From assembly GCF_001186125.1 (NCBI RefSeq), contig NW_014040481.1, positions 16,300 through 80,299 of the forward strand: 64,000 nucleotides of DNA, read 5' to 3'. Origin of the DNA: Sphaeroforma arctica JP610. Taxonomy: Eukaryota. Both the position numbers and the translations under genes were made by a program. Below the pieces are notes generated by a model. That model saw nothing but the letters and a program-made list of their open reading frames with translations. It ran no database searches and had not been told where the DNA came from. Positions 1-64,000 of the stretch are shown piece by piece; position 1 is the stretch's first letter, and each line of letters opens with the position of its first letter.

Positions 1-166
1 TGCGTGTGTGTGTGTGTGCGTGTTTGTGTGTGTGATTATGTATATATTTATATATATATATATATATACGTATATATATTCATATATATGTATATATAGA
101 TATATCTATATATATATATATATATATAAATATAGTTATATATATATATGACATATATATCTATAT

Positions 167-240
<74 letters not shown>

Positions 241-252
241 AATATATATATA
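1..252. repeat. (TG)n/(TA)n microsatellite tract
   Basis: Direct reading: tgtgtg run followed by ~200 bp of imperfect (TA)n; the YIYI ORFs here are artefacts. Confidence 0.95.
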
Positions 253-2090
253 ACCATTTTGAGAAAATATTTTTATCCTTTTTTTCGTATACGGGGATTG
301 AACTTTCGTCATTCTGATATCTTAAATTTATTATTTTGATATACTAGAACTATTCAGCTTTGTAGTTTGTGCACATGAATACACCTCAGTGGAAGTGAAA
401 TGTAGCACGGGTTGATTCAGTACTTGAACAGTTCGAAAGGAATGTGCGAGCTCTATATAATATAGATATACATAGATACATAAATATCCTCCGATAGCAA
501 GTTAATGTAAATTGTTATCTTCTCTGTAGCCTTGTCGTTGAGAGACCACAGTTGATTCTCTCTCAAGTATACGAGTATTTGGCGATTGTGTGTCCGTAAA
601 TATGTATATACTTATACAAAAGATACGATCCTGGCCACAAGTAATGAATAATTGAAATGCCAACTAACACTACTGGGCAATTTAAAATCTCAAGAGCCGT
701 TCTTCGTTTCCAGAACTTTAATTTGTTGTCAATTCTTTGTAATTGTAATAACTATTGATACACATACAAACTTCTAAATAAGTTGTGATCGGTAGCCCGA
801 TGCAGGCTGTTCCATGAGTAGGACTCCGATGAGCGCAGTGCAGCAGTACTCAGCAAACTAAACAACTCTGTACATATGCTGCATCCTCTCGTACCACCTC
901 CATCTCAAGTCTATGTATGTATCATCATATACATATACATATAAAATATACATATATAAAATATACATATATAAAATATACCTATACGTATAATATATGC
1001 AATATATATAAATGCCTATAAACATAGATAACACATATCCACATATACATACGTCTGTGTGTACGTATAGATACGTGTCTACCCTGTCTGCCCACGGCAT
1101 TCCCGCAGAGCAATCGTCGCCCATGCATGACTTCCATCTCTGATCAGCCCGACCAGGCTCCATGCATGTGAACAGTACAAACCACTTTCTTTGTAGGGTA
1201 TATATATATATATATATATATAAACCCATGTACACCCAATGTATGCAGTATGTTGAGTATTGCCAGACACCAGCACCACCCCGACACCCGGGTGCGTGGC
1301 CCTTCGCCTCGCTAACGTATAGGAGTGTGCACATGATACACGTACTGTGCAGAACAGAAATAATCGACCCAGTCCTATCCACACACACACGCGCGCCCAC
1401 AAGCGTCAGTGCGTATGAAGCGGTGTTAGTGTAAATAGTCGTTATATATAACAATAAACGGCAAGCGAAAACGTACCGTGCGAAACAGTTACTCCTTCCA
1501 ACTGTAGCCCACCCGAATTTCGCCCTGATCTCCCCACCCACATCCAATCGCCACATGTTCTGGGCCCCAATGCCTATCAATAAGTCATGTAGCTTAGTCG
1601 ACGCACCAACAAGTATGCCTACAGACTCCCTCATTCAGCCCTGTGTTAGGCTGCCTCACTCTGAGCCCATCACACAGGAAGAGTGTGCGCGTCCGATGCA
1701 CACGTGTGTAAACCTTTGATTGACGTCTCAATCATATGTACCCCGTATGTAATCTTTGTCAATAAACCCCCAGGACGTGAGACGGGCAATGCAACCGTCT
1801 TCACGTGCCTGTACATAAACCACTGTGCCACCGAAGTGCCCTAGTTTCTACCGCGTAGTGTCTGCCAGATAAAAGTCCACGGAATGCCCCTCGTCACACC
1901 CCACAACGTTGTACTGGAACACCGGGCCGCCAGCGCATTATAAAAACCTGTACGAACAGCATGTATCGGACATGCACGTGTAACCATATATACAAGTGCA
2001 CACCCCATGAAACTACACACATGTGCACGTGGGACGGGGCCACCATCCGCTCCCGCCTCTCTAGTCGTCAACTCGTCACGCCTACCCCGC

Positions 2091-5000
2091 TCAGATGATG
2101 CGAGCGTCCGCCGAGTGCTTCTTGAGCATGTGGTTGGCCAGGGTCGAGTCCTTGAGATACTCCTTACCACAGCCGGCCACGGTGCAGACAAACTTGTGTT
2201 CGTCAATCTCCTCGCCACCCTCGCCTACTTGGCTGGTGTGCTTCTTGGAGTGACTCTTAAGGCGGGCGCTGGACGCGTACGTCTTGTCACAGTTGTCGTA
2301 CGTGCAGGTGTAGGGCCTGTCGCGCGCGTGCGTGATCATGTGGATCTTGCGCTCGTACCAGGTGGCAAATTTATCCTGGCACGGCCCAAAGGTACACATA
2401 AACGGCTTGGCGCCGCTGCCCTTGGAGTGGATCGGCAAATGCTCCGTCAGCAGCTGATTGCTGATGAACGTGCGCGAGCATCCGTCCCAGGTACACTTGT
2501 ACAACTCCAACCCGTGCACGCCCCTGAAATGCTGCTCCAGTTCAGACTCCAGCGCAAACCCGAGCCCACAGCCGGGCACGGTGCAGGTCACCATCTCCCC
2601 CGTGTGCGTGCGGAAGTGGGCCAGTAAGTTCGTAGACGAGCTGAACTTCTCCTGGCAGCCATCCCACGGGCAGAGATACTTGCCGCGTGACTTGCCTTTC
2701 TTGGGCGCGGGAGCCGGCGCCGGCGCCGCGGCCGCAAGCTGCTGCATGCCCATATTCGGGTTGTTGGGGATTAGTTTGATGCGGGAAACGGGGCCCACTT
2801 CCTTGCTGTGGTCGCCGATGATGGTGCCGCCAAAGGAGGCGTCGTGCATGCGCATGTGTTCGGCCAGAGAGTCCTGTGACTGGAAGCGTTGATCCGCACA
2901 GCCCTGCCAAGAGCACGTGAGCAGGCCCTTGTCCGTGTGCCAGCGCATGTGCACGTTGAGGTTGAAGCGACTTGAGAACTTGTCCTCACAGCCCTCGACC
3001 TGGCAGGGGAAGGTGCGCTCGCCCGAGTGTTTGCGCGTGTGCACGGTCAGCTCGCTCTTGGTCACAAAGCTTTTACCGCAGCCCTCCCACGTGCAGGGAT
3101 ACGGGTGGCTCTCGCCGGTATGTTCACGGTTGTGCGCCGTGAGACGCGACTTGTACCAGAACCGCTTGCCACAGCCCTCCCACGTGCAGGCCAGGGGCCC
3201 TTCGCTCGAGTGCTTCTGCAGATGGTACTTGAGCGCATACGCACTGCTGTACACCTTATGACACCCCCCCCACGTGCACGGGAACTGTCCCTTTGGTTTT
3301 AAGGCTTGGTCGATGGTGCCGTCGGCGCCGGTCAGCGTACCGTTGGCCTCGGCTGCAGCACGCTCGTGGGCGCGGGTGTGGTCGGTGAAATCGGTCTTGT
3401 ACCAGAACCGGCCGCCGCACCCGTCCTCGGGGCAAATAAGCGGCCCGGGGGTGTTGTGCTTCTCCACGTGGTACTTGAGCGCGTACGCATTGCCATACAC
3501 CTTGTTGCACCCCTCCCACACACAGGGATGCTCGACCCTATCCTTGCCCGAGGCGGCCTTGCCCCGGCCCCCCTTGCTGGTGACCATGGTCAAAGCCATG
3601 CCACCGTTCTTGCCGTTCTTCTTGCCCATGGACCCGTTGGCGTTGTTGTTGTTGTTGTTGCCGTTCTTGAGTTCGGACAGCACCAAGGCATTACTCCCCA
3701 GGGTTTGCGCGGCGTTGTTCTGCTGTGCGTGTGAGCGTGTGTGATTGGTGAGCTCATTTTTGTACCAGAATCGCATGTTACACCCGTCCCAAGAACATAC
3801 GAGGGGACCGGGCTGTTCGTGACGTTCCATATGATACTTGAGTAGATACATGTTACCGTATTCCTTCTTGCAACCCTCCCATGTACAAGGAAACTTTTGT
3901 GTATTTGCATTCGCGCTTGGTTGGTCTTTACCGTTCTTCCCGTTGGGGTCTGCCTGTGTACGCGTTTGTGCATGTGTGTATGTATATATATGTATACCAA
4001 TTTGAGTGCATCGTACTCGCTTCTAATATTGTGCATATCGAATAAACTAAGCCAATCTAACTCTACCACATTTCACACATCAGAGGTATCAATAATTCGC
4101 GTTCCACCCTGCAGTTCCTGAAAAAGAATTAATCATCAGGAACCTCGATTGTGTGGTTACTGGACACCTACACCTACACACATGACACTCAGGCGGATAC
4201 ACACACAACACAACAACTAATCAAACTTGCCTGGTCGGCATGCATAGCAAACTGATGGTCGGACAGGTCATTCTTATACCAGAACTTCTGCGTACACCCA
4301 TCAAACGGGCATGCCAGGGGACCCTCGGTGTTGTGCTTCTCTATGTGATACTTGAGAGCGTACGCATTCGCGTACTTGCGTTGACAACCCTCCACGGTGC
4401 ACGCAAAACTGGGCTTCTCTTTCTTGTCCTTGTTGCCCTTCTTCCCGGCATCATTCGGGTCCCAGGCAGCGGCAAGAGCCTCCTGCTGAGCCTTTCCTTT
4501 CTTCTGTTTCTTGGCCATCGCATCGGCGTTGGCGTTAACATCACCAATATTCATCTGCATACCCATATCCTGCATATTCATCGTACTGCCTCCGTGCGCA
4601 ATGCTTCTATCGAGCCCCATACCATTGCCTTCGTCATAAGCACCACCTCCCGTGTCAGACTGCTGGTTGTGTGCACGTTTGTTGGAATTCGCGCCCGGTT
4701 GTGGACTGATATCGCGTCCCCCATCCCCGCTCTCTCCGCCGTTCTCTTTGCTCCGTTTCCATGGGAACATGCTCTTCTGTGTTCCGGCATCGCCCGCAAT
4801 CAAATTCTGCACCTGTTGCAGCGAGTTCTGCTTAGCTCCTGATGGCTGGCTCCATCCCGTTGTGCGCTGTTGGTCATACGCTGGGTGTGAGTACCCCTGG
4901 TCATACGTTCCGTACCCTCCCTGACCCCCTACGAATCCTCCTTGACCTCCGGCAAAGTCTGCTTGGCTCCCAGTAAAGCCCGATCCACTCGCGAAATTGC

Positions 5001-5424
5001 CTCCGGCTCCTACGGAAAAGCCAGGATTGTTAGCACCACCGGCGAAGCTCTGCTTCCGCGACGACGAGAAGCCTGAGGGGTTAGCACCAAAGCCAGCCTG
5101 GTTGGAAGAAAACCCTGGAGAAAACCCTGATTGACCGCCGGTAAATCCTCCCGGCGAAAACCCTTGTGCGGCGGTGAATCCGCTCTGAGGCGCTGTGAAC
5201 TGGCCCTGTCCCCCACCGAACCCAGAGCCCCCGGCAAAATTTTGCCCTCCCGAGAAACCCTGGCCGGTACCATAGTTGCTCCCGTACCCTCCCGCTTTAC
5301 TGCTGCTGTAGTTGTTGCCACCGGAATAGCCAGACTCGCCAGGTAGTCGTCGGTCTAGACCATAGGCTGACGGTGCGGAGGGATTGGGGTGCATGCGCTT
5401 GGCGGGGCGCGGAGGTTGGCTTTC
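2091..5424 (-). CDS. Multi-exon C2H2 zinc-finger protein (17 CxxxxC...H...H fingers, Gly/Phe-rich N-terminal region); probable transcription factor, 5' end may lie further upstream
   Basis: Exons inferred from splice sites, all phase 0: 5424-4231 (acceptor TAG at 5425-5427; ATG at 5394; donor GCAAGT), 4117-4079 (ELQGGTRIIDTSD), 3953-2091 (ADPNGK...FPCTWEGCKKEYGNMYLLKYH...ARII*). Repeated CxWEGCxKxF/Y...HxxxH motifs with HTGE/HSGERTF linkers. Confidence 0.9.
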
Positions 5425-8400
5425 CTACATGTCATGTCGATTGGAATGTCAAGGGTTAGGGTTAGGAAGAGTATGGTGAGTCCGGAAAACGGAAGAACGA
5501 ACGAACCGATTTGTGCAAACGGTGTTTAGAATGCACATGTTCAGTGGAGGCGCACTGGTAGGTGAAGTACACGCCATGCGTGCCCTCTGAGAGAATCGAT
5601 TGGTGAAGCAGACGCAGTATTGGCAGCCTGTGAAGTGTTTTAAACAAAAATGCGGCCGTATGATAACTCCACAATCCGAAGCTGATAAACAGCTAATATC
5701 ATATATTCTTAGGATAGAGTATAATATACCGGTATTATTTGCGAAAACGAAGATTCATACTACAAGGTCGCGAAACTCATAGACAATGGAAGTACAAACT
5801 TGGCTACGAGAACTATAGAGATGATAACCTGAACTATTCAACAGTGAGAAATGGGTTACTAAACATTATGCACGCTCACTCCCATCGTGACGAATTCTGG
5901 CATTTCACTAAACGAGATGAATCTCTGGACATTCAATCAACCACACAACCACACATTCACATCAATACACAGTAGTATACGTTACGATGTTGTAAGACTA
6001 CTTCAAGCACGCATACAGGAACACCAGCTCCCATACCTGACACTCGCGTGAGCAATAAGGTCTCTTCCGCAACGGGCACATGATGGTAGCACTACGCCCG
6101 CAAAGGTCGCACAGTGGATTCTCCATAGTGAGACCGGTTGCTTGCTTATCACAAAGCTGGAGAAGCAAAAAGTTTAGAACAAGCCTTAGTCGTTCTTATG
6201 TTGTAACAGTACAGTTGGGTTGCAGATGCAGCCCTTCCGACTGTGAGCTTGAAGCCGATGCTGATGTGTCAGCCCGTCGTCGGATCAGATCTCCTGACTG
6301 ATCTACTTCACGCGGTAAAAGGATCCACATCAACAAGGCAATCTTCGATGTGCTGCAAGAAATCCACGGTTTAGGAGTGTGTCTCGTAAACAAACCACAA
6401 GACGCCGATATGTTAGCAACGGAGCGGCAGACGTAACCCTCGACCCTCGGCTTTTTTGAAACAACTTAGATGATGGTGCTTGACGGAGTTTTATCGAAAC
6501 AAAGTAAATATTCTGAAACGCATTTCGCTGTGAGAGCTACGTTTCAACAAAAAAAATACTGCTGAGCAAACGAAAAATTACGGAAAAATCGCACACATTT
6601 CGAGTATATTTCGGAAATTACAGTCAAAGTTGGGTCAAGGACGGCCCCGGTGTGTTTTTCTATCTCCTACTGTGAAATAATATTTAGTGGTGTGTCCGTT
6701 GGCTATTTTTTTTTAATTTTCACCGTCCGTTTTGATTTAAAAATAGATCTGGGACTCCGGAGTCGAGTGAGACCACCTACCACCGTTTATTTTTAGAAAT
6801 ACGACTATTTTTGGTACGGATATTGAGAATATACTAAAACCGGCACACATCCGACAGCTTTTTTTTGCAAATAGTTTACAACTTTTTCTATTTGAAACAA
6901 ATATTTATTTTAAAAATTATTAGGCAAGATCCCTCCAGCTCCTGGCCGTCCAGAGGCCTGTTTTGTTTTTTTTGCAACGAATCTCGGTATTTTTTTGAAA
7001 TCGAAATGTTGTTTTTCTCAACAAAATGTTGTTTTTTTGAAGGAATAAATAGTATATATTTATATAGTATGACTTTGTACACAATCGGCGTTGTGGTTTT
7101 TTTGTGGAAAATTTATGAGCAAACTATGTTTTTGGAAATCAACACCTGGTTTATATTGCCGGCTGCTGCTCTACTATAATCCACAAGTAAATATTTATCC
7201 ACCTCCATATTATTTATGTTTTTTTTACTATTTTTTTAGTTTATTTTGGCCAAGTTTCTCAACAAATGATGACACTTTGTGATAAACCACCATCATTTAT
7301 GTTTTTAAACCCACCCATAGCAACCTATGAGGCTGACTCACCAGACCAGTCCACCACCCAAAAAAAAAATCGTTAAAAAATTATATACAGTTTCCTTATC
7401 GAAATCATCACAGTTTCACTTTATTTATTTTATTCTTCTTGGAGCAATGAAACGACTGCAAACAGTGCAAACCACTGCAAAAAGTGAAAGCAAGCACTCT
7501 GTTCGCTCCTCACCATTTGACAAAAAAATATCAAGCACTCCTCCAGACTCCCCAGTCTTCGACATCCACGGATTTATTACCTATATATTTTATATATTAT
7601 TGTTATTTTTTTTGGATATAGTATCATATGTAGCCTTCTGAATATTGAACAATAGTATATATAAATCAATATATCGTTTTTTGAGCAAAAAAAATTAAAA
7701 TCCTCCGTGTACAACACGACAAAACATACTAAAATATACCTTACGCTACACTAACACTTCTACAGTCTATACAATACATAATTTATATTGCAGACTACTG
7801 TTTACCACACTAGAGAGTGGATATTGAGGTTGATACATTCTACATACTAAATTCAGTCTACGTTCCACACTACTTCTAGCAAATATATACTAATGGTCTA
7901 CGATTACACCCTATAACGATATCAATATGATTAATATATACTTTGTTTAATCTCCATCACATGATGTACAACCTAGTACTGAAAATATAGTCAAACAGAT
8001 GCGGAAATGGGCAATGAAAAAGTTGCTAAGTCACTGGAAAATGTTGCTATGTAGGTCACTTCTTACCACTTACATACCTAATAGAAACACTATAAGAAAC
8101 ACCAAAGTCACTGCACTACATATACACACACTGCTGCCACATGCCACATCCAAATAACAGCTTTATATCCTCACGCAGATACGACACAGATTGACAATCT
8201 TCCATCACACGTAACATTAGATCACACGTACCATTTCAGGACCTTAAATCCCAAACCTTTGCACCTCTAAATGAAGACACACCCAATCTCATACAATTCA
8301 GCTCCACAAGCCAGCCTGTCCCGCCAGCAAAAAGACCGTGGCCGAAGGCGCCCCCAATAGTAGCAGTGAGCCTGCCAGCTACTGCTCAAATGTAAGCAAC

Positions 8401-9105
8401 CCCGCAAAACCGAGCCGCATAAAACGCCCGACCGCATCAGATTATCACCCCTTACTGCAGCCGCCAGTACCCACACACATTTTGACGAAAGTGATGGGCC
8501 GCCCGAGGCCCGACAAACCTCTTCACGAAATGGATGACATAACTCCGGTATGACTCTTCTTTCGGGCAATTTTCATTAACGGCAAGCCCTCACCCAATCA
8601 GTATTTGAAAATTACTAACACGCCCAATCGCTCTTCAATCGCTATCACTTCCTTTGGTATCTCCCGTCTAAACCGATGTAATATCCGAGCCTCCTAATAA
8701 GACTCTATGTTATAAACGTACTCATAAGCAGTACGTAATCTATAAACGTACTCTTAATAGTACGAGAAACTTAAGTTTCCTAAATGGTTTTCAACGGGTT
8801 TTTTTTAATACCTTTTCCATTTTACATATCAGATATCTGGACAAGGCCATTAAACAGATGTGCCAGTCTGATAAAGGCTACGTCGGTAATTCTTGATAAG
8901 TGGCAAGTTATTGATTAATGCAATTACTATGGACATCAGGAGAATTTTCTTCTGTCAGAGGCTATGATCGTATGGAAATCGGTGAGGCTTACACCCTCAT
9001 AACATCGATCCTCATTTACCATCTAACCCTGGTAATCACAATTTTGGTAATCGTTATACCGGTACCTCACTAGAGGGTACCCACTCTAGCTCTGAAGACG
9101 AGGAA

Positions 9106-10300
9106 GTGAGAACCAGACAACATCTTCTCAGGCTATTACGTTCTGATATGCAAGTCCTTGAGGACCGTCTATTGAATGACTATGACCTTCACGATAAGAA
9201 AGTAGATAACATTCGCTATCTAATCAATAACAAGAGAAAGGTGATAGACTCCATCTTGGCACTAGCGGCCTGTAGCACTGAGCGTGAGCCTCGTAAACGC
9301 TTCGAATCAAGTATTATAAAGCAGCTAGGTAACGCGAAGGCTGAGGTTGATTTCTCTACTAATGAGAGTACAGTGGATACACTGAAGGCCTTTGACCAAC
9401 TTAAGGAGTCTGCCAGCCTTAAGGATAAGCAGATGATGAATGCCTTTGTTCATTTCTGTGAGTCAGAGGAATGGAAAACTATCTTGAAGGCCCATGAGCC
9501 CAAATGGAGAGCCCTACCCTGGCGCCAGTTGCGCAAGAATATACTTAACGCCTTCTTTGAAGATGCGTATGACCGTGAACTTCTAGAGTCTCGCAAGTCC
9601 TTTGCAAACGATACTACTATTCGAGGTGCTCTAGCTCAAATGACACATATGAACACTCGGATGGGAGGTCGTACCTATACTGGCGAATATTTATTAATTT
9701 GTCAGATGATGGAGACTCTGGGGGCTAGCCTTTTTAAGAAGGTCAATGAGGATATTATCGCCTATGGTGATTTGCGATCTACGCCTTAGTCTGTCTTTGA
9801 GAAGATAGTTCAAAAGTATACTAACCCATCTACTAGAGTACTTAGTACCTCGAGCTTAGAGAATAACACTGCGCGTAATACGAAGAAACCTCGCACTACT
9901 GCTGGAGGTGGTAAAGGCTCTACTTCTACAGAACCAAAGGGTGAAAGGAAGGAGAGAGCACCTTGCAAGAAGTGTGGTTACAGCCTCACTAAACGTGATG
10001 GCAAGTGGAATGGTAAACACGACTCTGTTAAGTGTGCACCAGGCAATCCAGACTTTGGACACCGTAAGTATGGCCACGCATCTACAAATCACGGACACCC
10101 ATCAATCTTTCCTGAACCACTACAGCGACTATGAGAGCCATACCATATGTTCATACATTGTATCATACATAGTTGCCATTTTTGAAATAAATAATATTAT
10201 CCCTATATGAAAGGTGTACTACTTGCAAGGGTACTAACGGTTGGCACAAAGATGATTGCAAGGACATACCGGACGTACAAGTTAAGCACTGACAGTTACA
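9106..10300 (+). pseudogene. Gypsy gag (helical region plus two atypical CCHC knuckles), disrupted
   Basis: 227-aa ORF continues past a TAG at 9787 into CKKCGYSLTKRDGKWNGKHDSVKC (~9964-10035) and, after a LINE-derived insert, CTTCKGTNGWHKDDC (~10215-10260). It lies directly upstream of the protease/RT region. Confidence 0.7.
10098..10206 (+). mobile_element. ~110-bp LINE 3'-end fragment inserted in gag
   Basis: Near-identical to the reverse complement of 54785-54893 (cccatcaatctttcctgaaccactacagcg...aatattatccctat). Removing it restores the gag frame (GGA CAT GAA AGG TGT). Confidence 0.85.
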
Positions 10301-10339
10301 TTTATGAGAAAAAAATTAATAAAATCTATACCAAAGGAG

Positions 10340-12135
10340 ATGAACGTATATTTCAAACCGTTTATGTAAATGGAGAAATGTTATAGCACTTTTTTATCCA
10401 GGGGCTGAAGTCTCTGCTATCTCACGCCGAGTAGCCTACGCTACAGATATGGTTATCTAAAACAAAACAACCAATTTAATCTTGGGAAATGGCAAAGTTA
10501 CCACTTGCGAAGAAGCCATTGACTATGCACACATAATGTTGTCAGATAGAAGAGAAGTAAAGACTCACCTAATCGTTACTGACATGTCTCAGAAATACGA
10601 TTTAATTATAGGTATGACTGATCTTCTCAGTTTAGGCATAACTCTCACTGGTTTGCCTTATGTGCTAGACCCAAATAAAGATCAGTCAGATGGTAACATG
10701 TTTAAGATACCTAAACCTCCGGAAGGTGAAGCAAAGGATATGATTCCGCACTTTACCTATATAATTATGGACTTAATTATACAAAATAGGAAGATTGCAA
10801 TAACTGACTGGTGTATGTTTAATTTCTCTAACGGGTACGTTAAGCTTGACTTAACAAACGTCGAATTCTCTAAGTTAAAGTGTCCTTCACATAACTACGT
10901 GAGTTGGAGACACAAAGACGTTGTCAAAACTCAAACTGAAGATTGATTAAAACAGGATCTAATTGAAATCAATTATGATGCAACCCCAGTTAGCTTAGCT
11001 CTCTTAGCGGTCGATCAATATAAATCTGATGGGCCGTTTAGTAAAACAAGAGTAGTACTAGACCTGTTGCCAATCAACAAACTAATTCCGCAACATAGTT
11101 TTCCCTTACCAAAGATAAGCGAGATACTACGCAAAATGAAAGGTACGACTATCTTTTCCAAGGTAGACTTAAAAGTTACATTCCATCAATTACAAATAAA
11201 AAATACTTTTCCTTTACTTGGCAAGGTAAGAAGTATCAGTTTAAAGGTGCACCTGAAAGCTTTCACATGTTACATTCTTTCTTCCAACAAGTTATGATGG
11301 AACTATTTGCGGACCTGTCGGATAACGTATCAGTATATTTAGATGATATAGTTACCTTTACAGAGACAGCACATGAACATGCTAGACTCGTTAAGGAAGT
11401 CTTAAAACGACTAAACCATGCCAAACTTAAGATTAACGAGGATAAGTGTTCTTTTGCTAAAGATACTATACACTTACTTGTTTACAAGGTATCTGCAGCA
11501 GGGGTAGAAATTGATCCTGACAAGAAACAATTTCTGTTGGATTTATCAACACCGATCACTGGAAGAGATGCAAACTCTGTGTGTGGGTTTGTTAACTTCT
11601 TCTCGGATTCGGTACCTCATCTTTCTCATTACTTAAAGCCTTTCAGTCACCTACGGCTACACAATGGACCTTTGGGAAATCTTTGGACTAAAGAATGTGA
11701 TGATGCATTTAAGCTAGTCAAAAGTAAAATAATGGACGCACCCATTATGCAATATCCTGTGGATGGCGTCCCATTCCAAGTAGCGACCGATGCTTCAGAT
11801 CGAGCGGTAGGTGGAGTGCTTTACCAAACGATAAATGGTAAACCGCACTACATACATTTATTTAGCAAGAGTTATAATTAGAGTCAACGGAATTACCCTA
11901 CCGTTAAACAAGAGCTCCTTGCTATAGATACTGCGCTAAGACAGTTTAAAGACTACCTTTATGGAAATTACTTCACTGTCGCCTGTGATCAAAGGTCTTT
12001 AACATATTTAAAGGACATGATCCCTGATTCACAGTTGGTGAGCCGCTGGCATGACATTATTGCTAAGTTCACCTCTAACATTACATACATACCAGGAATA
12101 CATAACCATCTTCCTGACATGCTCTCTCGACTTGT
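10340..12135 (+). pseudogene. Gypsy pol: aspartic protease (degenerate), reverse transcriptase, RNase H
   Basis: TVYVNG...xPGAEVSAIS and YDLIIGM (protease); TRVVLD..PINK..FPLPKI, FSKVDL, YLDD (RT); TDAS, E-LLAI, D-MLSR (RNase H). Confidence 0.9.
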
Positions 12136-12172
12136 CCCTGGCTACCAGAAAACAGTTAAAGAGTTATTAGCA

Positions 12173-12575
12173 ACCGATTGGATGCTTGATAAGAAATTGT
12201 TTAACCTCGCTCAATCAAGATGGGTCCATTTACTATTGATATGTTCGCCGCAGAACATAACAAACAGGTTTCTGATTATAGGTCGTTGACTCATCCTAAA
12301 GGTGATGCCTTTCAACTTGACATATCAAAGCATAATGCGTGGGCTAACCCACCTTGGCAACTTATCGCACAGTTGTTAAATTATGTTAATATTACTAAAT
12401 CTACCATTACGCTGTGTTGTCCCTTACGTAGCTCCGACCCATGAATACGTGCTTTAATTAATATGATACAAGATGAGTCTATCTATGTCGACCATGAAAC
12501 CGACACGTTCCTGTATCAGGGATCATATTCTATTAAGAAGACACCTTGGAAACACACCATTGTTTGTCGCATCGG
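12173..12575 (+). pseudogene. Dam-like N6-adenine DNA methyltransferase domain (DIRS-type MT) inside Gypsy pol
   Basis: Reconstructed across one -1 shift (~12222) and one TGA (12442): TDWMLDKKLFNLAQSRW/GPFTIDMFAAEHNKQVSDYRSLTHPKGDAFQLDISKHNAWANPPWQLIAQLLNYVNITKSTITLCCPLRSSDP*IRAL...PWKHTIVCRI. It has a SAM-binding-type IDxFA (12235-12249), DAF and catalytic NPPW (12346-12357). Confidence 0.85.
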
Positions 12576-12999
12576 TCCTGCAGGTACCACTAAGTGGAAC
12601 CCTCAACCGAGTTATTAGCTAAACTAGAGGAGTCTAAGGAGTTTGAACAAAAGCTCAAGACTCGTACAACACATGCACCCAACAAGAATGCAGTCGAGGT
12701 AGTGCCGATTGAGACGGCATTAGATCGTAAATATATGGAACTTGCTAAGGCCATGGATCAAAGACTCACAGCTCAAAGAGAACCTGAAGCTCGCACTCAA
12801 CTGCTTAAAGCGCTGCTTAAAGAACAGCCAGGAGTTGCGAAACAATTGAAGAAGATACTTCATCAATCTAATGTTGTTAATTACGTATGTCAGGAGTCTA
12901 TCCCTCCTGATACTGAAATTGCCCTATCTAACGGGACTATGGTTCATCCAGCCAGCGTTACACAGAATCTGACTGACTTAGAAGAGCTCGAGAACAGAG

Positions 13000-13990
13000 T
13001 TAAAATAATACATAATTTAACTCATCGAGCATATGAGCATACTTATAAGATGGCTATTCGTGCAGGGCTTGATCACCCGGCGCTGAAAGAAACCATACGT
13101 GAAGTATACCGACGCTGTACTGATTGTGAAAAGAACCAGACCAAGCGCTACGGTTGGGCATCCCTAAAAAGTGTGATAGAAGACCAACCGATGCGCCGAG
13201 TCATAGTCGATTTGGGTTAACTCCCGCGATCCAAGCATACTGGCGATGTATATATCTGTCATTTCTTATGTGTGGCTTCGGGCTATAACTTGCTTTATGC
13301 AATACCGAACAAACGCCCGCAAACAGTAGCAGAGTTATACTATCACGTCTTTAATGACTTCGGTTTCCCCCGAGTACTATGTTCTGATAACGGTAGTGAG
13401 TTTTGTACCGACATAATGGAGGCACTTATACTCGTATCAGGCATGACCCATAAGCGTGGTGTTCCTTATAAACCTCAAACGCAGGGTGCAAATGAGACAC
13501 GTCATAGAGAACTAAAGAAGCTAATGCGTACCGCACTATATGATGCTGAGGATATGTGACCTTATCATTTGAAATGGGTTCAGACTGTCAATGAATAACT
13601 GCATGAACCCTCAAACTGGAACACTCCCATTTCACTATTTCTTTGGCCGCTATAGTGAATTACAAGCAACGTTTGACAAAACTGCGCCCGAGAAACACGT
13701 TACTCCGCGGCTACAAAAGATCGAGCATATGCAGTACGTTGTTTACCCCTGTTTACTCGAGCACAAAAATTGTATCCTACTTAAAGCGTATGACCGATGG
13801 AATAACACTAAGAACATTGTTCAGTTCAAAGTTGGCGATTATGTTAACATTATAAATCGCAATGCCAACGTTACCGAACTCTCTTCTAAGACAATTGGAC
13901 CTTTTGTTATTTCCTACCATGATGAGAAGAGTGATACTTACGAAGTGAATAACATAGATAGTACTAGCGCAACTAATCTAGGCACTCACC
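13000..13990 (+). pseudogene. Retroviral-type DDE integrase with HHCC zinc finger
   Basis: IIHNLTHRAYEHT...CTDC; PMRRVIVDLG*; FGFPRVLCSDNGSEF; YKPQTQGANETRH; FKVGDYV...IGPF (GPY/F region). Confidence 0.9.
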
Positions 13991-14049
13991 GTATTCCTAC
14001 CTCCGAACTTTCATTCGCTCGCTCATTTGATTCTGATGTCCCATTTATG

Positions 14050-14200
14050 GAGTCACAAGTCAAAGATATGATTGACAAAACATCCGAAGACGGTTACACT
14101 TCCTACAAGACCCGTTTTATGGACGGGACAGTAGCTTGGCTAACCTCCTATGCGTTTCGTGAATCTCGCGACTTCCTTCGTATTTTTGATAAGAAATGGA
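14050..14200 (+). other. Chromodomain-like C-terminal extension of integrase
   Basis: SQVKDMIDKTSEDGYTSYKTRFMDGTVAWLTSYAF resembles the chromo pattern V..I.D.r....g..Y.v.w......W. It is in the position expected for chromoviruses; aromatic-cage residues are only partly conserved. Confidence 0.5.
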
Positions 14201-14604
14201 ATAAGAGTTTACATAATAACACAAGAGATAAACGGAAAGGGTTTCCTTAGGTGACTATAAACCCGGATGGATATGAAATTTCCTATTTGCCACCTACTTC
14301 CTATGTGACTAAACTATCTGATCTGCTTACCAACAGAGCAGAAAATTCTTCGAACTTCCCTACTAATGAAGAACAACCTTTGGCTATTACCTTACCAAGT
14401 AATAAACGTAAGGCGCCTATATCAGAAATGGTTACTGGACCAAATACTAAACGGCATAGAGTACAACATGAGTCTTGAACTTGTACATATAGGCACATAC
14501 TTGCTCGATAAGCCATGACCGAAACCGTTTTACTTTAGTTTTCGCTTTACGAACTAGATCGTACTTTCACGTACGTCCGTTGCCCTAAAAGCTACTGGGG
14601 GCTA

Positions 14605-14980
14605 TGTAGAAATACGGCCTCCGGTCAGTCTAATATATCAAGATCAAATGAGATATTACATTGGTTTTTATTTGTATTTAAAATAAGTAAATACAAGTTC
14701 TTTTTCCAATATTTACACAGTGTTCTAAATTCACTTTGATGGCTCCGATAGCCAGAGTATTTCGTATGACTCATTTACTTGGACCGATTTGAGACGATAG
14801 TAGATGTAGGATATTATAAACTAAATTTTATAATCACTGAACTACTACTTACAGGTTTTGGTCTTCCCGCCAGTCCCCAAAATCCAATAAGTCTTTTTTT
14901 ATTTAAATTTTTCTTCAGATGGAACTTTATTTATATTAGCTAATGTATTAACTTGACTTACGTTCTTATGTCTATCTACA
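14605..14980 (+). repeat. Probable 3' LTR (376 bp)
   Basis: Preceded by a purine-rich tract (aaaagctactgggggcta). Begins TGTAGA and ends TCTACA (6-bp terminal inverted repeat) and contains AATAA-like signals. Confidence 0.65.
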
Positions 14981-15439
14981 AATTAGACATGTGGTCATGA
15001 ACACTAAGTACTTCTAGTGAAAATTATTCAATAAATAACAGCTAGAGGTACGTCCTGTGTGATCGAGGATATTAAGGCTCTTACCAAGAGGCAGTCCCGA
15101 TCATTCTTACACAAGCTACCACTGCTAAATCCTAACTGACTTAAATTGTTTCTTAGTTTATATAACATAGTTTAAAACATAGAAATATACATCGAAGTTT
15201 ACAAGTGCAGGTTTCTTGGCACGTGCTTTATCCACCTTATCGCATAACTCGGTTAAATGGCGAATCGTTCCAAGCAACCGTTTCAGCAGCTGGTCACAGG
15301 CTTGCTTACCCACTGTGGGCAACGGTCTAGTCTCGGGTCCCGTCATTGTTGTAAAAAAAAAAGTATACTAAGTTGCTTCTTAGTTAATTTAACTTTTAAA
15401 GAACGAAGGAGAATATGTCCAGTAGTTTGGTCACTTAAA

Positions 15440-15808
15440 AGTGTGGTCAAAACCAAGTAACACTTAAAAAAAAGTGTGCTAAGTCTGAAATAAGTGAACT
15501 CAGTCAGAAGTGCCGTTATGATCGGCGCGTCTGCTAATTTTATTGTCACGCTCCTACATGAAACAAGATTTTCTCTAACAACGGGTAATTATGAAAATAC
15601 CCGTATCTATGATTTTCGTCTCCTGATAACTAAATTATGAAGACACCGTTTGAGTCATCATTATTTCATATTAAATTCTCTGTCCCAATATTCAGTTCGG
15701 TCCCTCAGCCCGGTACTGTAATATTCTACTCAGGTCCGGTCCTCTGGTCCGGTCCTGAAATTCCACTTGTTGGTCGAGCCCTCTGGTCCGGTCCTAAATG
15801 TCCGTCCT
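15440..15808. repeat. Left copy of a long diverged inverted repeat, containing ggtccggtcct subrepeats
   Basis: Reverse complement aligns by eye with 18660-19040 (e.g. agtctgaaataagtgaactcagtcagaagtgcc vs ggcacttctgactgacttcacttatttcagact). Confidence 0.8.
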
Positions 15809-15809
15809 A

Positions 15810-17120
15810 AGTATTTTGTCCACATGCGGGTGAGTCAATGTCGCACCAGACCACAGATGCACTCGGTGTGTGCTGGCTGGCCTGGATCGGAAGTATCATA
15901 GGCGGAACCAACAAGCGTGATGACTTGGTTTGGACCAAAATTTGCAAGTAGTACTCCAACAGCGTGATCAGCCGGGGTATGGGGAGCATCTGTTGATGTG
16001 TCAGAGACGGGTGAGGGTACGGTGGTTCTTCTACATGCTGGAGAAAAGATCCAAGGTGTTCGTGGAGGGTCCAGATACCGTGGAAATCTTTGCACTCCTG
16101 TAATCGCTGGAGATAGTCAGGGCCAATGGGCGGCAGTTTCGGGCCTACCAGGATGCGTCAAATCAGTTGTGGGATGCAGGTAAAGTGGCTTGTGGTGAAC
16201 TTGTGGCTACCGAAGCAGACAGAGCAGAGACAGCTGTCAGTACGGTAGTCGAGCAATGTGAACATATACGTATTCGCTACAATCATAGCACAGAGCCGGA
16301 TTGGTGTAGGCTCAAAGCAGCGGTTGCAGCTGTTGTGTCTGGATTTGTCTCGATTTGAGGTTGGCTGTTTACCCAGAACTAGTTGGTAGTAGTATTGGCG
16401 CCGGGCCATTGCTGCGATCTCCTTGTTGGACCAGCGTTTTGTTGAGTTCTTCCTAATATCGTTACAGGGTTGGCGGAGGGCTACATGGTCGGGTGTACGC
16501 CCGCCCGTGGTTTTGTGTGCAGTTTTCAGGTGAGCATATATACTGTACGGGAAGCCCAGTGATGGTTTGTAATGGGCCCTGGCGGGTTTCGTCAGAGGGG
16601 TGAGTGGATTTGTGCTGGCCACTGAGTCGAGTTGTATTTCCAGGCAACCTACGAGGTAGTCCGCGAATGGTCGCGCGGGGAGCAGGCCACAAAAGTGGTG
16701 TAAGTTTGTTTGATATTTGGGAAACATAGGGTATTTAGTGCCCGTGATGATGGCCTGCTGCTTAGATGAGTGCTGAGTTAAAGCGCTCGAACAAGGGGTC
16801 CAACGCATCCTTCCATATAAGCGGAGCCCAGGCAATATTGTTCAGGCCATATGTAGCCGTGGATAGGATGAATGTTTTGCACAGCACAAGTCGGTTGTGG
16901 GGGTGTCTCCAGCTGAAGCCATGGAAGCCATAAGCGCGGAAAGAGGCGATACCCAGGGACACTGCTGCAACCAGGGATTCCATATGTCTGGCGAGGTTGA
17001 TCCCTGGTGTTCCGTGAGAGAGTGGGAACCCCAGATATTTGGAGCGTTTCGGCTTGGCATGTGTGGGCGCCATCTTCAGGGAGAGGTAACGTGTGTTCCA
17101 AGGTGCGTTTGCGAGCGTCA
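15810..17120 (-). mobile_element. 5'-truncated non-LTR retrotransposon (LINE) fragment, post-RT region with C-terminal CCHC
   Basis: KYLGFPL, RLVLCKTFILSTATYG, AIITG, CSVCFGSHKFTTSHFTC; highly similar to 55450-56410, which carries RT motifs. Confidence 0.85.
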
Positions 17121-17259
17121 GTCCGAGTTCTAATCACACAAAAATTCAATCAGTCTCGTGTAGGACAAGTCTATTTCGAAAGCCTTGAAAACATTCGACA
17201 TGTACGAGTGCACACATTTCGTACCTATACCCGCCACACAAATACTTGTATCACAAATA

Positions 17260-17930
17260 TTGGGCCAGCCTTCATCTGTGCGTATCGCGAACTCATCTGT
17301 ACAATCCAATATCTCTCAGTGTTGACACACATTGATATCACTTATGCACTAAACACTCTCTCCCGATATACAGTCAATTCATCACAGCAACATTAGCAGG
17401 TTGCTCTGCGCATCCTCCAGGCCAGCCTTCATCTGTGCGTATCGCGAACTCATCTGTACAATCCAATATCTCTCAGTGTTGACATACATTGATATAACTT
17501 ATGCACTAAACACTCTCTCCCGATATACGGTCAAATTATCACAACAACATTATCAGATTGCTCTACGCATCGTCCAATACCTTAAATGTACACCTCATCT
17601 GGATGTATCACATCTGACATACCGTTATCAGCAAGAAGCTCCCATTGTAGACACTATTTGTGACGCTAATTATTCCGTATACGACGACGACACCCGCCGA
17701 TCCACAACTGTATACGTTCTCCGTATCAACAAAGTATCTTTAGTGTGGAAAGCACAAAGTCAGCCCACCATTTCTATGAGCACCGCTGAATTATAGTGTT
17801 TTGCTGCTTCCGAAGCCACCAAGCACATACAACGGTTACAAAATATTCTGTACAAACTTGGGTTCCCACAATTCGCACCTACCGTTCTTTACCGTGACAA
17901 CAAGTCGGTTCTAGACACCATTACCTCCAG
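17260..17930 (+). mobile_element. Ty1/Copia RT C-terminus + RNase H fragment with an internal ~157-bp tandem duplication
   Basis: YRELICTIQYL...DITYALNTLSRY...ALRIVQYLK; ICDANYS..DDTRRSTT...VWKAQSQPTISMSTAE; later YRDNKS. 17263-17419 is repeated at 17421-17575. Confidence 0.88.
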
Positions 17931-18659
17931 GGGCCCAACAAGCAGTACTGCACCTCAGATTATACAATTATATTCTCTACATACTTTCTATATACCGATT
18001 CAGCGGAGTGTTTCGAATATAACAGCAGTTCGGAACATCGAACTGTTAGAATAAACGACGATATGACTGTAGAATACGTATATTGCACCCTCTAAAGAGG
18101 GTACAATAAATCGATTCTTATCACTTACATATGTCGAACAGGCAATGTGAGAAGTCTTTTAGTCCACTAACAAGCGTCTCACTTTCGACAATCAGTTTTG
18201 GTCATGATGCCCTGTATTATGAAATATCTTTCAAAAAAAAAAGTGCAAAGACCATCTCTTGATCATGGGATTTGAAAAATAAAAACAAATAAAAAAACTC
18301 ATCTATCCAAACTCCCAATCATCTTACAAAGAACCCATCGCAGACCATAGTCGCAATTATCTGAAAGCCATCAGCAATCGGTACAACATTGTTACAGCAC
18401 AATGTAGCAAAATAGAGAAAAGTACTGGACCAATCAACTTAGAATTCCAACTCGCGACCTTTTCATATTTGTATTGAATAAGATGAATGATCTAACAAAC
18501 AAAGCTAGTACTATATTGGTTGGCTCAGTTATTCACCTTAGTTACTACAAAAACTCAACGTCGCCCAGGGTAATTTGCGACATGCACGTACTTGAAATAC
18601 ATATGGTAGATAAAGTTGACAGTCATGCCATAATAGAGTTTGTGTGGACAAATTACCCA

Positions 18660-19040
18660 GGACGGAGGATTAGGACCGGGCCAGAGGACCGGATCCAAAA
18701 GAGATTATTTCAGGACCGGACTAAGGGACCGGACCAAATTTTAAAATAAAGAATTTAGTGTGCGAGAATGATGACTCATAAGATGTCATCATAATTTAGT
18801 AACTTGGAGACGAATAATGACTCATGGGGTGTCATCATAACTTAGTAACTAGGAGACGAAAGCCATAGATACATAGATACGAGTTTTTTTTACAATTACT
18901 CCTTGCTAGAAGAAATCTCGTTCCACACAGGAACGTGATAAAAAATACAGCAGACGCGCCGTTCACAATGGCACTTCTGACTGACTTCACTTATTTCAGA
19001 CTAAGCACTCTTTACTAAGCGCTACTCGGTTTTGACTACA
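18660..19040. repeat. Right copy of the long inverted repeat (aggaccggac subrepeats)
   Basis: Inverted match to 15440-15808; includes an internal ~50-bp duplication (atgactca...gtcatcataa.ttagtaact.ggagacgaa). Confidence 0.8.
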
Positions 19041-19069
19041 TCTGTACACACACAAAACAGAAGTAAACT

Positions 19070-19492
19070 GGTAGGTGAATGACTGAAGTAATCAACCTAG
19101 TACTAGGATGGTTGGTTCAATATTTCACCTTGTTTACTAAAATACCGTTAAGGTTGCAAGTCCAAATCCTGTCTTGGGTAAACTTTGTGATAAGTGCTAA
19201 TCAGCTGGTACTAGACTAGCACTATTGCCTAGCGTGGAATGTTCAGAAAACCCAGCCTAGGGTTGGTGATCCCAGCGTGGAAGAATCAGAAAAACCCACC
19301 CAGGAGCGGATCGTGCGCACTGAGTTCGAAGTAATCGCGACATTTTCTAGTTTTGTAGTAAAATTGGTGAATGCCTGAGCAAACCAATATAGTACTAGGT
19401 TAGATGGTCCAGACATTTATCAAATTTTCTATACTGATCCAACCAACCAGTACTTTGTTTGGATGATTCAGTCATTCGCCTTATTAACTACA
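19070..19492. mobile_element. MITE-like element with ~50-bp imperfect terminal inverted repeats
   Basis: ggtgaatgactgaagtaatc...agtactaggatggttggttcaata (19074-19122) vs tactgatccaaccaaccagtact...gatgattcagtcattcgcc (19432-19480); non-coding interior. Confidence 0.55.
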
Positions 19493-22400
19493 TCAGTTGT
19501 TGATATGATTTTCAAACACGCAATTGGCTTGTAACCAGAGAAATCTAATCATATTTTCTAACACTATACTGAAAACAAAAATTGTTTAAAAACACATATA
19601 AACAAAAGGATAAATAAATTTTGTTACCTGGTTCCTCATAATTTGTAGTACATGGATTAAAACATTATAACGCATTAAAAAGTTTGACAACTTCGAGTGT
19701 CTGGATCGTTATTGGTGAGTCACATATAATTGCACAGATACAATCCAAGCTTAGTTAAATAATGCGTCCAAGATTGGTTCTAATCGTCATATTAACGATT
19801 TCATGTGTAATTTTGTAGCTACCAACGCAACCAAAACGATAATGCAGGCTCATGTCTGTAATTTTTTGACGTAGGTGGGAAAAAAAATCGAGACTAGTTG
19901 TGTGTCTCTGTCTTCTGTGCACTCGTTTACACTATCCATGTCTGACAATTTTAAGCTATACCGTACCAATATACCCTGAATATAGCAACAAACTAGTACC
20001 ATGTGGATAAAGCACTTTAGGTGAAAATTTAGGACCGGACCAAAAGGAGTTGCTCTCAACCGATTCCATCTCTCCACCGAGTCAAATCTGCTAGACCACC
20101 CCATAGTCGCGATCTTTTAATCACCAAATGCTACAAGAAAGTGCATCTAGCTCACACAAAGCAAAGAACGATGATGAAAATCTTACCGTTGGCACTTTAT
20201 GTCGACCTGAAGCCTGGACTGTCAGCTTCACGTATTTTGATCCCCGGAGCAAAGACGAAGCGAGTGATCTAGACTAAATCTTTACGGAGATAGGCAAAAA
20301 AAATGCCTAGCGAGACATTACTCCAATACGACCATGGTGGGAAAAATATTTATATACTTTAAAGTAAACTATACCATTGGTGCAATATTATACAAATATC
20401 TTTTACCGTTATAATCGTGTGACAGTTGCGTCCTATTTAAACTATTGAAGGTATTAACGCTACTCAGAAGTAGTCTTAGGTACGTGATTGACTGCGAAGT
20501 ACTAACTGAGCTCGTACTATCTGCAATAAACATTTTGTGAGAATCTATGTGTATGACTTGGGTGTATAATACACTACTCAAGAATACACTTAGTCATAGC
20601 TATCGTCTGGTTCTCTGATGAAGCAACGGTGTGGAGTAGTAGACGATGGTCTATGATGTTGAGCCCACTATTTAATACTGATCATATAAATCAATGTTGC
20701 TGACTATATTGGGTACATTTGCTTCCCTCTGTCAAAAGTTAGTTTGAAAGCTTCTACACTTATTTTGATTTGTCATATCTGAATAGAATATTGTTTGCTG
20801 TATATATAACCCTGCTACATAGCTGTTTATCGTATTCATGAATGAATAGTGCAAATAGTCAGCAAATGAACTGAATGAATCGGATTGATATTTGTGTCTG
20901 CAGTATATAAATCACAGTGTATATGTGTGGCTATGAATTCTATTTTATTCGCTGCTTGATATATAAGAAAACGTGGATTCTGTGGTGGCCACTTATCAAA
21001 CCGGTCTCAAAATCTATTTGCCGTGCTGGCAGTATTTGATATATGGCCTAAGTTGGTGGTGTCGATTGTGTAGCTCTTAACTAATAACTGTGAGTCTATC
21101 CAATTGCTATTCGCATGCCATGTTGCGTTGTAGATTAAGTTGGTGGTGTGATTATAATAATCATGATCAGTATGTGTTGATAAGTAGTTGTCTGTTGTCC
21201 AATTTTTAAATCACGCCAAATTCAATGGCTAAATTTTGATTATTCTTTCAAAAGTCTGGGTGTATGTTAACAACTCGGTTTTGAAGTTAAGATTTGAACT
21301 AATGATAATAAGTGCATGAAAAGTGTCCATGCTTTTTGCTCACTCATGTATAATTTATATCCGTCGTAACATGGGATAGTGCCATTGTTACGTTTATCAT
21401 TTCATGCGGTGAGATTCCAGATCTTTTGAATTTCTGGTCATCCAGTAATGTCTTGATATAAACACAAAAAGATAGATCTTTTGATATACTCGACAAAAGC
21501 ACATTAATCCCGGTACGTTTATTCAAACTGGCCACGATTCCGTCCTCTCCGCCTCTTATCGGTCCAGCCAAGTAGCGACGCAACTCTATGGTATTCTAGT
21601 ATTCGATATCTACATCCGATGGTTTCTACATGTCTATTCACAATATATTGCGCTCAGTATAAGTGCCGTATTGTCACTCCGTGATTATGTTATCAGTATA
21701 TCATATTGTTCAAAGTAAAAAAATATTGTGCGTTTGTGCGTTTGTGGAGGACATTCATATAAACGTACTTCACTATCGTTATATGTCGGTGCTGTATATA
21801 TCAACCGCAAGTCCGACTTATGGCTGTCTAGTAGCAGTACGATTACAAGTCTACTATGTCGTGTTTCTGATACGTATGCATTTAGTGCTAGCCGTAATAT
21901 TTTGTTTCATTCATTAATTACATGTTTTTATTCGTTTTGGCTTCATTAATCAACTTATGAACAGCTCGAATCGTATCAGCATGTTGCGATTAAATAGACT
22001 TTTCGGTTTCTGTGGCACCGCGAGTATCGGCTACGCATATTTTCCTTACACCTTTTGCAATGATATGCAGGGATGACATGCACGGACTGTGATGCGCGTT
22101 TTCATCTACGCTTTGTAGTCATAGTATCTTACAATAACACCTATTCCATATAGGCGCTTCTATGTTCAATGTAAAATAGCTCGAATCATATACCTCATGC
22201 TTTTACTTCATCATATCCAAAGTACGTACAGCTTCGTATCACAACAGTAGGTTACAATAACATCACGACCTTTATAGTTACATGCACAGGTCGCGATGTA
22301 TATTAAATTTCCATTTACTCATTGCAGTCGTAATTTTTCTCCCCCATCTACTTACGTATAGGCTCTTTGTAGTTGTCGCATCATGCATTTGCCATATTAT

Positions 22401-23102
22401 TGCCAAAATACAATAGCTTCGAATCGTAAGAGTATATAAAGTGCAAATATATCTTCCTGTGTAAATATCATTACATTTATAAACCACGCAGAGTTCATCT
22501 ACGTGATTTGTTACGACATGCCTGGTTCCAGATCTAGCTTTCCATGTACGTTTTGTCGTCACAGTTTTCTTTTTCACCTATCATTTTCCTCTTTGATGCG
22601 TTGCGTTCATCCTCTTTGATGCGTTGCGTTCAAAGTGAACTTATTCGTATCACACACCTCACGCTTTTGCTTCATTGTTACCGAAATGCGTATAGATTTG
22701 CATCGTAGCTGTGTGTTGCGTTTAAAGGTATATTTTCGGCGGACAAAGTATTGCTACGCAGAGTTGTCCCAGACCGTTAGTAGTGACATGCACTGGTCTT
22801 AATACACTGATCCTAAATCTTTATCTGTTCTAACGCTGACGAAAATTGCGGTAGTTTCCGCCCTGCAAAAGACGCTTGTAGTATTTGAATTTCTTTGCAT
22901 TCCAAATTGAGCTGACGATCAAACAGATACTTCGTTTCTCGACTTTGCACGGATTAAAAACTCAAATTAGCTATATATTCTTCGACCTTCACACGGAATG
23001 ACGATCATACTATGTTCATTAGACTCAAAAGATGCCCATGTGCTTACATACGGCGTGCAAGACGTTCGAATGCCTTCTCGGTAACACTCTAGTGCAAAAT
23101 TC

Positions 23103-23650
23103 TGTAGCATGTAAGGACCAGATGATCAAAAATGCCAATACAAATTCCAAAACATCAGAATAATCAATTATTGAGTTTTGGAATTAAGATTCAAATATTC
23201 CTGATATTTCAGTCATCAGAAATAATAGCGGTAGAACCGGTAAGCTATACCGGGACTCCGCGTGTGAGAGAAACGCACAAGTAGAAACCTGAGTCTAGTG
23301 AATCAGAAAATACAAATAAAGACTCAGTTCGGTTCTCTCAGACTAGGAACTTTTCCTAGCCGAGACAACTGTACTTGAAAAGAGCTCAATTGTATCCTTC
23401 GGCTCGTACCTTTCAGCTACTCTCTGCACTCTACAATCCCAAACTTGCCCATTTGAAGGAGAAACGCACAAGTAGAAACCTGAGTCTAGTGAATCAGAAA
23501 ATACAAATAAAGACTCAGTTCGGTTCTCTCAGACTAGGAACTTTTCTTAGCCGAGACAACTGTACTTGAAAAGAGCTCAATTGTATCCTTCGGCTCGTAC
23601 CTTTCAGCTACTCTCTGCACTCTACAATCCCAAACTTGCCCATTTGAAGT
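23103..23650 (+). repeat. Solo-LTR-like repeat with tandem duplication of its 3' ~190 bp
   Basis: Starts TGTAG, has CTACA at 23431-23435 and is homologous to 34118-34456; 23267-23458 is repeated almost exactly at 23459-23649. Confidence 0.6.
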
Positions 23651-24249
23651 TGTGCTCATATGTGTACCGCTCACATTTTTAACGCATATTATCTACACTC
23701 AAATTAATACGACTTATCTGACATAAGTTGGCTATTCGAACGCAGTAGTTCATTACACACAGGTGTGAATTCGTTGTTGTCGATTAGCTTGTTACTAGAA
23801 GTATTGTATGCTTACTTGAGCTTTGAGCAGGAGGATCGCTTATATCAGAATGTTCCTCACTTGTGATGCTCTTTATACGTATATGCTGTGCACACCCAAC
23901 TACGACCACACTTTTATGTATTATGTGTGTTTATCCCTGTCTGTAATTGTAATCTGGACACTCTGTACGTTAAAAAATGAATTCGTTCGGACTGTGCGCT
24001 AAAAAAAAATCCGCCGCGGGAGGCTTTTAGAGTTTCCCTTTTTGATTCATAACCAGGTTGCGCCGGATGCGTTGTCGTTCATATTTTACCATTTTCGCCG
24101 CCTGATTTCTCCAACAGGTGCTGGTACAATCACAGTTTCTTTGGTAGTCATACGTGGTATTGTTTTCTTTTTAAGCTTTGTACATTTTTCAGCCAATATC
24201 ATGCTCCACGCCAGTGTCGTTCTGTAGTACCATTTCCACCGCCCGGCTT

Positions 24250-24830
24250 TTTAAGTAGGCGTTTGTTGGTCCAATCGGGTTTTCTTCGGTAGTAATCGAG
24301 CATATAGGTAGGGATAATAATATTTAATTTTTTAATCTAGCTTAAGTTATCACATATCCACATGCGCATCAGACTTCATATTCATTGGGGAGGTTATGGG
24401 AAGATTGAAGCGTAATATTATTTTTCCGAGAAAATACCCTAAATGTACATGGCCTACATGGGAAAGCCACTAAATGTACATACGAATTTACGGGTACGTT
24501 TACTACTTCCACAATCAGATTTTTAAATAGTATTTTTTTTTCAAGTAGGCGTTTGTTGGTCCAATCGGGGTTTCTTCGGTAGTAATCGAGCATATAAGTA
24601 GGGATAATATTTTTAACTTTTTTGAATCTAGCTTTAGTTATCACATATCCACATGCGCATCAGACTTCAAATTCATTGGGGAGGTTATGGGAAGATTGAA
24701 GCGTAATATTATTTTTCCGAGAAAACACCCTAAATGCGCATGGCCTACATGGGAAAGCCACTAAATGTACATACGAATTTACGGGTACGTTTACTACTTC
24801 CACAATCAGATTTTTAAATAGGATTTTCAA
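24250..24830. repeat. ~291-bp tandem duplication (2 copies)
   Basis: aagtaggcgtttgttggtccaatcggg starts at 24253 and 24543; units are near-identical. Confidence 0.9.
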
Positions 24831-27800
24831 TTCCTTTCTCAAATTTATTTCAATTAAAATTTAAAGCACATTTAAGAACTCTTATATCTATTTAGTAACT
24901 TTTGAGTGCTGTGAACTTTTTGGTTTTTGGTGACACCAGGGTCCAACATCAGTTCGATACATAGTTTATATGGCCGTGTGTTTTATAGTGAATTCGACAA
25001 TCCAGTACCAGTCAGTCAAGTATTACCCACCAAAGTACATTCATACAAAAGCTGTTAGCGCATTATTATACTGCTAAGAGCCTTTACACTGAATTCCAAT
25101 AGTTTGTGGATGTACTTTGAATGGTGACCCGAGACAGTCTAAGCATAGCGCACTAATTCATAAATTGTACAACATACAGCAAAATACTGCTGAAGAGTAA
25201 ATACTATCAGTAGACTGACCGTAGGCAGACAACGAAGATAGCTGATTCAAGAACCAGTGATCAATTGATTGCTGTGGAGTTTTGCTTTGTGACTATGGTA
25301 GAGCAGTATCAGAAAATCCACAACCTGTGCATGATTTGGAGTCATTGTCTTCCCACGACTATGTCACAAATGTCCAACACGACTACACAATTCGAAGAGA
25401 AAAAACTTTTCTCGTATGATTCTGTAAAAGAGCCTGAGTTGCGCACCAGACAGTGAAATAAGCTTGAATGAAGTAGCACATATCAATACCAATTAATAAA
25501 TGGAAGAACCCCCCCCCCTCTCTCTCTCTCTTTCTCCTCAACACATTTAATCTTAAAGAATGCGTAAAGCCGAAGGCTCTTTGATTCAACTTGGAGTAAA
25601 TTTTACACGAAAAAGTCAGTAAATGTACATTAAAAAGGTGGGATTGTCGCTAAATGTACATTTGTACACATTTGATCAATATTTCAGTATGCTTTCAACT
25701 GTTCATCGGTAAATCGAGTGAATGTGTATTTAGTGACTTTTCCACATTTTCAATATATACTTAGAGGCTGTTCTTTTCTTTTTCAAGGTTTGTAACTTTC
25801 CAGTCACTTTCATGTCCAACGAATATGAATACATGTAGACATATAAAACTTCGTCCAAATTGAAATATACAATACTATCCCTATCAAGTTCTGCGCTAGT
25901 GTCAATTTCCGCCGCCCAGTTGTTCAAATAGGTGTTTGTTGGTCCGACTAAATTTTCTTCGGTAGTAATCGAACACATAAGTAGCGTAGTACTTATCTCT
26001 TCGAGGTTTGTACACTTTCAGTCACTACCATACTCCCTGCCAATGTGGTGCATGCCTTACCATTGCCATGGCCCTGTTTTGCAATTAGATGTTTGTTAGT
26101 CCAAATTTTATCAATATCTAGCCATTTTTGCAGCACGGTTGTTCAAATAGGTGTTTTAAGGTCTAACCATTTTTCTTCCATAGTCATCGAACATACAAGT
26201 AGTATAGTATATCTTTCTTTCAAAGTCTATACACGTTTAGCGGATTCCAGGCTCCCGTGAGTGTCTTCCGTATCTAGCTATTTTCGCCCCCCGATGTTTA
26301 AATTCTTGTTTTTGAATCCAACATTATTTTTATTCGGTAGTCATCGAGCATACAAGTAGTGTAATATTTATTTCTTCTAGGTTTACAAACCTTTCAGGCA
26401 CTATCATGCTTACCGAAAATAGAAAAGAAAATTAAAATACTTTTCGTGCTACCCGTCTGTGTCGTCAATGTCGTACCATTTTCGCTGCTCGATTTCTTAA
26501 ATAAATGTTGATCAACTTTTTTGGTAGTTTCGATCTCATCGTAGTACACAACTCCCCAGCGCACATAGTTACAGTGACGGACATGTTTCTCTTTTGCGAC
26601 TTCGTTCATGTACATTGTCCGCAAATTCTTTATTCCCTGCAGCTTGTTTTTGGTTTGATCCTTTTTCTCTTTGGTGCTCGTCGTTTTGACTTGTGACAAG
26701 TTTTTCAGTGCTCGTCAACTTAGCTACTCCTTGGTGAACTACGACTTTTCCGTTTTAGCTAAATTAGTTACCTCTTGTTGATATATGACTTCTTCATTTT
26801 TCTCTCTCGCAAATAAGCTGTCTCTCTTGTTGTTCAATCGAAATTACGGTTGAGTAAGCCTTGATTGTGGCGCCATATATGCGAACTAATTTTATTTAAT
26901 TCGTTTACGTGCGCGAACACTACTGAACTGTATCAGTTGAGTAGGGGTAGCATCATCGTTTGGAAACGGTGAAACCGACAGTACATTTTCGTCCGGCACG
27001 AATCACTCGCGTAGCAGTGCTGGATCATACCGCGTGTAAGGCTAAGCACAGAAGCTCCGCATCCGCCAGTGACATATGCTCGAAGCGGTTCATTGCTATT
27101 TTGAGAGTGCATCAATTTCAAGTGTGATTTCATTTGTAGAAAACCACAGGTTTTCTTACATTATGAAAACGAAATCGATGGAGATCAATCAAACTTGTCA
27201 TAGGGATCAGTTTGTTGACATTGCAATGACAAACTATTTAAAGTGAACGTTATAGAACGAATTACAAAATATAATAAATCGAGCTTTATTTTAACCAATT
27301 ACGTTAGCATTGCTTGCAAACGATCACCATTAAATACTTTTTAAAAAAAATTCTGAGGGGGGGGGGGGGGGGGGCATATTTAGGATTTAATATTTACTTG
27401 TATAGTTGATTTATAATTATGAGACGCGATAACGTTTCAGCAGTATTTAATTACTGAAAGAGTACAAACATCTTAAATGCTCTTTCCTTGTGTATGTCAA
27501 TTTCATATTCATTCTTCAAGATTGAACGCAATTCAGATGTCGAATGGCCGTATCGTGGCTCATTCGAATACCTGGTGTATTTCTAGTCATTTTGTCGTGC
27601 TGGGCTTAGTCTGACAACTTTTAATTTTGACGGGTGTATGAGTATGCTCTGAATAATTGATTAAAAGGGACAATCAGCGGGTATATGATCACGTCAGCAT
27701 GACCCTGCAAAGTAAATTTAAGCCGCTCACCTCAGCAGCGACAATCAATATACTTTACAATTTAATATTCAATTTTGTATGTTGAAAGCATACCAACAGT

Positions 27801-30800
27801 ACATCGCTAAATCCAGAGTAGCGATCATACCTGGCGTATATAGGATTTGATTCGGTGATCAAACTATATTTACCACGACTATATCATAGTCTAAATATAT
27901 AGTGGTCGATATCTACAATCGATCTTTAAATTGCAGGCTTAAGGAGAGAGATATAAATCAAATTTGTCATAAAGTGGTACAGAGCAAGATATGTCGTTAT
28001 AAACTACACAACCACGATATGGCGCAAGACAGTCTTGCCTTGTTTATCAAGTAATATCAATCAGATATATTGAAAGTACAATTCATATTTTGTGAACTCT
28101 GTACTAAAATGACAGTTGCGTGCTCCAAACCCAAATATCTGAAGCGTATTAAAAAATACTGCAGCGCTGAACCACTTATGTATACGGTGTCATAACAGAC
28201 GGGGTAATAACAGAAATGCAATTTATAATCTGCACTGAAGACTCCTCTATGTGTTACACGACACATGAAAGCGCTTTAAATCAGTGAATGAACCCGAATC
28301 TGAATATGAACTTCAAGAGAATTTTGCCCAACGTCACCTTTGAGCTGTCGATATCGAATAAACTATTCGATGCTTTCACATCAGTGACAAGACAGAAATA
28401 TGTAGTCTAGTGAACATTTCTGGGTTACTTGGAGGCTCACTTTGGCGCAGTTATTACTTTCGGCTTTCTTCTTGGTCTAAGTGAATTTGAAGAGGCTTCT
28501 AATGTATCAGTCCGAGCTACCGCCGCGTTGCAGCAGATAAAAGTCAGATTGCTCATCCACACCGTCTATGAGAAGTACCTTTTCAAGAAATCTACACCAG
28601 CCTGCAATCATATATACGTATGTGGGTAACAATTGAGCCTAATCATAGGCACGATTTTCCACAAGCAGCTTTGCCTTGCGCATCCTGCTCTGAAGGCAAG
28701 CAGATGGTGCTCTTCTATCTGACAGGTCGCTTGCCAACCTGCAAGTTCGTCAGCGAAAATGAATCGGAACCTGTTAAAAACTGTTCAATCTTATCGTTCG
28801 CCAACACAGCAGCTCTACAGCGGCAGCTATGACACTGTACTTGACAGTGTACAAATATTTGTGATAAGTTGCGTGGAACTTAATAGTCGTGCCAACAGCA
28901 GATTTCACTATTAGGATTTGCCTTGAGATCGTGGCGATCATTGAAGACTAACCTGCCTATTTAAATGGATAACAATACCCTAAAGGCTAGTAGGTGAATA
29001 AAATCTAATACTACAAAACAACGACCATTCCAAGCCCCTGGACAGAAACTGTTACTTGGAGTGGATACCTTGATAAATTATAATCAACCTTGTGTACCAC
29101 TGCTATATTTTAGGTTCAACTGCGATAGACTAAAACACCGGTATCTTGTCGAGAAGTTTCTGTTTTCAGCACATATGGACCATGATCAAGTTTGCTATTT
29201 CAGCTGAACTCGTATTCTAGTTTGCCAGAATGTTGTACCACCACTACTAGCAGATGTATTTGCCATTTTTCAAAACGCACCGCATGATCACAAAGCCGAC
29301 TACGACGGCCTATAATTTGTCGAATCTCAAGCACAAGATAATGTCATTGTATAGACCATTATCACTCCAGATCTGCAACTCAAGACGGACTAAGCAAACA
29401 AATACATGACTATCAGTATCATCACCAGATAAAAAAAAAGAATTTCCACATTCTTGGAGTGTGAGACTCATATTTTTAGTTTTATTGCTGACGCTACTAA
29501 AACAATTTTTTATCGGTACTGCGACTATAAGAATGATCACTTTTGCACTATGCCTTTGCTTAATCGTGCATTTAACAGCAGCTATGCATGTACGTGAAAA
29601 TTGCATGTCAATTTTTGAATCGAAATGGCAAGGTTTAGACATCATCAATGAAAGCAGTTTGCCACAACGCCAGCGTCGTTGTTGGTCAATATCACTTGAA
29701 ATCCCTCCGGGATGTTTCTACGATGTCGCAGATCAATCATCTGGTATATTAGTACGCGGATGATGTCAATCCTATTATATCTGATGTGTTCTATTTATAA
29801 TATTATATCTGGATCCAGCAGTCCAAGCTACAAGGGCGACATCATCGGGATGAATCAAAAGCGAAGGTCACAGTGAGAGTACGTACGTCGGTCTCATCTC
29901 CAATGTCACTCAATGGCATTGCGAGTAAACACCATAACAAGTTCGATTACAAAGGTACAGGATGCGTCAAACAGAGCTACAAAATACAGCTGAAGGTATG
30001 CAGGTGGGCTATCGTCCAGAGGAATAATCATTATAGATGAGTTTTGTGTTTAAAGGCGGAGGAGCAATATGTCGATTTGTATACATTAGTCCGGACTGAC
30101 TCTGCAAACAAGTATATATCAATATTATCTGCAACGGAGTACGAATATTGTGAGTGCCGTATGCTCAGTGTTTAAACACTCCGAGTCAGTTACCCCAGTG
30201 ATGTTCAGTAAAACAGTAGGCCAATCTTTGCGCAGGGATTGATAGAGCGATTCAGCACTCCTATACACTAACGGAGCAGGTACGAATGTGACATTTAGCG
30301 ATATTTAAAATCGGGCTGACATGTCATAATCCGACAATTGACCACCAAAATGTATCGTTTACTCTCGCGGTATCCAGTAAAGGTCATCTACACGTGGAAT
30401 TATTCAAAATACCCCTCTGCCATAGCCTAAAACTATGGATTCAAATGAATGAAATAGAGAAGGTTAATTGTATGTCACCAATATAAGTAGTGGTATCGAT
30501 CATCATGATGTAGACACTAAGGTGTGGTCTGACATCGAGTCAAGAGAGAAGCCTTTCGATTCAACGAAAAAGCGATTCGATATAGCGACAGTATAGAATT
30601 GTAAACTTTATTTTCCGGATATCACGACGAATATTGTCGTCATATCTCTGGACATTTTGTCTCTAGTACATCATTTGCCTTTTCGTGCCAAAGTCTGTAG
30701 ACTACGATGATAGAATCAGTTATCAAGAAATAAGTATATACGTGTGGCATAACTCGGTGCATAATGACTGCCAGAGTGCCGTGTATTGAAGTACATACTC

Positions 30801-30999
30801 TCAAAATCCATACAATTTCGTGATCGCAAAAACATAGTAAAATATGAAGGTTCAAAGGAAAGTAAACGGGAATACACCGGAACAACTATCAAGTCAAGAC
30901 CTCGGCCACTGTTTCAAACCCCCCTCCTCCTGATATCGGCAATGCCTCAATCGCAAATTGCACGTTCTAATAGATGACAGAGAATCTAAAGATACAAAT

Positions 31000-31730
31000 A
31001 TCCATTCGCTTGCGCCGAGAATTCTACACCGTTTTTATGATATTAATGTAAAGCTATATAACAGCAGGGAACCCTGAACGTAAGCTAATTATTTTACAGA
31101 CGATGGAAGCTTATCAGAAGAGATACTCGACGCTGTATCTCTGCGTTTAAATGCATACTCTAAGTTAGTCGAAATTCGTAAGCAGATTATAGAAAGCAAC
31201 GCCTCGTCAATACGGAATTGATAGATATCTTCTTCATTGGATATGAGAGTATTCGATTGCATTCATTTGCGCCGAGAATTCTTCACCGTTTTCATGATGA
31301 TAGAAACCTAAAGAACAGCATGGCGATCCTGAACGCAAGCTCACTATTTTACAGACAATATAAGCTGATAAGAATGAATACTCGATGCTGTATCTCTGTA
31401 TTCATCAATCAATGCTCTAAGTTAGTCGATTAATTCGTAAACAGAGTATAGAAAGCAACACCTCGTCAATACTGAATTGATAGATATCTTCTTCTTTGAA
31501 GATGGGACTATCCGATTGCATTCACTTGCGCCGTAAATTCTACACCGTTTTCAAAATATTGATAGAAACCTAAAGAACAGCATGGGATCCTGAACGCAAG
31601 CTAAATATTTTACAGACGATGAAAGCGTATAAGAAAATAATAATACTCGACGCTGTATCTCTGGGTTTATCGATCAATGCATACTCTAAGCTAGTCGATT
31701 AATTCGTAAACAGATAATAGAAAGCAACGC
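31000..31730. repeat. Diverged tandem repeat, ~250-bp unit, 3 copies
   Basis: Recurrent ttgcgccgagaattctacaccgtttt...ctgaacgcaagct...tactcgacgctgtatctctg...agaaagcaac at ~31010, ~31267, ~31526. Confidence 0.85.
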
Positions 31731-32239
31731 TGCTACCGAGCGCCACGCGGACCACGATATATCAATGAAAGCGCGACAAGATGGAGCGTAGTGCTGCTTG
31801 GTCTGCCAGAATATTCTGATACGCACTGAGCTACGCAAGGAAGCACTATAGTAGACGCATGTATGCCCTCATAACAGAGAACTTCAAATTGCAAGTGAAT
31901 AATTAGTCATGGATCGGACAATTCGTAGGAATTTTGTACAAAAAGTGAATGTTGCTCTCTGGAAGTACAAATAAAACAATTTACACCATATCAAAGTACG
32001 TGCTGAGTGCAGAATAAAGAGAGCAGCTGGAAAGACACGACCAAACAAACAACTAGACCTCTTCTCAAGTATGTTCATTTCAAATAGAAATATTCTAGTC
32101 TGGAAGAAGCGCACTGAGTCTTTATTTGTAATTCGTATTTCCTAGCTCACTAGACTCAAATTTTCACTTGCATATTTCTCCTACGAGGGATCCGGGTATG
32201 TAGATACTGGTCTCCCACTACGATCTCAATGACCCTGAT

Positions 32240-34110
32240 ATAAAGAATATACTATTTTGCGTTCAGACTCATTCCTGAGGTAGTTAGAATCCTGTAGAAT
32301 TGGTATCCAGAATTTGCCTTTTTTAGGGGGGTTTTTTTTTGGTACAATGATACTACATAAGGACATTTTGAAATACAAAGTATGCGAAGAAGAAGAAAAA
32401 TTCTTAACGGAGCGGTTGCTATTTAACAAACGCGTATTAACGCCAAATTAAAGTCTTACTCAAAATAATATTATCCCACTAGCTGGGTCAAAATAAAACA
32501 AATCCANNNNNNNNNNNNNNNNNNNNNNNNNNNNNNNNNNNNNNNNNNNNNNNNNNNNNNNNNNNNNNNNNNNNNNNNNNNNNNNNNNNNNNNNNNNNNN
32601 NNNNNNNNNNNNNNNNNNNNNNNNNNNNNNNNNNNNNNNNNNNNNNNNNNNNNNNNNNNNNNNNNNNNNNNNNNNNNNNNNNNNNNNNNNNNNNNNNNNN
32701 NNNNNNNNNNNNNNNNNNNNNNNNNNNNNNNNNNNNNNNNNNNNNNNNNNNNNNNNNNNNNNNNNNNNNNNNNNNNNNNNNNNNNNNNNNNNNNNNNNNN
32801 NNNNNNNNNNNNNNNNNNNNNNNNNNNNNNNNNNNNNNNNNNNNNNNNNNNNNNNNNNNNNNNNNNNNNNNNNNNNNNNNNNNNNNNNNNNNNNNNNNNN
32901 NNNNNNNNNNNNNNNNNNNNNNNNNNNNNNNNNNNNNNNNNNNNNNNNNNNNNNNNNNNNNNNNNNNNNNNNNNNNNNNNNNNNNNNNNNNNNNNNNNNN
33001 NNNNNNNNNNNNNNNNNNNNNNNNNNNNNNNNNNNNNNNNNNNNNNNNNNNNNNNNNNNNNNNNNNNNNNNNNNNNNNNNNNNNNNNNNNNNNNNNNACC
33101 ATTACTGCGTAGTAGACTTTACTTTCAGAGAGCTACTATACCATCTGGCTTCGCCTCAAACCGGTAAGATAGTTAGTGATTGTCAGGCACCCATTGTGCT
33201 TGTTCTGTGTTCAGTCCCATTCCTAAGGTAGTAGGGATCCTGTATAATTGGTATCCGGAATTTGGCATTTTGTTTTTGTTTTTAGTACAATGATGCTGCA
33301 TGAGGCCATTTTGAAATTCAAAGTATGCCAAGAAGAAGAAAAGTCCTTAACGGAGCGGTTACTATTTAACAATCACGTATTAACTCCAAATTAAAGTCCT
33401 ACTCAAAATAAATAATATTATCCCACCAGCTGGTTCAGAATAAAACAAATCCATAACTACGTAGTAGACTTTACATTCGGAGAGCTACTATACCATCGGG
33501 TTTCGCCTCAAACTGGTAAGATAGTTATTGATTGTCAGGCACCCATTGTGCTTGTTTTGCGTCCAGTCTCATTCCTAAGGTAGTTGTGGTCCTGTAGAAT
33601 TGGTATCCGGAATTTAGCTTTCTATTGTTTTTAGTACTATGATGCTGCATGAGGCCATTTTGAAATTCAAAGTATGCCAAGAAGAAGAAAAGTCCTTGAG
33701 CGATTGCTATTTAACAATCGCCTATTAACGCCGAATTAAAGTCTTACTCGAAATAGATAATAATATCTCACTAGCTGGTTCAGAATAAAGCACATCCATA
33801 ACTGCGTAGCAAACTTTACTATCAGAGCTACTATACAATCTGGCTTTGCCTCAAAGCGACAAGATAGTTAATGATTGTCAGGCGCCTACTATGCTACTTG
33901 TCTGTATATGAGTATATGGATGACTATCTCATGTAGCCTAACTAGCTACCTGCGCTGAGCGGTCACGAAGTCACATGATAGCTGGCAGTCAGTAGAAGCC
34001 GATAAATTACAATCAATAGCCTTACGCACTGTATAGTTGGTTCAGAATCGACAAAATTCGTAACTGCGGAATGAAATTTGCCTTCAGACAGCTTCTATAC
34101 AATCTGGTTC
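32240..34110. repeat. Tandem repeat, ~360-bp unit, spanning the assembly gap
   Basis: Recurrent cattcctaaggtag...tcctgtagaattggtatcc...aagaagaagaaaa...aataatattatcccac at ~32270, ~33218, ~33570, with a decayed partial copy to ~34110. Confidence 0.85.
32507..33097. other. Assembly gap (N run)
   Basis: Run of n characters; other gaps at ~50798-51156, 55453-55472, 58330-58349, 61252-61271. Confidence 1.
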
Positions 34111-34117
34111 TGTCGTA

Positions 34118-34456
34118 TGTAGTATGTGGGGACCAGATTATCAACAAAAAAAAAAAGCCAACCCCAAACCCCAAACCACAGAATCATCAAATTCTGAGTT
34201 TTGGGTCCGGAACCAAATATTATTGATATTAGAATCATCAGTAATATTAATGGAAGAACCGGTGAGTTAAATCGGGACCCTGCGTGTGAGAGAAACGCTT
34301 GAGTAGAAACCTGAGTCTAGTGTATAAGAAAAAACAAACAACGACTCAGTTCGGTTCTCTCAGACTAAGGACTGTTCTAGCCGTGATAACCATACTTGGG
34401 AAGAGGTCCATTGTTTCCTTTGGTCGTATCTTGCCAGCTACTCTCCATACTCTACA
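34118..34456 (+). repeat. LTR-like repeat (TGTAG...CTACA), candidate 5' LTR of the downstream Gypsy element
   Basis: 5-bp inverted termini, homologous to 23103-23435, and upstream of gag/pol remnants. No canonical TGG PBS immediately 3' of it. Confidence 0.5.
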
Positions 34457-35699
34457 TTTCTAACAATTGCTTTACTTAGATATGTCAAACCAAACAGAAA
34501 ACAAGCTGACGGTAAGTAAGAAGTTAGTAAGCAATTTAGTCTGTCGAAAATTCGAAAAATAATACTTTAGTAGAAGAAGCAAAGTACGACGAATCGGCAA
34601 CGAACAGCTGTGAAGGGATTTATCCGCGAAAGTTGTCGGAGAACGTAAACCAAGTAGGACAGAGTCGGGGAACAAGCTATCAGCCAGCGAGGACGGACTT
34701 CCAGCCAGCAAGAGACTGAGAGGCAAGACGAGAGGGTGAAGACGGAGCCACCCCTCAAAGAGAAACTAAACCGGGGAAATTTGAAAGGTAGTGCCTGGTA
34801 TCCTCAAAATTGGTTTGTCATCTGGTGAGAAGTGGTGTCAGGGTGATTAATTATTCAATGTTGGGAAACAGAAATTTAAACCAAAAGTGTTACAGTTATT
34901 ATTCCATTCGCTACTACGTCAAGTAACCTGACGTCACAAACCACAGCTGTTTCGGTTAGGGACGTGAAGATAGTGTTACATCTCATAACCTATGTACGTT
35001 AAAATACAGTTGCATCTCATAGAGGTCCACTGAGAAAACAACAAGCAGTAGGACACACGAGGCACACAGATCTTAGATTTTTTTGTAGGACGAATCAAGA
35101 CCAACGAGCGTTCAGTACCAAAATAAATAGTCGAAGGCAAACTCTCAATAGAAAGGATCAACCTTCTTCAATAAATAAGATCACACGTAAACACTAAAAC
35201 ACAAGCCAACAAAACATTACAATATGATTACATGTAGAATATATACAACAATACGTTGAGTTTGATGCATGCTAGAACCATGAATTATAAATATCGTTGA
35301 TAAGGAGTTCTTAAAAGGCGTGACAAGATACCAGTTCGGTACAGGACCGAACAGGATGTGTCAAATCAAAGCTAAGATCTCATATGACTGATAGAATAAG
35401 TCACAGACTACTATCACACACGATAAAATGAGTACGGCTCAGATAACACGTGACAGATTAAGTCTGAAAAATAAACAACGTAAACAGATTCCCAATCCCA
35501 GGAAGGAACACACATCAGTATATATTTCCCACCGAAGTGCAGCAAGCGTGCTTAAAGGTAAGTAAGATAAATCGAATTTATATATATATTTACACAAGTT
35601 ACCAGCAAAGGCAAGGCAAGGGTGGTGAAGCGTTTATTCGGAACGAGTATAAAACAAGCCTTAACCAATAACTTGCAACACATACACTAACACAGACAA

Positions 35700-38600
35700 C
35701 GCAAAATGCCAACAGCAACCAGGGCAGGGATATATGGTGGAGACGGGGATGACACCAATAAGCAGGGAGCGTACAACAGCTCAGAAGGGGAATCAACCCC
35801 AGGTAACAACTCGAGTGCGTCAGCAATGCGTTTAGAAATAGACACGAGCATTTGTCATGTTAAGTGCTTCCTGGTCAGTAGGAACATCCCCAAACTAGAA
35901 GCAACAGCACCTGTAGCTATCGCAAGTCTACACAAGATGAGAGTAGGAATTCATGATCAGCAACCTGAGCGTCGCATGCCTCTAGTAGACATAGAGCTCA
36001 GGAAGAGATACGATCAAGTCAGCGATGCATGTGGTGACGACGAGGACGATGAAGTATGTCTTATTAAGCAATATATTAGTGAGCTAGAGATCATGTGTTC
36101 ACGCGTAGGTATTAAGATGAATGAACCAGCAGTTTTTGAACTTCTAAAGCTAAAAGCCGCTGAATTTCCGAAGTTACCGAGTGATGATTCCTTCAAAACG
36201 GAAAATTGTAAAGACATTATAGAGTTTACTATGCAATGCAGAGGCGTGTTCTTAGCTAAGTCCATGACACTCTGTCAGTATCCAACACTAGTGAGATATC
36301 TATTAGATTACACTGAGGCAACTGAGAAGACCAATGGGGGTTCTCAATGAAATACACGACTCAGAGACGCAGATCACAAATCACTACACTGATCCAAAGC
36401 AATTCAATAGAATCGTTCTTGATAGACTCAGACATCACCCTGTAGACTATCAGTTAGAAAGCTTCTCAATGACACGGATAACAAGGCACTGAATGTGGAA
36501 GCGCGCACAGAGCGGATGCATAGGACGATGCAGGTAATAGAGAAGGATACGGAAACTCGGAGAAAGAGCCAATACGTGCAACTCCCCAATACATGCAACT
36601 CCTCAAGGAAGCCAGATACAAGGCACTCATGTACGATGGACAGCAGGACAAGGTAGACGCAATCACTAAAGGAGACAAATTGCCTGATGGAAGTGACAGT
36701 CACTTAGATATGAAGCAGAGCTTGTCCTATTCTTTTACAGAAGCATCCAAATGAGCAGCAACAGCAAAGATGCATGCAGACCGGTTGTTCAGAGAGCGGA
36801 AGAGATACCACTCGAATGCACATCAAGCAACGAACACGGCTACACACAGCCAAACACAGAACACCGTACCATCAGTCCAAAAGCGTCACAAATCAGACAA
36901 TGGCACACCAAGACAGCCCAATTTAATAGGACAACCCTAAGAGAAGGAAGGGGCGCGCAAGGCACGTACTTGTTTCTATTGCAAGGTATCACCGGCTCCA
37001 CATCGCTTTAGCCAATGACATATGAAGGCTGCAAATCAAATTAAGAAGGCTGACGAGCGTGCTAAGAGTGACCTGCAATCGACACGACACTCAATTACCA
37101 CATGGAAGGTAGATGAGCTAACAGGTAGCGATGAGTCCTGAAACAACTGAGGTGAGGAAACAAACATGATTGACTTGACTGACAACTTAAGATGTATATA
37201 CAAATGAAGAAACGTTGTCAATAAATGCGGATGATTTGAGTTACCAACTTTTATCCTTGCTTCCCGCACCACGAGACCAAATAATACCTTTTGACATACA
37301 AATTAATGACAATACGTACAGGGCACTCGTAGACTCAGGCACACGACGCTCATGTATGGACAAAAGTATATTAACTGAACTATATCTATCAGTCAGAGCG
37401 CAACTAGGCTACATACAATTAGCACAAATATATGTGATAATACAAAGAACAAGGTCAACCAAAGTATGTGACATTAATTACAGAGGAATGAAAACCTATT
37501 CGTGTTTTTTAAGAGTTGGACCTACCAGACAAGGAGGCACCAATACTACTATGTATGAACATTATTCCATACATAAGTAGATATATTGCGGGATTAATAA
37601 ATCTACTTTTACCAACAGATACAAAAAAGAAATGACTACTCACTCCATATGAGAAAGACCCCGAGCACGAACAAGAAGGTTCAGAGAGTCACTTGCAGAC
37701 CTAGAAACCAATGCAAATATACCCCCTTGACGTACATTGCAACCTGCCAGGCTCCAAAGTCACTGTACAAATGAGGCATACCAAAGTAAACTTTGTACCA
37801 CATAAGCACATTCCACAAACGGATGAAAATGTGAACAGGTGGCTTACAAATGGCTACTTATACAAACGAACAACACCAACAACGGTGAACTTACCATTGT
37901 TATCTACAGGTGAACATGACCAAACAGATCTCCTCGAGAAAGTAAGGACATGTTTTGACTTAAGCGAGATTGATTACCAATACGAGCAAGGCATATTTGT
38001 GCTAACAAAAATAAAAGAGGTATTACACAACCTACAAGAAGCACGATTCTTCTCAAAACTAGATCTCGCGTGGGAGTTCCACCACTTCCTAGTAGATGAA
38101 GCAAGCAGACACTTTTTTCTCATGGAGGGGAGCGCAATACTTATTCAAGTCGGCGCCATTCAGTCTGTACTCACTCACAGCACAATTCCAGAGAGTTATG
38201 GCAAACCGTGGATGAAAGTCTTTGCATGTCTCCCAGAAGAGCGAAATCGCAAGACAGCACATGAAGTAAACAAACGATTGAACGGAGCAAACTTTCGACT
38301 TAGCCACAATGATCGAAGTGGTTAACATTCTGGGGGTGAAAGTCACCACAACATGACTCAAAACCGATCTTGAAAAATAGGTAAGATTGATGGACTGGCA
38401 ACTATCCAGAACAAAAAGAGAGCCGCACAGAGTGTGGGACTCGCAAACTATATGCATGACCATGTACCTAACTTTGCTCACACAACTAAACACTTCCGCA
38501 ACCTAATGAAAGGTAAAATGAGCCAAAAAGTATCTATGTGTACACCGGAACTGGAAAAGAAGTGAAAAGAATTCAAAGTAGCCATTGCATGTTCGGCGAC

Positions 38601-39162
38601 CCTAGCATACCCAGTGTATGGGGTACAGTTTCAATCATGAACGCTGCTAGTGACTATGCCATAGGAGGATAGTTGGAGTGAGAAGAGACATTCTCTACTT
38701 CTCTAAAGGCTTGGACTCGGCCTATCAACGCTATGGCACAAACATCAAAGAGCTACTAGCACTGGTATACAGTCTAAAACATTTATCTGAATCCATCAAT
38801 GGAGAGGACACTAAACTTTGGATGGATTATAACGGGCTTACGCAAATGAACAGCCAACAGACGTTACACCCAATACTAGCCAAATGGATAGCAAAAACAT
38901 TCCACCACAACTTCTCCATCATACATGTCCCAGGCAAGGACAACCAGATGGCAGATATGTTGCCGCGTCTACACAAAGACACATTCAACACCAAAACGTC
39001 GGAGGTATTAAAAGACACGAACAAAACAACACGCAACAGTCAAGAGTACGCCACCTTGGAAACAAACATTCGAGTAGCCACACCAGTCAGAGACTGGGAG
39101 CTGCACCCTAGATTCTATAAAGAAGCAGAAAGAAGGTTTGACAAATCACAGTAGATCTTTTT
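35700..39162 (+). mobile_element. Second, highly degenerate Ty3/Gypsy element (gag, protease, RT, RNase H, start of methyltransferase domain), 3'-truncated
   Basis: RTCFYCKVSPAPH knuckle (~36965); YRALVDSGTRRSCM (protease, ~37320); RFFSKLDLAWEFHHFLV (RT); KELLALVYSLKH and HVPGKDNQMADMLPR (RNase H); DWELHPRFYKEAERRF/ITVDLF (39092-39162). Confidence 0.88.
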
Positions 39163-40612
39163 TATTATTGTACACATATTATAGACTCTAGTGGTCTATT
39201 GTACACATACTGTAGATTCTAGAGCTTTACTACACAAATATTGTAATTTCTAGTCGTTTATTGTTCCGCTATACTTTAATACATATAGCTCATTACATTT
39301 CAAAGGACTACAATACCAACCCGAGTATTGCTCCGCATCCCTTCATTAATACCACGATGACTACAAAGCAGACATACCCGTCCCCACACACTTCGCTTTG
39401 CGTGCAAGTGTTTCCACTGAGGAATCTCATACTTCCTCACCAAATGGATCGTGCGCAAGTGCCAGCCAACTGCTCATATCAGCCAGCCGTCCGAGCAACC
39501 TTCTATTGAGTCCTAAACCCGACGGAAGTCCACGAATAAGTGATCAGTCAATACTCCGTCATCCTATGCTATATACTGACGTTTAGTATTTGACTTTGAC
39601 TTCTTTGCACCCGCATCGCCTACCCATGTCCTCGCAGACAAATGTCTTTCATCTGCGAGGGGAATTATTTCGCCATAACCCTCCCGCGATACAATCGCGC
39701 TCCAGCCGCACATACCCTCACATATACAGCGATACAATCGGGGGCTTTCATCACGCTCCAACCGCATATACCTTTACATATACACGAGTGGTGTATCGTA
39801 GAACAAGTAGTCATGAAGCGGTCCATATGTGCCTTTGCTAGGTGCATGTTGTGTTCAAAGATCGTGTAGACTTGCTGAGTCCCCGTTACACCACACCACA
39901 TTACTCGCGCATTCCCACCAGGTTCATGGGTTACCCACCACTCAATGCGCCAATCGTCATTTGACCCCAACGCTCGCCCTCACCGTCTACCAAATAAATC
40001 CCTACTTCCGCAGCTCCCGCTGCTCGTACATATCTTAACCGTCCCGATGTCTCCTTAAACATATACGCACGTGCCACCTTCCTGGAATTTGGAGACGCAT
40101 CTAGAGATGCCGAATCTTCAAACCCTGCAACCCTGCATCTCTAAACGATCGGTCGTCTGACACTGAGGACCAATAGAGAGCAGTTGCGATGCTGACTGGA
40201 AGGGGCTCACAGAGTCACATAGCTTTTGGTGGCAAACACATACGGATCAAACCGTATCACACTTAAAACGCCGTCTGAAGTCGTCTGGAAACCCAACAGA
40301 CATATACAGATCAGGTTGCGAATCCATCAGCTAGATGGTCGTACTTATGTCCTGGTGTAAGCTCCCTTACACCCTGCAATCCTATAGTATGTTGGCTATG
40401 TGGTGCAACCACCCCATGTGCACGTGCTGGTTACACGGCGTATTGCAGAACAGCACCAAGATCGCATATCCATGCGCGTACATACCAGCCCACTGTGACG
40501 GTGATGGTACGAGAGCCCGACTGTATAGCGCATAGGCGTAACCTCGTGCAGGTGCAACTCCCACGGCGGTCAACTCTGATACAGGTACACCGACCGGAAT
40601 AGCCAGACATCT

Positions 40613-43600
40613 TTACCTCAGCGTATCCCGTTGTTGGGCTTTATGTGACTGCTCGCCGCCTCCGTTGCCATAGTGATTTCCACTTGTCAGCGAACTCGCA
40701 CCCCCATGCATATACGCAGACCCTCCAGACTGTTGTGGCTGCTGCTGCAGCAGCTGTTGCTGTGGTAAGTGTACTGTGTTATAGTCATATACATGCATGC
40801 CCTGTCCCTGTCCTGCATCCAGGACCGATCCTCTTGACATGCCCGCGTACGGCATGCCATACCCGGGCATGTACATACCCTGATACCCCTGCGGCTGCAT
40901 GGTTGGCTTGGTCGTGGTCATAGGGTGATTAGGACTCGCTCGCGCCTGAGTCTGGTCAGCAGGAGAACGGTCGAGTGTATGCTGATTCTGTAGCTGCTTC
41001 TGCTGCGCATGTGCCTGCGCATGTGCCAGTGAGTGGGCTCTGAACACCTCTCCTTGCTCTCCCGGTCTTTGTGACTGTGCATACTCACGGGTGCTCGGCT
41101 GCCCTGCGGCACTCGTGCGAGCTGGTTGGGGCCCGTTACCACCGACTCGTCCGGGCGACTGCTTGGTACCCGCACCCTGCGCATTGGCATTGCGGAACGA
41201 AAACGCCTGAGCTCCACTATCCATGCCCTGCTGCACTAGCCTCCGTTGTTGTTGATGCTGCTGCTGTTGATGTGAAACACTCTTGGACCCCATCGCCTCG
41301 TTGCCTTTGCCTTGGCTGAGACGCTGTGCGAGCTGCAGCTGCAGCATGTAAGAATCTTGTGAGTGATTCGACCCCGACTTATACGCATCAGGTTGTAAAC
41401 GTGCTTGCGCCTGTGCACGACTACCGCCGGAATCGAGGATCGTCTCCAGACCTCCTAAACCCGCATTCGCGTCCTCATACGACTTATTCCTAGTGTTGTT
41501 GTTGTTGTTGTCGAACCTTGAATAGTCGCTGCCTGGCCATCCGCTCGTCTTCTGCATGTTCTGTGAGCTTTGCTGCGCCCAGTGCTCGGCCTGTGCGATC
41601 ACCTGCGCTTGAGATGGTCTGTTCTTGGCGTCACCCGCAAGACCATGTGGTTGTGGTTGCGGTTTGGAGTAAGAAGCCATCTCCAGGCCCATACCTGTGT
41701 TTGTGTTCATGAACAGACCCCCTCCGTTACCGCCAATATACGCAGCACCCAGTTGGCCATGGTTGTACGCCTGTGTCTGTACTGGCCCCTTCGCACCACC
41801 GGTCTCCTTCTCCTTCTCCAATAGTTCCGCATCAGCTTTCAACTGCTTTTTGGTTTTCTTGCGAGGCTTTTTGGCGGCCTTGGTAGTGGCTATACCAGGG
41901 CCCAGTAGCCCATCCGCACTTGCACCCGATCTCTTAGTACCTTGAATTTGGGTTCCCGGGTTGTTGGTGTTCAAATTCTGGTCCAAATCAGTGTTGTTGC
42001 CGAGAATAGGATTGCCACCCAAATTAGGCGCGCTACCTAAATTGGAATTATTACCCATACTAGAATTGGTCCTGCCCAAATTGGGGTTACCTCCCATGAA
42101 CGAAGAGGTTCTAGCTTCGTGATTGCTACCGATAGCAGAGGGCCTGTGCGCATACGCTGCGCTGTAAGGGGCACCCGCCCCCATCGTATTCACACCGTAG
42201 ATACCCCCTCCACTCACACTACCCTCGTGCACACCACTGCCAAGCTCTCCCTGGCCGTAACTGGGATGTGCGTTGGGGCTGGGACGAGAATTGGGGTTGG
42301 AGTTGTTTTGTGAGTAGGGACTTGTCTTGGGATTTGAAGTAGAATTAGGATTAGAGCTAGGATTAGAATTAGGATTAGATGTAGCATTGGCACCCAAATT
42401 ATTTGGCGGATAGCCATACCCATTCCTCTTTGCCTGATGGGTATCTCCAGGCTGTGGGCGTCCCATGGATTGGCCTACAGATGAGGTCATCGACTGTTGG
42501 CTGCCCTGTCCTTGAGCATATGGACTGGTCCTATACACGGTTCCGGGTGCATGCGATGTACCGTACCTGCCAATTGGTCCCCCCATACCTGCTGGCATAC
42601 CCCTGCCCGCACCCTCATACACAGTTCTACCCCGTGCGTGTGCCATACTCTGTTGCTGCTGCTGCTGCTGCTGTTGCATTTGCTGTTGTGGTGTGTATGC
42701 GTGAGCCTGGGACTGCTGGCCGTAAATATCCGCTGTACTATTCGTGCGCGACGCGAAGGCCACATGCGGCGGTGGTTGTTGGGACGTTGCATACCCAGGT
42801 GTCTGCTGCTGCATTGGGGTTGGGTTTGAATTCGGATTTGGAGTTGGATTTGGGGTTGAGTTAGGGTTTGGTTGTTGCGGTTGTTGTTTCTGCTGCTGTT
42901 GTTGTTGTTGCTGTTGCTGCGTGTGGTATGGCGATCCTTGCCCACGTGCCTGAGCGAGTGCATGTGCTTGCGATTCTGCATGGGGACGCGTGTAACCTTT
43001 CCCGTACCCATTCGGATTCGGGTGCGTATTTGGTAGTGAGGATAATTGCGGATTCACATTCGCATTCACATCTGTACCAGCTGCATGCTCGCCCTGCGCT
43101 TTCGCATGGGCTGCGCCTGTCGGTGTGTTCTTGAATGCGCCCTGCTGTATAGCACTCTTGTTAACTGTGTCCAAGTTTGCTGGTCCCGATGTACCGGCAC
43201 CTCCCGGCCCATAATTAGGACCGGTGGACTTAGTTATGGCTACACCACGCGGCGGAGGACCGATTCCTGCTACACCGCCAGTCTTCTTCTCCGCCTCTTT
43301 TAGGCCGGCAACAGGCCCTGTCTTGGCCTTTCCCCCCCCACCCGCACTCTCTTTGCCATCAACCTTTGGCGGTACGGTATTGGTGTTGGAGTTGGCTGTG
43401 CTTGAATTCTTTGTCTCAGCTTTCTTTTTCTTGGTGTATTTCTTGCGAGGCTTGATCGGCGGATGGGTCACGATAGGCCCGATAATAATGGCGCCCTGGT
43501 TTGGGAGTTTGGACTGCTTTTGTCCCAAATTAGCGTTCCCACTCATGCCTTGCCCCTTCGTGGGACTCATTATGCTGACCATAGGTGTACCATTCGGAAA

Positions 43601-45008
43601 GTCTGGATGTAAAGAACAAGTAACGAAAACAAGCTTTAGAGCTGAACGCGGGCACCCAATACAAATGAGAGCAAAAGCTACGCGCGGGGTGTTTCCATAG
43701 TGATGCTCGAAATGGAGAGAGAGAGAGAGAGAGAGGGGGCAATAACAACTCGAGGTAAGCATTATTCGGATCGAACGTCCGCGAAGTACATAGACACTCA
43801 AGGTACATTAAACATACTCTCCTCGGTGATCTCAACCAAATTCAGACCAAAATGATTCTCTACCGGTCCCAAGATCATGCCCTCTGGTGCTGTGGTGTTT
43901 GTACCATTTCCGCCCTTTTTGCTGTTTGATTTGGTGGCAGGCGGATTGGGTTGTTTCTCCTTAGTCGCTTTAGTTGTATCGGCCTTACTCGCTTTTGTTG
44001 AATCGGCCTTACTCGCTTTTGTTGTATCGGCCTTGGTCGCTTTTGTTGAATCGGCTTTGGTCGCTTTTGTTGTATCGGCTTTGGTCGCTTTTGTTGCATC
44101 GGCCTTGGTCGCTTTTTTTGTATCGGCCTTGGTAGTTTTCGTTGCATCGGACTTAGTTGCTTTTGTTGCATCGGCCTTAGTCGCTTTCGCTGCCATTAAT
44201 AGTGCAAAGCGATTGAAGAATATTCAAAGTATGTCGAAGATCAAGTACCTAAATGTATGTTCATATATATATATATATGTATAAATATATATATATATAT
44301 ATATATATACATACATATATACATATATATATGTACATATACTTACACACATATATATACATATATATATATAATTAAGTACAAAAATATATAGTCACAC
44401 ATACATATAGATACACTTATATCAAATGGACAAGACCTTCGCTAAGCGATAACAAAGACATACGGAACGGGATAAAGCTATAGTATGAATGTCACAGGAA
44501 CAAAGAGCCTTCAAAACATGTACAGCCCGTGCATGAATTCTTATGAGGCGTGTATGGTATGACGAGAGAACTCATTATACGGAGTACCTGCATATACACT
44601 GAAACATGAGCATACAGACAACAAATCAAAAGTAAGCATACAAACACACCATTATCACACATGTATTTAGGTATGGGTACATAAGCAACCTATAGGTGTA
44701 TACCAATACACAAAGAGAATTGCCTGCCCAAAACCCTAAACACTGGTGTGCTTGCAGTACTTACCTGTTGACTTCTTTTGGGCAGCGGGTTTGTGACTGG
44801 GTGCCTTCTTTTTAACCACGACTGGAGATTCGAGCGAAGTACCCCGGTCTTTAACTAAGCCCATAACTTTGGTCTGCAATCAGACGAAAGAAAGACGATG
44901 TTAACAAAACCATAAATACTATCCTAAATACATGTAGAATAGTAAGCAGTTAAACGTTTAAAAGGAACGATGTTTTAGACAATTTGTTTCGACTACATAC
45001 ATATACTT

Positions 45009-45044
<36 letters not shown>

Positions 45045-46881
45045 TTGTATATGCACATGCATACACACACACACACAATATATATATATATATATATATA
45101 TAAGCATATTGTACCACTCATCTTCAACAGCATACACAAACAACAATGTATACGTCAAGATAAGCCCATACACATACCAGATCAGTGTCTTTCAACAGAA
45201 TTCCCTCTGTCCTATTTTCCGCCTCCTCTCCATCAGATGAGGCAGTGCTCTTGCCCTTCGCACCTGCCCCGTTTGAATCTGGGTTCTCCTGGTTCTGGTC
45301 GCCCGCGTTTCCGATTGATATCTCATCGGCACAACCCAGAGACAGCAGATTCTGGCCCACCCTGATTTCAAACGCACTCATCATACGCTTTTCACTCAGC
45401 CCCAAGTGCTCTACTTTCTTCAGCTTCTCAATCTCCGCCAAAAGTGCCGCATTCTCCTTCAGCAGCATTGTTTTCGGGTCAAAATCCGCATTGGCCACAC
45501 CAGCCGGGGCGGTACCTTGGTACATTTCGGGCGTATTATGTGTGCTGGTGTCCGCGTATATATTGACGATGTTGTTGTTCACCTGCAAATGACTGCAGGG
45601 TGTATGCACCGACTGTGCATGTGAGACGCTGTTGTGGGTCGCCTGTGCGCTCAGCGGGTTTGTCGCTGAGTTGGGGCTGGGGTTGGGGTTGGCGAATGAA
45701 TTCGGTGGCTGTGGTTGTATGTACGGGTTGGTAGTATCCGACGAGGTCTGAGTGGTTAACTGAGATTGTGTGTTACTACTATTCACATATGGAAGGGGAC
45801 TGGGCAAGTGTGTGGTAGGCGGTGCATTGCTGACCGAACTCTTCGTCGTCTCGGTATTGATGTGCATACCCTGGAATGCGTTGGGCGTTAAACTAGCACC
45901 CAGTTGTTCCGAGCTCTTTGTACTTGCACCCGAATCGTTCGTCTTCAGCCGATTCGCACTACTCTGGTCTGACGCTTTCTGTGTTGGATCTGCACGGAAT
46001 GCATTCAGTAACGTCTCCACATTTGTCAGAGTGTTGCTGCTGTTGTTGTTGTTGCTATTATTAGAACCAACAGGGATATTCTTTACATCAGGCCCAGTAC
46101 TTCCAGCCACCCCCTTGCTTTCCGCCTTGTCCCCGTTTCCGTCCACAGCCACACCTGTGTTCACCGTCTCCTTCATCTGTGTGTTTGGTTGTGTGTTTGA
46201 TATCGAGCGTCTAAGTGTACCTGTAGCATTATTCTGAAGCGAGTTTGTGTATGCTGCGGTGCCTAGCTGGCTACTTAGACTGCGCATGAGGGCTCCAGTG
46301 CTACCAGCCTGTATTCTGTAATTTAATGCGCTCGGGCCAAGTAAGCTATTGGTATATGCACTGCTATACTGCGACTGGAGTGTACTGGGATTCGGCATAT
46401 TACTATTATAATTCAACCCCTCACTCAGAGACATGCCCAGAGTATTGGATACGCTACTGGTATTAGTAGTATTCAATACCTGTCCAGTGCTAGTGACAGG
46501 TAGGGCTTGTGACGTGAATGATGACCGCATTGATTGCGTTTGTCCGTATGCATTGTGTGTCAACGGATTCGGCTGTGGATACACACTTGTGTTTACGCCT
46601 GTATTTACACCACTACCACCACTATACACACCCTGGAAGGCATAAGACATACTACCGAGCGCACTAGTAGACTTGGTTGCACTCGCAGGCTGGTGTGATA
46701 GTGTGCGTTTGAAGCTCGAGTAGTCTGGCGCACTCTTACTGGTACTCAGAGGTAACGAGACGTCGTGTGAGAGAGTACGGGGAACATTAGGTATAATAGT
46801 GGCGGAGTGTGTTGTACCTGTACCACTAATAGACCCAGTCTTAATACCTGCCTTCCCGAGTATTTCCTCTACGCTGTCCAT
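40613..46881 (-). CDS. Large low-complexity (S/T/N-, K/A/T-, Q/G/N-rich) protein of unknown function, ~1,724 aa, with basic NLS-like patches
   Basis: Exons 46881-45178 (GTATGT), 44873-44765 (GTAAGT), 44189-43818 (GTATGT), 43602-40613 have compatible phases (0,1,1) and sum to 5175 nt. Contains KPRKKYTKKKK and KKPRKKTKK; the last codons overlap a possible donor AG|GTAAAG, so the 3' end is uncertain. Confidence 0.75.
43965..44190 (-). repeat. Coding minisatellite, 24-bp unit (KAD[A/T/S]TKA[T/S]), ~9 copies
   Basis: tcggccttggtcgcttttgttgca-type units; in frame within exon 3. Confidence 0.9.
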
Positions 46882-49477
46882 TTTACACCTTGTTATATAG
46901 CTATATGAATGCGCATATAGGATGTGTGCGTGTGATTACGTGTCTGTGCTATTAGTAGCCCATATCGAGTATATGGTGTACAGACTTATACTTGCAGCTT
47001 CTCATATGAAAAATTACGTATGTACGTCTAATTAGTATGCCTGTAACTATATTTGTGTATTGAAGACTTTGCCATACTCAAACAGCCCGGGTTGTATCAT
47101 ACGTCAACTTACTATTTCTAATCACTTAATATAGGCGTCTGTATTAAATGACGATACATGGAGTAGCATCGCAAACACCGTATATTGAACCCTCGTATCC
47201 TCTCCTACTGATTTAGCACAGCATTGGCTTGATACATGTATACATACATAAAAATATATATCTAATATTGTATGAATACACATAAATAGTTCTCGTCCTC
47301 ACACAACCACCACAGACGGCGCAGTTCTCATAGACCACAGCCCTGTGTGTGTTTATTTTGCCGCGGAAAGTCAGATACATCTATAGGGGTCTGTTCGTAT
47401 GACAGTAGTCGGTAACTCGGTATGTATGTCCCAATAAGTTTTAAAAATAAATATAGCCTATAAATAGAACAAGTATTTGGAATTGTGCCATCTCGTTTTT
47501 CTCAACCACTTCAGTCTTCTTCACCTCTCATCACCGAAGTGACCGTAGTCGACCTCCCACTTCCCAGGCTCCCACACTCCCCAGTCCCACTGATGTACCC
47601 CCCAGGTGACCAAGTCCCAACTGACCCGCCAGTGACCCATCTGAAACTCACCCACCCCACCGTGGCACAGAGTGCAGAGTTGCAGACATTCCAATTACGA
47701 CTCCTTTGACACATAATAACGCATTCGAAACGAGAATAGCGCACTATGTTTTTATTCTCTTGTGCGTTGTCGTAAATATTATCGTCTATGCCCGTTCAGT
47801 AGGGTTTGTGCCTTAGGGTTGTACCGAGGTCCGAGTGCCAACCTGAGATTAAAACGTTATTGTACTAAAACGCTGTAACTAAAACGCTGTAAACTGCCTC
47901 AATACGTCCCAATGGTCGTCACGATGGGAGTATATTCGGAGCTTCGAGGTTCAAAGTTTCCGGACGTTTTGAGTCAGGTGTCCTGTAATTGGAATTTTAG
48001 GTCTACTTTTCACTAGTCTTTTTATTATTATAAACGTTAAGTTTAAAATTTGAATCAACAAAAGTTTACGTTTAATCTTTATATAAATTGAACCGTTTGC
48101 AACCCCCCCCCCCTCCCAAAACCCCACCCCACCCCCAATTGTATAAACGTTGAAGCCTCAAAGGTATACTATGTATACGGCTTTTAGCTTTATTTTTTCT
48201 TTAAAAAAACGTAAAACAAGAAGAACTGCTACATAACCGACGGCCGACGACCTGAGAATTACATATATATATAAAATAGACGCAGACGCAGTTCAAATCC
48301 CCAATATTTATTTATATAACACACGGTTAACCTTTTTTTAGCGGTTGATTTTAAAAATATATATCGCTTTTGTTTCTGTATAAAAAATACCTAGTCTGAT
48401 ACAGTGAAACAGTGATGAGTAAATTTGTTTTTTTTAAACTTAAAAAAATAAATACTATCTACTGCGGTAGTAATTTATTGCAAGAAAAGTATCAGTTGTA
48501 GGAGATCTGATTGGCCAAAAGTGTAATGATTGGCACACATCTATTTAAATGGGCTTGTGTCTGACTCTGGCCATGGTTCACCGCTTTAGACTGTAGTAGT
48601 AAGTAGGCTGTATGACGTATGTGTATGGAGTGTGCAGTGTGTGGACTGTAGACTCTCATCACTCATGTGCTCAGTGCGGGTGTCTGGGTGTTCACTGGTG
48701 CTCGAATACTCTCGTTCCATCTCTTCTTGGGCTTCTTGGCAGAAGTGCGAGATTTTAAATTTTCATTCCAGGCCCTCAGGGCTCAGGCGCCTCAAGCCCA
48801 AGGCTCACGGGTCACGGCTCTGAACACTGATCAGGGGCTCAGCCGCTCAGGCCTCAGGCCTCAGGCCGCAGGCCGCAGGCTGCCGGCAAAAGGTTTATTA
48901 TTTACAATTTTACATACATACGGTCATACACTCATACATTTTTTTTTAATACTATAAAATAAATATAAATATGTTCTTATTTTAGTTCCAACTCCGCGAG
49001 TCCACGGGGTAAGGAGTTACCCCTATCTTTTTTTATTTAAATTTATATATATATATAAAATCTTTTGTAGTAAATAGCTACTGTCTGGAGAGACTGCAGG
49101 TCTAAAAAATAATTAATAAAAAATACACCAGTTTAGTACAATCCATGGTTTGAAGTGTGTTACTACAGTACCGTCTAGTCGTTTTGTCGTTTAGTCGTAT
49201 GCTGTATATGCGTTAAATTCTGCGTTGTTGTTTGTCTCTGGGGTAGTCAAGATAATCAGAATACTGATGCAAACAATAGCAATAAGAGTAGTAGAGCCAC
49301 GGCCGATACGAAGAAAGTTTGTCTTCAACTATCTTGAGAAGCGGGCCTTGAATAACTTGCTTTCTGCCCGGATATATCGAACCACATTATTTCATATACG
49401 AAGTAGTATCTGTATCATCTGTTGCGCATACAAAACATCATCTCTATTTCGTATACTTTATACAACATACAACCACA

Positions 49478-50372
49478 ATGTTGGCGTGCTCGGTAAGACC
49501 GCATTGTATGCGGCAGTTAACGGGAAAGTTACCCCACACAATTCACACCAATCTCGTACTACGCACAATAGCACTCGGGGCTAACAGGCTACAGCGCAGT
49601 AATATACACTCGTTGAGCTCAGATTCGATCAATCATACATATGGTAGTGGACTTACACACACAAACAGTGTATGCACACACTCACAGAAGCAACTGTATA
49701 TACCGAGACAGTATATTTCATACACACCGCACCCACCCGTACGCATATCCTGTGCTTACCAGGGAAAGCCCAGGCGGCCAGCCGCGCGACCATCGCCTAT
49801 AAACACCTACAACACGCCTACACAACCGCATTTATACACGCACTTAGATCACAATGATACGAATATGGCTAGGTTACCAGATAGCGGAGAGGATGCATTC
49901 TTTGTGCATGAAACTGATGATGCACACTACATAGGCGTAGCCGACGGTGTAGGGGGTTGGCAGGAGATGGGGGTCGATCCAGCATTGTTCGCTTGGGCTC
50001 TTATGAATCATACCCGAGATGCGATTAGAGAGGGTATGCACCTGGATATACGGGATGCATTGAAGTATGCGCATGAGAAAATTGTGGAGGACGGCTTGGT
50101 TACGCACGGGAGTAGCACTGCGTGTGTTGTTAAGGTGGAGAAAAAGGTGTGCGTTATGGTACTTTGTTTCACGAATTTGATAACATGAGATGAGCTAAAA
50201 TTAAAATGCTGTACTCTTAAATTGTACACGCGATGGGAGGACTATATGTATTTACGGGACGATCGAATGCATATATATATATATATGTATATGTATATGT
50301 ATATGTATGTATATATATATATGTATATTTATGTATATGTATATATACGTATTCATGTATTTACGAGTTTAC

Positions 50373-50418
<46 letters not shown>

Positions 50419-50522
50419 ATGTATGTATATGTATATGTATGTATGCATATATTAATATATATATACGTAAACTTATGTATGCATATATTTATATACTAAG
50501 ATATATGCATATACATATAATA

Positions 50523-50574
<52 letters not shown>

Positions 50575-50581
50575 TTATACA

Positions 50582-50613
<32 letters not shown>

Positions 50614-51916
50614 ATATTTATATCTATACTTGTATTTGTATCAAATCTTATATAACTATATGTGCACTCTCTCTCTCTCACACACACACACACAATATAT
50701 ATATATATATATATATATACCATACATACATAAATACAACAAACTTCCACATATCTATCTATATATATACATATTCGTATATATGATCTATATATATNNN
50801 NNNNNNNNNNNNNNNNNNNNNNNNNNNNNNNNNNNNNNNNNNNNNNNNNNNNNNNNNNNNNNNNNNNNNNNNNNNNNNNNNNNNNNNNNNNNNNNNNNNN
50901 NNNNNNNNNNNNNNNNNNNNNNNNNNNNNNNNNNNNNNNNNNNNNNNNNNNNNNNNNNNNNNNNNNNNNNNNNNNNNNNNNNNNNNNNNNNNNNNNNNNN
51001 NNNNNNNNNNNNNNNNNNNNNNNNNNNNNNNNNNNNNNNNNNNNNNNNNNNNNNNNNNNNNNNNNNNNNNNNNNNNNNNNNNNNNNNNNNNNNNNNNNNN
51101 NNNNNNNNNNNNNNNNNNNNNNNNNNNNNNNNNNNNNNNNNNNNNNNNNNNNNNNNATATATAGCTATGTGTACGTACTCACACCTACGTATGTTTTATA
51201 TATATATATATAGCTATATATACTTGCACATATCCATGGTGTAAGTATAATATATGTTTACGTACTCCCACCCATGTATGTTATATAAATATATATATAT
51301 ATATTCATATTTATATTTATATTTATAGCTATATATACTTGCACATATCCATGATGTAAGTATATTATATATATATATATATATATACATATAGTATAGT
51401 ATAGTATGCATATTTATATACATATGCCCGCATTTATCTGACTGCATATATATTGATCTTTGTTCGAAATAGACTCATAGTGTTATGTATTTTTTTCTGC
51501 TTCTTCTATATTTTGGTTTAGTGTCCGTTGATATTGAATATAATTAACAATCAGTGCCTGTGGTGCCCTCTTACTATAATTAACCCACATGCTGCCCACC
51601 TTTCTCGTACGTTCTATAGACTCGTATAATGACTGTGTGCAACCTAGGTGATTCTGGCCTGCAAATATACGATAGAGATGGCAAATTAGCAGCACGGACA
51701 CCGTCGCAACAGCACGGGTTCAATTTCCCCTATCAGTTGGCTGTGATGCCTCCAGATATGCGCGAGGGTGCCATGATGCACACTATGGCAGACGGAGATC
51801 TATTCCAGTACCAGATGAAGGATGAACAGGTTATGCTACTCGCCACTGATGGCTTGTTTGACAATATGTTCCCATCGGTAAGTACGGCTCGGATATATAT
51901 ATTTTATTTATATATA

Positions 51917-51981
<65 letters not shown>

Positions 51982-52000
51982 GTATATGTATATAGATATG

Positions 52001-52064
<64 letters not shown>

Positions 52065-52690
52065 CATATACAGAATTGTGTACAATCGTAAAACTTTGAA
52101 TTATGAATGCCTCAGGGATGCCCTGATGCTTACGTTTGGGTTTAGAGTTTCTATAGTTTATTTCGATAACTAAACATTACCTGTATGTGCGTGGGTGTCC
52201 TGAACCTTGGAGGGTTCACTTAGAAATTCATGCTCGCATATCGGTGGCTATCGAATCTTCGGTTTTTACATCTACATACAAACCCCTCCCCTTTACGCTC
52301 ACACCCACACACCCACCCCACAAACGCTAATTTTAACGGTACTTTCCTAATTTGCTTACAAGGGTGCGTGAGTGAAAATCTCTATACACTCCTAGGTTCA
52401 CTTACCACACATGTATGCTTGTTCTATCTCTGGACATCTATCAGACACTAATGCGGAACTCGTGGGCACCTTTCTATCTTTTACTCAAACAGGATATCGA
52501 GGCCACTTTCAAAGAAGTAGGTGTAGGCAATATGGATAAACTTGCCACATCCCTAGTTAGGAAAGCTGAGTCGCTCTCGAAGGATCAAAGGAGGCGTAGT
52601 CCGTTCACGGTCGAGGCAGAGAAGCACGGATATACTGACATGCTGGGCGGCAAACCAGATGACATTACACTCATTGTTCTCGCCGTTTGA
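49478..52690 (+). CDS. PTC7: PP2C-family protein phosphatase, PTC7/PPTC7-like
   Basis: Exons 49478-50146, 51620-51877, 52493-52690 (all phase 0, GT-AG). Motifs [55 protein letters not shown]...GGKPDDIT. The basic/hydroxylated N-terminus is consistent with mitochondrial targeting; the first exon structure is uncertain. Confidence 0.93.
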
Positions 52691-52849
52691 TCAGTGCGTT
52701 TGTCTACATATATATTAATCTACTCATAGTAAAATTAGTTGTCGATACCTGAAGAAAGTTCATACTGAAGCGGATGCGACCTTCTCGATTTTGCCATGAA
52801 CGCTCACTTCCTTCAATAGCGCGTCGAGCAAACACTCGCACAAGCAACA

Positions 52850-53450
52850 TTGATGGTATCAAATCCGTGCTAGCTGTTTAATTGGAACCAGAATTTTTTG
52901 GATTTCTGTGTGGATATCTGTTTATAAGGGTCTGAAAGGTACATGTCGAGGTGCGTATGAACAGAACTGTACAATCCCAATGCTCTAGTGCGGCATTGTG
53001 ACTATAGCTACCATCATCAATTTACCACATAAAGGCTATCACCAATAAAAACAGCGCCTCCAACGCCTGATGCGTTCTCCACGATGCCTCCCGTACGCCA
53101 AACGGCATCCTCACAAACCTATACGGACCCCAGGGTGTCGTAAACTTCAGGTACTTGCGAGATTTCTCCGCCACTTTCAACTGACGGAAACACTGGCCCA
53201 GATCCACCGTAGTGATTCAATCTTCGCCTGTCATATTAGACAACCATTCCTTCTCCGTAGGAATATAATACCTGCCCACCTTATTCTAGTACTTCAGATA
53301 TTAAGTAGGCACACGTGCGCCGCTCGTCTGGAGAGGCCGACTCTACGTCCGGAGTCTAAAACAATCAATGTGTCGAAGAGCACCACCCATCCCAAACCGT
53401 AGGTTCTATGATGCCCACACCATTCCTCGCCCCAACCTTCTATCAGGATA
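52850..53450 (-). mobile_element. Third Ty3/Gypsy-type RT fragment, degenerate
   Basis: DLGQCFRQLKVAEKSRKYLKFTTPWGPYRFVRMPFGVREAS...W*IDD (YIDD with a stop). Confidence 0.8.
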
Positions 53451-54784
53451 CAAAGTTCGCTACTTAGATATGCGTCACACGTCAGGTCGACAATGCCAGC
53501 CTCTGAATTTGAGGATCAAGACGCAGATGGTGTATTGTTCAATGCAGAGTTTTTCATAATCAGTTTGATGGTCGATATTTGTGCAATGTTTATGGAATAA
53601 GATTATATTTATCTATCCACTGTAAGACTCGTATCCAACTGTATGGGGACCTTATAATTGATGAGCTACTTCAATCCAATCGCCTCAACATGTTTCGGCT
53701 ACCGGTAAATCAAAACCGACGACACTAGTACAGCATTCTGATACAACAGATGGGTCGATATAGCGTTAGAGCGTACGAACTCTAAGATCATCAAGAAACC
53801 CACCGCTGAACGAGGCGAGGTTCAGATCCCATGAATGAGGTCACGGGAAACGCTTCGATAAAAGTAGTTGCTGATTTCACAGCAGGGTTTATGGTTTTAC
53901 CTATGCCGTGGTAAAATGGGTAACCATGTTAGCCTTGGTCGAAACTGGATATGGATGCAGATATGAACATAATTTTGCCACTAAACGGCATATAGGTACA
54001 TGAGAGTTGTTGCAATTACAGCTGAACACTGCAACACAAGTCTTACATTCTCTACCTACTCACCCATCGCAACATCAAACAACGGATGTTCAATCGCCTA
54101 TGACACTACGAAAAACTATGACGCTAAAACATACACGATATCCAGGACATAATCAAATATCCCACGGTTCACATATGGAGCACGTCCCGCCACAAATTAG
54201 ACCACACGTGTAGGAGTCACAATCTATACCACATGTCCAACCAATGCAACACTGCCACAAGATCATACGTCGCAGCAGGTACATGATGTCGCCAAAATTG
54301 AAAGCAAACGGAAAATCTGTTTATTGGGATCGACTATAGGCAAGATTCTGCCTGGACATGCCCTTTCCATGCCTCCACCTAGGCCAAACAGATATGATGC
54401 TAAAGAATAATCTTGGGAGTTGGATATGACAAGAAGTCCATTCTCTAGTCTGTCAGTGAGTACACCATCACGTGCACCACCAGGGCATAGCACGCTAGCG
54501 TTGCTCAATCCAGCACCGACGTCTTTAGGTACATTAAGAGCGTCAGCTCGCGTCGGTCCTTTGGCAAAGTGGACAGGACTTTTATCCGATTCTGATCATT
54601 GTCCTACGGACGTCAGTCCGATGTGGCACTTTTTTCTTTATAGTGGGTCATGGATCATCTTGGACTATATTCGACAAAGAATTTTATGGTGATTCCTGGA
54701 CCAATAGAATTCGACCTATATGATATCTTGAAGATGGAACAGCAGTGAAGAACAGTTTCCGCATCCAGCAAGAACTTGTCGATG

Positions 54785-56750
54785 ATAGGGATAATATTAT
54801 TTATTTCAAAAATGGCAAGTATGTATGATACAATGTACGAACATATGGTATGGCTCTCATAGTCGCTGTAGTGGTTCAGGAAAGACTGATGGGAAGAAGT
54901 GGTCAGTAAATTCCCGTTTGAAGCTTGGGCCAAGTGAGTCGACAATGGAAGATATGTGCTGAGTCAATTCGGGCCGGTGTTGACAAAATACTGTTACTAT
55001 CGAATGTTCCATATATTCGCTTGCTGACCTACTAAGTAGATTACCCACCTTTGTGGTACGGATCGGGTCTGCGCCGTGCAGTGCCGCGGAATGGGTTAGT
55101 GTAGAGTACGAAATACCGAGAAGGACCAGGTTATCAGTCATATTCCGGTCGAGAAGCGAGGATGGGGGTAAGCCAATGCCGCACCAAACCACGGATGAAT
55201 TCGGTAAGTGTTAGCTGGCCTGGATTAGTGGTTCAGGAAAGATTGATGGGAAGAAGTGGTCAGTAAATTCCCGTTTGAAGCTTGGGCCAAGTGAGTCGAC
55301 AATGGAAGATATGTGCTGAGTCAATTCGGGCCGGTGTTGACAAAATACTGTTACTATCGAATGTTCCATATATTCGCTTGCTGACCTACTAAGTAGAGTA
55401 CCCACCTTTGTGGTACGGATCGGGTCTGCGCCGTGTAGTGCCGCGGAATGGGNNNNNNNNNNNNNNNNNNNNGCTGAAGGAGGTCAGGGCCAATGGGTGG
55501 CAGTTTTGGGCCTACCAGGATGCGTCGAATCAGTTGTTGGATGCAGGTAAAGTGGCTGGTAATGAACTTGTGGCTACCGGGGCAGACAGGGCAAAGACAG
55601 CCGTCGGTGCGGTAGTCGAGCAATGTGAACATGTACGTATTCGTTACAATCATAGCACAGAGCCGGATTGGTGTAGGCTCGAAGCAGCGATTGAAGCTGT
55701 CGTGTCTGGCTGTGTCTCGGTTTGAGGTTGGCGGTTTACCCATAACCAGTTGGTAGTAGTATTGGCGCCGGGCCATTGCCGCGATCTCCTTGTTGGACCA
55801 ACGTTTTGTTGAATTCTTTCTGATGTCGTCACAGCGTTGGTGGAGGGCTACATGGTCGGGTGTACACCCGCCCGTGGTTTTGTGTACAGTTTTCAGTGAG
55901 CATAGATACTGTACGGGAAGCGCAGTGCTGGTTTATCGTGGGCTCAGGCGGGTTGTGTCAGAGGTCGCGCGGGGAGCAGGCCACAAAAGTGGTGTAAGTT
56001 TGTTTGATGTTTGGGAAACCGAGGGTATTTAGTGCCCGTGATGATGGCTGCTGCTTGGTTGAGTGCTGAGTTAAAGCACTCGAACAAGGGGTCCAACGCA
56101 TCCTTCCATATAGGCGGAGCCCAGGTAATAATATTCAGGCCATATGTAGCCGTGGATAGGATGAATGTTTTGCACAGCACAAGTCGGTTGTGGGGGTGTC
56201 TCCAGCTGAAGTCATAGAAGCCATAAGCGCGGAAAGAGGCGATACCCAGCGACAATGCTGCAACCAGGGATTCCATATGTCTAGCGAGGTTGATTCCTGG
56301 TACTCCGTGAGAGAGTGGGAACCCCAGGTATTTGTAGTGTTTCGGATCGGCATGTGTGGGCGCCAGTTTCAGGGGGAGGTAACGTGTGTTCCAAGGTGCG
56401 TCTGCAAGCGTCGGCGTGATAAGCTCACCATTTATATGGAGGGCTGGCGCCGCGTGTCGCAAGTCGGTAGATCGTACTCGGGGTTTAATGACACCCTGTT
56501 CAAGGCCATATTTACGTCCCCACGCATCAATATCATCTAAGAAGGGCTGGAGCGAAACCGATCGAGGGTCTTGGATCCGTGTGTCATCGACAAATAAATA
56601 AGAGCGGAGGAGCTTGGGCCGAAATTGTGCTAGCGTGACAGCTAAGGAATCTATGTAGATAATAAAGAGCTGGGGGTCAACGATTGATCCTTGTATGATG
56701 CCATTCGTTCTATGGAATAGAGACGAGAGCGTGCCAAGATAGTTACGGCT
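54785..56750 (-). mobile_element. 5'-truncated LINE (RT motifs, C-terminal CCHC, 3' region with ~225-bp duplication)
   Basis: NGIIQGSIVDPQLFIIYIDSL...YLFVDDT (56710-56580), HYKYLGFPL, CPVCPGSHKFITSHFTC; 54868-55093 is repeated at 55227-55452. Confidence 0.9.
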
Positions 56751-56999
56751 GTAACTCGATCCAACTCCGGACTGCTGACTAAATACTTTAGACTTCGTGT
56801 CTTAAGAGTGTCTTAGTTTAACTGCAATTTAAGAGACTGTTATTAAAGTCTGCTTTAATGTAGGGTAGTAAACTAGTATTTTCATTTTTTTTTTCACATT
56901 GAATTTTTCCTCTGCCATATCTTTACGGATGCTCACTTTTGTCTAATCATCTTATAGCTTGTAAAAGTTTAGCTTATATATCGTCTATAACAATTTTAT

Positions 57000-57120
57000 A
57001 GTGATAGTAGACTTTATTCACCTTCGATCGTCTAAAATAATTATATAATGATTGTTAACTTTATTCACCTTCGATCGTCTATAACAATTATATAATGATA
57101 GTTGACTTTATTCACCTTCG
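57000..57120. repeat. ~48-bp tandem repeat, 2.5-3 copies
   Basis: actttattcaccttcgatcgtcta..a.aattatataatgat units. Confidence 0.85.
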
Positions 57121-57854
57121 TGAAAACTTTGGCTAGATGACATCCGTGGCAACTACTATCGCGAATGCGACCAAGATGAGGGCTACTACCCCAACAGTAG
57201 GCAACAATCTCAGCTGTCTCATTGTGAGAATATGGATAACAGCTTTTACAAATAAGCTATCTTGTTTTTGTTCTGTTTTTGTTAAAATAAATGGTACATT
57301 TTATTTAGCCTGACTTCCACAAAGCAAGGTAAGCAAACTTTGAAAGAAAAAATCACATGCCAGTTATAAAAACAAAACTGGTTTTCCGCCAAACCAAAAT
57401 TCCCCATTCTGGACCATATTAGACAGCGGATTTATAGTGATAATTTAGCCAGTAGAATTCGGCCCTTACGATATCTTGTATAGATGGGAACATATGCACA
57501 AGTACTAGGCATTGATAAATACGGCAGTAACACGATACCACTCGGTGCTGCCGTAAAAATAGTCTTCCTTTCACGGCTCATGTGTACCTTAGTTTTACTA
57601 CAATCTATTACTCACTGGACCTGTCAGCGGAGATATGTGTCTAATATCCGCGAGGTGTTGATGGCAGAGTACTAACGCCGCGTGGGTGTTTGTTGCTCCA
57701 AAAATGACAATGGCGTGATAGTATCAGTTATTTTCTTGGACGGCGAACATATACCTGGGCATTGCTTTAAACCGTGCAACTGGGAAGGGAAAAATGATAG
57801 TATTCTGTGTACGTCACAAAAACATTTGTATGAACCCCTGGTGAATGTTTGTTA

Positions 57855-58310
57855 TTTGTATGTGAATGAGACCGATTGAACACGTCGTCATCGTCTTTTG
57901 CTCAGTCGTAACATCACTTTCCCAGTCGGTGTTTTCTATTACTGCTGCTCATGTCTTTACGAGAAAGGCGTTAGTTTTCTTGAAAGGAACCGTCAATGAT
58001 TCCCAGAGTGTGAGGTGTAGCTTATGTTTTGCAACGCACTCGATCGCGCGCACACTGTCCTGCTACGCTACAAACAATTGGTGAAAACAGCAGCGAGATT
58101 CGTGTTTGGATTTTTTTTTGAATTGAATATATATCGATCACGATCTGGACGCGTATACTTCAGCACCGGGGTTTAAATACACTACACTATTTATGTACAT
58201 CGACGATTGCACGAGCAATTGAAGATAGGTACTCAATTGAAGATAGGTCCTCAAATGATGCACATTATTTACATCTACAATAAACGTGCAATTAAAGATA
58301 TCTACTCAAA
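57855..58310 (+). repeat. ~450-bp dispersed non-coding repeat, copy 1
   Basis: Near-identical to 60570-61020 (tttgtatgtgaatgagaccgattgaacacg...aataaacgtgcaattaa). Confidence 0.9.
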
Positions 58311-59372
58311 GCTACATATTATATATAGTNNNNNNNNNNNNNNNNNNNNTGAACATGCCCGTTCTCGATTTGTCTGTATTGTGCTTGAAACTTTGTTGTA
58401 AGTGTTCGGGAATACAAACCATGTGTGCGTGCCATGGCGCCGAGTACTATATGTATAAGAGACATGCATATATAGAAGATACAGAAACACGGTTGTTGAC
58501 TCTTTCAAAAATAAACTAGGGTTGTGCATTGCGCAGGGATTCCCACATTAAAATTTGATATTTCCTTCGTCCATATTACGGAACTACAAAATGCTACTAT
58601 GTACAGACAGTATGCACACATTATGTGTCTGTAAATAATTTAGAGAGGGGAAGAGTGTTTATAAACGCCGATATTCATTCATAGTTCGTATATATGTAAA
58701 TATCGGATATTCCCTTTCCCTCTCTCTCTCACTCTCGAGTCTGGTGTGAGGACTGAAGAGTGACGAATCGTGATTAAGGTTTATAGGGTTTGTGACTTTT
58801 GACTAAAAAGTTTTCTTCTTCTTGGTTTAGCCTGTGTAGGATATGGCTGTGCGCTATCTGTGCTTTCGCGAATTTAACTATTGCCTTTCACTGTTTTGTG
58901 CTTTTCACTGCGTCTGCTCGGTGCTTTGGCAGTTTGGCCTTTGAAAGTTGAAACGGCCCTGGGCCTGAGGAGGTTCAGCCGTTCAAGCGTTCACTCCAGC
59001 CCGTGTAAATATTTGGGAGCAGATCCTTTTTGATAGTAGTGAAAACTATTGTTTTGATTGGTGGAAAACAACAGAATATAAAAATGATGGGACATCGGGT
59101 TATTTGGGTCATCATTTCGACATTTCAAGACTCTTTTTATTTTTTTAGTTTTGCTTTCTTTTATTTTTTAAACAATGATATCAGATATGTACGTATTCGA
59201 CTCATGGTAGCGTATCAATGTACTTAAAAAAATATAGTGTTCCAGCGCTATCCAGCAATGTTTGTATATACGTATGACCCTGCGGGCCTGCACAGGCACT
59301 ACAAATAGTTGACATCCAGGCACAGTCGTAGGCATTTATAACCTGGGAGTATATATTATACAGTAAGCAAGA

Positions 59373-61024
59373 ATGGGTAGTGGATATAGTATCGGTGGTG
59401 TGGTCTTCGGTCAGCTGTTTAAGGCGAGATCCTTCACCTCGGCATACAAAGGTCCAACTATTCCTGATCATGTCGACCTCACTGGGAAGGTCTTTCTCGT
59501 CACAGGGGCTTCTTCTGGTCTCGGAAAGATGTTAGTAATAGAACTTACTAAACGTGGTATGTATGAGGATTATTTATCTTGCGAAATGTTCTCCTGTGTA
59601 CAACAGCTGCCTTCACAGCTGCCTTCAGCGTACTAAATTCAATTCTGAGGCAAAGCTAACTCTTAACTGGGACCATGTAACTGATTCCTTTTTTTTGTTT
59701 TCTGTGTGTAGATATCAGATGTGCTTTTGGTTTGTGAATTGACTATGGTTTCTGGTTGGTTTGCTGTGTTATTGCTGGTCTGTGTGTGGTATGCAGTTGT
59801 CTATACTGTTGATTAATGAGTTATCTCTATGCTTATTTGTTTCCCGCACCACTTGCCCTGATGCGTCTAGCACGTTACTCTGGTAAACTCAAGCCCTGTG
59901 AAAGAAAAATTATGTAACTTTATTTTCTCATTCGGGAAAACTATTCGAGCACAAGATTGTATCTACATGCTTTTGCTAATGTACGGACATTCAATTTGCG
60001 GCATCGAAAAACCTTCAACGTGTGCACGGTCTAATTGCTCTATCATTTCCCTTTTCTCGTATTGTCCCAGGTGCGGATGTACATCTGATCAGTCGAACAA
60101 TGGATAAATTACAGAAGGTGAAAGCAGAAGCCGAGACTCAAGCTAAGGCTGAGGGTAAAAAATCGGGAAATCTATCCTGTCACTCGTTAGATATGTCGGA
60201 TATGAGTGCTGTGTGTAAGTTCGTAGCCGACTTCCCAAAGGATAAGGCGATACACTGTTTAGTCAATAATGCGGGAGCCTTACCCTATGAGAGAGAAATG
60301 GTGAGTGGTGGTAGACTAGAGAAGACGACGGCTTGTCACGTGGTAGGGCCGTACTTGTTGATCAAAGGTAAGGCTATAGCTAGTCGTAAACGGACTAGGG
60401 GAAATTATATCCGTTTGCTTCTATATGACTGGTGTTGTAGTCCTTCCGTGTGGTGCGAATGCATATACATACATCCTTCATTTTATTTGCTTATTTTATT
60501 TGTATTTATGCATACACATAAATCCATTATTTTTTATGTTTATGTATATACATGTATACTTTGTTTGTTATTTGTATGTGAATGAGACCGATTGAACACG
60601 TCATCGTCCTTTTCTCAGTCGTAACAACACTTCCCAGTCGGTGTTTTCTATTACTGCTGCTCATATCTTTAAGAGGAAGGCGTTTGTTTTCTTGAAAGGA
60701 ACCGTCAATGATTCTCAGAGTGTGAGGTGTAGCTTATGTTTTGCAACGCAGTCGATCGCGCGCACACTGTCCTGCTACGCTACAAACAATTGGTGAAAAT
60801 AGCAGTGAGGTTTGTGTTTGGATTTGTTTTTGAATTGAATATATATCGATCACGATCTGGACTCGTATACTTCAACACCGGGGTTTAAATACACTACACT
60901 ATTAATGTACATCGACGATTGCACGAGCAATTGAAGATAGGTACTCAATTGAAGATAGGTCCTCAAATGATGCACATTATTTACATCTACAATAAACGTG
61001 CAATTAACGATATATACTCCATAT

Positions 61025-61059
<35 letters not shown>

Positions 61060-61303
61060 TTGTGTGTGTAAGTATATCTATCTTCCGGATTACACGAGCA
61101 ATTAAAGCTACATACTCAAATGCTACAATATATATATATATATATATTCATATATATTCATATATACATATAAACATATATATATATATATATATGTCTG
61201 TGTCTGTGTCTGTGTCTGTGTCTGTGTACACACACACACATATATATATATNNNNNNNNNNNNNNNNNNNNTACTAAATAGCTACTACGTTATATACTAT
61301 TAT

Positions 61304-61344
<41 letters not shown>

Positions 61345-62341
61345 ATGTACAAATATATATATATATATATATAGATATATATATATATACATGAGCTAGT
61401 TAGCTATGTACTCAAATGCGACATGTTATCCACCCGCAGGCTTACACGCACAACTGAAGTTAGGCAACGGGCGGGTCATCAACAACGCGTCTGCTGGGCT
61501 ATATGGCGCACAGATGGATGTGGCTGCACTCAAAGATGGGTTCAAGACATATGTCAAGAAAGACAACAAAGTCGACGGCGCGTTAGTGTATGCTGTATGT
61601 AAACGAGCGATGTTGGAGATGAGCGACTTCTTGGCAGACTGCTACAGCGAGGATGGTACTGTTATCATGACTAACCATCCCGGGTGGTGCGAGACGGAAG
61701 GTTTGAAGCCTCTACTGGATCAGCATGCGGGATACGGCAGCATCACATTCAGGTGAGAGAGCGAGAGATATTACATAACCTAAGAAATAGATACTTGCAA
61801 ATCTTTGGTGTGCGTGTGGTAGCATCACATTCAGGTAAGAGATAGATACTTCCTACACATTGTTGTACGTGTTTTTTGTTGAGGTGTTTTCGCGTTTCTT
61901 CTCAACTGAGCCCTGCGCAACGGGTTAACGGAGGTTCCCAATATGTGCCCTAGCCTCCGATGTCTGATCCGATGTATTAAAACGCTTTCTCTTTTACGTA
62001 TATGGCATGGCCTCATCACATGTATAGATACCCTGATTCTGCTATATGCATACCGTTAACTAGGCCCCAATGTTATCAAGCAGCAGCTAATCTCCCGTAT
62101 GTCTGGTTGCATTTCGTTTGTCCGTCTCAGAGATCCGAGGGATGGTATGATGGGAATGTACTACCTGTGTGTGGCGCCAGAGGTGGATACTAGCTACTCA
62201 GGCAAGTTCTACTTCGACGGCAAGGCAGTGGAGAAACACCAGATGTTCACAAGCACCTCGAGTTCGGATAGGAGTGTCAATGAAATGATTGCCTTCTGTG
62301 AGAAATTTAATAAGTTACCGGCAGGATCCGATGGGAATTAG
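59373..62341 (+). CDS. Short-chain dehydrogenase/reductase, DHRS12-like
   Basis: Exons 59373-59556, 60071-60367, 61440-61752, 62131-62341 (GT-AG, phases 1,1,2). Motifs VTGASSGLG, LDMSD, LVNNAG, RVINNASAGLY, YAVCKR (YxxxK), HPGWCET, GKFYFD. Confidence 0.92.
60570..61020 (+). repeat. ~450-bp dispersed repeat, copy 2 (in SDR intron 2)
   Basis: Direct match to 57855-58310. Confidence 0.9.
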
Positions 62342-62689
62342 CGATGTGCGTACGTCGTTTATTATAAATAAATTTATGTACGTGTCTCACTGGGTCCGAT
62401 ATAGCGACATACGTATTTCATTTATTATGAATTAAATTATGTAAATGTCTCTCTGGGTGCAGTTAGAATCCGCTACGATTGGTGTTGTTTTATTTTAATT
62501 ATAGGTATGTAGTTCAAGTTATGATTAAGAGAGAGTAATATACTTGTGTGTACCTATGCAAAGTGCTACATATTTGGCTGTGCTTACAGACACGTTAGTG
62601 ACGCTTGTGGGAATAGTCAGAGGCTCTGTTAGAATTTTGCAGCTTATGCGGCAATTGAGTGCGCATGTGTAAGTTAGCACCAACAGCTG

Positions 62690-64000
62690 TAGATACTTTC
62701 TTTTGCTATTGATATTGACTGCGTATACTTTATGATACTATTCATTTCTGACTGCGTATACTATATTTTGCTGTTGATAATGATTGCATATACTCTATGT
62801 TGCTATTGATAATGATTGTATATACTTTATGTTGCTATTGATATTGACTGTGTATACTTTCTTCTGCTATTGATATTGACTGCCGATACTGTATGTTGCT
62901 ATTGATATTGACTGCGTATACTTTATTTTGCTCTTCATTCTTGACTGCAAATACTATATTTTGCTATTGATAATGATTGCATATACTTTATGTTGCTATT
63001 GATAATGACTGTATAAACTTTATGTTGTTATTGATATTGACTGTGTATACTTTATTTTGCTATTGACACTGAATGCGTATACTTTATGTTGTTATTGAAT
63101 TTGACTGCGTATACTATATTTTGCTATTGATATTGACTGCGTATACTTTATTTTGCTCTTCATCATTGACTGCAAATACTATATTTTGCTATTGATAATG
63201 ATAACATATACATCATGATGCTATTGATAATGACTGTATATGCTATTGATAATGACTGTATATGCTATTGATAATGACTGTATATGCTATTGATAATGAC
63301 TGTATATGCTATTGATAATGACTGTATATGCTATTGATAATGACTGTATATGCTATTGATAATGACTGTATATGCTATTGATAATGACTGTATATGCTAT
63401 TGATAATGACTGTATATGCTATTGATAATGACTGTATATGCTATTGATAATGACTGTATATACTTTATGTTGCTATTGATATTGACTGTGTATACTATAT
63501 TTTGCAATTGATATTCACTGTGTATACATTCTTCTGCTATTAATATTGACTGCCTATACTTTATGTTGCTCTTCATTTTTGACTGCGTGTACTATATTTC
63601 GCTATTGATAATGACTGCATATACTTTATTTTGAAATTGATAATGACTGCGTATACTTCATGTTGTTATTGATATTGACTGCGTATACTATATTTTGCTA
63701 TTGATATTGACTGCATATACTTTATTTGATATTGATATTGACTGTGTATACTTTATTTTGCAATTGATAATGACCGCGTATAATTTATGTTGTTATTGAT
63801 ATTGTCTGCGTATACTATATTTTGCTATTGATATTGACTGCGTATACTTTAATTTGCTCGTCATTATTGACTGCGTATACTATATTTTGCTATTGATAAT
63901 GATTGCATATACTTTATGTTGCTATTGATAGTAACTGTATATATTTTATGTTGGTATCGATATTGACTGTGTATACTTTCTTTGCTATTGATATTGACTG
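62690..64000. repeat. Minisatellite/satellite, ~31-32-bp unit (tgctattgatattgactgcgtatactttattt) with an internal homogeneous 22-bp subarray
   Basis: Direct reading; tgctattgataatgactgtata is repeated perfectly ~11 times at 63219-63460. The array runs off the window end. Confidence 0.95.

What the first reader, a model, noticed from the sequence alone, without database searches (positions are those of the whole stretch)
12173..12575. Ty3/Gypsy LTR retrotransposon carrying a Dam-like N6-adenine methyltransferase domain between RNase H and a DDE integrase
Seen: directly after the RNase H end motif (NHLPDMLSR), pol reads DWMLDKKLF...WGPFTIDMFAAEHNKQ...DAFQLD...AWANPPWQLIAQLL...ITLCCP...PW. A linker, an HHCC/DDE integrase, a chromo-like tail, a PPT and a TGTAGA...TCTACA LTR follow. 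Established: the W-x-L...IDxFA..N...DAF...[N/F]PP..LI...L..P signature is the phage-Dam-related MT domain found after RNase H in DIRS1-type tyrosine-recombinase retrotransposons, NPPW fits amino-methyltransferase motif IV, and Ty3/Gypsy pol normally lacks such a domain. Inference: a DDE-integrase LTR element that encodes its own 6mA methyltransferase, possibly marking its cDNA or insertion site, acquired from a DIRS element or a phage/viral source. This copy is dead (frameshift, W-to-stop), but the catalytic motif is intact.
Basis: partly seen in the sequence, partly recalled or inferred. Interest (0 to 1): 0.92.

Follow-up and report, generated by a model that had tools for sequence, protein, structure and literature searches.

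The report
Decayed methyltransferase-carrying Gypsy retrotransposon in Sphaeroforma
This is a broken copy of an abundant Gypsy-type jumping gene of the marine protist Sphaeroforma arctica that really does carry an adenine-methyltransferase-like domain in the middle of its enzyme string, likely used to mark its own new copies, but a 2026 preprint has already described this kind of element in this same species.

Summary
At 12170-12585, right after RNase H and before a DDE integrase, lies a Dam-like (PF05869) N6-adenine methyltransferase domain with NPPW at 12346-12357. It is not a nesting artefact: intact single-ORF relatives run protease-RT-RNase H-MT-integrase, one colinear with this copy at 78-86% identity. 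The RT groups with integrase-bearing elements and Abeoforma relatives, apart from DIRS-like RTs. A neighbouring gene is 100% identical to a Sphaeroforma arctica protein. bioRxiv 10.64898/2026.05.21.726589 already reports an ichthyosporean DAM-LTR lineage in S. arctica, with raised 6mA and expression but a negative E. coli assay. So this is a known kind, probably a known family. Corrections: the LTR spans 14605-15203, not to 14980, and this copy has no 5' LTR. Two small additions: the tail is predicted to be a degenerate chromodomain, though the preprint says the lineage lacks one, and the closest solved fold is the RNA cap methyltransferase PCIF1, which the preprint never mentions. Activity and substrate remain unshown.

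The parts
8986..10110 (+). Gag-like frame (inferred from position and a C-terminal Cys/His cluster), one internal stop at 9787
   Evidence: no Pfam family at E<0.1; inside the high-depth repeated block
10098..10206 (.). 109-bp piece of another repeat sitting at the gag-pol junction of this copy
   Evidence: 97% identical to window 54893-54785; loose ends at both edges, and contigs of other copies skip about 10060-10213 in 4 of 4 runs
10303..10619 (+). Aspartic protease region, frameshifted and with a stop
   Evidence: colinear with P0001 residues 8-113; P0001 27-113 matches PF13650 and PF13975
11055..11491 (+). Reverse transcriptase (YLDD intact), one frameshift near 11180-11198
   Evidence: RVT_1 E 4e-14 and 0.015 on the two frames; P0001's best PDB match is Ty3 Gag-Pol, E 6e-63
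11684..12133 (+). Ty3-type RNase H, one stop at 11879
   Evidence: PF17919 E 4e-29, PF17917 E 2e-25
12170..12585 (+). Dam-like N6-adenine methyltransferase domain; IDMFA 12235-12249, NPPW 12346-12357; frameshift near 12221, stop at 12442
12597..13001 (+). Poorly conserved linker, entered through a frameshift near 12597
   Evidence: 33% identity between P0001 and P0002, against 67% for the MT; contigs of other copies bridge 12337-12731
13002..13653 (+). Integrase: H2C2 zinc finger and DDE core; stops at 13218 and 13557, frameshift near 13587
   Evidence: PF17921 E 0.006, PF00665 E 1.4e-8; lesions
13813..14022 (+). SH3-like integrase C-terminal domain (predicted)
   Evidence: model residues 1-70 align to foamy virus integrase C-terminal domain, Z 6.2, rmsd 2.3, 60 residues; Ty3 integrase is the top Foldseek row, E 2e-3
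14053..14232 (+). Degenerate chromodomain-like fold (predicted)
   Evidence: no Pfam Chromo hit; profile chain family to clade 92.9%, clade to canonical chromo 97.7%, direct only 3%; SUV39H1 chromo Z 7.5, rmsd 2.2, 59 residues, with Oxpecker and Rhino next
14593..14604 (+). Short G-run just before the LTR (polypurine-tract-like; function inferred)
   Evidence: sequence
14605..15203 (+). 3' LTR, 599 bp, TGTAGA...TTTACA
   Evidence: unrelated flanks (agreement 0.35-0.41) before 14605 in 22, 46, 49 records and after 15203 in 32, 73, 77 records of runs X1, X4, X13; depth falls after 15213; termini

Best explanation
This is a decayed, 5'-truncated copy of a highly repeated Ty3/Gypsy LTR family of Sphaeroforma arctica whose Pol carries a Dam-like N6-adenine methyltransferase between RNase H and integrase, and in intact copies that domain likely methylates the element's own new DNA so that fresh insertions would stay transcribed. 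Shown here: the domain order, the fold class, its presence in unbroken single-ORF relatives, its conservation, the repeated nature of the family, the host species and the LTR ends (identity of the element about 0.95). Inferred: (1) the domain is made as part of Pol and so enters the virus-like particle, probably still joined to RT-RNase H, because it sits only about 14 residues after RNase H while a long variable linker separates it from integrase; (2) it binds SAM through the conserved DxFA and DAF segments and uses NPPW to N6-methylate adenine on the cDNA or the RNA:DNA intermediate; (3) the host's AMT1 maintains the mark at ApT after integration, giving permissive chromatin. Step 3 is the preprint's model, not tested by me. 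This copy cannot make the protein (5 frameshifts and 7 stops in pol against P0001).
For: Intact PR-RT-RH-MT-IN single ORFs P0001 (1400 aa) and P0002 (1376 aa); the window is colinear with P0001 residues 8-1400, at 78-86% in the five long segments and 65% in a 34-residue one. The MT keeps 67% identity between P0001 and P0002, like RT (61%) and RNase H (73%), above integrase core (57%) and linker (33%), which points to purifying selection. NPPW or NPPF is kept in 16 of 17 members of the LTR-type MT clade. The model matches phage N6-adenine DNA methyltransferases best among viral proteins (E 1.4e-6, TM about 0.7). RT: family plus Abeoforma relatives 94/96; split from DIRS-like 100/100; AU test rejects family plus DIRS-like, p 0.03. 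Host gene 100% identical over 611 aa to S. arctica SARC_01837. The preprint reports more methylated and more expressed DAM-LTR insertions in S. arctica and Abeoforma.
Against: No activity is shown anywhere. In the preprint, DIRS, LTR and adintovirus DAMs expressed in dam-minus E. coli did not raise 6mA. P0001, the closest intact relative, has CPPW, so at least one unbroken copy lacks the catalytic Asn. The closest solved fold is the RNA enzyme PCIF1 (Z 9.4, against 6.3 for E. coli Dam). Iyer et al. call DIRS-type domains likely inactive. 6mA enrichment is a correlation that transcription alone could cause. The window's Pfam score is below the curated cut-off. The MT-tree branch joining the family to Abeoforma relatives has SH-aLRT 94 only, from a quick search. 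The sequence target (must include ApT for the AMT1 step) is unknown.
Confidence: 0.5

Rival explanations
1. The domain is a catalytically dead or weak binding module. It would hold the element's RNA, cDNA or a host protein, and the 6mA seen on DAM-LTRs would come from host AMT1 acting on transcribed copies.
For: Iyer et al. 2016 (PMC4738411, passage seen) judge DIRS1 MTase domains likely inactive. Negative E. coli assay. CPPW in intact P0001. 8 of 45 DIRS-like relatives with RT have F, A, Y, V or C, and 3 have H, in place of N.
Against: 16 of 17 LTR-clade members and 34 of 45 DIRS-like members keep NPP plus an aromatic residue. D, F, A, N and DA positions of the presumed SAM site are 77-97% conserved over 150 sequences.
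Confidence: 0.27
2. The domain is a PCIF1-like RNA methyltransferase. It would N6-methylate the element's own genomic RNA (cap-adjacent or internal adenine) or the RNA strand of the hybrid, helping translation, packaging or stability, and would not write DNA 6mA.
For: PCIF1/CAPAM is the top solved fold in Foldseek (E 4.6e-4, TM 0.66-0.70) and VIA-align (Z 9.4, rmsd 3.1, 117 of 122 residues; next row 6.8). 18 of 74 homologues also match the PCIF1 Pfam model PF12237, best E 1.7e-7. Iyer et al. place DIRS MTases in the PCIF1 clade. The only published activity test read DNA only. The preprint's main text has 0 mentions of PCIF1.
Against: Phage DNA N6-methyltransferases score better than viral PCIF1 homologues (E 1.4e-6 against 2.9e-3, similar TM), and 68 of 74 homologues match PF05869 against 18 for PF12237. 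PCIF1 may simply be the only solved member of the clade. The domain (139 aa) lacks the rest of PCIF1 (chain of about 490 aa), which from recall builds the cap-binding site.
Confidence: 0.2
3. The order is an accident: a DIRS pol fused to the integrase of a separate nested element, or an assembly chimera.
For: Frameshifts lie at both edges of the MT (near 12221 and 12597), and P0003 shows a fragment of this family fused to an unrelated RT-like stretch in a gene model.
Against: Unbroken single ORFs with the same order; contigs of other copies bridge MT and linker; RT is not DIRS-like; other copies lack these frameshifts and stops.
Confidence: 0.01

Closest known systems
Ichthyosporean DAM-LTR lineage (Fernandez-Moreno et al., bioRxiv 10.64898/2026.05.21.726589, 22 May 2026; whole main text read; figures and supplements not seen)
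   Same: Same host species (S. arctica), Ty3/Gypsy organisation, PF05869-type DAM with NPP, RT and MT both grouping with Abeoforma whisleri DAM-LTR proteins.
   Different: The text says the lineage lacks chromodomains; here the tail, and more clearly the Abeoforma tail, is a degenerate chromodomain by profile and predicted fold. The text does not state the DAM position for this lineage (figure not seen) and does not mention PCIF1. I could not check whether this exact family is in their tables.
DIRS1-type tyrosine-recombinase retrotransposons with an MT domain (Iyer et al. 2016, PMC4738411, passages only; preprint introduction)
   Same: Homologous MT placed right after RNase H; 27-37% identity of DIRS-like MTs to the window; shared DxFA, DAF, NPP and P..W motifs.
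   Different: In the DIRS-like proteins the MT ends the ORF and no integrase follows (45 rows). Here a DDE integrase and a TG...CA LTR follow and the RT lies on the other side of a 100/100 branch.
Phage N6-adenine DNA methyltransferases (Pfam Dam PF05869, PHROG 111)
   Same: Best profile match and best viral structural match.
   Different: Only 16-24% identity; embedded in a retroelement polyprotein; PF05869 is not the T4/E. coli Dam family (recalled), which scores lower (Z 6.1-6.3).
PCIF1/CAPAM cap-specific adenosine N6-methyltransferase (PDB 6irw, 6irx)
   Same: Closest solved fold, 117 of 122 residues aligned; same clade according to Iyer et al..
   Different: 14-18% identity; only the methyltransferase core is present, with no WW domain.

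Membership tests
DAM-LTR, ichthyosporean lineage | Dam (PF05869) domain in Pol with the NPP triplet | tested here: met
   E 3.9e-6 on the window and 7.4e-6 on P0002, within the preprint's 1e-5 cut-off although the search set-up differs and both are under Pfam's gathering score; NPPW at 12346-12357
DAM-LTR, ichthyosporean lineage | RT of Ty3/Gypsy type, not DIRS | tested here: met
   P0001 as stand-in (85% identical): best PDB match Ty3 Gag-Pol E 6e-63; trees; no named Repbase references were in the trees
DAM-LTR, ichthyosporean lineage | Protease, RT, RNase H and DDE integrase in Gypsy order in one ORF | tested here: met
   P0001 and P0002; window colinear
DAM-LTR, ichthyosporean lineage | TG...CA long terminal repeat belonging to the element | tested here: met
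   14605-15203 with unrelated flanks at both ends in 3 of 3 runs; 1 listed record of another copy bridges internal region and LTR by 31 or more bases on both sides
DAM-LTR, ichthyosporean lineage | Paired LTRs and target-site duplication in this copy | tested here: inconclusive
   no 5' LTR in the window: best local score 38 against a shuffle mean of 38.5; a duplication therefore cannot be read
DAM-LTR, ichthyosporean lineage | Ichthyosporean host and grouping with Abeoforma DAM-LTRs | tested here: met
   host gene 100% identical to an S. arctica protein; RT clade 94/96, SH-aLRT 98; MT clade SH-aLRT 94; names
DAM-LTR, ichthyosporean lineage | No chromodomain (as worded in the preprint) | tested here: inconclusive
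   true by Pfam, but a degenerate chromo fold is predicted, and Abeoforma P0095, a member of the named lineage's host set, shows it more clearly; so the feature seems to reflect a detection threshold
DAM-LTR, ichthyosporean lineage | Raised 6mA and expression of insertions | not testable with these tools
   only contigs could be laid; reported in the preprint
DIRS retrotransposon | DIRS-type RT with the MT at the end of the ORF | tested here: not met
   (AU p 0.03)
DIRS retrotransposon | Tyrosine recombinase instead of DDE integrase | tested here: not met
   a DDE integrase follows in frame in intact relatives and no recombinase family was hit in the element frames scanned; broken frames on the other strand were not scanned
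Chromovirus | Chromodomain at the integrase C terminus | tested here: inconclusive
   predicted fold only, Z 7.5, in the range the tool calls middling; no Pfam hit
Chromovirus | RT within named chromovirus clades | not tested
   no named chromovirus references were at hand; three unnamed Pfam-chromo elements lie outside the family's clade
PCIF1/CAPAM | WW domain plus full-length methyltransferase | tested here: not met
   139-aa core only, no WW or PF12237 hit on the window, P0001 or P0002

The most novel reading that the evidence does not exclude
The retroelement 'Dam' domain is functionally a PCIF1-type enzyme that methylates the element's own RNA or the RNA:DNA replication intermediate inside the particle. 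That would explain the failed DNA assay, and the ichthyosporean elements would be cryptic chromoviruses pairing a self-marking methyltransferase with a divergent chromatin-reading tail.
Probability: 0.2. Interest if true: 0.7.

Novelty: already known. Interest (0 to 1): 0.22.

Why it matters
A retrotransposon that brings its own adenine methyltransferase would be exploiting an activating host mark instead of only evading silencing. That idea is already in print for this species, so the locus adds little as a discovery. Its practical value is a well-bounded family with intact relatives (P0002 with NPPW, P0001 with a natural CPPW variant) in a culturable host with 6mA data. These make a ready pair for the open question: is the domain an enzyme, and does it act on DNA, hybrid or RNA?

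Tried and rejected
No whole genome is held for this window, so copies could not be counted or dated, and dN/dS was not estimated; protein identity by domain stands in for it. Summed contig depth (about 250 on the unique flank against 3-7 x 10^5 inside, run X1) shows a highly repeated family but is not a copy number. Sequence searches of the PDB with the MT found nothing useful: 0 hits; 9 at E 0.3-1.3 with PCIF1 at E 0.89; 3 chance hits. Viral contigs: 25 pattern matches, 0 confirmed. Metagenome contigs: 3 of 196 pattern matches confirmed, all distant at 28-34%; L003 is DIRS-like and L001/L002 have the MT before RT, so none gave DNA of this family. No RNA holder was listed among sequencing runs; this says nothing on expression. 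The careful RT tree of 63 rows did not finish, so one search is the quick tree; one search is a careful tree of 27 of those 63 rows (33 DIRS-like rows, 1 ungrouped row and 2 long-branch rows left out). The MT tree used 72 of 150 proteins plus the window and is unrooted, so it cannot name the donor. ESM Atlas gave only unnamed eukaryotic clusters and one with Dam in 11% of members for the MT; no Atlas answer was obtained for the tail. The direct profile comparison of the family's tail with canonical chromodomains was weak (3%). The frequency of NPPW against CPPW among S. arctica copies could not be read, because only the best-supported variant rows were shown. No dinucleotide depletion stood out in the element (ApT o/e 0.93, CpG 0.84). 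No complex prediction was run, since no binding claim is made. Literature searches; the library lacks most subscription journals. The preprint's supplements were not seen and may list this family.

Full report
Observation. Translation of 8000-16500 shows a gag-like frame, protease, RT, RNase H, the reported domain, a linker, integrase and a tail, all on the + strand and broken by frameshifts and stops. The domain spans 12170-12585. It starts about 14 residues after the RNase H end, shifts frame near 12221, carries IDMFA (12235-12249) and NPPW (12346-12357), and has a stop at 12442. Pfam gives Dam PF05869 at E 1.2e-5 and 3.9e-6, just under the gathering score, with RT_RNaseH (E 2e-25), RVT_1 (E 4e-14) and rve (E 1.4e-8) on the flanking frames. 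PHROG 111, DNA methyltransferase, matches 3 of 3 aligned members.

It is one element. A search for longer proteins gave 3 hits among 22 candidates: P0001 (1400 aa, 82% in the MT), P0002 (1376 aa, 64%) and a partial S. arctica gene model, P0003. P0001 is a single ORF with protease, RT, RNase H, Dam and integrase; P0002 has the same order with no protease hit. The window matches P0001 from residue 8 to 1400 in six colinear segments, five at 78-86% and one short one at 65%, with 5 frameshifts and 7 in-frame stops. Contigs from 4 of 4 public runs cover about 8580-15200 far more deeply than the flank. At the stops at 11879 and 12442 at least 98% of the summed depth reads another letter, and the frameshifts near 12221, 12597 and 13587 are absent from other copies in all four runs. 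Records from other copies bridge 12337-12731. The lesions are therefore those of this copy, and the nesting rival is refuted.

Ends. The LTR runs 14605-15203 (599 bp, TGTAGA...TTTACA). Long unrelated flanks join before 14605 (22, 46, 49 records) and after 15203 (32, 73, 77 records) in 3 of 3 runs, and depth collapses after 15213. No such end was listed at 14980 among the rows shown (641 further rows were not shown). No 5' LTR exists upstream, so the copy is 5'-truncated and no target-site duplication can be read.

Host. A zinc-finger frame at 2094-3926 is 100% identical over 611 aa to S. arctica SARC_01837; the next hit is 33%. The host is this ichthyosporean.

Relatives and trees. A profile of three MT sequences found 1844 proteins at E<=0.001, of which 150 were listed. 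Of 30 scanned with Pfam, 28 matched Dam at E<=0.001. Three of the top five other hits are Abeoforma whisleri proteins. P0001's best PDB match is Ty3 Gag-Pol. In a quick RT tree of 63 rows, all 15 integrase-bearing rows lie on one side of a 100 branch and all 45 rows with a C-terminal MT and no integrase on the other. A careful tree of 27 of these rows gives 100/100 for that split and 94/96 for an 11-row clade holding the family and Abeoforma; forcing the family with the DIRS-like rows is rejected at p 0.03. In the MT tree the window, P0001 and P0002 (100) fall in an 18-row clade with the same relatives (SH-aLRT 94). RT and MT thus travel together in this lineage. The tree is unrooted and does not identify a donor.

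Is the domain under selection and intact? Between P0001 and P0002 it keeps 67% identity, against RT 61%, RNase H 73%, integrase core 57% and linker 33%. Across 150 sequences D, F and A of the first motif are 96-97% conserved and both prolines 99%. NPPW or NPPF is found in 16 of 17 LTR-clade members; the exception is P0001 with CPPW. That exception is an unbroken ORF and the closest relative, which counts against a strict need for catalysis or marks a subfamily that lost it.

Fold. The model from 74 sequences has pLDDT 93 (it lacks the 17 residues before the frameshift). Among solved structures PCIF1/CAPAM ranks first (Foldseek E 4.6e-4; Z 9.4, rmsd 3.1, 117 residues), ahead of KsgA and Erm (6.8) and E. 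coli and T4 Dam (6.3, 6.1). Among viral models, phage N6-adenine DNA methyltransferases rank first (E 1.4e-6) and viral PCIF1 homologues later (E 2.9e-3), at similar TM scores. By profile, 68 of 74 homologues match PF05869 and 18 of 74 PF12237. The domain sits in the phage-Dam/PCIF1/DIRS group, somewhat nearer the phage enzymes; fold does not decide the substrate.

Tail. Pfam finds no chromodomain. A profile of the clade's tails matches canonical chromodomains at 97.7% and the family's tail at 92.9%, while the direct comparison is weak at 3%; Abeoforma P0095 matches a small chromo profile at 22.7 bits. The model (pLDDT 74; alignment included three kinds of Pfam-chromo relatives, which may bias it) gives an SH3-like domain and then a fold whose top three matches are chromodomains (Z 7.5, 7.2, 7.1), with MPP8 at rmsd 1.5 over 56 columns.

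What is known. The first paper search returned bioRxiv 10.64898/2026.05.21.726589; I read its whole main text, not its figures or supplements. It claims the first identification of DAM domains in non-DIRS LTR elements and defines five lineages. One is an ichthyosporean lineage in Pirum, Abeoforma and S. arctica with conventional Ty3/Gypsy organisation and no chromodomain. It reports more 6mA-marked and more expressed DAM-LTR insertions in S. arctica, a negative E. coli assay, and the model of marking reverse-transcription intermediates followed by AMT1 maintenance. Iyer et al. 2016 (PMC4738411; three passages seen) place the DIRS domain in the PCIF1 clade and call it likely inactive. PMC5890265, PMC12695648 and bioRxiv 10.1101/2024.10.28.620566 were seen as search listings only. 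PCIF1 does not occur in the preprint's main text, and a search for PCIF1 with retrotransposon, Dam and evolution found 0 papers. Earlier scan notes from other genomes reach the same 'already described' verdict; they are not independent support and I did not test them.

Verdict. The feature is real and correctly read, but it is a dead copy of a kind already described in the same species: novelty 'already known', interest 0.22. I put self-methylation of new DNA at 0.5, a dead binding module at 0.27, an RNA methyltransferase at 0.2 and artefact at 0.01. The useful residue is the corrected LTR, the degenerate chromodomain, the PCIF1 link that argues for testing RNA and hybrid substrates, and a natural NPPW/CPPW pair of intact relatives.

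Noticed in passing
proteins P0235, P0262 (unnamed Logan and JGI records): A 1838-aa Ty1/Copia-type polyprotein (zinc knuckle, Pol_BBD, Dam E 7e-11, SH3, RVT_2) with a Dam domain after the protease region. The preprint's main text speaks only of DIRS, Ty3/Gypsy-like, LINE-like-RT and hepadnavirus-like carriers, so a Copia carrier may be undescribed.
   Followed up: no
proteins P0112, P0152 and loci L001:5001-7256, L002:992-3247: 2100-2400-aa polyproteins with the order protease (P0152), endonuclease/exonuclease/phosphatase domain, Dam, RT, RNase H, integrase zinc finger, and a very long-branch RT. L001 and L002 also have the MT before RT. An odd architecture from unnamed metagenomes.
   Followed up: partly
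protein P0156 (Olpidium bornovanus KAG5459425.1): dUTPase followed by a Dam-like domain in one gene model of an early-diverging fungus.
   Followed up: no
window 10098-10206, 54785-54893, 55944-56801, 16106-17054: A second repeat family: a 109-bp end piece sits in the gag-pol junction, its twin lies at 54.8 kb near a minus-strand RT-like frame (RVT_1 E 1.5e-4), and 16.1-17.1 kb matches 55.5-56.3 kb at 90-94%. Probably a non-LTR element.
   Followed up: partly
joints 10205/10206 to 14605 and 16130 to 14604: Contigs in 4 of 4 runs join the end of that 109-bp piece directly to the first base of this LTR, hinting at repeated insertion of one repeat at the other's end or an internally deleted derivative.
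   Followed up: no
P0001 residues 38-41 and window 10380-10410: The protease motif of the intact relative reads DPG where six other relatives read DTG or DSG.
   Followed up: no
window 37705-39175: Fragment of another Gypsy-like RT-RNase H, 25-30% identical to P0001 and P0002, with no MT match.
   Followed up: no
protein P0003 (SARC_08637): Annotated S. arctica gene model that fuses a piece of this family's MT and linker to an unrelated RT-like stretch, probably an annotation of nested repeats.
   Followed up: no
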